From positions 1 to 64,000 of the forward strand of contig KZ538352.1 of assembly GCA_000934665.2 (NCBI GenBank): DNA of 64,000 nt, in the 5' to 3' direction. The translations under genes and the position numbers were made by a program. Of this stretch, positions 1 through 64,000 are shown one piece after another. Each line of letters begins with the position of its first letter. The first letter of the stretch is position 1. Below the pieces are notes generated by a model. That model was not told the DNA's origin, did no database searches, and worked only from the letters and a program-made list of their open reading frames with translations. The DNA comes from Catajapyx aquilonaris (taxonomy: Eukaryota).

Positions 1-797
1 AAAAACCAGCCTATAAACCCTTGGGAATACTATTCTCAGCCCTACAATCACTAATACTAACACCCAGCACAAAGATGACTTGATCAACACCATCTTGCAA
101 AACGTTAAATGCGGAAGTAAGATCTCTGGGTTACATTTACCCATATGGTGAAGATCTTACGCAGCCCAGTCTTGTTTCAGCAATTTCTATCCGTCGCTTA
201 GATCTTACTTTCCTTTTTTTTACAATTCCATAGGGATTGTTTTTTGTGATAATACGAATGAAATGGAACTTGGGGCCAATTTGTGCTCATGGTCTATATG
301 AATAATTATATCTGGATTTATTTTACGAGTGCGGGATATAAATTAATCAGTAACGACGATTAATGTTCATTACTTGAATTTGACGTCCAATTTCACTGTT
401 CATATCTGTATGGTACTGTATAAAATTGTTACACGATTGATGTATTGAGTCAACACCATGGATACCACTTTTAGTCAATGAAATAATTGGCAGCCTTTAT
501 TGGAGCATGAGCTGCTCTGTTTATCAGAAAACGTGACAGGTGTCGGCGTAAGGAGAAGGAGCAAAATCATAAGTTATATCAAAATCAACACCAGAATCAA
601 AATGACGCCAACACGAGCTTCTAGAAAAGTCCTGCGCATCATTATTTTAATAAATCTTTGGTAAAATTTAGGTATATAATAATATTTCTTCTCAATTCAA
701 ACCTTAATATATACCCATTGCATTTTGTATTTTACCCTCAATGTTTTTACCGCATTTGCTTATCCTCTCAAGATAATAATTATAAGTATTTATTGGC

Positions 798-2826
798 ATG
801 GAAGAGGACCAACAGCGACCTCCGGATAAAAACAGTGAGTAGCATTATGCTGTAAGATTTAAGGTAGTAAGCAATTTTACTTGTGAATAATCAGGAGAAA
901 AAAATGTCATGAGAAATATGTAGTTATGTTACTGATAAATAATTCATTTATAGGTAACAGAATTACATATTGCGCACCTTGTGACAATGTCATGGACAGA
1001 GCCTTCAAAAGCTGTCATGAGGGTTTTTTGCATCTTGTCCAGAGCAAATTCCTTGGATGATTCGACTGTTGTAATTTCCTGTTGTTACAGAGAATCGCTT
1101 GCCATGGCGTTACATTTTTGCGGTGCTCAGCTCTCTTGGAATGGCCATCGTGTACGGGTTGACTGTGCATGTGAGTGTGACCATGATAGCCATGGTCAAT
1201 CACACTGCTATCGATGTTCAGATGACTCAAAATGACTCCGACATCGAAGTGGAGGACACGTGTCCAGCAGGAAATGCACAAGATGGCGGGGAAAAAGTGC
1301 AGGTCTGGCTGAATGTCGTTGCTTATAATAACACGAAAATCATGTTTGTCTCTAGGAGGCGTCATGATGGGTAATTAAAGTAAATTACTTTCAGGATGGC
1401 CCTTTCGCATGGGAAAAACAAGTACAAGGGTTGATCTTCTCCGCATATTTCTGGGGCTACATAACATCGCAGATTCCCGGAGGCATCCTTGCCCATGCCT
1501 ATTCGGCCAAGAATGTCTTCGGAGTGGCCGTAGCCATCAATGGTCTGTTGGCCATCATCACTCCTCGAGCAGCCGGACTGAGCCCCATTGCATTCATCAT
1601 AGTTCGAATCCTCCAGGGAATCATGGCTGGAGCCAATTTCCCAGCCATGCACGCTCTTTTGCCTCCTTGGATACCACCACAAGAGTCCAGTCAAATGTCC
1701 ACTGTAATATACTCCGGCATGTCCCTTGGGACAGTCATAACCCTTCCTCTGTCAGGTGTAATTGCACTGTACCTGGGATGGGAGTGGGTGTTTTTTGGAT
1801 TAGGCATCGCCTCATTGGTTTGGTGCGCTGCTTGGTTTGGGCTGGTCACTGATTATCCAGAAGATCACATGTTCATGTCCAAAGAGGAGAAGGAATACAT
1901 TTCTAAATCTGTTGGAGCAATTGAGCATGTGAGTTGATGACTAGAAGTCAGAATATATACGTATGATTGAAACATTTGTGCAAAGTGTATAATTTTGTCA
2001 CAGGTTCACAGGCCTATCCCTTGGAGGAAACTACTTGCATCCATACCATTCCATGCCTTGTGGTTTGCTCACTTCTGTGGAAACGTAGGGTGGTACATGC
2101 TTCTAGTGGAGCTGCCATCATACCTGAACGAGATACACCATTTCGGCCTGCGTGACAATGCACTTCTGTCTGCAGCTCCCTTCCTGTCCATGTGGCTCTT
2201 CAGCTTCATTCTGAGCAACAGACTGGACTGGGCCAGATCCAAAGGGTACATCAGTTCAACAGGTTCCCAGAAAATCGCGACGTTCATCGCATCCGTACCA
2301 CCTGCGTTGTGTCTGGTCGGTGTCACATTGGCCGGATGCGACAGGACAGCTGTTGTTGCTCTGATGGTCGTGGCAGTGACCTGCATGGCTGGAATGTTCC
2401 CTGGGTACCTCACCAACCACATAAGAATAGCTCCTCACTACGCAGGTGACATATACGTGTAAAGGCTACTGTGGTGGTGGCCTACACACTTTTCTTGACC
2501 TTACCATGCAGGCTACTCCTGTATACAATATGTGCCTGATCCGTATACATTTCAGGCACCCTGATGGGATTGACCAACACGATAGCGACGATACCTGGAT
2601 TCGTGGTCCCCTATGTTGTAGGACAGCTGACCCATAAAAATGTGAGCATCATTCTGCCACTTGTTCGTTTCCAATATTTGTCATTTCATGGTCTCTTCAG
2701 GAAACGTTGAGTGCCTGGAACGTGATTTTCTACGGGGCATCAGTCATCGGCGCCATGCAGGGCGTAGTGTACATCTTCTTAAGCAGCGGGGAGATACAAG
2801 CATGGAATGATGATGTTCAAGTCTGA
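798..2826 (+). CDS. SLC17-family (sialin/picot-like) MFS anion/phosphate cotransporter, tandem copy 1
   Basis: Exons 798-834 (MEEDQQRPPDKN, donor GTGAGT), 1091-~1302 (PWRYIFAVL...AMVNHT), ~1395-1928 (DGPFAW...FWGYITSQIPGG...FPAMH), ~2004-2445, 2556-2641 and 2701-2826 (TGA). Typical SLC17 motifs; frames join across GT-AG sites. Confidence 0.92.
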
Positions 2827-3267
2827 CCTATGACAGAAGCTGTCCAGTCATCTGAGCTTTGAAATTTTGCACTGTTCTTCGCAGGCCTACCAGGCAATGT
2901 TGTGCAGGCATTATTCCAGTCTCTCGTATACTGTCTCACAATTACGGGTTAAAAATTTGAATAGCAAGTTGTTCAAGCACAATTAATACGAAAGGAAAGA
3001 ACATGCTTTGGATTGGAATTCTTCTGGTCGCATGAAGCTGTATATAATAGGGGAATAATAAACCCGTTCGCTTTCCTGCACCATTTGCAGTAGTTTGTTT
3101 GAGGTGAATATACAGGAGCATACCAATGAAGGTGCATAGAATCGAGGGGTGAGAATTACATGGTTGTAACTGCAATGAAAATCCTTTGTAGCCTACCCGA
3201 TTGTAGATTGGTCTATCCTGTTCTTCACACAGTCAATTCTTCAACCTACACTTGACGACTGGAAGTA

Positions 3268-4132
3268 TTTTATTGTTACCGTGTTACACGATAGAAGTGT
3301 TAGTTTAAACCAACGTGGAGACCCCTTTGAGTTCATGGAATAATTATAGGCAGCCGTCTTCTTACATAATTATTAGCTGCATTGTTTAACAGGAAAGTGA
3401 ATAAGCACTAATCATGTAAAGTGTCGGAGCAGGAAGAAGGAGAACCTGGTCACATTCACAGTGGTGCCAGCATGGAGATGCAAGAATATTATGCTTTATT
3501 GGAATGGAATTATTATTCGGGTCGCATGCAGCTATAGGTGAATAATAAACACGTTCGATTTACTGCACTGTTTGAGTCGTTTATTTGAGGTGAATATGCA
3601 AGTGAATTAATGCAGGCGCGTACAGATGCCATGGGTGTTTCAACACAGCAATACACAGCAATAGTCTGCCACAATGCAGGCAGTAAAGGTCTGTTTCTTT
3701 GAGGCGGATTCAGCAATCAGGCACGAGGCGAATCAGTAAGCTGGAACTTTTTTTTTTACGTGTCGCTATAAGTTTGTGACCGTTTTTTTATGTGTCACTA
3801 ATGGATATTGCAAATCTGAGATAAGTCTTTAAAAGTTATTTACTGCAAAGTATTGTACATTATCTGCTTCAAAATGTAACGAATATAAAATATTATTTCA
3901 CCTCTCACCCATTTTTCAAAGTTTTTCTGCTTTATTGTTACTGTGTTACACGATAGAAGTTTTAGTTTAAACCAACGTGGAGACCACTTTGAGTTCATGA
4001 AATAATTATAGACAGCCGTCTTCTTACATAATTATTAGCTGCATTGTTTAACAGGAAAGTGAATAAGCACTAATCATATAAAGTGTCGGAGCAGGAAGAA
4101 GGAGATGCTGGTCAAATCCACAGTGGTGCCAG
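3268..4132. repeat. Near-identical ~200 bp direct duplication (3268-3470 / 3931-4132) upstream of SLC17 copy 2
   Basis: TTTATTGTTACxGTGTTACACGATAGAAGT...CACAGTGGTGCCAG occurs twice. A more diverged pair lies at ~3010-3170 / 3495-3650, and there is weak similarity to 428-565 upstream of copy 1. Confidence 0.85.
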
Positions 4133-4374
4133 GAGATGCATGAAGTAGTGTTGGGCTTCATTATTTTCTGTAAATCGTATATTAAAATTAGGGAAATACT
4201 TCTTTTCAATTCGAGTGTTAATTTTTAAGCATTGCGTTTTGTATATTTTTGGCCTCAGTTTTTGATGCTTAACTTATTTACTGCTGCTACTTTGGCAATG
4301 GCGCTTTTTAATGACGTCATGCAAAAATTATTTAAATATGCCCTCTCGTTTCAAGACAGTGATTATTATCTGTC

Positions 4375-6198
4375 ATGGAACAGAACCAAGAGCAAGCATC
4401 GGAAAACAGCAGTAAGTATAGTGCTCTAAAGTAGTTGCAATGTCATGTAGCAAGTTATGTTATCTTTTCTGAATAATCAATCAAGCTTTCAATCATTCAT
4501 CAACTACTTGTTCTGATAGATTTTCGATTACCATGGCGTTACATATTTGCGGTGCTCAGCTCTCTTGGAATGGCCATCGTGTATGGGTTGACTGTGCATC
4601 TGAGTGTGACTATGATAGCCATGGTTAATCACACTGCCCTCGAAGATCAACATGAAACTCCGATGAATTCAAGCCAATACAATTACTCCGAGATCAACAT
4701 GAAGGACACGTGCCCATTAGGAAATTCACAAGAGAGCAACGGAAGCAAACAGGTATGGTCGCATAATCACACTAAAACTGTTGTCACAATGAGGAACCGA
4801 GTTACTTCCAGGATGGCCCTTTTGTGTGGGACGAGCGTGTACAAGGAATGATCTTCTCCGCATATTTCTGGGGCTACATAACATCCCAGATTCCTGGAGG
4901 CATCCTTGCCCATGCTTATTCGGCCAAGAATGTCTTCGGAGTGGCCATAGCCATCAATGGTCTGTTGGCCATCATCACTCCTGTAGCAGCCGGACTGAGC
5001 CCCATTGCATTCATCATAGTTCGAATCCTCCAGGGAATCATGGCTGGAGCCAACTTCCCAGCCATGCACGCTCTATTGCCTCCTTGGACACCACCACAAG
5101 AATCCAGTCAAATGTCCACTATCGTATACGCTGGACTGTCCTTCGGGACGGTCATTTCAATGCCTCTGTCTGGAGTCATTGCACTGTACCTAGGATGGCA
5201 ATGGGTGTTTTACGGGTTTGGCTTCTTCGCATTGGTCTGGTGCGCTGCATGGTTTGGACTGGTCACTGATTATCCAGAAGATCACAGGTTCATGTCCAAA
5301 GAGGAGAAGAAATACCTTTCCAGATCTGTCGGAACCATTGAGCGCGTGAGTTGACAATTTTTAAACCTGTGAACCTGAAACAAAAATTATACATCTTGCA
5401 CAAATTTTGTTACAGATTCACAGGCCTTTGCCATGGAAGAAAGTGATGACTTCTGTACCATTCCATGCCTTGTGGTTCGCGCACTTCTGTGGAAACACAG
5501 GGTGGTACATGGTTCTGGTGGAGCTGCCATCATACCTGAACCAGATACACCATTTCGGCCTGCGTGACAATGCACTTCTGTCTGCAGCTCCCTTCCTGTC
5601 CATGTGGCTCTTCAGCTTCCTTCTGAGCAACAGACTGGACTGGGCCAGAGCCAAAGGGTACATCAGTTCAACAGGTTCCCAGAAAATCGCGACGTTCATC
5701 GCATCCGTACCACCTGCGTTGTGTCTGGTCGGTGTCACATTGGCCGGATGCGACAGGACAGCTGTTGTGGCTCTGATGGTCGTGGCAGTGACTTGCATGG
5801 CCGGAATGTTCCCTGGGTACTTCACCAATCACATAAGAATTGCCCCGCATTACGCAGGTGATACTGTCCACATTAATTATTTTTGTCCGTATTAATGTGC
5901 ACAATTTCAGGTACCCTAATGGCACTGACCAACACGATAGCGCAGGTGCCTGGATTTGTGGTCCCCTATGTTGTAGGACAGCTGACCCACAAAAATGTGA
6001 GTTTCCCTTCTTATTCAATTATTTCCAGAGTCTGTCACTGATTCGTCTTTTCAGCAAACGATGAGTGCCTGGAACGCTATTTTCTATGGCACATCAGTCG
6101 TCGCAGCCTTGGAGGCCATAGTGTACGTGGCCTTCAGCAGCGGTGAAGTTCAATCCTGGAATGATAATAAGGTGGCCCCGATGCCCTACAAACAGTAG
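4375..6198 (+). CDS. SLC17-family transporter, tandem copy 2
   Basis: Exon 1 4375-4411 (MEQNQEQASENS, GTAAGT), exon 2 from 4520. Same exon layout as copy 1; ends ...WNDNKVAPMPYKQ TAG at 6198. Confidence 0.92.
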
Positions 6199-6894
6199 AT
6201 AAAATGATATGCTCCGTCTCATACTGAACATGAAGTTATTACAATCGCTCATTGTGTTGCCTCCTCGGAACCTCTTGATGTCTTCAACCCTGAATAATGA
6301 TAACAGCCTGTTATTTGCGTGCAAATCAGACGGAAGCACTAAAAATCTGGCTCAGCAAAAATCACAATGAAATTCCATCCTATTTTTAGTTACACATTTT
6401 TTATGCAAAAAAAACATGCCCTTGTAACTAAACATTATTTTTTTTGCTACTCTTCCGGTTCTATGAATATATGTGATAACTCGGAAGATCTCGCAATATG
6501 TGATATTTTTTTGCACAAAAATTTGCAAAAAAAAGTATCAATAAAGCAACGAGCGTCAGTAACGTACAATCACAAGTCGTATGATGCCTTTTATTACGTT
6601 GGTAGTGTGAAAAAGCAAAAATGAGTTGTAATTGGCGAAATCATGCAACTACTAGAGAGACCTCCTGCTCGCGTCATCATCTCCCCTCATCCAACCCCCG
6701 TACTCTCCTCTTCGCGAAAATCAGTTCGCGAAAATCTCCAGGCCAGTCTCTAGAGTGCTTCAAACCAGGCATATACAGTGCATGTAAACGACGCATGTGT
6801 CGCATCGATTCAACAAAAAAAAGCAAGTTAAGAAGAGTCACCTTCAAAAGTTTGCGAAAAAAAACAAGGCGGGGAATTTGCAATCTGATGAGAA

Positions 6895-9677
6895 ATGGAC
6901 AGCAAAACTTTAAAAATTGAGGAAGAAGAGCCTAAGAGTGAGTATAAAATTTATTTTTATTTAATATGTATTTATTTGCCAACAATGTGCCAATTTTGGA
7001 TAGTGTTTCATCATTCTGGAGATGGCAAATTTTTTTGTAGCAAAAATTATTTTTTTAAATCAATTAATTGATTACAGGTCATTGAGCCGCGAAGCCAATT
7101 GAGTTCGGAGTGACAGCTTAAAATGCCATCAAGATCAGATTAATAAAAGTGAGCTAATTTTGTGCTGAAATTGTCGTAAATTATAAGAGCTGGATAGCCA
7201 AATCGTGCCGCCGGATATTTGTGCAAATTTTTTGCAATTTAATTGTGCATTGTTGTAGGGTTTAAAACACCGGAACCATGCACGTGTGTGTTTCGCAATT
7301 TTTGCTAACTGGACTTTTTGCAAGGCTATTTTTAAATCCCCAGTTGGATTGCAACACTCGAACCTTCTTCCGGGTTAAAAAAATAAATTTGGCAACGTCT
7401 TGTGATGTAACTATAGGAGCGAAAAAAAATGTTCATTAAGAGTATGATCTTTCAAGGCAATTAATCTTCCGCCATTTATGCAATCCCTTGATAGAAACAT
7501 TATTGTTTTAATTAATGTGAAGTTACGATCAGCTGCAAGTTAATCCAGAAGTAAAAATAATTGACTCAAATGGGTTAATTAAAGAGTTGTTTAATATAAA
7601 CAGTCAGGTTTAAAAATTATGTTAATTAAGCACTAATTCATAGATGTTTAGCACTTTCATTAAGGTGCTTAATTGACATACTGGTAATTTAGGAAAATAT
7701 TTAGTCTACAGTTTATTGACAGTAATCACACTTTATTATTGATATGATCATTAATTATTTGTGTGTCCACAAAACTATTTTTTGCAAGTTTGAAGGATTT
7801 TTAAGCGTAGAATTGCGTAACTATTGACAGGATGTTTCCAGTTGTTAATAAGGCTTAACAGATTAATAACAACCTTGAGGATTAACAGGTGGTATATGAA
7901 CAGCACTGAATGATCAAGTGCTACTTATGTTAATGACTAATTATTCTGTAGTTACATAATCAATGATATTGCCAAGCTTATTATTGTAGCAGTATTTTAA
8001 TAATTAATAATTATTTTTCAGAAACATGTACAGTCCAGTGGCGATACATATTTGCGGTGATGAGCTCCTGCGGATTTGCTATAATCTACGCGCTGAAGGT
8101 GAACCTGAGCGTGGCCATTGTCGCAATGGTGAACCACACAAGCTTAGGCGGTGGGCTCCATCCGTCTCTTGACGAGAATGTCTACAACGCACTCGACTGG
8201 GTTAACAACTCGGATGAAACCTCTGCCACAACCGCTGCTCCTAACCTGCATGATGACACCTGCCATGGAGTCTACACCGAGGCTCGAGCGGCAGCTGTCG
8301 AGGTAAAAATATTATAGTCAATGTTAGTTCATGTCAGTAACGTTCATGTTGTTTCTATAGGATGGCCCATTTTTATGGAATGAGCCGACTCAAGCGTTAG
8401 TCCTCAGTGCGTACTTCTGGGGCTACATTGTGTCCGAAATACCTGGTGGCCGCATGGCCGAGAGATTCTCGGCCAAGTGGGTGTTCTTCATGGCCGTTTT
8501 TAGCAATGCGATCCTGGCCATTGTTACGCCTCCGTTGGCCACGTTGAGCTACATTGGCGTAGTGGTGGTCCGCGTTCTTCAGGGCCTGACTGCTGGAGTC
8601 ACCTTCCCCTCGATGCATGTGTTGATCGCCAAGTGGGTGCCGCCTCAGGAGTCAAGCGTGATGTCGGCCATAATTTACGCTGGGATTTCCTGGGGTACGG
8701 TGGTGTCCCTCCCGATAACTGGTGCACTGGCCGCTCACAGCGGATGGGAAAGCCTCTTCTACGTTATGGGTTCGCTCTCACTTCTGTGGTGCGTAGCATG
8801 GGTCTTCATGGTGTCCGATGCGCCACAGGACCACAAGTTCATGAGCAAGGAGGAGAAGCAGTTCATCGCATCCGGGATCGGACCGGCAGAACATGTGAGC
8901 ATTTCTTTCAGCGTGAATGTCTGCGAAACTGACCGCTTCTTTCAATAGGGCCATCCGCCTGTGCCATGGAAAAAGGTTTTTACGTCGGCTCCATTCTACG
9001 CAATTGCTTTTGCCCATTTCTGCGGAAATGTCGGATGGTACATGCTTTTGGTGGAGCTGCCCACATACTTAAGCAAGATCCTCCTGTTTGGTCTGAGCAG
9101 CAACTCGCTTCTCTCATCTCTTCCGTTCTTAATGATGTGGATCTTCAGCCTCGTATTCAGCAACAGGCTCGATTGGGCACGGCATAAAGGCTGGATATCG
9201 ACAGGGACGGCCAGGAAGATTGCCACCTGCACCGCCTCGTTGCTGCCGGGTATCTGCCTGATCGGTGTGATACTAGTCGGATGCAACAGGACCGGAGCAA
9301 TAGTCTTCATGGTCCTTGCAGTCGGGTTCAAAGGCGGGATGTTCAGCGGGTACCTCACAAATCATATCGACATCGCACCAAACTTTGCCGGGACTCTGAT
9401 GGCCCTCACCAACACCGTGGCCACGATACCAGGCTTTGTGGTGCCTTACATTATAGGGCAGCTCACCCATGAGAACGTAAGTACTGGTAATTTAAAACTG
9501 ATTTCATTCGTAACCAATACATGACAATTGCAGCAAACACTGGCCGTATGGAGCTACGTGTTTTATGCCACCGCAGTTGTGTACGCCCTGGAGGCTGTCG
9601 TCTACGTTCTGTTCGGAAGCGGAGAGGTGCAACCTTGGAACAGCAGGCATCCAGTCGCTGAAAGTGCAGACGGCTAG
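6895..9677 (+). CDS. SLC17-family transporter (picot-like), tandem copy 3, more divergent from copies 1-2
   Basis: Exon 1 6895-6937 (MDSKTLKIEEEEPK, phase 1) joins the exon at 8022 (WRYIFAVMSSCGFAIIYALKVNLSVAIVAMVN). Further exons ~8361-8894, ~8949-9476 (NHIDIAPNFAGTLMALTN) and 9534-9677 (GSGEVQPWN...TAG). Confidence 0.92.
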
Positions 9678-9750
9678 TTAATCGCAAAACTGAGGAACAC
9701 TAGATGAAATTACGCTTGCTACTTTATAACTGTGCGTTTAGTTTTATTTT

Positions 9751-12121
<2,371 letters not shown>

Positions 12122-12996
12122 ATCTGCCAAAAAAAAAAAAAAATCTGCAAAAAAAAATAATTCGCCAAAGAGAAAAACTAGCACGTTAAACTGCGCGCTG
12201 TCGAAACATGTATCCAATTAACTCCTTTAACTATCCCGATTTTTTTTCCACTAACTATAAAATGAACCCTGTTTAATTCCCCTGGCTAATTAATAATTTC
12301 CGTGTGGTTAATCACAACAACAATTGTTGGCGCCATATTTATTTTGCATTTTAATTTTTTTTCGAATGGGCACTGGACAGGGAGTAGGTCAGTCCAAGTG
12401 GCAAGCACAGGTAGTAGGACTTTCTGCTGCAATGGAACGCGAGTGAAGTTGCATCCCCGTTTGGATTGAATATTGACGAACGCAGTTTCCTCCCCCGCCC
12501 TCCCTTTTCCCTTCCCTCCCTCCCTGTTCCATTCAGCCTCCTCCTTCCCCCTCCGTCAGAACAAACAGAACGCGAAGTCTCTCGAACGGTCGTTTGTGTG
12601 TCGTCGTCGTCCCCCTTCGAACCCACCCTCATCAGGATGTGGGTGCCTGGATAAAGACGGGAAAAAGGAACGGCTGACCCACAAGGTGAGTTGATTATTT
12701 TCGAGGGTTAGGAAAACTGGGGGGTGTACGTTGCACAATCACCAGAGAGAGTGGGTGGGATTTGTTTGTATACAAAACCTTGTTGTGTAATCAAAAGCGT
12801 GGAACATGGCGTTGTTATCAAACGGTGTGCAGTACAAAGCTCAGGTGCAAGGCTTTGGTTAATTGAATTGGAATGGTCAGTACGGGAACGGTATGGTGCA
12901 TGGAAAAGAATTTACAGAGTTCAGTACGGAACAAGTTGTGAATGGCACGGAGCATGTAAATATTTTAATTGAATTTCTGCAGTTCAGTACATAGCA

Positions 12997-13227
12997 CCGA
13001 AGCAGGTTGGCATAGTGGATAAGGCGTCCGACTGCTAATCGGGAGGTCCTGGGTTCGAATCCCGGGGCCGGCAACCTTGACCGTGGTTTTCTGTGGTTTT
13101 CCACGGTCTTTATAGGATAATTCCGGGGTTGCTTCCGTATAATAGGCCACAGCCTCTTCCTTCCTTCCCTATCCTTGGAGGTTGAAAGGCAATGCTGGGC
13201 CAACCTTCTTAAATATATCAATTATAA
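12997..13227 (+). mobile_element. tRNA-derived SINE (tRNA-Ser(GCT)-like head)
   Basis: A box TGGCATAGTGG, anticodon-like GACTGCTAATC and B box GGTTCGAATCC. Body GTGGTTTTCTGTGGTTTTCC...GGCCACAGCCTCTTCCTTCC resembles arthropod SINE bodies. Flanked by 16-bp direct repeats AGTTCAGTAC(A/G)TAGCA (12981-12996 / 13228-13243). Confidence 0.8.
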
Positions 13228-15185
13228 AGTTCAGTACGTAGCAGTACGCTCAGTGCGGACAACAGTGTGCTGCATGTAAAATATAATAATTTTAAAATTG
13301 AATTTCTGAAGGTCAGTACAAGGTGTGTGGTTAAAATTATTTTTTTTTTGTTTGTTTGCAGGACGGAACAGGGGATTTGCATGAAATAAAATTTATTTAA
13401 TATAATTTTTGGTTTGCAGGACGGAATAATTATGCTGCATTTAAATATTTCTTAATTGAATATTTATTTGGCAGATGCAGGCCAGACGGAACAATTATGC
13501 TGAATTTTTATTTGCCAGATGGAACAATAATTATGCTGCATTTAAAGATGTGTTTTCATTGAATTTTTGTTTGCTGGATGGAACAGTGCTTTATATGCAA
13601 AAAAATTTTAAGAAAATTTTTGTTCCCTACGAATACGCTGCATGTCAAAAATTTTATCAGCATTTTAGAACAGAACGGTATGCCACGTGTAAAATGGTTA
13701 ATTGAATTTCAGCAGTTCAGTACGGTAGTGCATGTGAATAACTCTGTTATATTTTGTGTAGATTCTGTACCGTTCCGCAGATAACATGCGATGTAAGCCC
13801 AAAATTTTGGGGGATGTCATACCGGGTGCGGTGGATGCCTATCGCATAGCTATTTTATCGTAGTGTACCCATAACGCATTGTCCGTACCATCTGGCGTCA
13901 CCGGAAAGGCGATTGAGGGGGAGAAATCTCGCATACTTGAAACATTTGAAACATCTGGGCTTCCAGCCGGATGTTTCTTCGGTCACGTTGACAATGTGTT
14001 TGTCTTTCCTTGAAATGCAAGCAATTTTCGTGGCATGCACGACAGCTATTCGAGCCTTGTGCGGAGTCTAGACTTGTGACTAGACTAGTTGATTGTTAAC
14101 ATGGCGGAAGGAACGGTGTGTTGGAAGCTGGTTTGGTATGGATAATTTTTTGTGTAAACTCTGTGGTAGTAATAATAATAATGTGGTACAATATGGTTCA
14201 GTTATATTCAACAAGGACGCCGTAAACATCTGGCATTACCATATCAATCTCATGAATATGGTATTGTTTCCATTCATCAGATCTGACCTTGTGTGCAAGT
14301 GAACCTCCGATGTTTAACATTCAAAGTACGGTCTCATATTCGCATGTGCCCCTCTTGACTTCCATGTTTCGAGACCTGAATATTCGCGGATTGAAAAATT
14401 CTCACTGATTTAATTAGGCGATGCACGTCGACGCCATTGGCCTGTTGCCCCAGGATTTCCTGATTAGGTTTTCCCACATCGACTTCTTCCTCCACGAGGA
14501 AGCATGTTTTTTTTTAACTTTTTCCCCCATTTCTCATTGATTTCCACAGGAGCCGTCTCCTTTCTCCTTCACCTGCTGCAGGAAAGTTCATACAAGTGTA
14601 CATAGTAAGAGTAATGTGATATTAATTGCAGGGAGTTTGTAAGGAGATAAGAGAGCGCGAAGTACGTCCTTCGCAAATCGAAATTGCCAGTACGTTTCCT
14701 TATGAGAAAGGATATAAAAATCATCAAGGATTATTATTATTATTATTGTTAAGGTATTAATAGTATTATTATTGCTGTTGTTGTTTACAAACTATATTGT
14801 AAGATGTGTATGTATAGGTCAAGTGTGTTGCAAGTGCAAAAAAAAGTGTGTTTTTTATGCAAATTATTATTTTTTTACTAGTTACATATTCATATTCAAG
14901 CTGGATATTTTTACTCTCATATAAATAATGTAGGTTACATGCACCTGCAACATTTTAAAGACCGGTTTTTGCCTGCTATGGATATCTGCATGAATTAATT
15001 TTTAATGGTTCTTTATAATTACGTATGTGACCTTGCCCAATGCTTTTTACGCGCCGCCTTGTAATTGCCAGCCCCCCGTCAAGGTTAAGAGACCAATTTA
15101 CTCTTGCTTTTACAGATCACCCCCCCTCACTTGACTGCTGGGAAGAAGAGAAAAAAAGCATATAGAAAAATATGATAGGCCTCCG

Positions 15186-17540
15186 ATGGACGTCAACAAG
15201 TACAGGACGTTCTTTGACCGGCAACCGTCCGGCGAGGGGAACACAGTCGAGACAGTTCGTGCCTTGCATCGCACAGTCATAGCTCTTCGGACTGAGCTGG
15301 AACGAGCCAAAGGGATGGACAATCCAGGAGAAAAGTCGGACAATGCGGACAGTGATGGTAGTGGACTGGACTATACTCTTAAGGTGGCTGAAGAGCCGGA
15401 GGAGCCAGATGACGACAGCACCACAGTGGACGATATTGAACTGATATTCACCACAGATGACACTAAGGAATTGCCGGAGTGCATGGAGACGCTGGTGTCC
15501 ATATCGGACGGGGAAGGCGAGGAAGAGGATAAAGAAAACAAGGGACGTCCTGTTCTACTGAAGTACCAGCAGGTTCGGTTCGACACAGACGATGTGAGAC
15601 CCATACTGGCAAGTAGCAACGCCCCGAAGCGTGAATCCTGTGCCCAAACACTCATCACTGCGATACCGAAGCAGTGGAAGAGTGAGAACTATCTGGCGCA
15701 CAGGTTTGCACCCGCAGTGCAGTTTGCCGCACTTCCTTCCAAGTTCAGCCTGCCGTCAACTCAACGTCGGGCACCTCCTCCGACAACCAAGCCTCGAGCA
15801 CTTCTCTCCGATCTGAATTTCACTAGCATGGTGCCAGAATTTACTCGCAGTGCTGACCGACTGAATGGATCTACTTCTCGCCGCACACGACGAGTACTGG
15901 ACAGTACTGGAGAGGAGCCGGACTGCTACAGTCGGGAGGGTGCTTCTGGGATGCGGCGGTGGCATCACGCTAGGGTGCCAGACACATCCCGACAGCAGTG
16001 GTGGTCAGTGCCGTCATCACCAGAACATGGATCTGGCGAACAGTTCCAGACTCCTGCTCCACTGCGCCGTAGTTGGTCATCGCTACCGGCATCTCCGGCT
16101 CAGGGGAAGCCTCGGAAGAAGGGACGCAAAGGGAAACACAAAGTTGCATTTGCTTCGATGCGTCCTTCTGGGTCCCTCCCTAATTTGGCCACGCCGGATG
16201 GTGACAGCGGCGGGTCGACAGACTCTTTAATTGACGAGGCGGAGGAGTTTGTACGCTCGTCAATCGACATGCTCCTGACACATGAAGACTGGGAGACCAT
16301 TGTACGCCGCCGGAAGCTCAGGCGTCGTTCGGAGCCAGATTTCGTGAGGGGCATCCCTATCCCTCTCTCCAGGCCGTTCCTGCCGAGGGCCAGCACTGAC
16401 CTGAAGCTGTACGACTACGTAAAAGTCATTCACCTGGGTGGGAGGGTCGGGGTCGGAAGGGTCAGGTACTCTGGTCATCCTCCAGGGAAGCTCGAGCCGT
16501 ACGTAGGTGTTGAGTTGGAAACGTCCTCAGGCGACTGCGACGGAAACTTCGAAGGGAACAGATACTTCGAATGGTAAGCATTGTATTTTATGCACCTTTT
16601 TTTTTTGTCACACTGTCGCATGACTTGTAGTACCATTTCTATTCAGAATTTGATGATATTCAATTTCTATGACTGGCCGAAAGCGATGGCAGAAAAAAAA
16701 AAAAGCTTAACTGATATGGGATTATAATGACGCTTGTCTTCAAAAAAGGGAAACTTGACGGCTCATTTGAAGGACAGCGCCATTGCCACTTTGAGGTCAA
16801 GCGTATGATTAATGACCAGTGAGTTGATCACACTTTAGTCGCAGGATGAAAGTGTCCGGCATTCTCCGAGTGCGGCAGGGATTAAGTCGCAGAAAGAAAG
16901 TAATAATAATAGACGACAAAAGCAAGAGTTGGCTTTTAACGGCAGCAATGCCGGTGAGCGACTGCAAAAGTTTTTTCCATGTTGGAAAAAGTTGCCTAAA
17001 ATTTTAACCATTACAGGCTCAGAACCTGGAAAAGTCCAGCCTTCAAAATGGAAATTACATGCAAATCGAAAGCCTTTGCTTATTTTTGCGCTTTTGACAC
17101 ATGCGGAGCGGTGCATCCGAATTGAATTTTTGCGCTGAAAGGGAAGTACATTTCCAGGGTGAATTATGCAGCCAGTGTCTGTTGTCCCAAGTATTGATTC
17201 CATGTACGTGACGCAGGATCGCATCAGTTTGAATCCAGCCATTTAATGAGTAAAAGTTTGCGGTTATAGGGTTAAAAAAGCACTCTCCTTTCATCCGAGT
17301 GCTTTTGATTCGAGTCAACAACTGTAAACAAGTTTTTTTTAAGTGAAGGGACTTTCGCAATCTTTGTGCATGATGTGATTACCTGTTATGTTGCTTCTTT
17401 GTGCGTTTATATAACGCAAGTTGAACTGGAGCAAGACGATTGATGAGTTTTTGCCATGTTCTTGTCTCACCTATAGCGATGCAGGGAGAGGTGTTTTTGT
17501 GCCGTTCAAGAAGGTCATCCTGGCCTGGGCAGTGCGATAG
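15186..17540 (+). CDS. Uncharacterised, largely disordered protein with a C-terminal CAP-Gly domain
   Basis: Exon 15186-16573 (...GRVRYSG...VGVELETSSGDCDGNFEGNRYFE, TG|GTAAGC) joins 17477-17540 (C-DAGRGVFVPFKKVILAWAVR-TAG), completing the CAP-Gly consensus. An in-frame stop lies upstream of the ATG; a probable 5'UTR exon ends at 12685. Confidence 0.85.
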
Positions 17541-20500
17541 AAACAGATACGTCCATGGAGTTTAAAAAGGCAGTGCTGTGAGTATCCAGAACAGTTTTTT
17601 TTTTTTTTTTTTTTTAAACGTGAGTATGTGGTTGTCATCCGATTAATATTGCAGCATAACACACGGCATGTGAGTTTTTGGCACCGGCATTTTTTCAAAA
17701 AAAATGAATAAAATGAAGCTTCCTTTTTGTTGTGTCAAAACTGAAGCAGATTATCCTATGTAAAAAAAAAAATTAATTCAGCAGCTGGTGGCCGCTGCTG
17801 GACGGTGCCAAAACTTTTTTTTTTGCTCTTGCGATTGCAAGGTTTTTAGTCCTTTTTAGACCCGATTGCACTCTTGGTATTAAAACCTCCACTGAAATGC
17901 CAGCGCGATTTTTTTGCCAATAATGTTGGTTCTCGTGCCAGTTATTTCCCGACCCTTTTGCTGGTCTCAAAATGTTTTAATGTCACGGGTGCGACTGGTC
18001 AATAGTCCGGGGTTTGTACATAGTTAGATGTCTCTTTCTTCCATCCAACCGACAGGTTACAAACATTTAACGATGCAGCTTTTTTTTTTTCCCCCTAGTT
18101 TGAGTTCCCCAGCTTAAGGTTTTTCAGTTTGCTCAATGGAGGCGTGTAGCCGCCTTTTTCAACTGTGCAATTGCCAATTTTGTATCCGTTGTTTTGCAGT
18201 GCCCTTTGTTTTCAACAGTTCCCGGCCTGTATTGCTGTCATGTCATTAGTATTGAAAGTTCAGTACCACACGGCCGACACTTGTTGTAAATGTTGGGCAC
18301 AGCGCGATTTTTTAATTGCGATGTCGCCCACAGTGTAAAAATAATTAGTCGTGGACCGTTTGAGTGCAGGCATTTAACACGATGTTACTGCTCAGGGGGG
18401 GTGGCGGAGCGGATGAAAACGAAGCATTGCTTATGCAGCGGTGCATAATGCAGAGAGATATATGCTGTTGAGGTGGAATGAGAGTCAAGGACGTCCAAGA
18501 GTTTTTGAAATATTTTTTTGACATGTTTCAAGTAAAGGAGTGGCTTGTTCCTGTTTGAGGTTTTTCGGTGCTAAGAAATAGAGAGTTAAACTACCGTTTC
18601 ATATTAAGTTTTATGCATGTTAATTTTTATTGCTGAGTTTAATTTTCAAATGGGGGGGGTTTTTTTGGAGATGTGAATATTTTTTATTTGTCATTGGTAT
18701 CGATGCAATATTCATGAGTTTAGTTGTTTTATTCAGAATCCGTGGGCAGCTATCTTGAAAATGAGGATGGGCATTAAGTTGCTGTTATACAAGTCGTGCA
18801 AAAGGACCTTGGGACAGAACGATTTGTCCCCCTTTTTTTTTTCGCAAAGGTCAAGTTTAATGGAACCATTTCAGCTGCTTGCAACACACACATTTTTAAT
18901 CTCGTCAGTATTTTTGAGTTAATTGTTGCTCGGCCATCTTCAGCGTTATTGCTCAACAAAATGTAAACCGGAGAAAAGACATGGGTGTTCTGTGTATAAA
19001 AGTGAACGATAAATTTCAGATGTTACTATACGCTGTGTAAATATTGTAAGGGCAGCTGGGGTATAAAGCCAATTTATTCAGGTTATCCGAATACGTGAGA
19101 CCAAACCCAACCCAGATTACTACGGTTTATTTGGTGTTTTGGTTCGTTTAAATAGGATACGTGTTGCGTGTTTTACATGGTGCGGAGGGGGAATGTTCAT
19201 ACATCGCTCAGGTTCAGTGCCATTGAGTTCATAAGATTGCGGATCAGTTACAAGTAAAGGGTTGTGCGTATGTTGTTTGTTTTGTTTTTCTTTTAGTGTT
19301 GTATTGCAACAATGCAATGATGTTTCAGGATGGCGTGACTGTTATGTTGTCGCGTCACACACGTAGTCTGAATATTTTGCTCTGTGATCTGTTACTCGTC
19401 CTGGATAAGAACGCATATATTGGTTGTAATTTTGCTTGCATCACCATAATGGTACATATCTGTTCAGGTTTAGCCTCACCGAGCTGTACGGAAATTGTAA
19501 CTAGTTTTTGTTACATGTCGTGCCTGTGAAGTAGTGTGTCAGTATTTGTGTCATGCAAGAATGGGCGTTACTTTTTGTAACAGTTGCGTGATAACACCCA
19601 AAAAAAAAAAGTTACATTAAAAAAAATTGTACCACTGATTGTATGTGGGCAGAACCTGTACAGTAGGGATCCTGTGTGTGGAGTTATATTTGTACACTGT
19701 GAGTCTTTGCATGTCTGTGAAAAATTCCCCCTATTCTTGCAGCTTGGAAACAATACAAGAATTTCCCCAGTTCTTTGTAATGGCCAATGTACAATTGCTG
19801 ATGATTATAAACCGATTCAAGGGCACTGGCTTTTCTTCATTTCCGACTTGGTTCCTGCCATCCCCCATCCTTCAAGAGTTGGGCCAAAAACCTGCAAAAG
19901 TTTGGGCAACGTCCAATAACCGGTACCATCGGTGCGAGGTTCCTTGCAACGGAGAGAGTGGAAGTCCAAAAATAACAAGGGTGTTATAGGTAACTAGTTT
20001 TTTGGCACCACCCTAACCTCATTACCTGTGAATTTCCCACTCTTGGTAACGACCAAGCAGGACAGGACCAATTTGCATTGATTTTGGTGTTTTGGAGGGG
20101 AGGACCCTTCTTCTTCCTTTGGTCGTGGTAACCTGGCCATATGGAACTTAGAAAGTCTTCTCTTATAGCAACCAGCCCAAACAAGCTAAAGAAGTGTCCT
20201 TTTTTTATTTTAATAAAGGGGAAATTGTGGGGGGGGGGGGCAAGCGTGGAGAAAATAGTGGAAAGTGTTTTACAAAAGCTTCATGCGTCGTACAATGGCA
20301 CAGTATCTTCCATACACCATGGCCTTCCCCTCTAACCCCATTAGCAAAATCGAGTTTTGCAGAGTGTTGTTCTCTTGAGGAATTAGCCTACACTCAGCGG
20401 GGCGCTTTGATCCAATGATAATGTTAAAGAGTAGTGTCCCATAGAGGCAAACAATGACACTTGTATGTTATGTCAGACCCTTTTAAAGGACACTACACTT

Positions 20501-20611
20501 TTGATTAGTTGCTTCTAAAGGGGGTGTCAAGTGTACATTAATCGACACCCTCTTTGTAGGCAGAGGTATGGCTTTTCTTTTTATATCACACAGTCCAGGT
20601 CAGATTGAGGG

Positions 20612-22872
20612 TCATCTTCGCCAGCCAAGCAGGCTTGAATAAGGAGAGAACCAGGAATAGGTGCCTCGGGTGCTGACCCCATAGGTCAACCCGGAAGTGA
20701 AGGGGTATCCTCCAGTCAAATCCACAGTAACTGGCTGTCCGAGGGTGACACTAATTGGAGGAGACACAGAGTACGTGTGATGGTGATAGTGAAGCTCCTC
20801 AGATTTGTACTGCTCCATTGGATCTGCCACTAAAGGACGATGTCGAGGAATGTCTTCCTGGAACAACTGACGGGACACCCTAGGTTTTTCCTCTAGGTCT
20901 CCACTCACGTCCTCTGGGGGGAAAAAAGGATGGCTTTAAGATACGAGTCCCTTGACTTGTGGCGCATTATCCGCATGATTCAAAGGGTGTTGCACAACCC
21001 GTTGGGTTTGAGGCACGTGGCGCCTTTGTGACAGCCACTGGCACGAGCTTCCAAGCTTGATTTATGGGACAGTTGGGCGCTTGGCAATGTACGTAGCATG
21101 ATTAGAAACCAGATATAAAGCTTCAAAATTCAATGGCTGCCCACGACACCATCGCCAACTGTCAAAGGCGTCCCTTGAATTACAGATCAACGAACTGTGC
21201 AACTCAATTGAAGGAATCAGTTGTCTACAAATCAGAAGGGGGTCACCACCCCCTCCATAGCTGACCTGTAGCCTTGCCAATGACCAGGTCCACTATTGCC
21301 GGAAATGTGGGCGCGTCCAGACTTGCTGTAAAGGCCAGGAAGGTCATCCAAGCCAACACCTGAGAAAGAATATAAGAAAGAAGGACACACGCTCTCTATA
21401 TAGACACAAGGTGAGTGCCCACAACAGGTGGAACTGGTCAGTTTATGATGTGCAGAAGGCGGAAGGTTACTTGCTGGCCATGCTCCTTTCTCTTTCCAAT
21501 ATGATGGCAACAATGCTGGATGCTCCGAATTGGTAATTGCAGGGCGACTGGTTTTTTTTTTTCAACGATAGTTATGTGGCGTGACATAGTTTCATATCAC
21601 GTATATCCAAAGGTCAAAAATGCAGATGGAGTAGCCAATGAATAAAATGTTATATATATATATTTTGTTTAGTACTTCCCACCCCATCGTGTTCACATGA
21701 CCTTCGTTGAACCCCCACTTTAAATTTGCATGCCAAAATAATATACAGATGGTCCTTGACCGAATCTCAATTGATGGATGACATCATCCAGTCAGCAATC
21801 GATTTGTAGGCGGTGGTAATGGCCAGTAAAATGTAGTAAACAGCCAGTTAATTAAGGATGATGCATGAGACTTTAAACTGTGCTTCCTTCTGACATAAAT
21901 GACCTTTATTGTTTCGAAACCCCTCGCAAATTGCGGTTTTTACTGTTAGTACACGATGTAAAAGTCTGCATGGAGGGGGCTTATCCACCCCCTAATTTAA
22001 CCAACAATGTTATGCAATTCATACCAAAACACGAAGGTATGTCTCCAGCATCTTCATCTTGGCTAATTTTTTTTTGCACAGACAATAGTGCGAAACAGGA
22101 AGCTGCGGTAATGTCAATAAAAAATTGCGCACACCCCCCGGAAAACCCCCCCCGTAACAACAATGAAGTAATCAGGGTAATAATTTCGAAATTAGTGCAT
22201 TGTTTGGCCTCCTGTGCTTGTAAAGTGATTAAGTACAGTTTTATTTACGGAATTTACTGGTCCGCATGCAGGCGTCACGTTTTCTAGTGTTTTTGCCAAT
22301 TTTTTTTTCTTCTTGCGGGTTGTTGCGGTAGGTCATGTATTTATATCGCCAAAAAAATACTTTGGCGACGCACGTCAGGCACTGACTTTCATAAGATGCA
22401 GCTACACGATAACAGCATTATTTTTTTTTGCACGACTTGCCATTTCGCACGAAGCTTTAATTAATCCAACGGCTTAAAAGTTTCGCCAAAGTATGGCCGC
22501 AAATAACGTTTGAATTAAACCAATTAAATTAATGCAAATTGTTGCTAATAATGAACTGAGATTGTAAAAAATGCTCTTGATCATTTTGTAGCCTCAATTT
22601 AACGCTAATTAGCATCATTTTATGTGCCGGTACGGCCATAATTTATTAGAAAAATACCATTAATTTAACGTAAATTAATTGACATTAATTTTGTACTCGA
22701 GCATGGCCATAATTTATTAGAGAAATATATAAATTAAAATTGAAAATCTAACCCAACCGACCTGGTATAGGCCTACTAATTGGCTCAATTAATTAATTAT
22801 AAATTATAATTAAACACGTTTAATAGCCTTATTAGTTGCCTCAGCACATTGACTTACAGTTAGGGTATCCAT
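20612..22872 (-). CDS. Putative small secreted protein / prepropeptide (136 aa, 3 exons), family unknown
   Basis: 22872-22858 (MDTLT|GTAAGT), then 21359-21266 (TTTCTCAG|VLAWMTFLAFTASLDAPTFPAIVDLVIGKAT, phase 1), then 20913-20612 (CCCCCCAG|EDVSGDLEEKPRVSRQLFQ...YSSLLGWRR-TGA). Phases match and the join creates a hydrophobic signal-like N-terminus. Confidence 0.62.
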
Positions 22873-24828
22873 ACCACGACTGGGGTGACCAGAGTCCGAT
22901 GGTGTTGGTCCAGCTTCTTTTACCTTCCACAACCGACAACCTGATGACTAAGAACTTACCTTGTGGCCTCCATATGTTAAGAGAGGGTTGGTCTATAGAG
23001 AGAGGGGGGGTTAGAATTTTTTGAAGTGGGGCGCCATGCCGTGCTATTCGACCCCCCTCCAAACCACTTCGCCAACCAAAAAGCCATGCCAATTCCCAAA
23101 AGAACTTTCACTGCTTCGCATCTTTTCTCTCAAAGAAGATTCCCAGGCACATCATGATAGTTGCACGACCTGATTTTTTTTTTTTTTTTTACATACTAAC
23201 AAAGTGCCTGGTGATTAATTTTTTGTGTGTGTGTGTGTGTGTCCAGTGGATGACATAACTCGCCTAGTTAATTTTTGCGAAAATGATGGTTTGGGTGCTC
23301 GAAATGAGTCCATAGTGAAAGTGAGTTCGTCCAAATCACGATTCTGAAGTCGTCTTTTTTTTTAAAAATAATAATAATAAAAAAAAGAAATTGCGACAGG
23401 AATGGTCTAAACTCTTTAAGTAATTCAGATGAGCACTTGGTTTATGAGCCAGGTCGCAATTTCGCTTTGGAATTACTTTCACCCTCTGTACTTGCTGTAG
23501 TGGAATTTTAACTCCTCCGGGTGAATACCAGACCCACCCAGAACCAGATTGAGTTAACTGTTACACCGAGGTTTCAGGACGAGTTGGCCTTAATTGTTGA
23601 GTCTGATTGGATAAGACTGCATTTATTGTTGGCAATTAATTTGAATTTAAAAAAGTAACATCCGGAAACTATTCCGGGTAGTGAAGTCATTAGTATGTAA
23701 TTAGCTAATTGTGACGTCAGTGCCGGAAAATAACATTGTTAATTTGCGTGAACATATGGCTTTAATTAAGGGTTGCATTTATGGGGGCAATTACATACGT
23801 ATGAGTAATTGGAACGAATAGTTTATTTCTAGACATCCAGTTATCTCTATTTGCGGAGATATCGGTGCGGAAATTGTTTTGAAGTACTTGCACCCAGCTC
23901 TGGGGGGGGTGTCTTAAGTACCAATAGTTGATAAATCTCAAGGACTTCAAGCTTTGGATATACATCTTGCTGCACATAATCAAACCTTTTTTTTAACGAG
24001 TTGGTGAAATCGGGAATTTATGGACGAGGCGTGATATTGTTGTCTAGTATCAGATCAGCTCATAAAGTGTACATTGTTGAAAGTAATTGCGACACCCAAT
24101 GTGTAAATAATGAAAATAATTCTATATTAGTTTTAGATTCATGTGCTTTTTTTCTCTCTCTTCAAAAAGTCGAATTTCTCTGCGGTTTTCTCCTTTATTT
24201 GGCGCAAGAAGCCGCAAATATATTGATAATTTCATACAGCGGTTTTTTTTCAGCTCAATTTCATGATATTGCTTCACGTGAATTGGCGTGTCAACACGAG
24301 TTGATGCCAATTTTAGATTTGTTTACCAATCGACTTGGAAAGCCTGCCGTTTTGGTAAACAAGGCCTCTTTGGTGCTTCCTGGTAAATGGTGTCAGCTGG
24401 TTTTTTTTCTTCTCCATATATTTTAATTATGTGTGCTCTCTTGGCACTTAGAGCAGATTAGAAGTGTCACCTTGGGAATGCTTAGAAATGCGGATGGTCA
24501 GGTTTGGTGACTCGTTACGCGTGGTTATTAGCCAAGACGGGCTCTTTTTTTGTTGTAATTTTTAGTCATTTGCGTTCGTTTAATGAGGTCAATTTGTACC
24601 GTTAAGTGTTTACACATAAATTTAGGTGCCTTTTAAAAACACATCAGTCGGGAAAAATTGGTACGTTGTCTACATCCGTCAGCAACATAAATTAATAATA
24701 ATTAAAACAAACTCCAAGCTGAATTCAATTTCATCTTAAGTTGTACAAATGAAATTTTTTTTTCTTCAAAAATATTGATTTGGTAAATAGGCTAGACCTT
24801 CCGATCGACATGTGAAAGCAGATGGTGC

Positions 24829-24900
24829 AATCTGGCCATGTTAGCAGCGCTCTCGACTCTCAATCTAGGGTCCCGGGTTCAAATCCCGGGTGAGAGTGAG
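24829..24900 (+). mobile_element. Degenerate tRNA-like / SINE head
   Basis: TGGCCATGTTAGCAGCGCTCTCGACTCTCAATCTAGGGTCCCGGGTTCAAATCCCGGG contains a T-arm/B box but has no intact acceptor stem. Confidence 0.55.
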
Positions 24901-25037
24901 TCAAAATGTATTTGTTGCCATCAGTTCAGGCCAAGATGGCGGCGATTCCTCTTCATCTTCCGGGTCAATCTCGGAAGGGCAAATAAGAGGAGGACAGGGG
25001 GAGGAAAGAGAAAAATTATTTTTATTTCTGATACATT

Positions 25038-26714
25038 GGATGAAAATAGAATCTAAAACCGCGTCGACGATCTGCGCATCGCCACCCACGGCTTTAGAAG
25101 CGGGTGGGGATTTATTTTTATTATTTTTATTAATCCATCATAGAACAAAAGCCACGATGCAGTGATGCTATCAGCAGTCACATTTTAATATCTACATCAT
25201 AAGAAAAAGAGAGAAAAAAGTGTGCCGAACAGGTATCGAACGACCGTCCTCATGATCACAAGGAGGTGACCATAACCACTCGCCTACTCCCCATCCACAC
25301 CGATTAGCGGCCAACCGGGACTGCTACATTTGGCTAGGGGCATACTTATTGTTCACATGGAGAGACGTACTGTATAATTATCTATGTACTGTGCTCTGTA
25401 CTGGCTCATTACGAAAGACCCGACAGATGGAGACTGAGGTAGTAGGGCCTGCCTCTGACCAAAAACCTAATATTAGGGCCTCTGAGGTCAAAGGTCAGCC
25501 TGCAACAAACCATGGGAAATGCCCTAAAAATGGTGCTGGTTCATTTGCATGTGCATGTGAGTGGATAGGACCTGTAGTTAAAATTTTAGGAGTGAATATT
25601 TGGGGGGCTAATGGGTTTGAGAATGGAACTCCCTGGTATAAGACAAATGTAGGGACTATGGGGTGCGTAGGGTGGGGGCTGCCGGGATGGACAACACAAG
25701 CGAAGCCACTAGATCATTTGAAAGAATTTTTATTATTTTGACTTTTTTCTTCGAAAAAAGTGACCGCCCCCTCCCATTAAGCAGGTGTCTTCAAAATTTT
25801 TTTTAAAAAAAATCTCTCCCCCCCTCCTCCTCCTCCTCCACGTCTCAACTCGGAAGATGTTTCGGTTACAGAACTTCACAAGTCTCCATCTTGGCCAGAG
25901 ATGTCGACTGCAAATTTTTTTTCGGGCTCTCGACCGTGGAGACCCGGGATTTGAACCCGCATCTCCCGATTGGGAGTCTGATGCGCTACCTCTGAGCCAC
26001 GCTCAGGTGCAACGAGGGTGTGAGTGTTGGAAGGGTCTAGCCTATTTAAAAGACCGTAGGAGGTAGGAAGCCAGCTGCGGGATCGAAAATGTCTGCCTCG
26101 CATACCCTCCATTTTGGGTCAATAGCCTGCTACCTCTTGCGCCTGTCTACCTCTAGCCTTCTTTTGATACCCTAGTATGGGCCATAAGGAAAAATTGGCT
26201 AGATTGACGATCTAGCCGACTTTTTAAATGCTAGGGGATCAAAAGAAGGCTTAACCGTAGGAGGTAGGAAGCCAGCCGCGGGATCCAAAATGGGAGGTAT
26301 ACAAGGCAGGCATTTTCGATCCCGCAGCTGGCTTCCTACCTCAGTCTCCATCTGTCGGGTCTTTCGTAATGAGCCTGTACAGAGCACAGTACATATAGAT
26401 ATACAGTACGTCTCTCCATGTGAGCAAGGATGCCCCTAGCCAAATGTAGCAGTCCCTGTTGGCCGGTAATCGGTGTGGATGGGGAGTAGGCGAGTGGTTA
26501 TGGTCACCTCCTTGTGATCATGAGGACGGTCGTTCGAGTCCCGTTCGGCTTAATTCTCTTTATTTTTTAAAATATTTTTTTAAAAGATATTAATGGTTGC
26601 TTGTGTGCTGCTTCGTGACATGTACTGTACGATGGATTAATATTGACAAAATAATAATAAAATCCGAGGTTGCGCAGAACGTCGCCGCGATTTTACATAT
26701 TCTATTTTTCATCC
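25038..26714. mobile_element. Foldback element with ~400-bp inverted arms carrying tRNA-like segments
   Basis: 25038-25442 is the reverse complement of 26338-26714; the inner ~220 bp are highly similar and the outer part more diverged. Internal hairpin at 26261-26342 and a further tRNA-like segment on the minus strand at ~25925-26002. Confidence 0.85.
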
Positions 26715-27031
26715 CTGCCTTCAACACAACATTATATCATGTAAATGTGAAGCCGAAATTGTGAGACCATTTCTCTGCTCTGTGTAGCCTTACCTGGTAC
26801 TTGTACCTGTCACTATACAAGACAATCGTTGCGTTACTTGCAAGTTGTGACTAATCAGTCCTGATTTGAATGAAGTTCAAGACAATGCATGACTGTTGTA
26901 TGATCCAATTGCACTCTAATCAGTTGCCTAATTAATTGGTGATGACTACATATTTATTCCCAAAGTGCCAACGCACCATACATAATTTTACAAATCAAAT
27001 ACGTCCAATGGCATCTTCCCTACTCAGCATC

Positions 27032-28484
27032 TTAATCGTCGTCGTCATCCTCTCCCTGTTCAGAGTTAACATTGCCTTTTAACAGGGACCTCATCATGTC
27101 ATGCCACTTCAGAGGCACGTCATCACGGAGAGGTCTAACGCCAGAGAGGAATTGCTGCAAGGAACCAAATAAGCTGGGACTGTACTCGAAGCAAAAGTGA
27201 ACTGTACGTACCTCAGCCGCATGTGCAGTTTCATGTCCAGGGCCGTGAAGGAACCTCTTCAAAATCACCACAATATCATTGCACTCTTCGTACGCTGCCT
27301 TCCTGATTCTGTGCGACCTCTTTTGAAACCCAGTCTGCAAATAGTTCGAAATAAAGCAGCATGTCCTAGAGAAGGAACAAGTGCAATCTCACCAGAAGAT
27401 CTCCGTAGTCATCCCAGAGCTCCTCAACGTCCATGCGGGAGAGCTCCCTGTGGTGCTTCAGGAAGGTGTCGACGGTCACTTTGGTGGTCCCTTTGACCAT
27501 GTCCGGGAGGCTCTTCAGGCTCACTCCGATCGAGGGACCCAGAGCGGAAGAAGGGCCGGCCAAGGACAGAGTGTCCACCAGACTCATCCACTCGTCCTGC
27601 TTCAGATCCTTTGCATTATCCCTCCGATCCTTCGCCATCTGGGTGTCCGTGACAACAGAAAGTAAGCAAACGACAAATTCAGACGAGCAAGAAACTGACC
27701 ATTTCCCAAGAGTCCATGACATCCTTGTAGTGGTCGTCCAGGTCATCTTGAACCTCGTAGTACAGGTCACCGGACGCGACCTTGTCCCCAATGACCTCGT
27801 GGCTGACCAGCACCCCCCGCAGCTTCTTCTGCATCGCATCCTCAATCACAGCCTCGGAGTCATTGCTCAGATCGTCCAGCTTCTTCTGAAGGGACTTGGA
27901 CACGGCCAGGACCCTGCCGTGCAGTTTCTTGGCGTCAGTTCCCGAGGTGTCCAATTTCTCCAGGACGCGATGGAACTTCTGCAGCAGCTCCGTTTCCTGC
28001 ATGGACACAAAGGAGGTAAGTCGGAATCGGCGGACCCATGAAGCTACGTACCGATTCAGACTTCTTCAGGAGCGTACCTGTGATTTTCCCCCTCGTGTTC
28101 TTGAACAGGATTTCAAAAGGCTCGTCAAAATTGCCCATCTTCCCCATCTTCGGCTTTGCAGGAACTCCGTGGACGTTCTCAAAGAGGACCTTCATGTTTT
28201 CAAAAACCCATGTCAGTTGCTGGAGTATTCCGGCCTGGTTCTTCACGTTCCTCTGCAGGTCCTCGTATCCCTTCAGAATCTTATGCTCCGTCAGCTTCTC
28301 CTCACTGGTCGGCTGGAGGACGTCGCCTAGTTTGTGCAAGGATTGCTCCAGAGCCAAGATGCCCTCCTGCAGTTGTCGAAGTGAAATTAATTAGCAACAG
28401 GAGAAGGTAACGAAAAGTGGTCCTCACCTTGCAGGCACTCACGATGTGGGTGATCCGGTAGTTGCTGTCGTACGATTGCATCAT
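27032..28484 (-). CDS. Orphan 386-aa charged, probably alpha-helical protein, 6 exons
   Basis: Exons 28484-28428, 28366-28052, 27996-27700, 27638-27393, 27334-27212 and 27154-27032. All are canonical GT-AG with an open frame throughout and GC-rich coding-like composition. No domain recognised. Confidence 0.8.
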
Positions 28485-29266
28485 GCTGAATAGTTGAATC
28501 TACTTGCCCAAACTATTCACAGAAATTTGCGGTAAATACGGGATAATTATTTTCAGAGAAGAACGTTTGTAAAGCTGGAACGTTCACAAGTGTTTACATG
28601 GAGTTGCCTCGGTTACATGTGCATTGTTGCCTGAAATAAGCTGGAAAAAGCGGCAGACGCTTACGGGAGTGTACGCAGAAAAATGAATTGTCGGACATCC
28701 GATAGAAGTCGGGTTGAAATTAAAGCACAATGTCGGTATAATGGGACTAGTTATAATTCTCTTTTTTCCTTTTTTTGAGCAATCCATGTTCAACAAATAA
28801 TAATTACACGCCTGCTTTTTCAAGGATAACACACACTTGCACCAAACATTAACTTGCGTACTTCTATACAAAGCAAACAATGTTCATAAACACGCTACAA
28901 TTGGGCTAACAATTATTTAGATTATTTCTCTCTCTCTCTATACACACAGCTCCCCATGTGCAAAAAAAAATGACAATGTTCAAACAGGTATCAGGTACAA
29001 TACATTGTCATGTAAATCAATCGAAAAAATCATTTGGATCGCAGCTGTCCAAAAATCAATTTTAAACGGTCACAACATTTCGTACAACACAACACAACAT
29101 TATAAAGTAGTGCTCATGCGACTCGCATGCTTCGCTTATAAATACAGCAGTCAATTTAAGTAATGCACCGATATAATGAAAAAAAAGAACAGACCCAAAC
29201 TCAATTCGAAGACAATATTATGCGTAAGTAACAAGTTCATGGCTTATCTAATTAAATTAGCCGCCT

Positions 29267-32200
29267 TCACATCTTGAACGTCTGGAGGTAATTCTGCGGG
29301 AGGCTATCCAATTGCGATAAAAACGGTAGGGACACCAATCCTTCCTCTTCCTGGTCCACCTGCGAATAAACACAATCTTATAGTGGCCGCAACATTTTAA
29401 AAATTATGAGCAGCCGTACCTTAACAAAGTGGTGTCCAAGCAGTTCGGCCGCAGTTGCCCTTTGTCGCGGATCATGCTGCAAACATCTCTCAACGAAATC
29501 CTGCCCTTCCTCGCTCAGACTCTCGGGAACTGGCGGACACTCCCCAGTACCCACTTTGAACATTATCTGGTAGTTGCTTTCAAGATCGGCCCACGGACGC
29601 TGAAAAAAATTGAATATGTAGATCTTGTATTGCACTTCTAATTACTACGAGCCCACCTTTCCGGAAGCCATTTCGATTACCACGCATCCGACCGACCACA
29701 CGTCGGCAGCACGTCCATGCCCTTCCGACATGTTCTTCGTAAACACCTCAGGCGCCATGTATGCTTGTGTCCCGACGAATCCCCGGAGCTCCCCAGGCAT
29801 TGTCGTGTGCGCTCTAATCTTCGCGGCGCATCCAAAGTCGCCCAACTTCAAGCAGTTTCCGTCGTCGCTCAAAAAGATGTTGGCGCTCTTGATGTCCCGA
29901 TGAACCACTCCGTGATCATGAAGGCAGCAGACGGCCATCACCAGTTGATGCGTGTAGCGGCGTACTAGCGCTTCGGGAAGGCCGTCTTCCGTAGCTGCAA
30001 CCGCCGCTTCGAGCGTGCCTTCAGCGCAGTACTCCATGAAGATCAGCATCTCATCACGGTGAAGCTCAGCCCCATAGTGGCGGACCAAGTGGCGGTGATG
30101 GATCCCCTCGAATATCCGCAGCTCCTCGTACACAGTCCGAATCGTATGGGACACATCGCTCGGCTGCAACTGGATCTCCTTCATGGCCATCAGTTCGCCA
30201 GTCTGGTTGTTAACCGCTGCGTACACCTTTCCGAAACGACCTTGCCCTGAAAATACAATTTAGACGATAAAAAGTCTAGACAACACATTTTAATCGCATT
30301 ATCCTTTCCCCCCGAGAAACAACTAGCCTGAAAGTCACCCTCAAATGTCTGGCAAAATGAAACGACGCCGACAGCTGCATCTGCTCAACGACCCCTTCCC
30401 CATTTTTTTTTGGAGGGACGGACAGCAAAAAAAAACTAATGACATCCTACACTCCCATCAGTTCGGAGGAAACACATTCAAGATGAAGGCATGGTTATTC
30501 GTCCTCTTTGCATGTTATACGCAGACAATACTGGCCGACATACCCGAGGCAGGTCAGCAAGTTCACGTTCATGCTGACCCGAACTGGGTCATGCCCACAT
30601 TGGGAAGCACTCCGAAATCCAGAGGGTACGCGTATTATTTACATTCCGATAGCGTTGCATCTAACGGATTTAATTGCAGCGGAAAGAACCGCAAGAAGGA
30701 AAAGGTGCGGACTGAGGACGACGCCGTCGACGAACTTCCATCGCAAGTTGTTTTCCAGCGGTTGAATGAACGACTGGCTAGCCTCGCCTCGCTTGGAGAG
30801 CAGCAGCTTCGTCGCTTGGAGCAGGTCGAGTACCGCTTGACTAAACTGGAGGTGCAGGGTCAGGAGAAGTCCGAGGGGGTCAGGGCACAGGTAGCGGAGA
30901 TCACACGGAAGATGGACTCGCTGGATTGGGATCTAAGCAAAGTGGAGACGCTGATGGAAGTGGTTCGGCAGGACTTGGGCGGACTACGGCAGGGACACAC
31001 CGAAATCAGGATGGCCGTCGGATCAAAACCTGTTCAGGAAGGTCAACAGGATCAGACGGAGGTCATATCGAAGCTGCAGATGATCATGGCCACTCTGTAC
31101 GGGATGCGAGGAATGGGTTCGGCAATGAATGACGACATCGCTGTTCTTCTTAAGAATGTGACCAGCATCGTTAACGCCACCAGGTAATTTGAAATCCAGC
31201 CGCAAAATGCGATATGCTAACTTTTCCGTAGTTACCTCCAGTCTCGGGCGGAACAGTTGGTGACCAAGCAATACTTGCGGACACTACTTCTGGATCACGG
31301 TAACGCCGGAAATCCACCGCCGCAAGCTCAGCAGTACATGTCTGTCATTATGGCCGGTAAGTTTGTTCCCAGCTCTAATTACACATCTGATTATTAATGA
31401 CTATTGAACTGAAGATGTAGCCAAACCGGATGCGACGCAACATCCGACGGACTGCTGGGAGACGCTTCAATCGGGTCAAAACAAATCCGGGGTGTACCAA
31501 ATCCGACCCATGCGTTCCAGCTCGCCTTTCTTCGTCCAATGCGAGATGTCCGTCCGAGGCGGAGGCTGGGTGGTACTGCACAATCGTTACGAAGGAACAG
31601 TCGATTTCTATCGAGGCTGGTCGGACTACAAGCATGGGTTCGGCAATCTCGGCGGCGAGTTCTGGCTGGGGCTGGAGAAGATGCATCTAATCACGACGCA
31701 GAAGGTGTACGAAATAATAGTGGAGCTGCAGGACTTCTCGTTGAGCAATGCGTACGCTTATTACACCGCATTTTCCATCGGATCTGAGGTGAGTACGAAA
31801 TTTCTCATGGTGTTCGTAATAGCGAACCATACGTCAACAGGTTGAGGGCTACCCCATAACAATACTTGGAAGTTACGAGGGCGACGCAGGCGATTCCCTG
31901 ACATACCACGCCGGGATGAAGTTCTCGACTCGAGATGCGGACAACGACATGTGGGAGGACGGCGACTGCGCCCAGTCCCACTCAGGCGCATGGTGGTACA
32001 ACGGATGCGACACGGCCAACCTGAATGGCAGGTACCTCAACGGCAACCTTCCTCCGCAGTACGAGTACCAAGGGATGTACTGGTACGACTACCGTGGGCC
32101 TGCCTATTCGCTTATGAAGGCGCGGATAATGATCAGACCATGGGGAGCAAACGGGACTGTCGAGGAAAAGACGCCGGAGAACCCCGCGGAAGAAACGGAA

Positions 32201-35200
32201 GAACCCGCAGTGACGACTACGCCAACAGCAGATCAGCAATACGGTTGGAACGGAGCCGAGTACGAACTTGAGTTCGGCGACTACTGATCCCCCTAATTGT
32301 AACAATATAAATGTGTGTTAATTAACTCACCGACTTTGATCCCCCTTTGCCAGCTAAACGTGACGCTCTTGGCCCTGTAGTAGTATCGGTCCACAGTCTG
32401 CACGTGAACCACCTCCCCGATGACGCCTTCCTCCCGCAATTGCTGCTCACGTTGATGTTCCAGTTGGGCTACCGCATTCTGAACCTGCAGCATGTGCGGC
32501 AACACACACTGATTCACTGTAATACGGACCATTTGTTAATCGATCAGATGGTTCATAGTTACGCGGACTTACCTTGAAGCGACGGGACTTGAAGCGACTC
32601 GGCTAATGTTGAGTTGTGGGTCGGATCGTCGCTTCTCCCGGCCCACGACTGGCTGTGGCCTCGTCGCCTTACGACCGGACTGGCTGCAGGTTCGGCCAGC
32701 TGTTCTCTCGATGCGGCTAGGCTCTCTCGGAGCGATCCAACGTCCTGCATGGACCTGCTGGGCCGGTATGGTCTGCGGCTGAGTGGCGACGGAGACGACC
32801 CCCTGGAATGGCTTCCTCCGCCGCTTCCCGCACTGCCTAAGCTACGGGGCGAAGGAGTCTTATCCGCTGAGCCGATAACATGCGAAATGCATTTGTCGAT
32901 GCCGCCCTGTAGCTCCTCAAACCCGTCGTCGTCCAGGTACATCGTGTTGTGCGGATCGCACACGGTTATTAAGAAGTCCAGGCCCTGGTTGGCCCAACGA
33001 GGCCGGAGTCCGCGGCCTCTCTCGCACCGCTCAACCGCAAATGTCATCCACTGGCGGGCAAACGACAGCAGACCGGCCGCCTGCTTCCGACGAACCTCTC
33101 CAGTCACCAGCTTCCCAACTTCCTTATGATACTGCGGATAAAATGGCCCTTAAATATGGAACACCCCAGCTACAAAAACCGACGTACCTCGAATCCGAAC
33201 TTGTAGCACTGATGCAAGGTGTCACGTAACCTGGCCAACAACGCTGTCCGCTCGATCTCGTCAAGGTCCTCCACCTCCCGAAGATCGCACTTTATTTCAA
33301 TCTCCTGGATAGACTGGGATATTTGGTCGCAGAGGGTAAGCGATCCATTTTTCAGGGCCTCCAAAGACGCCTCGATGGCCGGACTGGACGCACACTGCTC
33401 CTTCTTCAGCCGCAGGCAGTCGCCCATTGCCTTCTGGAACTGACGTCGCTGGAGGGCCAACTGGGACGGATCGCATACGACCAGCAGAAGTTCCTCGACC
33501 TGTACGAAATGTGTTAAAATCGCGGTTGTGTACGACAGAAATGAGTACGAACCTCGAGGCGTGAGAGTGACGATGACGTCTCATTAGTCGGCCGGATCGC
33601 AACAGTCTCGCCTTCCCACGTATCCCCGTCCGCATTCTTCATTATGATTAAGTATCCTTCCTCATCCGACTCTCCTCCTTGCGGATGCGGCAGTGCGGAT
33701 GAGTCGCATCCATAGTGCAAGTCCAGCAGATGACAGATGTACCCCGGCCGTTGTCGAACTACGAGCGGAACTAGAAGAAGAGCGCTTGAGCAGCCTGGGG
33801 CGGACACACAAGCATGGTCCGTTTCTTTGAGGTGACGAAGGATCGCGGAGTATGAATCTTGGAAGGAGAACTCAGCCCCGATCTCCAGGTCCTTCCGTAG
33901 CGTCTTTGCGAACGCGATGGCTTTCATCGCACGCTCTCGGGAGTCGTGAAACACGCTCTGAGACTCACGGCAGATCTGTAGCATAACATGCCTGTAATAA
34001 ACATCCGTTAATAGTCGTACGCAACTGCTGACGTCTTAACTTACTTGAACGAATGGTCGTCGTCGTCGTCTTCAGCAACTTCCTGCAGCAGTGTCGACAC
34101 CAGTTCTTCAATGGCCTTTCCGAGGTGATCCCCGATTGCTCCCAACATGGAACAAGCCATCCGACAGAAGCTGTCTCCCGCCATCACCTCACCGCCGGGT
34201 ATGTGCGGACATGTGGCCTTCACGAACGCCCACTCTTCCTCCAACAAATTCTTCTGGTAGCTGTAAATGACCGAGTCGTCCTGCTGAAACATGTTGATCC
34301 ACTGCTGCAGGTACTCCAAGTACGCCTGGAGCATCGCCTTCACATTATCGTCAAACAGCTGCACCTCGCCTTTGTACTCCTCAAGTTTGTGCGGCGGTAC
34401 GTCCCAAATGGCCACTCGGATCATGTGCATATAGTTGCGTCTTTCGACCACGGCGGCCTTTAACGCCTCTTTGCACTCACGCATCAGTTGGCGGATACTC
34501 AAAGGCGAAGGCCGCTCGGGTTTTTGCTCCAGACGGATTTTCAGGCACTCGTGAATCACATCCAGCGGGATTCGGCATAGGAACAAGTAGAGCCCACGGA
34601 AAGACGGAAGCCCCATGGCTTTATAGGCACAGTGGGTTGAAGTCAAGTGGCAGTTCGAATACGCACGCATGCTGTTCCACTGGTCGCCACAACAGTTAGT
34701 CGAATCCTGCTGCAAATCGAACCAAATCAGCACCAAACAACCGTAATCAAACTAACAAACACTTACTGACGATGCAGATTCAACCTTCTTGACCAGTACT
34801 TTCCGCGTCTTGATCAGAATCGGCATGAACAGCCGATCCAGCATCTGCAGCATCTTCCGCAGTCCTTTCGTCTTGAGCAGCTTCTCCACGTACTTGCGGT
34901 ACGGCGACACTCCGTACATAGGTCCAAACGAGGTTGGGGTCGGCGGATTGGTGTGAGTCGGTGTGTGGGCCTGGGACCCGGCACCTCCGCCTGGATTCCC
35001 AGAGTCGCTTGAGTTGTTCGAGTCAGATGCGTTGTTGCTGAAAGCGCCATCGGGACTTCCCACATCCGACATGGAGAACTGGACGTGGTGCTTTCCGGAG
35101 TTTCGTCTTAATGGAGGTTCCAGCCGGTTGGACTTGAGGATATCGGGGCTTGTCATCTTCGTCGACTCATCGCCTGAATAAACGGATCGTTAGTATAATA

Positions 35201-37104
35201 TTTTCCTGTCGTTATTTTTCGGCAGACATTACCTGACGTGGAGTCCTCATCCTCGCCAAGCACCCGCGTACAAAAGTCCTGCCAGCACGGCCACGGTACA
35301 TTTGTGCAGCCAAGCAACGGCGTCAGCAGCTTCCCCAGGATATCAATGTGCAGTCGGAGCTGCGTCGTGATGTTATACCACGTGCAGAGAATTGAAACCC
35401 TCGATGTTAGCTCGGGACAACAGTACAGCTCATGCTCCTCGGCCAGCGCCTTCGTGGACGGATACAGCTGTTCGGACTGGTCCAAACGGCAGAGAAGATC
35501 CTCGACTTGAAGTAGCGCCTGGTTCTGACGATGTGTGCAATCCAAGCAGAAAACGTCTAGACAATTCTCATGCACCTGTCAAGTACGGATAAACGGTAAG
35601 CCACAAATACTGTAGTGCAGTCAGCAGACATTACCTCACCGGGCTTCTTCACGTCAAACACAAACGGATTGTGACGACTGCTCCCACCGGTCGATCCGTC
35701 CTCCAGATCACTTCCGATTGCGCTGTCCCCCTTTTCCTCTTCCTTTCCGCTGCTTCCGCCAGTTGTCGCATCGTTTCCGCCTGCCTCGAACTTGTAGGCC
35801 ATTATCTCCGTCAGCACCTGACGCACATTTCCGCGTGCAATACACAGCAGCGTGTCCTGTTCTGTCACGGGAAGGTCGGCATGATATGACTTCAGTTCCA
35901 ACCAGAGAAGATCCTTCACCTCATTCTGCCACATCTGCTCCTGATGGCTCTTCTGTCGTCCGTAACTGCTTTTGTTCTCGGTGTTCCCCAACTTTATAAC
36001 CTGCGGAAAACTCCAATTACGATATATTTGCATTATAAAATCATGGCGTACCTTTGAAAACGCTTTGTAGAAGTCGACCCGGTTCTGTGGACATCCGGCA
36101 GCTTGCTTCGGTGGCCCGTCAACCGCATCGTCCTTGTTGGTAACCAGCTTCGACGTGAGACACAAAAACCGTTTGCATGTCTCAACGGTCTTCATGTACT
36201 GCCTCAGAAGCGGGACACTCTCAGAACGATCCTCGGGTGGTCCAGATGACGAATCAAGTTCCGGCTCTTCCTCCCCAATTAGGTGAAGGGAAAGAGCGGA
36301 AAAGTCGGCCGAATCCCGCTTCATGTCTCGTTCAGACTCACGAAGCAGATTCAGAGAGCGTTTGCGCTTTCGCAGGTCCTTCTTGGTCGAGCTTTCACGC
36401 TCTCCGTCCTCTTCCTCTTCTTCAAAGTTGTCCGCCAGATCAGCGCTCATCGTCACCTGTTTGTTGCCAGCACGGCCACGAGCAGACGTAACTTTCACCG
36501 GGCTTCTGGACCTTAAGAAAAAAAAACGCCACAGTTACTGATCGCCATAAATACAGTCGAATTATAAGTCCATAACGTACGCTCTCTCCTCCCGCTTCCG
36601 GAATGACTTGAGCCGCTCCAAGATGCGGGTCCGAGGTGGCGTGGACCCGTACTTGTAATACCCCAAGGCTTCATCTTCGTCCAATATCGCATTGAAATGC
36701 TCCTCGTCTATTGACTTGGCAGTAGCGTCAACGTCAGTGTCCACACGCCCACTGCCAGACTCAGTCCTGCAAAATTAGTGCAAAAATCTTGCTACCCCAA
36801 TATGGTTACTGTTGGCAAATTACATTAAACGCAACATTGTTCGCAAGATCATCAGACATGCTGCAATAAGAGGCCAGCATTACACATCACAGTTCAACGA
36901 TTGATAACACCACAAACACAATGGGTGAGTAAGCATGAAATCACCCTCGGCTGCTAATTTTCTGACAAATTCACGATGACACGAAACCTTCTTGATAAGC
37001 TCAGAGAAACTACTTGTCCAATCAAGTCATACTCCAATATTACCTATTTCCTGGAAATACTATAACTACTATAATTATCAATTTTCATTATTACTATTGC
37101 AACA

Positions 37105-37162
<58 letters not shown>

Positions 37163-37936
37163 GCAACATTATTAATTATAATTACTTTTACAATGTGTTA
37201 TTATTGGATATTATTACATACTATGACTTATTAGTATTATTGCAAATTATTATTATTATCATCCTGTACTCCGCTGGCTACCCCTCTATGGGATTATTTT
37301 GCCGTGAAGTAAATGATGATGATGATCATTATTATTATCATTATTATTATTATTATTATTATTATTAGTCTACTTGTTACTTATTATTATTACTACTACA
37401 AGCACTACTACATAATTATTATTACTTACAAAAACATCACCACCATTACGACATTTCCCTGTAAGGGGCAGTCAGCGATGAAGGGAGACACAATCTAACC
37501 TAACACATGAACTAAATTAAAACTTATCGCAATAAACCTATAAACTAACCGTCCCCCCCCCCCCCCTGCCCATCTAAGACGACTGAGGGCGGCATTACCT
37601 ACTTATTACTATAATTAATAATTAAGTTTGGTAGCGCAACTGTTCATATCGGTGTAAAATATCACGTGCAGTACATTTTGAACGTGTGCGGCCATGAACG
37701 AAAAGCCAGCATGATGCATACGACCCCCCTGGTACTGATGATTAAGGCAAATGACCATCACTGGTCCGCCACCACCTATAATAAGTCAGTACATGTTGCA
37801 CTGGCGGGTGTACGACACTAATACTTTCAGTGAAGGACCATGCTTACGACTTGTCTTCCTCTTCCTCTCCTTCCTCCGACCCGCTGGAGTAGTTGATCTC
37901 CACCCCGACCCGCTTCTTCCAGTCCCCGTCTGCCAT
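29267..37936 (-). CDS. MAP3K4: MAP kinase kinase kinase 4 (MEKK4/MTK1; Drosophila Mekk1 orthologue)
   Basis: First exon 37936-37848 (MADGDWKKRVG..., phase 2) joins 36766. N-terminal motifs YGSTPPRTR, DLLWLEL and CERGRGLRPRWANQGL; kinase domain WQRGIKVG|QGRFGKV, HRDIKSANIF, DFG, GTQAYMAPEV. Last exon 29359-29267. Confidence 0.95.
30483..32287 (+). CDS. Secreted fibrinogen-related domain (FReD) protein with angiopoietin-like architecture, nested in a MAP3K4 intron
   Basis: Signal peptide MKAWLFVLFACYTQTILA followed by a coiled coil. Exons 30483-31183, 31232-31356, ~31415-31788 and 31841-32287. FBG motifs GGGWVV, DFYRGWSDYKHGFG, EFWLGLE, MKFSTRDADND, GAWWYNGC..ANLNG. Confidence 0.93.
37107..37367. 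repeat. (ATT)n microsatellites in MAP3K4 intron 1
   Basis: About 18 perfect units at 37107-37162 and a second run at 37328-37367. Confidence 0.95.
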
Positions 37937-38279
37937 CCCACTCCTCCCCCCCACAACTATATTCTCTTGACCCTCTCAGATGATGATGACGATTAGAACA
38001 AGAGGACTTTACCCGGCCCCCCTTCCTCTAATCTACAACAAGCTGTCCTTGTACATGTCGTGGCCTCCTCCCCCACAGGACAGGACACTTTGGAAGGCTA
38101 CATCGCAAGGGATGATGCCCCCTTCTCCTCTCTCTCTCTCTCTCTGAAGGAAATATTAATATTAAAATCGAACAAAAAAAAAAAAAAAATGGTTGGAATA
38201 ATCACGAGGTTTCCATTCACACGCTCTGATTGTGGTTCCTTGTTGTGTGTCCTCTCTAGTGTAAATGCCGATGGGATAT

Positions 38280-38955
38280 GATAAAGATTGGCAGGGCTGG
38301 TGGGCTAACAGGAATTGATTGGAAGGGGGCCAAGTGCGAAAAGAATTTCGAATAAAATCACCCAATTTATAATCGAAAAAATTTTTTGGAAAAGGATTGC
38401 GTAATCGGACGCCATGTTGGAGCCCAACCGGGTTGTCGAATTAGCTGGTTAAACAGTCGTGTCTATAAATATGTATCCGTGCATAATTTGCATGCACAAA
38501 GAAATAAATATTTTGTTAAATTTAACGTTCTTAAAATTGGAACAGCGACATGTTGGGTCCCCAGTGGATATTACTCGCTGCAGCAGCTGCTCCAAAAACG
38601 TGCGCTCAGCCAATCACAGCCACAGTACGTTGGAAATATCAGCGCCGTGTGATAGCCACCAGAAAATTTACATGTTCCAGTCCACTGCAAACACGGCTCT
38701 GTGATTGGTCCAAAATCGAGCCTGATTGGCTCATTGCTCAACTAACTACATGGTGTGAACATTCAATTGGCAACATTGTCCAGTACGTTCCATACCATTT
38801 ACCAAATTATAATTGCGCATTAGTAACTAATTATTGATGACTAATTATAATAAGGGATAAGTTCGATTAAGCAATCTTTTAATGCAAATGTATTTGTAAC
38901 GGACGTTTAATTGGGCGAAAAACGAACGGCCATTTTGATCAAAATGGCGGACGAT
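38280..38955. promoter_or_regulatory. Probable bidirectional promoter of MAP3K4 / NF-YC with CCAAT boxes and YY1-type motifs
   Basis: AGCCAATCAC (38608), GTGATTGGTC (38701), CTGATTGGCT (38722) and GATTGG at 38286 and 38317. CGCCATGTT at ~38410; perfect palindrome GCCATTTTGATCAAAATGGC at 38929-38948. Lies between head-to-head genes. Confidence 0.6.
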
Positions 38956-39088
38956 TAATTCGGGGGAAAACAAAAAGGAAATTCAACTTTTCGAGTTTCG
39001 TTCGGACCACGTTTCGGACTGTCCTTTTCTAGGACATCTCTGAAAGGAAAATCCTGTCCACAAATCGAACAAATCCAAGGAACCAAAA

Positions 39089-41159
39089 ATGACTCAGGTA
39101 AAAAAAAAATGGGGTTCAAAAAGGATGTACTGCATTTTTAACTTAACAAAATTATTGTTATTTAGAACACATTCGAGCCATTATTTCCGCACTTCCCACA
39201 AAAATCATTACTCGTTTTGCAGCCTCCGACTGAGTCGCAGCAGGCGCTTCAGAACTTCTGGAGCAAAGTGACAGACGAGATCCGCAACATGAACATAAAC
39301 GACTTCAAGCAGCAGGAGCTTCCGTTGGCGCGCATCAAAAAGATAATGAAACTGGACGACGACGTGAAGATGATAAGCGCGGAAGCTCCGGTGCTGTTCG
39401 CAAAAGCAGCGGAGATATTCATTCACGAGCTGACCCTAAGAGCTTGGATCCACACGGAAGACAACAAGCGTAGGACGCTCCAGAGGAACGACATCGCCAT
39501 GGCCATCACAAAGTTTGACCAGTTCGACTTCTTAATTGACATTGTACCGCGAGACGACCTCAAACCTGCGAAAGCTAGGGACGAAGGGGCCGTCAGAACC
39601 ACCTCCATGCTTCCGGACCAAGTTCAATACTACTTTCAGCTAGCGCAGCAACATCAAGCCGCATTGCAGCAATCGCCTCAGGTACAAGAAGCCGGCACCC
39701 AGTAAAAACCAACCGAATTTGATTAAACAAACCAGTGCATGATCCGCTTCATTTTCTTGCTGCGGTACTGTTCGCTCGGCAATAAAATAGTTGCTACTTT
39801 CGCCTCTGATTAATCGTTCAGCAATACGAATCGCTCACATGTAACAATCGCATTTTGTTACCATTTCATTGCTCAGCAAATCCTTCACAACATGTAAGCT
39901 TGTGAATGTTTCGCTCAGCGATTGAATAATTTGGGAGCGAACCAAACTATTCATTTGATTGCTCAGTGAATCGTTCTCATGTAAACCTGTATAAGTTTAT
40001 ACACTTGATCAATTTGCTTGGCAATTGAATTGTTTGGGAACGAACCAAACAACTAGTTTGATTGCTCAGCGACTGGTTCGCACATAAACCTGTAAATGTT
40101 TACACATGATCAATTCGCTCAGGGATTGAATCAATTGTTCGCGAACAAACCAAACAATTCGTCTGATTGCTCAGCGAATCGTTCTCATAGAAACCTGTCA
40201 GATGTTTACACATGATCAATTCGCTTAGCGACTGAATTGTTTTGGAGCAAATCAAACCATTCATTGCTCAGCGAATTGCTCACATGTAAGCACACGTGTG
40301 CAAATGGATCAGCGATTGAATTGTTCAGGAGCGAACGCGATTTGTTACTTTTGCTCATCGCTCAGCAATATATTGCTTGTTGCGGCTCTTGTTGTTTCAC
40401 ACAACATACGATGTTAGTCATTTTTGCAGTACTTTTAAAGTCTTATTCGACATGAATTTGTGACTCATGTTCATAATCTCCCGTTCCTTTCTGCATGTGT
40501 AAATACTTACGCTGTACTGTCGACTCTTGTAGCCAGCGACGCAAGCACCGCAGACAGTCCAGATCATCCAGCAGAGCGGGCAGGTACAAGCAATTAGTGT
40601 CCTGCCGAATCCAGCTGGTGCGTCTACAACCACAACGAGCGCAATCCCTGTAGCGGTGCCTACTGTGACGACACAAGACATCAAGCCGCAGCCGACGCTG
40701 ACAGTGACGCAGCCGTCCCAAGTACAAGTGGACCAGACTGTGACGACCCAGTCCGTCGCCACAGTGCAGCAGCCGCAGGTTATACAGCTGCAAGCGCCGC
40801 AGCAGCAACAGCAAGTTGCGGTGGCTACCAGCAATAGTGCGGCCAGTGCGGCGGCAGGTGGCGGGATACAGATAATCCAGCAGATCGTTGGTCCGGGCGG
40901 GGAGATCCAACAGATTCCGATCCAGCTAACGCAGGCGCAGCTTCAGATGATCCGGATGCAGATGCAAGGCGGAACAAACCAGCCGATCATAATCCACACG
41001 GCGCCAATTCAAACGGTGCAGCAGCAACAGCAGCAGCAGGTGGCGCAAAGCGGTCAAGCGCAAATTATACAAATCGCGGCATCGCAAGCGAACGGATCTG
41101 TATTCCTCACACAGCCGCAAGGCCAGGTGCAGGTTACACACGACGCAGGACAGGAGTGA
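39089..41159 (+). CDS. NFYC: Nuclear transcription factor Y subunit gamma
   Basis: Histone fold [80 protein letters not shown] and a Q-rich C-terminus. Exons 39089-39097, 39166 or 39223 to 39681, and 40533-41159. Confidence 0.96.
39860..40340. repeat. Diverged ~105-bp tandem repeat in an NF-YC intron
   Basis: Recurrent TTGCTCAGCGA...GAACCAAAC...TGATTGCTCAG...AAACCTGT...TTTACACATGATCAATTCGC units, about 4 copies. Confidence 0.75.
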
Positions 41160-41364
41160 AAAACCGACAGTGTTTCAACAAAAAATTACTGGACAAATTA
41201 CGCCACCAATTGTTTTTACACATGGAAAATAATAATAATAAACAGCACATTGTACTACTTAAATATGACAACTTATTTAACTGGTTTTGCGCAATTGGTC
41301 CGCCATTTTCTTTAATTAACGGCGACATTTACAAATTGGAACCCATATAATCTAACGGTAACTT

Positions 41365-43970
41365 TCAAAGGATCCTTTCATAGAAGAGAAGGTACGCTTG
41401 GCTCCGCAGCACCTTTTCCTCCATCACCTCCCTCACCATACTATCACTCACATGATACCAACGTCCGACATCGTCGTCTCCCCCCACTGCTTCATCCGGC
41501 TCCGAACTGACCTCGGGTCGCACCCAATCCTGACCCAGCATCTCTTTAGCAAGACTCTTAGAGTCGCGACGTTGCGGCAACGGATGAATATTGAGGAAAC
41601 AAACCCGACGTTTCACCGGCTCAGCCAGACGTGCCTGCGAATCAATCGTTATTAATTGTTTAACGTATGCGACAACAGTACGTACCTTCACGTATGCAAT
41701 GTAATGTCCGCCACTTAGTGTCCCGCTGTGTTCAACGACCGCGTAGAGCGAGTACAGTATTTTCTGCTGGTTACGCCTCATCGTCGGCAATCCCTGCAAC
41801 GGTTACGTTGTAAGAAGCAGCGGTTATCGAAGCTGGTTAGTACTTACAAGGCACACTTGGGAACAAAACGGCGAAAGATCAAGCGTCAACGGGAATGCGA
41901 CATGCCGGTTGACTTTCCGCAAACCGCCGTTTCCGCACTGTTGAAACCGTTTCAAGTGCAACGTCAGAACGGCCGGCGGACTTAAAACCAGCATCTGCTT
42001 GCTGCAAATAGTCCGCACCAGATCCTTTTCCCGTCCGCCGCTCTTTTTAGTGCAGTTTTCGCATCCGAACCGGTTTGTGCCGGTCAGCAACTCCGCCATC
42101 GTCAGCTGGTTCAGGCAGGATTGAACCGAGCATTCGCCATGCTGGCTTTGATATCGGGACGAGAGTGTCTGCTGGCTGCGGACACTCCACGCTTCCTCCT
42201 CATCATCCCGGACGTCATCACCCCCGTCGAGATTAAGCGACGACAAACGTTCCCTCGCTTCCTCTAACGTATGTCCGAACAGCTCATCCTCGTTGTCCTC
42301 TATATCCGCATCGGAGTCATCCGATTCGCTCTTTCCGTCGTCCGGCTCGCCGTTTTCAACGGTTTGAACACATTCACGGTTGCTGTCGACACTCGACTCT
42401 TTCTTCTGCCTTGCTCTCCGTCCGGCATTCTTCTTCCCATCCCTTCTCCCCGCTTTCCGGCCACTGCCACCTTTCCTTTCCGCCACAACCGCCACCTCCT
42501 TTCCGGCTTTCCGGTGGCTCCTCGGCGGACTCTTTTCCTCAATCGTCGGCAGGCTTAGGTCCATAAAAGGCTCTAACACCTGCGACGCTTTCGTACACTC
42601 CTTGCAAATAACGGTCGACAGAATGTGGCCGCCGAATATGGCGTCGACCAAAGTCTGGGTTGCCTGTTGGCCATACATTTTGATGCGGCGGCGGGTCTCT
42701 TCGCTTACGGTGCGTGGGTCGACCTTCTCGGTTAGATCAAGCGAGCGAAGAATCCCAGTTTTGTATCGCTGTAAGTAGGCGTAATTAGTACTTCGTGTCG
42801 ATGCTATGCGACGGAACGTACCCGTATCTCCTCCGTTTTAATCCCGTCCAGCAGGTGCCGCAACAACTCATGCGAATCCTGCTGCTGAAACCCGCGGAAC
42901 TGCGGACTCCTTCTGGACACCTGCGCAAAAAGCTGCCCCACATGCGCCGCCCTATTGTGTCCATGTGCCGCCATGTCCTTAAGCAAGCAGGCCAAAGACG
43001 TCGTAAGCGGACCTGCCTCGGGAAGCGTCACCTCCAACGACGGCTGCAAAAAGTACGAATCAGCAAAATCGCACCACGAAACGTACAGCAACATACCACC
43101 GAATCCTGGTTGTCCTTAAGCCCCGGCAAATGCAGCTTCTGTCCCCATTGCGTCGTCAGAACTTGGTTCAAAAAGTGAGTCTGACTTAACGACTGCAGCA
43201 CCGCATTCAGGAAGCAAGTGTTGCCTAAGTTGCCCAAACCCTTCCGATGGAAAAGGTGCGATTAGACTGTGCGGATCATACGCTTCATGTTGACATTACC
43301 TTAACTTTGGGTATGGCTCCTTCCAGTGCCGACTGCATGTTCTTGGCATTCTTTTCGTCCTTCTCCATAATGGGGTCCATACGTTCTGCGCCGCTGCTTG
43401 CCGGTATGTTGCTCTCGAAGGGGACGGACATACCTGCGATACAATCCAGCTGGTTAATTGCTACGTACGCTACTAAACGTGGTACTAACCGTTAAGGAGC
43501 ACGGCCTTCCTGGGAATCCCGGCCTGCTTCCGGATGAAGTCGACGCACTCCTGCAGCTTCCGGTTGGCCGTGGGGTTGACCTGCTCGTCGCACGAGTAGC
43601 ACCAGACGTTCCATCCCACGGTGCTGACCGCCATCCCATGCGGATCAGACCTAGCCGCGTTGACATGGGCCAACGCGTGCTTATGTCGGCTGCTCCTGTC
43701 GCACCCCCTGTGCCCGCACCTGAGGCACATCCAGACCCCTGGTTTCTCAAAGTCCGGATCCTCCTCCTCCTCCTCCTTCTTCTGGTTGCACTGCTGGCAT
43801 TCCTCCAAGGCTGGGTCCTTCAGGAGGGCCTTCCTAACCTGGGTGATGTTCACACACTTCCCCACATGGCTGCAGGCTCTGCTGGCGCCCAACTCCGCCT
43901 TCTTCTCATCATCAGACGACCCCGTCGACTCGTTCCCGGCCGGATCCTTCTGCCTCTTGTTCTTCACCAT
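41365..43970 (-). CDS. USP16/45: Ubiquitin-specific protease USP16/USP45 family (zf-UBP plus USP catalytic domain)
   Basis: zf-UBP motifs VWMCLRCGHRGC...HALAH...WCYSCD; Cys box GLGNLGNTCFLNAVLQ; QQDSHELLR; His box VEHSGTLSGGHYIAYVK; WYHVSDS...QAYLLFYERIL. ATG at 43970 (MVKNKRQ). Confidence 0.94.
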
Positions 43971-45844
43971 CTTTTGGCTGCTCGAATGGCCCTCAACAGG
44001 CGAGGAAAACCCTTCGAATTCGACTCGAAAAAGGCCATTCGAATTTAATGCGTGTGTGTCATTCGGGCGCCATCTTGGATTTTCCCTTCTCATGCCGTCC
44101 CAGTGTCGCCAACCAGTACAAATGTTGCCAACATGACACTTTTAGAACGGTTCGAAACATTAATGTCATTAAATATCGTAATAATAATAATGGCAATTGG
44201 ATGTGCATATATTTTAATAAATTAAATTAAATTTAGCCGGTGGTGTTCTGGAAGCGCGGGTAATTCAAACATGACTCTCTCTCTCTCGAGGCTGGTCATC
44301 ACTTGGGTCATCACAGGTCAAGACTACAGGTTACTCGTCTCTTGGCAACGCTTTGTAGCCATTTGCGTGCGTCGTGCTCAAAGAGTTCTGCTAACGCTCC
44401 ATAGCTCTTGCTACTACGTACTACATGAATGGCCGTACCACCTAAAGCAAGAATAGTTCACATAATGAGCAGTACTTTGCAAATCAACATGTAAGATTAT
44501 TTACTAAACCATCCTATGTATGTACTACAGTATGTATGTGTCGTATTCATATATGAACTTTGAAACGCTGCGCTGCAGTGGTTTGGCCAGCCGCCCATTT
44601 ATTTAACATCAAACGACTTGCTCGTTGCCAAAAAATTAATAGTCTCGTGCATATCCAGATTGGATTCGCCTGATCCTGCCTACAGATTAAAGGAAGAGGG
44701 GGAAGAAAAAAAAAAGGTGCGGCCAGTTAACTGGTCACACCTCCCCCCTGGCAGAGCAGAAGAGTGGGGGTCTCTTTCTTTGACCTCTTTGAGAGTTTGA
44801 GAGGGGCTGGCTCAGTCTGAAAAGGAAACCTTCCTTTTCAATCCCTCTTTTTTTTGTTGGGTTCTCTGTGTTTCCCTTTGACCCAACCCGCCCGCCTTAG
44901 GGGGGGCATGTCTCAAACCCATCCATGCAGTACATGGCTGTCGCACTTTGCTTACCAGACCTCGACATTACCATATGGGGTACCACATGTTGTCAACAAA
45001 TTCGGATTACATGTCAGAATGGCCTTATATCACTTAGATCACGAGTTCATCTTATGGCCTTAGTAGCCTACTAGTGAACACTTTGCCAAGGCAAAACGTG
45101 TAATCAGAATGACAGTAACAATCAAACAACTTATGAGACTATAGTTCCATCCACCAGAGGCGCTGTCTCCCCCATTGCGCAGGCGCAGAACGGGGGCCAA
45201 TCGGAAGCTTCGCGTAAACAATATATGGCAGGCCAATCAGAAACATCGGTCTAGGTATTACAAATGGACCGCCGATTTACCAATTAGTGCTGTTCTTCAC
45301 GTATAGATGGCACACTACCCTGTCTGCACACTCGTGCCACCTTCAGGACGTGCGAGAGATAGCGATACTATCAGGTCGGACAAACATCAGACGGAGAGAA
45401 TAAGACTATTAGGATTGTATGGCCTTAGTTGCCTAAGATCACTCTAATGGCCTTAGTAGCCTTTCTTGTGTCCTCTGTTGACTATGATCTATCTTATGGC
45501 TTCAGTTGCCTATCTTTGAGTACAGGCCGCCATAAACGTGCTGGTTTGGTAGGTTTTCTTTGGGATGGTTATAGAGGGGGGGCATGTTCTCTCCCCCCCC
45601 CCCCCCCCCCCNCCCCCCGCCAGGTTTTTTCCACCTTCCCACCCATCCCCTCTCCTTCTTTTGACGGCTCCAAGCCAGCGATTGGTTGGCTTCCAGAGCG
45701 GCAACACTTGGGACGTTGTAATGAGCCCAGGGCAGAAGAGGGCCGCCCGTCGTGAAAGGGTAGCTGCTCCTTCTTGGGGGGCTTCAGTGTTCCTCCAACT
45801 TTCTTCTTCAGCTGGGGTGGTGTGACCATCATGGACAAGTGACA

Positions 45845-48800
45845 ATGGTGACAATTATTCTTCTGGTGGTGGTGCTGATGACCCGGATGGTCTCAGGTCA
45901 CTCTGAATTGGATGGAACTCGTGGCAGGTGCGAGAGGATAACCATACCGATGTGCCAGGGTATGCCGTACAACATGACCTCGATGCCCAACTACCTAGGT
46001 CATCAGGAGCAGTCCGAGGCAGCCATTGAGGTACGCTTTTATCTGTTCCCAATAATTGGTCACGCTTCTTTTTTTTGTTGGGGGGNGGGGGGAACAACCA
46101 AGGGCGTGTATTGGCATGACTGGCCAGTACCTGAAGGTACCCACACAACCACAAAAAATGGTGAATAACACGCCCGGATGATTGGTCTACGGTGCAATAA
46201 ACCAGGTGTTGATTGCATCACGATCAAGACACCTCGGCCACATCAGCATAAATTATACAACCCCGGTCGTAAATAGCGTGGCCGGGTATAGTTGAAGGCC
46301 CTCCTACTTCAAAGCTTTACACTTAGCATATGAAAAGCACTAGTTTTCATGTAACTTCAACTACTTCCAGGAGTGTACCGCCAAGTTAGTACTACTTCTA
46401 TATAGTATATATAGGATTTTTGGGAGTGTACCACATGAAGAGTAAGAGGGCCGTTAACTATACCATTAGTATAGTTGAAGACCTTCATACTTCATAATGT
46501 ACCATGCGCATCAGTGTTAATTAGTGCACTGAGAATTTCACCTAACAGCAATTAATTTTCACTCAACTTCAACTACTTCCAGGATTTTGAAGTAGTGTAC
46601 CGCCAAGATTGTTATGATGAAGTAAGAGGGGTGTTAACTATACTATTCTAGCCGGGCTTTTGTGCTGTCAAACTTTTTGAAAAACGATTCGGGCGCCCGT
46701 CAAGACGGCGCGAGAATAATAGCCCGGCCATATAATTAGCCCCCTTCAATTTAAAAAAAAACAACTTGAAAATGACTTTGCCTTATTGTCCACATCATCA
46801 GGTACACGAGTTCATACCACTGGTGGAAATAGGATGCAGCAAGCACCTTCCTTTCTTCCTGTGCTCTCTGTACGCTCCGATGTGCAGCGAGCAGGTGGAC
46901 GTACCCATACCGTCATGTCGTGGTCTGTGCGAGGAGGTCAGGTCAGCGTGTCTCCCTGTACTGGCCAAGTTCAGGTTCAGCTGGCCTCGAGGACTCAACT
47001 GCTCCAGGCTGCCCGTGCCCGAGAAGAACGGACTCTGCATGGAGTTCCCCAACATCACGGAAGAGAGGACCAGAGTGGTCAGCAGCAACGTCCAACAGGT
47101 CAGGCATCATTACCATATACGATTTCGTATCACTATTATTATAGTTAAACTATAGCAACGGAGACCTACATACTTCACACTGCCCGTTTTTTCGTGATTG
47201 GATGCCATGGTCACTCGTTATTGCCATGGCAATATGTTGCGGTGGCCACCCGTTGTCACGGCAATCGGTTGCTATTAACATCCGTTGCCATAGCAATCTG
47301 CTGCTGTGGACACCCGTTGCCGTAGCAATCTGTTGCTATGGACACCCGTTGCCGTAGCAATCTGTTGCTATATGTACACCCGTTGCCATAGCAATCTGTT
47401 GCTGTGGACACCCGTTGCCGTAGCAATCTGCTGCTGTGGACACCCGTTGCCATAGCTATCTGCTGCTGTGGACACCCGTTGCCATAGCAATCTGTTGCTG
47501 TGGACACCCATTGTCTAGGCAATCTGTTGCTGTGTGTAGACCCGTTGCCATAGCAATCTGTTGCTGTGGACACCCGTTGCCGTATAGCAATCTGCTGCTG
47601 TGGACACCCGTTGCCATAGCAATCTGCTGCTGTGGACACCCGTTGCCATAGCAATCTGCTGCTATGGACACCCATTGTCAACTAGGCAATCTGTTGCTAT
47701 ATGTACACCCGTTGCCATAGCAATCTGTTGCTGTGGACACCCATTGTCTAGGCAATACGTTGCTATATTTATGTAGACCCATTGTCATGTATTAACGACA
47801 TATAATTTGACCAACAGCATCATGTGGAGGATTCGTCACCGGTGTGGACGGACCAGATGTTTCCGAAGATGGACGATGAGCACCAGTGTCCGCCGAGGTT
47901 TGCGTACGTCAGCTACTCGAGGCCAAGACCCGTGTGTGCACCGAGGTGCGGATCGGACGTGTACTTTACCACGGAGGACAAGAGGTTCGCGGAGGTGTGG
48001 ATGGCCGTTTGGGCGTCGCTGTGCTTCGTGTCGACGCTCTTCACCATGCTGACCTTTGGACTTGACCCTGCCCGGTTCCACTACCCTGAGCGTCCCGTTG
48101 TCGCGTTGGCCTTCTGCTACAACGTGTGTTCCGTTGCGTACCTGGTACGCGTGGCAGTCGGTGCATCGTCCGTCTCGTGTGCCAGGACCGACGCCGGCGA
48201 CGCCTACCTGGCCGTCGAAGGTCTGCCCACCACCGGTTGCGTCTTAGTCTTCCTGGTGCTCTACTACTTCGGACTGGCCGCCTCTGTCTGGTGGGTCGTA
48301 CTGGCGCTGGCCTGGTACCTCAGCGCCGCAAGACAATGGTCTAGCGAGGCGCTCCAAGTAAGTGCTTGTCACGTGCTAATTGCAACCTGTTGCTACGAAC
48401 GAACACCCCTTGTCATGGCAATCGGTTGCTATTAACATCCGTTGCCATGGCAACCTGTTGCTATTGACATATCCGCTGCCATAGCAACCTGTTGCTACGA
48501 ACACCCCTTGTCATGGCAATCGATTGCTATTGACATTCGTTGCCATGGCAATCTGTTGCTACCAACATCCGTTGCCATGGCAATCGGTTGCTACGAACAT
48601 TCGTTGCCATAGCAACCTGTTGTTATGGACACCAATGGTACTTTTTTTGGGAGACAATGTGTCTCTTTGGAGGAAATGTACCTCGTACTGACTTCGTTGT
48701 CTTCCAGGCCAGGTCGCCGTACTTCCATCTGGCTGCCTGGGCATGTCCGGCGTTGCTGACCATCGGCGCCTTGGCACGACGGCACGTGGATGGCGAAGAG

Positions 48801-49346
48801 CTGACTGGACTGTGCGTGGTCGGAGGTGTGAACCGTGATGCACTTCTGGCCTTCTCCGTACTTCCCAACCTGGTATGCTTCGTCACTGGTGTTGTCTGCA
48901 CGTCGTTGGCCCTCGGTGCGCTCCTACGTGTCAGAAGGGCGGTCAGGAAAGACGCTCGGGACGCCCAGAAGCTGGAGCGCCTTCTGGTCCGATTGGCGCT
49001 GTTCGCTGCATTGTATGCGGTACCAACAGCCTGCGTGGTCGCCGCACAGTTTTACGAATACTTAGGCAGACCACGCTGGCATACCCTAGCACACGTGTCA
49101 GCTCTAGAGTGTCAAGCCAGCTCATCCGAGTGTCCATTGCGGTCTAGCATACCAAGTACGGAGGTGTTCATGCTCCGTTTGTTCATGACCATGGCCGTCG
49201 GTATTACGTCGGGTATGTGGGTATGGTCAGCCAAGACTGGCCGTGCGTGGCAACGTTACTGTTGCTGCTGCTGCGGTATGAGTGCGCCAAACAAGACAAT
49301 GCACAACACCGTACACTACAGACTAGCACCCATCAGATGCACTTAA
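45845..49346 (+). CDS. FZD10: Frizzled-9/10 subfamily Wnt receptor
   Basis: Signal peptide and CRD (CERITIPMC...YNMTSMPN...AAIEVHEFIPLVEIGC...FFLCSLYAPMCSEQV), which best matches FZD9/10 from memory. Also HYPERPV, YFHLAAW and KTGRAW. Exons 45845-46030, 46802-47098, 47818-48357 and 48708-49346. Confidence 0.9.
46286..46643. mobile_element. Two tandem ~177-bp MITE-like units in Fz9/10 intron 1
   Basis: Units 46286-46463 and 46469-46643 each begin GTATAGTTGAAG.CC.TC.TACTTC and end GTAAGAGGG..GTTAACTATAC (imperfect ~25-bp inverted termini). They share internal ACTTCAACTACTTCCAGGA and AGTGTACCGCCAAG. Confidence 0.7.
47205..47790. repeat. 32-bp minisatellite in Fz9/10 intron 2
   Basis: Unit GACACCCGTTGCC(A/G)TAGCAATCTG(C/T)TGCTGTG, about 16 copies. 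Confidence 0.95.
48380..48632. repeat. Related, more diverged ~31-bp minisatellite in Fz9/10 intron 3
   Basis: Units such as ACATCCGTTGCCATGGCAACCTGTTGCTA, about 8 copies. Confidence 0.9.
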
Positions 49347-49889
49347 CAGTACACAAGTTAATAAGCTGCCAAAAAATCCAGGTGAAAGAACCCCTTCAGA
49401 CAGGTAATTACTATGAGTGTGAACCCCAGGGACGGTAGCCCCAAGAAAATTGCGCTTGGGATAAGTGGAGCCTCATTAAGTCGCCCTTAAGACGTCCAGC
49501 TGCCAAACCAGAAATTTCCACTCCTTTTTTTTTTTTTGAAGAAGAAGAAGAAGAAGAAACCCACCCCCGATTAGTCCTCACGTTTTTCAAGCCCCTTAAA
49601 AAGACGCCGCCAGTAATTGCATTTTTCTGTGAGGGTTTTACAAAACCGGATGTTTCCTCCACTTGTAAAAGCCTTCGGTCCAGTTGGTACAGTGCCGCCT
49701 TTTGAGTAACATGATCTTTTTTTTGGAGGAACCCGCCCCTCTAAACAGTGGACCATTTTTGGACCCTGGTTTTTCCCTAGTTATTTCGGGGACTTGTCGG
49801 CATCTGTGTGACACATGAGACGTGGAGTTAATGAGTTTTTATCTGCAGGATTTATGATTCAGAGGAATGTGTACAGTGAAACATGTGTT

Positions 49890-50525
49890 TGAAGTAACTT
49901 AACCCATATATGCCTTTAAAAAAAATCGTCGAAAAAAGTCTGTCTGTCTGTGGACATGTATCAGGGCCTAAACGGCAACAGATAGCGACCAACTGCTTTC
50001 GGATTCGAATTCAGCCTACCCTGAATGGGTTTTATGGTCAACTTCCGGTGACTGGCCACTTCCGGTTTTTCAGGTCCGCTCTATCCACCAAGGTCAAGTC
50101 TACACGATTTAGAAATCATTTTTCTTGTGTTAATTGGCAACGGGAAATGAGACTGACAACAATCAATGTAATTGTTTGTCCAATTATTAGAATCGTCAGC
50201 CTCATTTTCCGTATTTTCCCAAATGAGAAAAAGTCTACTCAAATCACAACAAAAAAAATATGTGACAAAATGGCATTGAAAAAACTGTACATTAAAAATC
50301 GGTTTGTAAATTAATAAGATTTACGAGTGATTTTCTACGCCTGTGCCCTTAGAAAAATGCGTGCGAAGCGATGGTTTTTTTATAGTTACCTTTTAAAAAA
50401 TCGGTTTGTAAATTAATAAAATTTATACGAGTGGCTTTTCAATGTCTTCGCACTACAAAAATGCTGTGCGAAGCGAGGATTTTTCTAGTTATAGTTTTAA
50501 AAAATCGGTTTTGTAAATAAATATA
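49890..50525 (+). mobile_element. Probable non-autonomous Helitron/Helentron-like remnant
   Basis: (GTCT)n at ~49938, three ~104-bp tandem units starting AAAAATCGGTTTGTAAAT, and ends of the type GCGAAGCGAGGATTTTTCTAG-T (50468-50489). The reverse complement of that end recurs at 62711-62731. Confidence 0.5.
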
Positions 50526-51403
50526 TTTTATTATGAGCCCATTCGTATACATTACCGTTTGTTAATTATCGGTCGATCACAGCCTGAAGCATTTTTTTAA
50601 AAAAAATAAAAAAATCTATCCAATTTTCTCCACCTTATCTATCCTGTTCATCACATTAAACATCNCCCCCCCCCCCCCCCCAAAGAAAAACCCAGCTGTC
50701 TTGGTTCCAAAAAAAAAAAAACATCAGTGTTTTTCAGGTACCGGCGCGGTTCTTAGTCTCCCCCCAAAAAAGAGGACCTCAGGACCTTGAAGCCCTACAA
50801 ACATGCAATTTGCATCGGAGAAAAGAAGAGGCGTGCAAGGTGCGGCGTGAGGAGTGGTAAAAAGGAACATTGGAAGGTAGAGGAGGAGGAGGTGGTGGGG
50901 GGTTAACCATAAATTTCGTTGGTATTTCGTACCCTCAGGGTGAATGGAGCCCATGTCATCGGCTCCGTCTGGGGTTCCTTGTTCATCAGACAAAGGACCC
51001 CGAAAAATTTTTAAGAGGAGGGGGTGCTGCTGGGGAGGGGGTGCAAAGAAAACCAGCTTTTCAATCCGGCAAACCATCCCTTTTTAATGAGGATGGTAAT
51101 TACAGGTACGACGCCCCCCTCTCCTTATCCGGGGAGGGTGTTAATTGGGCACGACAACGACCAAAAGACGAACGACTGTCGTCTGAACAGTGCGGCTTTC
51201 CTTTTTTTTGTAAGCACGTATGTTCCGGTTTTAGGAGGGCCAATAAAACTGTAAATCAGGGGGTGAATCTTTCATGTGCCGCCCAAGCTGGTTTTCCAGA
51301 CCCTGTTTACATCGGAGGGACCCCCAAAAAAGATTGCCCCCCCCCCCCCTAAAAAAAACGGAAAGGGGGCGGAGATTCATACGTGCCAACCTGGCCCATT
51401 TGC

Positions 51404-51552
51404 NNNNNNNNNNNNNNNNNNNNNNNNNNNNNNNNNNNNNNNNNNNNNNNNNNNNNNNNNNNNNNNNNNNNNNNNNNNNNNNNNNNNNNNNNNNNNNNNN
51501 NNNNNNNNNNNNNNNNNNNNNNNNNNNNNNNNNNNNNNNNNNNNNNNNNNNN
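51404..51552. other. Assembly gap (N run)
   Basis: Run of Ns. Confidence 1.
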
Positions 51553-54313
51553 TTTTTTTTGGAAACTATTTGAATAAAAATAAATAGACGGAAAATAGGT
51601 GAATCCACCTGTTGTTGTCGTTGAATCACAAGGTTATGTGTTTCTGACTTTATGAGTAGGCAATATAAATTATGGATGATGTCTGGCATGGTATATATAG
51701 ACTACAGATTACATGCTTTTGCGGGCAAATTCCATATCAGTATGAAGCCATGAAGGTGAGAGAGTTTATCAGTTTATTTACTAAGATTACTTACTAAGAT
51801 ACTGCAATATGTCGCACATAATGAAACAGAAACATTTTGTAAGGTATTCGTCAATAATATTACGTAAAGTTTCTGTTAGTTAAAAAAAATATGCTGTACA
51901 TCCCAAATCATCGGCCTGGCTTACTTTTTTTTAAATAAATAAATAATTCTTAAAGTAGAAGTGTTTGTAAATTCCGCGGCGCCACCTTCTCATGATGGCC
52001 ACAAAGTGAAAAGAAAAGTGTTGAGCCATCTACTGGCTTTAAACTTAAGGACTTCGGTTTGAAGGTCAGATAAATAATAAAAAAAGAAAGCTGTTGCACT
52101 GTGGCGCACCATGTGTTCATGCCCTGAACTACTGATAAATGTTGTTCTTATTCAAACAGAGCGCGGTTATATTTGCTTTTATGTTATTAATTCATAGAGC
52201 CTGAAATTGTTGGAACCAACAATCAATGGCCAGAAGCAATCAATTTATATAGATTAAGTCGAATATGAGGTCGAATAAAAATTAATTTTGATTGACTAAA
52301 CATTCTAACAATCGATTTTTTTTTTGTTGCGTACGTTTTTGTACAATTACCATGTAGGTAAAATCATATTGAGAATTTCTCCGTGAATATATTGGATCGT
52401 ATAATAATTTTGTTGAATGGTGAAAGTTGAAGATTCCGTCTTCACAGTCGCTGCTGCCCTCTACCTCAACAAGGAGAACGACTGAAAATTATTATTTTGG
52501 GAATGGCCCAAAATTTTATGGGCGGAGATGGAGGTTGAAAAATTGGATCCATCCATCTTCTCCATTTAAAAACCTGATATTCACCTCCCCACAAGTTTGC
52601 GTGTTGTTCTGGCTACGACACTGATGTTTAGCATAACATTAAACCCCCCCAGCAGGTGTTTGTTTCCTCCTTAAATAGAACCAGCCTGTATTGTCAGCAC
52701 ACTATAAATGATAAATCGGTTTGAACCAGGCACAGTTGCAATTAGTCCAAACAATTTCCGGCAATTAGCTTGTCAATATTTCCACAAGCAGGTGGTAACA
52801 GCAACTAAATTCCGAGTGTAAACAAGATTGCTTCACAGAAATCTGACATATATGAAGCAATGCCCTTTGAATGAGCTGGCCCGCGATAACGATAACCGCA
52901 AACCAAAGTCCGGCCATCAAAACGGAAATGCCTACAAAAATATGTGTATAATTATAACGTTGGAAGATCCAATCGACAGAAAAGATGACTGACTTGTTTT
53001 GGACTCGTCCTTGAGGCTACAATATCTTCCAAAAAAGGATCTGGAATGTCCTCTTCTTGCCAATCTCAAGGACATTACAAAATTCAGTGCTGCCAATAAT
53101 ACTGCACATAAAAATTTCATATATAAAAACATTGCCATCAGTATTGCCAATGTCCATGAAAACAAGCCATCAATTTACACCTTGTTTGCTCTTCCCCTCA
53201 GGCTACTATCCACCTTCCTTTATATGTATATAAAAAAGTGGACAACTGACACATAATTTGCAGCCCAAAAAATGCGTGATGGTGTGAATCAAGAGGTCAT
53301 GGAATGCGACTCTTGTTTTATGCAACATGTGCCAACCCCCTCTCACATGTGTATAGTGAAAAAGACAGTCAACTTTTATCCAGATGTTGAGGAGCTAGAG
53401 CCGGTTTTCTTGTTTGGCCCCTTTGGTGCCTCGTTCGGTCATGATTTACAGCCTGGTTGCCTCCGGGAAGAAGAAGAAGAAGAAAAAAAAAAAACTTTCG
53501 TTGCATTCTATTCCGGCCCACAACCAGGCAAGGATGTTGCCAACAAGGGCAAGGTGGACGGCCATCTTGACCGGGATTGACTCTTTTCGGATTAGAAAAA
53601 AAAAAATAATGTTTTTTTTTTTTTTAAAAAAAAGAAGATCGTGGGAATTTCACTAATGGCTTTTTTGAAGGGTAAAAGCATCCTTATCGAGTCATCGACA
53701 GGACAGTTTTTGAGAAGTTCATAAGATATCGCAGACACAATGGCCTTGAGCAAAATTGCGACCATTGATCAACCCCCCAAAAAATTAATCAGGATTTCAC
53801 CTCCATTTGCATAATAATATCCATACGCCCTGCAATTAAGCACTATCAATCTAACTGTTTCTCGTCAATATTCTGCTGTACGGTATATATAAAAACTGAC
53901 TAATCCATCACCACACATGTCAGCATTTTAACTCCTTTAAAGATGTTGTTCTCTTTTTATATAAAAAAAAAGCTCGTTCTCTCGCATGATTTTGACTACT
54001 AAACAAGGAGGTGCTATCAAGAAGAAGAAGAAGAAGGAACCATGTTGGGTTCGAGAAAATGAAATAATGAGACAGGACGAGCTTCACGAAACGCCCTTTT
54101 CCAACCTTAGCTAATAGGCATGGTGGAGGTAGCTGGACGAGTGGACTTGGAGCTCAAGTTCGGCCCCGGGGCCGAACTTTTCCTCCAAGTAATTGCACCT
54201 TTGCAAAGCTCTGCAAATAAAGGCTTGGGTGGGCTGGGTCTCATCATGGGAACGAGGATCGTGACGGAATTTTAGAGACTCATTATATTGGGGGGGGGGG
54301 GNAATCAGTACAT

Positions 54314-54489
54314 AAATGAGTAAGGTAGCAGACCTGAAGCTCAAATTAGCCTTCAAGACAGGTGCTCCTGCCTAGGGTGCTCATGCCTAGGGTGCTCCTG
54401 CCTAGGCCTAGCTCCTGCCTGGGGTAGAGGCAGCGCAGCGCCTCTGTTGGAGGCTAATTTGAGCTTCAGGTCTGCTACCTTACTTATTT
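54314..54489. mobile_element. MITE-like hairpin element
   Basis: 39-bp inverted termini AAAT(G/A)AGTAAGGTAGCAGACCTGAAGCTCAAATTAGCCT with 1 mismatch; internal GGTGCTCCTGCCTAG repeats. Confidence 0.8.
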
Positions 54490-55156
54490 CCTCAACTGTT
54501 GGGTACCAACAGTCCCACGCACTTCATATATTTATACGGAAGGTCTAAAAGAGTAGCCTTCCTGGCAAGCGTTTGAGTTTGGAGAGGGCCACGTGGCATA
54601 CAATCATCGTTTCCTTCCCTAGAGGTCATAAATACCCGGCCTGTGCATTTCTTCGGTTCCTTCTCACATGTACACAACACGCCTTGTTTATTTCGCGGAA
54701 CAGCCCACGACTTTTGACTTCTTTTCAACGCACGTCTTACTCATTATGCAGGCCTGGATTTAAAACCTGATACGAGTCCAATCGGATGATATGGCCGCAT
54801 GTAAATTGAGGGGGTGACCACCATCATCGTGAAATGGGTATAAAATGGGTATAAAAAAATACTGACAGCATCTTTTCCCCCGGGAAAATGGTGGCCTGAT
54901 GGCGGCCATGTTGCCAAAACTTGGGCCTGCTTGGTTTTCAAGACTATAAATATACACCCTTTCCGATCTGAATTACAGCTGGGAAGGAAATGAGTGTGTC
55001 TGTATAATTCTGAGGCGTCACTTTTCCTTCAGGCTTAGAAGATGTATGGCGTTTGTCGGCGCACGAGGCCCTCTAAAAAGGAGGGGGACAAGACGTACGG
55101 CATCGTGTGTCACTACAAGATTGCAAACTTGGTTGCCTCGTAATAATTACAAGCCA

Positions 55157-56057
55157 AACTCATGTATGACGTGCACCAATATGCCGGTGAAAAATGAGGT
55201 TGTTTCATTTTTTGGGTTTGCGCTATGTCGATCCATAACCCGCTAAACGAATAAATTATAATGGCAACTTGAGGCAACTTTGACAACTCGGCCAGTGGCC
55301 TGCAGCCATTAGGAACGCTCATCGGTTCGAATCATGTGATCACAGGTTGCCATAGATTGCCCCAAGTTGCCACAGTGGCAACTTATGGCAACTCTAGGCA
55401 ACTGTGGCAACTTATGGCAACTTGGCAGGTAACTAATCCTGCCTGCAGCCATTAGGAACGCTCGGTGGATAGTGTCACCATAGATTTCCGCAATTTGCCA
55501 TAAGTTGCTGCAAGTTGACATAAGTTGACACTGTGGAAACTGTGGCCACATGATGTTGTCACCATAGATTGACATGTTGCCATAGATTGCCACAATTTGC
55601 CATAAATTGCTGCAAGTTGACATAAGTTGCCATAAGTATCCACGGTGTCAACTTACGTCAACTTCCAGCAACCTATGTCAAATTGTGGCAATATATGCTG
55701 GTGACATGATCCGAACCCAGCGTTCCTAATGGCTGCATGAAGGATTAGTTATCTGCCATTGGCCGAGTTGCCAAAGTTGCCTCAAGTTGCCGCAGGTTGC
55801 CATTATAATTCTTTGAGGTTATGGATCGACATAGCGTCTACAAAAAAAAATGAAAAGCCTTTCGCTGGAATATTGGTGCATGTCGTATATGAGTTTGGCT
55901 CTAAGTTGCCACAGTGTCAACTTATGTCAACTTGTGGCAATTTAAGGCAACTTGGGACAACTTATGGCAATCAATGACAACCCGTGGTCACATTATCCGA
56001 ACCGCGAGCGTTCCTAATGGCTGCAGGCACGATTTAGTTACCTGCCATTGGCCGAGT
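55157..56057. mobile_element. Foldback/nested MITE-like array rich in GTTGCC/GGCAAC 10-mer subrepeats
   Basis: 55157-55320 is inverted at 55719-55900. CTGCAGCCATTAGGAACGCT occurs twice forward (~55300, ~55443) and twice reversed (~55719, ~56006). Confidence 0.78.
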
Positions 56058-57769
56058 GACCAGCAGGTGACCAGGTGTTCACAAATTAACCCTCGAACCA
56101 GGTGCAGAATCCTTTTTCTAGCCTTTAAAATCCTTGTGTCCTCATTTTCTTCTTGGCGGCCGTCCCCCCAGCTAAATCTAGCCTCGCGGGTAGTTTAGTT
56201 TGGCCTGTGTTCCCTTCTGCTGCCAGAGACCACAATCCTCCACTTCAAAGCGGATATAAAACCCAGACTTGGCAACACCTCGGTGAAAGAATACACTCTG
56301 AGTCTGTCCCTTCAGGGGGAGTTTGGGGTTTTCTCAAGAACGAAAAAGAAGAAGAAGGTGGTCCACTGGAGGGGCCTTGCTGGAAGGCAAAGGTGGTGCT
56401 GAGGGCTGCTGGATGACTCCTCCCCATCTCCCTCTGACCACTCTTCTCTCCAACAGGTTTTTCTTTCTACCTGTCCGCTCCTCGTTAGGTGTGCTAAGCC
56501 ATCAACGGATATGAACAGCCCACGATAATAAGCTGGCCGAATTTTCTAGTTTGACGTCCAAAAAAAAAAAAGAGGGTGTATTCATTGGCTTCTGCTCAAA
56601 ATGGCTGTCAAGGGCGATGGCACGAATTAGCAGTTATTTTTTGCATTAATTTTTTTACAAGTTGCTACTGTTAATTATTGATTAATTTGCGAATGTTATT
56701 TTAAATACTGCTTATAGAGAATGCATAAAATATGAAAAAATTTGGTTTTAACAGTAGGAAATGTACACATATATTGTCCAAAAGTGAATATTGACAGCTC
56801 GGTTTTTTTTATCGGGCCATGTGTGTACTTTTGGATGAGTGAATGCTCTAGTCCACTTGAAGCTCATTAAAAAACCAGTTTGCTTTCCCTGGAAGGTTCA
56901 GGGCGCCTTCTATGCGCTGTCACGCCCTGGATCTGTCACCATGCTTAAAAAATGTCCAGCGTCACCATGATAAACTGCTCTGCATAATTAGGCAGCTGCT
57001 TATACAAAAAAAGAGGCGAAGGTTTTGTCCAAACAGGAATGAAATGTCAATTCCAATCCTAAAATTGATTAGTCACATGTAAGGGCTACGTCACTTCTTA
57101 AATTTAAAGTACAAACATCCCTGTACAAACAAGGGATTTTTTTGACAGGTCATAAGTTCCCCATAAAAAATCGAGTCCCCCAAAAAAAGGGAGGGCTGAT
57201 AACAAGGCAGGAAAACCAACAGCATTTCGGGTAATTGGAATCGCCTTAAACCAAGTTGGATTCTCCTCAAAACTAGACCCACATTTTGATTGGGACCCCC
57301 GTCATCTGGGAAACCATGGCCTCTTCTTCGGGATAATAACAGCCATTGGGCCAATCCTCTCCTCATTTTACCCTTTACTATGCCCACCTGCCCTGAGACG
57401 CTGATTTACAATTTTTTTTTTAAACCTTTTCCTTTAACTACCCTCCCCTCAGTCCACCTTTGTATAAACAGGAGGTTGAAAAAATTCGACGCCCCGTGGC
57501 GTGAATGGGCAAGTTTTCTTGACTTTTTTTTTCGAGCCTTCTTGTAGCTGGCTACAAGAGTGGTTGATGGTTCCCTCCTTACTGTCCGAGGCCTAACTGT
57601 GGTTTTAAGGAAACCCCTTCAACTTTGACAGCCGCAATGGGCGTGACTGATGGGGCTGGCAGCAGTTAATGGAGAAACTAGCGAAGGACATTGCCAAGGT
57701 TGCCAAACCAATATGCCTTGGGCCCAATTTTTAAAATTTATAGTATGGTCGTAAATTCGCGAAATCAGC

Positions 57770-58460
57770 AGATCATACAATGCAATTTTTACTCAATTGC
57801 TACAAGTAACGAATTATGTAAAAAAAAATAGCAAAGATATTTTCAGGGCATACAATGCAATTTTTTATTCGACTGCTGTATGGAATTATTTAAAAAAAAT
57901 AACACTTAACATATACATGAAATCATTATATTTTCAGGACATACAATGCAATTTTTATTAAACTGCTTTAAGTAAGGAATTACTTATTTTTTAAAAAAAT
58001 TAACCTAGATATGCCTATATAGCGTCCATGCAGTACACTTGACCAATTGTTAGATTTAATTGCGTCAGTTCTTCCTTGCTCATAAAAATATTTATAAATG
58101 AAAGAAAAATGCAGGCATCTGCTGGATTAAAATATTCCACAGTAAATTCGAATTTGAGAGGAAAATAAGCGAAGTTTAATGAACGCTTCTTGACCTATTT
58201 GAGTAATTTACACTCATATTCTTCTGAAAGGTCTGATTTCAAATTTTTCACAATTTCAGTCCAAATTTTTAGTACTTAATATTGTAAACACGTTTTTCAG
58301 TCATATTCTTCCAAAAGTCAGCTTTCAACATTTTCACAATTTCAGTCAAAAATCTTAGTAATATTGTAAACACGTTTTTCAGTCATATTCTTCCAAATGA
58401 CACTTTTTAAACATTTTTTTACTCACAACGATTGTGAAATTTTCACTAATATTGTAAACA
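57770..58460. repeat. Two short AT-rich diverged tandem repeat clusters
   Basis: CATACAATGCAATTTTTA occurs three times (57774-57960). CATATTCTTC and AATATTGTAAACAC each occur three times (58215-58462). Confidence 0.7.
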
Positions 58461-61400
58461 CTGCACGTGACCATTAAAAATGCTGCCCAACAATATGCAG
58501 GAATTTTCACCCTTCATATTTTTTTTTCCTTCTAGAGAATTTCTCCCCCTGACCCCTCTATTAACAATGTAGGCATGATCACCCTTGAAAAGAAGTCACA
58601 ATAAGGTTGAGTCAGTATGCGGGGTTGGGCCCTCCTCTTGGCACAGGAAAGAAACCAGCAGGACATGTGTGTCCTGAATGCCAAATACGAGCAGCCCGGC
58701 GCCAGTCCTGCTGCCCATTTACCCGCCATCCGGGCACATTGCCAGAGCTTTGATGATGATGATGATGATGGTTCCAGGATGGATGGGTGACAATGAAGGC
58801 AGATAGAGGGCGTCGCTCCGAGGGCCTGCCTCCCTCGCTAATCCGGAAGCCTAGATTTAGTTTTAATATGTGGCGTAGGCCTTCCAACTCAAGAGGAAAC
58901 TTCCAAAGGGCTTACAGCCTTTTATAATGGGACACAGCTTCGGCAACACTGTTCAACCACCCTCCAGAAGAAGCATTGTTCCCTGTTCGAAAAAGGAAGG
59001 GAGTGACCTTCGAATCGGGTCTTTTGGGCTTTGCCCAGTTGGGTCCAACCTTCTTTCTAAAGGTGCTTAGAAAAGATGGGTTTTTGGGTGGTGGTGTGAA
59101 AGCAAAAGCTGTCCACTTTCAAGCAGGATGGATGGTGTGGTCAGCAGAAAGCATCTATAATATTTGTATGGACCTAAGCTTCTGATTGGCCTGCCATATA
59201 TGGTTTACGCGACGCTTCCGATTGGGCCCCGTTCTGCGCTTGCGTAATGGGGGGGAGGCAGCGCCTCTGGTGGATGGACACGAACAGGGTGATTGATAAA
59301 TGAGATGAGACACCAAACTTCATTTTTTTAAACAGAAAAATCATAAATTTTGGGCATTTAGGCTCAAAAACAGTACTCTTAGCGCTCCGGAAGTGGGTTA
59401 GGTAGCCCGTACATACAAACATACCAATAAACTGTCTGTTTTATATTCAGTATGTAATACATAAAAAATTGTAGTAGTCCGGCTGACAAGTGTGCGAGGT
59501 TATCATAAAGCGCACTTTCTTTCAGAGCAATTTACCTGGTCGAGTACAGTACTCAGCAATGTGGTTCGTGAGTTCCTAATTGCTAGTTACATACACCATT
59601 CCTCCTCAACCAGCCAACCTCGATGAAAAGAGATGCATGGTTGGAAGTGCCACTGATCTGACAGGTCTTCTGAAGAATAAACAGACAGGTGTGGCCCCTC
59701 CCCATCCTCGTTTCGTTTTTTTAAGAAACAAAAAAAAAAGGCATGGACAAAACGTGATTTTCCACAATGTTTGGGGCTAGTCACACTTATCACCTGGGAG
59801 AAGGAAGATGGGGTATGTGGATAGGAGGGAATGCGAAGGGGCGGGACACGCAGCTTGACCTCTCGACCTCCCGTGGCGAAGAAGCATTGTTCCATCTAAC
59901 ATGCAACGTGACCCCCCACTGATGCTAGCAACACGTCTGGAATTGGAGAAGGCGCATTTTCTTGGGAGGAGGGGTGTGGATGCTTTTCCCTTGTACGGAA
60001 TGGAATCTTGTCGCCAAAAGATTCTTTTGTCACACCCCCCTGTCTTTTGTCACACCCTTTTGCAGGTGGGAGCCAACCTGGACGTGACAGGGGCTGACTG
60101 TTAACAATGGGTAACAATGGCCAACAAAACGGTGTTTGCTTCAAGAATTTCAAAGAAAATTAAACAAAAGCAATGTAGCGGCTACCTGGGCCCTTCAATT
60201 TGTTTTTGCCCCCCCCCCTCCCCCCCACAAAAAATTACTGCACGGAATATAACATATGTCACAAAACATATGTGCAAACACAGCCTGCAGGAATTTTCAT
60301 GGGCTCCAAAAATTTGCATTACCGATAACCAGATTAACAAGCGGCGAGGTCCACCACAAATGGAGAAAAAGGGACCGAATTTATCTGAACCAATGATCTG
60401 CACGCACCTATAGTAAAAATAAAAATAATTCGTATATAAAAAAGAGGGAGGTAAAGGCTTCAATTTTAAAAGTTGAAGAGTTGAGTGGACTAATTACAAA
60501 GCGGGGTTACTGTTATCCACCCTACAGAGTATGGTAGGAGGAGATATCATGCACACACAATAAGGCATGGGTGCAACACAGCAGACAGGTGATCAGTAGA
60601 TTTTTTCGGGAAGGTTCATCACAGCAAACATGGCCCGTGGGAAGTGGCCAAGCCCAGATACCCCCCCTTCCATTTCAGACGAGCCACGCACGTTTTGCCC
60701 CATCCAACCATTACACTATCGTCACCTTATCAGTCCCGTCTATCCTCTTCCAACCCCCTACCATTTATTAACCGAGGGGCTGGGTGCTGGAGAGAAAAAA
60801 AAAGACAAGGGACATGAGTGCACACATTCCACCTGCCTATTCAGGAAAAGGAGACGATAAAGAAAAGTTTTAATGGCACTCGATGTATACGTAAATAAAT
60901 AAATAGATGGCTAGGAGTGACTCTGTCCATACACGTGTTGACTCATCACCAACGTGCATTAGTTGCCACCGTTCAATAATGGCAGTGCACGACAGGTTCG
61001 CTGTTTATAGCGGTCAGAGGTTGGGACACACTTTAACGAGGCGAGACACGTGGAAAATTAGCAACAATATTGCGAGGCGTCTTACAATGTGTGGATTGTT
61101 TCTAAAGGAGGGCGTACCGGTAATACCAGTATCAAGGCACTGGATAGGGAAGGATTTTTATGGCTGATCTTCCAAACGTTAGGATTTTTTCTCGGGCGGT
61201 ATAATAAACGGGGATGCTTATGCTAATTGGCATTATTATTATAACGGTTATAGCTTACAAGATTAGGATGTGTAAATAGCAGCGATTTACATATGATTTG
61301 TTTTCGATAGAGACGCACTTTTTTTTAAAATGAAATGACTTGATCAGCTCGAATTTGTCATCATTTTTTTAAAAAAAGTTCGTTACAATATTTCTTAAGC

Positions 61401-63552
61401 CAAGCCCAGATATTTACGACCTGTTTGCAACGACTGGTGCCAGATTGGTTCAAAATAAACCCATTTCAGCCTCCATATATTTTAAAAATAATATCAACCT
61501 AAAAATGAGCGAACCCAATAATTATTGCCAGTTTGCAGCCTTGACTTCAATACGACGATCAAACTAACGCATCTCCAGACCATCCAGACCAAGGGGTTGA
61601 TGAACCCGATTATACACTGTCGCCCCCCTTTTACAATGTGACATAAATATTCAGCTCACATAATTTACATACTTGCTCACATGCTCCTTGACACACTACT
61701 AGGGGGGGTTCACATGGGTCGTTTGTATGGGTTTGGATGACCTATCAGAGAGGGACACGCGTAATAGCCGCACGACCACTGGCCGCCATTTTGTTGAGGC
61801 TATCGGCCATTTTGTAGCCGTGGCTGTGACGTGGCACGATGTGATTGGCTGATTCAACCGACTGGCCGCCATTTTGTTGCGACTGGCGGCCATTTTGTCG
61901 CTAACTAGTCGCAAACGACAGACGGCTATGTGAACCCAGTTTTTTTTTTTGAGCGATTCTTCCGCACTAACAACCATGCTGTCCCGCCATTTATCTGAAC
62001 TCAGGCGGGGAATAAATTAGAGGTCAATCAGGGCAGGTGAGGCTCGGGGTTCGGTGAAGTCGTGCCTCAGATAAATTATGCAGCTCGTTAGAAGGCGGAG
62101 GTGCCTTTAGGTCGGGAGCTTAGAAAAAGAACCCCCCCCCCTTTCTTTTTGTTGTTGTTCCTTTTCCATGTCCACAGCCCCAGTCTTTTTAGATCCGGAG
62201 GAACAATGGAGGCAGCGATAGCAATGGGGTGGAACGCCCGTTACAAGGCCAAGGTATACTGCGGTCAGGTTTTTCAAAACCGCAAAGTACTGTCCGGTAA
62301 CGTCCAGAAGAACCAGAAATATGTGCCTAGAGGTTGTTGCACTCAGCATATGACACCCCACTAACCATCCCAGTATGTGTAGGCTTGTTAACTCGTTAGC
62401 GGCCCGTCACGAATCCATCCCCCTTTCCTCTAGGGGTCTTAAACATTATTTTTTTATTTAAAAAAAAAAAAAACGTTTTCCACGCGACCACTTTCTCCAG
62501 TCTTTTATGGCCTCCTTCAAACTGGGCAAGGTTTTTCTGTATCAATTGACGCATCTTTATGGTACCTCTAATCTGGGTCTAATAACGCCCGAGGACCTTC
62601 CACTGTCAATCAACTCTTATTATGGAGATGGCCAGTGTCTATAATTTAAAAAAAATAGTCCAGCCCACGCCCATTTCCCGTTCCCGAGCGAAGCGAGTGG
62701 AGCCTCCGCCCTAGAAAAATCCTCGCTTCGCTCTCGTTTTTGTAATGTGCAAGCTCAGAAAACCACTTGCTCCTAGAAAACCGCCCTCGTTTTACTAGTT
62801 ATTGTTTAAAAAATATATTTAATATGTTCGCAACGAAATATTTATTGTACAAAATGTTGGCACTTTACAATGACTAAAAATATTTACATTGCGTCTGTAC
62901 AATGACTACAATCTGAACACAGTGTCCAAAATAGGTCAGGATAAAATGGCACCTTAAACTGGAAGTAAACGTACTGTACAAACATGAAAGGCACGTAAGA
63001 AATCACAGGGGGGTGTTTCCAGTCTCCAATAAGCGTACCGGGGAGTAATTGAGTACCGAGGATAATTACAAATATTGGCAATATGTAAAACCAGCTTTCA
63101 CTCAAGACTCAAGGCTTGAGGTCATTATTAGTGGCTTAATGACGGCCCACATTTTTTGTTTAAAACAATTAATGAGATCGGACTCTTGAACACTTTGTAA
63201 TGGCACTGTACATGTTGGCACTAAATGCATCGTCATGGGAACAATTGGCATGCATATCACCGGACTTTACACTAGTTTACACATATTCTCAGGATGCATC
63301 GTAGCACCACCTGCGATGCTCATCGTCCAAACAGTCCCCAACCAACGTCCATCTCCTCTCCTCCTGATGCTCAGGTCTTCTCCTCTGCTGCTTCTTGGTA
63401 GCCACAGTCTTCCTACCGGCCACCACCTCCTTCTCCATGAACCGCAGTTCCCATGAGAACCTGTCCGAGTCAGAGGCCAGGTCATCTGGCTCTTCGGTCC
63501 ATGGTTGATGCTGAGGAAGACCTTGAGCTGGTCGCTGGTTGGGTGCCCCCAG

Positions 63553-64000
63553 TCAGACTGCTGTCTCGCTGCCCCACCTCCGATGACCATGCTTGCATCT
63601 GTGGGACGACCTGTGGTGTCTGCCAGGTACAGCCACTAAAGGTGCTGCTGCAGCAACCACAGGACTCTGGAGGTACGGAGGCAACGGCTTCTTCTTCCTG
63701 GCGACATGCCTGAACAGCCTGGTCCACGCCTGGAGTGTCTTCCCACTCCATACCCACATCCCTGAGGTAATACCCACCACTAGGGACATGAATATCTTCA
63801 GCATGAACACCTCCATGTTAGGCTGCGGCAGGGACGTCAATGGCGACCCAGGAGGAGGTGCTGCCAACCACCGTTCTCGTGACAGGTACTCGTAGAAGAG
63901 ACTTCCAACCACACACGCTGCTGGTATGGTGTACAGGAAAGTGAAGAACCCGATTCGAGTCGTCAGCACCTCCAGTTTGTCCGCCTTGTTCAATGGCAGC
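63553..64000 (-). CDS. FZD4: Frizzled-4 subfamily receptor, 3' end only (runs off the window)
   Basis: KADKLEVL..RIGFFTFLYTIPA, EVFMLKIFMSLVVGITSGMWVWSGKTLQAW and C-terminal GSETAV, compared with vertebrate FZD4 GSETVV. Confidence 0.88.
   Translation of the reverse strand, partial: LPLNKADKLEVLTTRIGFFTFLYTIPAACVVGSLFYEYLSRERWLAAPPPGSPLTSLPQPNMEVFMLKIFMSLVVGITSGMWVWSGKTLQAWTRLFRHVARKKKPLPPYLQSPVVAAAAPLVAVPGRHHRSSHRCKHGHRRWGSETAV

Follow-up and report, generated by a model that had tools for sequence, protein, structure and literature searches.

We identified a candidate case of stop-codon readthrough at the end of a Frizzled-4 (Fz4) gene in the window, the whole stretch of 64,000 nucleotides of Catajapyx aquilonaris DNA analyzed here. 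The stop codon of this gene is a UGA followed by a C, and its frame remains open over a further stretch that resembles coding sequence. We regard the gene as a credible single-genome readthrough candidate, of an already known kind, with the balance standing roughly level between a true and a false case. More precisely, we see about an even chance that readthrough of the UGA-C yields a minor isoform, longer by 88 residues, in which the terminal ETAV motif has become internal. A longer receptor form without a free docking tail is plausible. From the data below we infer translation of the extension, its origin by readthrough, and altered PDZ binding.

The window carries only the last 148 residues of the receptor (63556..63999, minus strand), which comprise TM6-TM7 and the cytoplasmic tail, and the gene, with the region expected to encode an N-terminal cysteine-rich Fz domain, extends past the window end. 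The frame has no stop from position 63999 (the window end) to the TGA at 63555-63553. The Pfam Frizzled profile PF01534 matches these residues with an E-value of 1.3e-23 (profile positions 219-321 of 322). In a homology search, the best of the 216 matches are Frizzled-4 proteins, and the named ones at the top are Frizzled-4 or frizzled-4-like proteins of Euperipatoides, Chamberlinius, Pecten, and Penaeus. The peptide before the first stop ends in ...HGHRRWGSETAV, the C-terminus of the canonical product being GSETAV, and tails ending in GSETxV are common to this gene and its Fz4 homologues. Judging by its sequence, the gene is assigned to Frizzled-4 rather than to other Frizzled classes. Across the final 148 residues, the nearest Fz4 relatives in this search reach 39-60% identity. 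Only P0013 and P0029 (the latter from Macrobrachium) share the motif PLPPYLQ[AS]P in the tail. The host is, on similar grounds, a pancrustacean: the top nine matches of the neighbouring MEKK4 gene are from copepods and insects, plus one JGI record.

The cytoplasmic part of the receptor carries two motifs. KTLQAW (63724..63744, minus strand) fits the membrane-proximal KTxxxW motif of Frizzleds, which has a role in Dishevelled binding. ETAV (63556..63567, minus strand) is C-terminal in the canonical product, fits the class I PDZ-ligand pattern [ST]-x-hydrophobic, and is a predicted ligand of this type. Among the 120 listed homologues, 47 end in ETx[VIL] and 96 in [ST]x[VIL]. A recent nonsense mutation as the origin of the first stop was rejected, since the ETxV end is conserved among homologues.

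The first stop (TGA, 63553..63555, minus strand) is followed by a C at 63552 and has CTG as its next codon (63552-63550), which gives the context UGA-CUG. Five sequencing data sets were listed as carrying the sequence, none of them as RNA; four stem from the probable source sample and one (X5) from a second sample. Over the stop and the extension, contigs from X1 and X4 (source sample) and the X5 contig (62907-63610) match the window in every base, with zero differences, indels or joints; X5 does not cover 63611-63671, and contigs may hide minor variants. As the same sequence occurs in contigs of both samples, the TGA is not an assembly slip, and the second-sample contig rules out a sequencing error at this position. 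The in-frame extension (63292..63552, minus strand; LGAPNQ...WCYDAS) has 87 codons and stops at a second TGA (63289..63291, context TGA-G), with an in-frame TAA (63279-63277) four codons further on. The GC content is 0.57-0.60 over 63300-63650 against 0.36-0.40 over 63050-63299, and the maximum-likelihood change point, at 63287-63291, coincides with the second stop. The rest of the 3'UTR (62841..63288, minus strand) is AT-rich (GC 0.28-0.43) down to an AATAAA at 62846-62841. Hence, the preliminary description of this locus was right in reporting a UGA followed by CUG, 87 open codons up to the UGA at 63291-63289 and exactly this peptide, and in placing the end of the GC-rich, coding-like composition near the second stop. 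It also mentioned a second open frame, which exists, but with another extent: this frame (hereafter frame B, minus strand) runs over 63267..63635 instead of 63267-63590, i.e., over 122 codons, and takes in the final 27 codons of Fz4 as well as the entire extension. Residues 53-59 of the extension form a basic cluster, KKQQRRR (63376..63396, minus strand), which by eye looks like a nuclear-localisation signal.

For codon usage, we scored the per-codon log-likelihood ratio of coding against non-coding trimers, with 24 ORFs of the window (4542 codons) as the training set. With the caveat that all statistics depend on 87 codons and on a small training set from the same window, the extension scores 0.329 in the Fz4 frame, compared with a mean of 0.326 for 96 real coding windows. 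Outside the training set there are 237 stop-free ORFs with 60 codons or more, of which only 2 score as high, and some of the top scorers among these ORFs overlap others that look like exons omitted from training. The remaining 3'UTR scores between -0.5 and -0.9 and is negative in all frames. A codon-phase test controlled for composition gives +0.044 for the extension in the Fz4 frame and +0.042 for the Fz4 coding sequence, whereas each of the other five frames scores below zero (-0.003 to -0.157). Among 134 coding windows, the phase score of the extension ranks at the 28th percentile; 2.6% of 5000 non-training windows and 1.6% of 3000 open shuffles score at least as high. A test of base by codon position gives a chi-square of 16.1 for the extension (p 0.013), whereas the two 261-nt UTR blocks that come next have p-values of 0.30 and 0.84. 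The 5 stop trinucleotides of the extension all fall in one off-frame. The statistical coding signature of the Fz4 frame ends at the second stop, and these single-genome tests favour a coding extension.

The block could instead be the start of an ordinary, untranslated 3'UTR, in which a GC-rich, purine-rich, T-poor sequence (T 17%) follows the stop by chance. We consider this possible, although rather doubtful. The block would then be poor in stops because it is poor in T, and the coding-like scores would be by-products of composition. In line with this, the extension is free of stops in two of its three sense frames and has just one stop in one of the antisense frames. The codon-usage score of frame B over the extension is also positive (0.206), and the Fz4 frame leads it by only 0.12, a margin that ranks at the 4th percentile among coding windows. 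In windows of 30 codons, frame B even scores above the Fz4 frame in the final ~40 codons of the coding sequence and the first ~15 of the extension. The codon-usage score reaches only p 0.055 against dinucleotide shuffles. In the non-training sequence of the window, 2.0% of the 3831 frames that follow a stop stay open for 87 codons, and many such frames are thus expected by chance genome-wide. However, the phase test, from which composition is removed, still picks the Fz4 frame among six at about the 2% level, and the composition boundary coincides with the second stop. Four other gene ends in the window, used as controls, all lack a GC-rich or positive-scoring block downstream: their extensions have 2, 4, 11, and 51 codons, their downstream GC is 0.35-0.49, and their scores are negative in all frames. 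Neither a tandem repeat at the GC-rich block nor a second copy of it in the window was found that could account for it. A frame this long is in itself uncommon: besides the 2.0% of post-stop frames, 2.3% of the mononucleotide and 3.8% of the dinucleotide shuffles of the extension stay open in frame. The reservation made in the preliminary description, that the region is generally poor in stops, is justified to the extent that a second frame is open, but the shuffles, codon usage, codon phase, the composition boundary and the control gene ends point beyond mere stop-poverty.

The searches for relatives and for RNA signals are in line with an ordinary 3'UTR. Against 1.84 billion representative proteins, the extension had no match with E <= 0.001, and none of the 990 candidates scored in a comparison of tail plus extension with longer proteins passed. 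Pfam found no family on the extension, frame B, the third sense frame or three antisense ORFs, and the ESM Atlas look-up was uninformative (best feature score of 0.78, bacterial hypothetical clusters). No alignable 3' region was reached among the Fz4 relatives because of their low identity. A scan of metagenomes gave 63 Frizzled loci, all distant and none with the PLPPYLQ tail, and a tblastn of the extension against them had a best E-value of 0.78. Fourteen of these loci have ETx[VIL] ends, with TGA in 11, TAG in 2 and TAA in 1, where the stops were located by walking the matched frame, so that some of these ends may be exon ends. A C at +4 occurs in only 1 of the 14, and their extensions have 2-46 codons, one locus (L011) leaving its contig after 8 extension codons. 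The leaky stop is not conserved in these distant genes, and their stops, +4 bases and extensions therefore argue against an old, Fz4-wide readthrough. As to the stimulatory stem for which the preliminary description had proposed to fold the downstream RNA, we found no convincing one (z-scores of 0.03, -1.29, -1.33, and -1.92). The readthrough isoform of Fz4 put forward in that description is hence backed by the anatomy of the locus, codon usage, codon phase, the composition boundary and the control gene ends, and weakened by the lack of a homologue and of a stimulatory fold in these searches.

It is quite improbable that the block is coding but reached without readthrough, through splicing, a downstream ORF or frame B. 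An in-frame splice from a donor at 63577 to an acceptor at 63461 (117 nt) would remove ETAV and the stop, a separate ORF of 49 codons could start at the ATG at 63438-63436, and frame B could be entered, for example, through a 67-nt intron (63577 to 63511). Candidate GT and AG sites are present, the 117-nt pair preserves the frame, and frame B is open over its whole length. However, the donors match at most 6 of the 9 consensus positions, the acceptors lack a good pyrimidine tract, and the Fz4-frame signal peaks in a stretch (63519-63429) upstream of the 63461 acceptor as well as of the ATG. The second-sample contig, from a library of unknown type, is collinear with the window and has no joint. 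The peptide of frame B is rich in W and R, belongs to no family, and has the lower score. The idea that the true tail of the receptor lies in frame B, via frameshifts, was rejected because the Fz4 frame ends in GSETAV exactly like its orthologues. Recoding of the UGA by selenocysteine insertion or by A-to-I editing to UGG, both of which need a UGA like the one present, is very improbable indeed, given that Rfam detected no SECIS or other family at threshold over 62600-64000 (the sole match being a microRNA model, E 0.89), that the folds have no long duplex around the stop, and that the stop is unchanged in the second-sample contigs, although contigs hide minor variants.

If the Fz4 stop is read through, some ribosomes would pass the leaky UGA-C by inserting a near-cognate amino acid, translate the 87 further codons and halt at the second TGA, which the TAA would back up. 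The product would be a minor receptor isoform with an extra tail of 88 residues, predicted to be hydrophilic and probably disordered. In the long isoform ETAV would be internal. It would therefore no longer make a canonical class I PDZ ligand, since PDZ domains of this class recognise their ligand at a free C-terminal end. The extended product would end in Y-D-A-S, which does not fit the class I pattern. The membrane-proximal KTLQAW would be unaffected by the extension.

Abundant functional stop-codon readthrough in Pancrustacea was reportedly described by Jungreis et al. in 2011. Jungreis et al. 2016 (PMC5100048) report that readthrough is abundant across Pancrustacea, with 5-6% of stops in mosquito and fly, and that TGA-C is the preferred context, accounting for 36% of the A. 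gambiae candidates. The preliminary description had called UGA-C leaky and readthrough common in insects and crustaceans, which is borne out as far as this study gives TGA-C as preferred and covers Pancrustacea. The gene in the window shares with the pancrustacean readthrough genes the leaky TGA-C and a coding-like extension in the upstream frame up to the next stop. However, that set was defined by PhyloCSF across aligned genomes or by genome-wide statistics, while we have a single gene in one genome. According to Pancsa et al. 2016 (PMC4999894), fly extensions typically show disorder and poor conservation and contain no Pfam domains, a profile that the Fz4 extension fits.

The nearest known case is another Frizzled. 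Supplemental Data S1 of Jungreis et al. 2016 (PMC5100048) includes D. melanogaster fz2-RB, with 112 codons, TGA-C and the label 'Ancient'; the same study gives the A. gambiae fz2 orthologue AGAP010442 as a candidate with 45 codons and TGA-C. Within Supplemental Data S1, fz4 is absent. A literature search on Frizzled readthrough gave no paper on that subject among the matches listed, and one on fz2 readthrough gave a single, unrelated paper. The fly and mosquito fz2 genes resemble the one studied here in being Frizzleds of Pancrustacea with a TGA-C stop and a long extension, which has 112 codons in the fly, 45 in the mosquito and 87 here. They differ from it in that fz2 is a Fz5/8-type paralogue and the window gene is of the Fz4 type with an ETAV end, and in that the fz2 case, as presented in that study, has coding signatures from multiple species whereas the Fz4 case comes from a single genome. 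We detected no sequence similarity between the fz2 and Fz4 extensions. DFz2 also bears a C-terminal PDZ-type ligand.

One may ask whether UGA-C readthrough is a recurrent device of pancrustacean Frizzleds (fz2 in flies and mosquitoes, Fz4 here), a tail switch tuning Wnt scaffolding; we think this unlikely. The long isoform would bury the PDZ ligand and add a charged, disordered tail with KKQQRRR, and the receptor or a cleaved tail fragment could be redirected, e.g., to the nucleus. A C-terminal fragment of DFz2 has been described as moving to the nucleus. Scaffold-dependent Wnt signalling would then be tuned by the proportion of the short to the long form, with transcription and splicing unchanged. 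If readthrough of Fz4 is real, this would be a second Frizzled class with a cytoplasmic tail altered in this way, and a concrete, testable instance in which readthrough takes away a docking motif at the C-terminus, with the scaffolding of a Wnt receptor regulated at translation termination. If not, what follows the stop is an ordinary 3'UTR that begins, unusually, with a GC-rich stretch. Single-genome tests such as codon usage, codon phase, the composition boundary and control gene ends can raise or lower candidates that lack relatives.

Outside Pancrustacea, a comparable system is the mammalian aquaporin AQP4 (AQP4ex/AQP4x), where a readthrough extension of 29 residues in a UGA-CUAG context has been validated by experiment (PMC6444679, bioRxiv 10.1101/2023.07.21.549379). 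According to these sources, it too concerns a membrane protein whose C-terminal readthrough extension alters scaffold-dependent anchoring. However, the vertebrate AQP4 extension promotes anchoring, whereas the Fz4 extension is proposed to remove it.

The Frizzled-4-type gene (Fz4) lies on the minus strand and is cut by the end of the window. Its frame, open from 63999, gives 148 residues matching the Frizzled/Smoothened membrane region (Pfam PF01534, E 1.3e-23) over profile positions 219-321 of 322. A homology search of these residues against longer proteins, at a cut-off of E <= 1e-5, returned 216 matches, the best named of which are Frizzled-4 of an onychophoran, a millipede, molluscs, annelids, and decapods. 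The peptide runs through KTLQAW and PLPPYLQSP to its end in HGHRRWGSETAV, followed by TGA at 63555-63553. Among the matches listed, the tail motif PLPPYLQ[AS]P is shared with only two, one of them from the shrimp Macrobrachium. Since 47 of the 120 matches listed end in ETx[VIL] and 96 in [ST]x[VIL], the stop right after ETAV is the ancestral, conserved end. A recent nonsense mutation as the origin of the stop is ruled out by these conserved ETxV-type ends.

The preliminary description proposed that readthrough of this stop, in a UGA-C context, yields an isoform lacking a free ETAV PDZ ligand. CTG does directly follow the TGA (UGA-CUG), and the 87 stop-free codons up to the TGA at 63291-63289 (63552..63292, hereafter the extension) give a peptide identical to the one read earlier. 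An in-frame TAA lies four codons past the second stop, and an AATAAA occurs at 62846-62841 (minus strand). GC-rich composition had been said to end at about the second stop, which agrees with a maximum-likelihood GC change point at 63287-63291 (searched from 63552 to 62950). The 87 residues are hydrophilic (GRAVY -1.4), with abundant R, E, D, and Q, and include a basic cluster, KKQQRRR (63396-63376, minus strand), that looks, by eye only, like a nuclear-localisation signal. The window agrees letter for letter with sequencing contigs from X1 and X4, runs of the probable source sample, and from X5, a run of a second sample with unrecorded library type; none of the runs listed is recorded as RNA. 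A collinear X5 contig (63610 to 62907) covers the stop, the full extension, and 380 nt further with no differing letters, indels, or joints. Between two X5 contigs 61 nt are uncovered (63611-63671); our guess is that such a gap, in a 31-mer assembly, stems from one base difference near 63641.

Mononucleotide shuffling of the extension leaves its frame open in 2.3% of cases and dinucleotide shuffling in 3.8%; of 3831 frames that follow a stop trinucleotide in the non-training sequence, 2.0% stay open for at least 87 codons. The coding statistics all depend on these 87 codons and on training data drawn from a single 64-kb window (4542 codons of 24 long protein-like ORFs). Scored per codon against non-coding trimers, codon usage over the extension is 0.329 in the Fz4 frame, 0.206 in a second open sense frame (frame B), and -0.15 in the remaining sense frame, against a mean of 0.326 (SD 0.119) in 96 real coding windows. 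Of 237 stop-free ORFs with 60 codons or more that lie outside the training set, just 2 match the 0.329, and the rest of the Fz4 3'UTR scores -0.5 to -0.9. With overall composition divided out, codon phase is +0.044 in the extension and +0.042 in the Fz4 coding sequence, and is negative over the extension in the other two sense and all three antisense frames. Among 134 coding windows this phase score ranks at the 28th percentile and its margin over other frames at the 42nd. Of 5000 random non-training windows 2.6% score as high (1.4% for the margin), as do 1.6% of 3000 open shuffles. The table of base by codon position gives a chi-square of 16.1 (p 0.013), reached in 116 of 5000 open shuffles; for the two 261-nt blocks of UTR that come next, p is 0.30 and 0.84. 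The five stop trinucleotides of the extension all fall in one off-frame; the block shows no tandem repetition, and no other copy of it exists within the window. At four control gene ends (Fz9/10-like, fibrinogen-like, USP, and NF-YC-like) extensions span 4, 2, 11, and 51 codons, respectively, downstream GC is 0.35-0.49, every frame has a negative codon score, and TGA-C occurs in none.

An untranslated, GC-rich start of the UTR is the other reading to be taken seriously, and we consider it somewhat less likely than readthrough. The statistics just described speak against it; the results that follow weaken the coding signal. In codon usage the Fz4 frame leads frame B by a narrow 0.12 (4th percentile among coding windows), and the extension's codon score reaches only p 0.055 against dinucleotide-preserving shuffles. 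Frame B exists as previously described but is larger, running from 63635 to 63267 (122 codons). A second open frame over the extension is unusual among open shuffles (1.4%) and less so in the window's real coding sequence: 20 of 134 coding windows have one or the other off-frame open. In 30-codon sliding windows (63520-63670), frame B (+1) scores above the Fz4 frame across about 40 codons at the end of the coding sequence and about 15 at the start of the extension. It does so although the Fz4 frame ends in the conserved GSETAV, and its advantage may be noise in a low-complexity tail.

The extension might also be translated by other coding routes, which seems unlikely. Candidate splice pairs link 63577 to 63461 in frame (117 nt) and 63577 to 63511 into frame B (67 nt), and all their sites are weak (donors match at most 6 of 9 consensus positions). 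The Fz4-frame signal peaks at 63519-63429, upstream of both the 63461 acceptor and the sole in-frame ATG (63438-63436), and entry through the stop codon is therefore favoured. Recoding of the UGA by selenocysteine or editing is very improbable; an Rfam search of 62600-64000 found no SECIS or other element. A stimulatory RNA stem after the stop, which the preliminary description had suggested looking for, did not emerge convincingly: four folds taken at or after the stop (63, 103, 113, and 161 nt) had z-scores of 0.03, -1.29, -1.33, and -1.92 against 200 dinucleotide shuffles each, and the best local hairpin begins ~50 nt past the stop.

In readthrough proper, a near-cognate tRNA would decode the UGA and the ribosome would add 87 residues, making ETAV internal. 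Class I PDZ domains require a free carboxylate, so the long isoform should lose class I PDZ scaffold binding. It would retain KTLQAW, and its new end, YDAS, would not be a class I ligand. TGA-C makes up a few per cent of ordinary stops. Multiplying this by the ~2% of long open frames and the ~2% passing the phase test, fewer than one such gene per genome should arise by chance, and the same arithmetic predicts several genes combining open frame, TGA-C, and phase in a pancrustacean that has some hundreds of readthrough genes. Because this arithmetic assumes independence, borrows fly and mosquito rates, and cannot separate readthrough from other translation routes, we give functional readthrough of Fz4 about an even chance.

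The premise that readthrough is common in insects and crustaceans can be set beside Jungreis et al. 2016 (PMC5100048), according to whom it is abundant in most insects tested and in D. pulex, is estimated at no less than 5% of A. gambiae and 6% of D. melanogaster stops, and was not found to be abundant outside Pancrustacea. The same source reports TGA-C, one of the less frequent contexts of ordinary stop codons, in 36% of mosquito candidates. It also holds a close precedent in another Frizzled: fz2-RB of D. melanogaster (112 codons after TGA-C, 'Ancient', on the 2011 list as well) and the orthologous AGAP010442 of A. gambiae (45 codons after TGA-C, and a further 21-codon double readthrough). 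Its Supplemental Data S1 lacks fz4 and fz3, and our literature search found no paper on Frizzled readthrough. Pancsa et al. 2016 (PMC4999894) describe fly extensions as disordered and low-complexity, lacking Pfam domains, and with poor conservation among distant orthologues. Single-genome statistics and the fz2 precedent thus give the readthrough interpretation partial support.

The extension has no match at E <= 0.001 among 1,835,955,588 representative proteins, none among longer proteins, and no Pfam family, and the ESM Atlas gave nothing useful. We scanned metagenomes for Frizzled loci and walked each matched frame to its stop. Of the 63 loci, two of which leave their contigs, 14 end in ETx[VIL], with stops TGA (11), TAG (2), and TAA (1), C at +4 in one, and extensions of 2-46 codons (L011 leaves its contig after 8). 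Only one of the 63, L050, extends at least 87 codons (120), and it is not Fz4-type. Given these differing stops and extensions, neither a leaky stop nor a long extension is an ancient trait of Fz4 as a whole; on present sequences the Fz4 extension, if functional, is lineage-specific, and the metagenome loci are far too distant to judge it.

A many-exon MEKK4 (MAP3K4) gene was identified by homology and Pfam at 29645-36534 (minus strand; kinase domain 29648-30259, MEKK4_N 34044-34751). Its top nine matches include copepods (Tigriopus, Eurytemora, Lepeophtheirus) and insects at 51-57% identity, and we infer from sequence that the host is a pancrustacean without a close annotated relative in the databases searched. 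A fibrinogen-C-domain protein (30327-32287, plus) is nested against MEKK4 on the opposite strand. A second Frizzled gene (45764-49346, plus) lies tail-to-tail with Fz4, ~14 kb apart, with a cysteine-rich domain at 46736-47152 and the membrane region in two ORFs (47806-48432 and 48534-49343). It ends in HYRLAPIRCT-TAA, then C, with an extension of only 4 codons; unlike most listed homologues it does not finish in [ST]x[VIL], and its actual last exon may therefore be another one. Inside it, apparently in introns, a 32-nt tandem repeat occurs in 16 and 7 copies (47221-47746 and 48402-48626), with higher-order periods of 162, 98, and 64 and spurious long minus-strand ORFs. N runs (assembly gaps) at ~51400-51500 and ~46100 appear as X in ORF translations. 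The window also encodes an NF-Y/histone-fold protein with a Q-rich tail (39166-41159, plus), a USP with a zf-UBP finger (41365-44141, minus), a CAP-Gly protein (15135-16577, plus), and three tandem Major Facilitator Superfamily paralogues, as ORF pairs with closely similar peptides (1368-2462, 4776-5895, and 8361-9524, plus).
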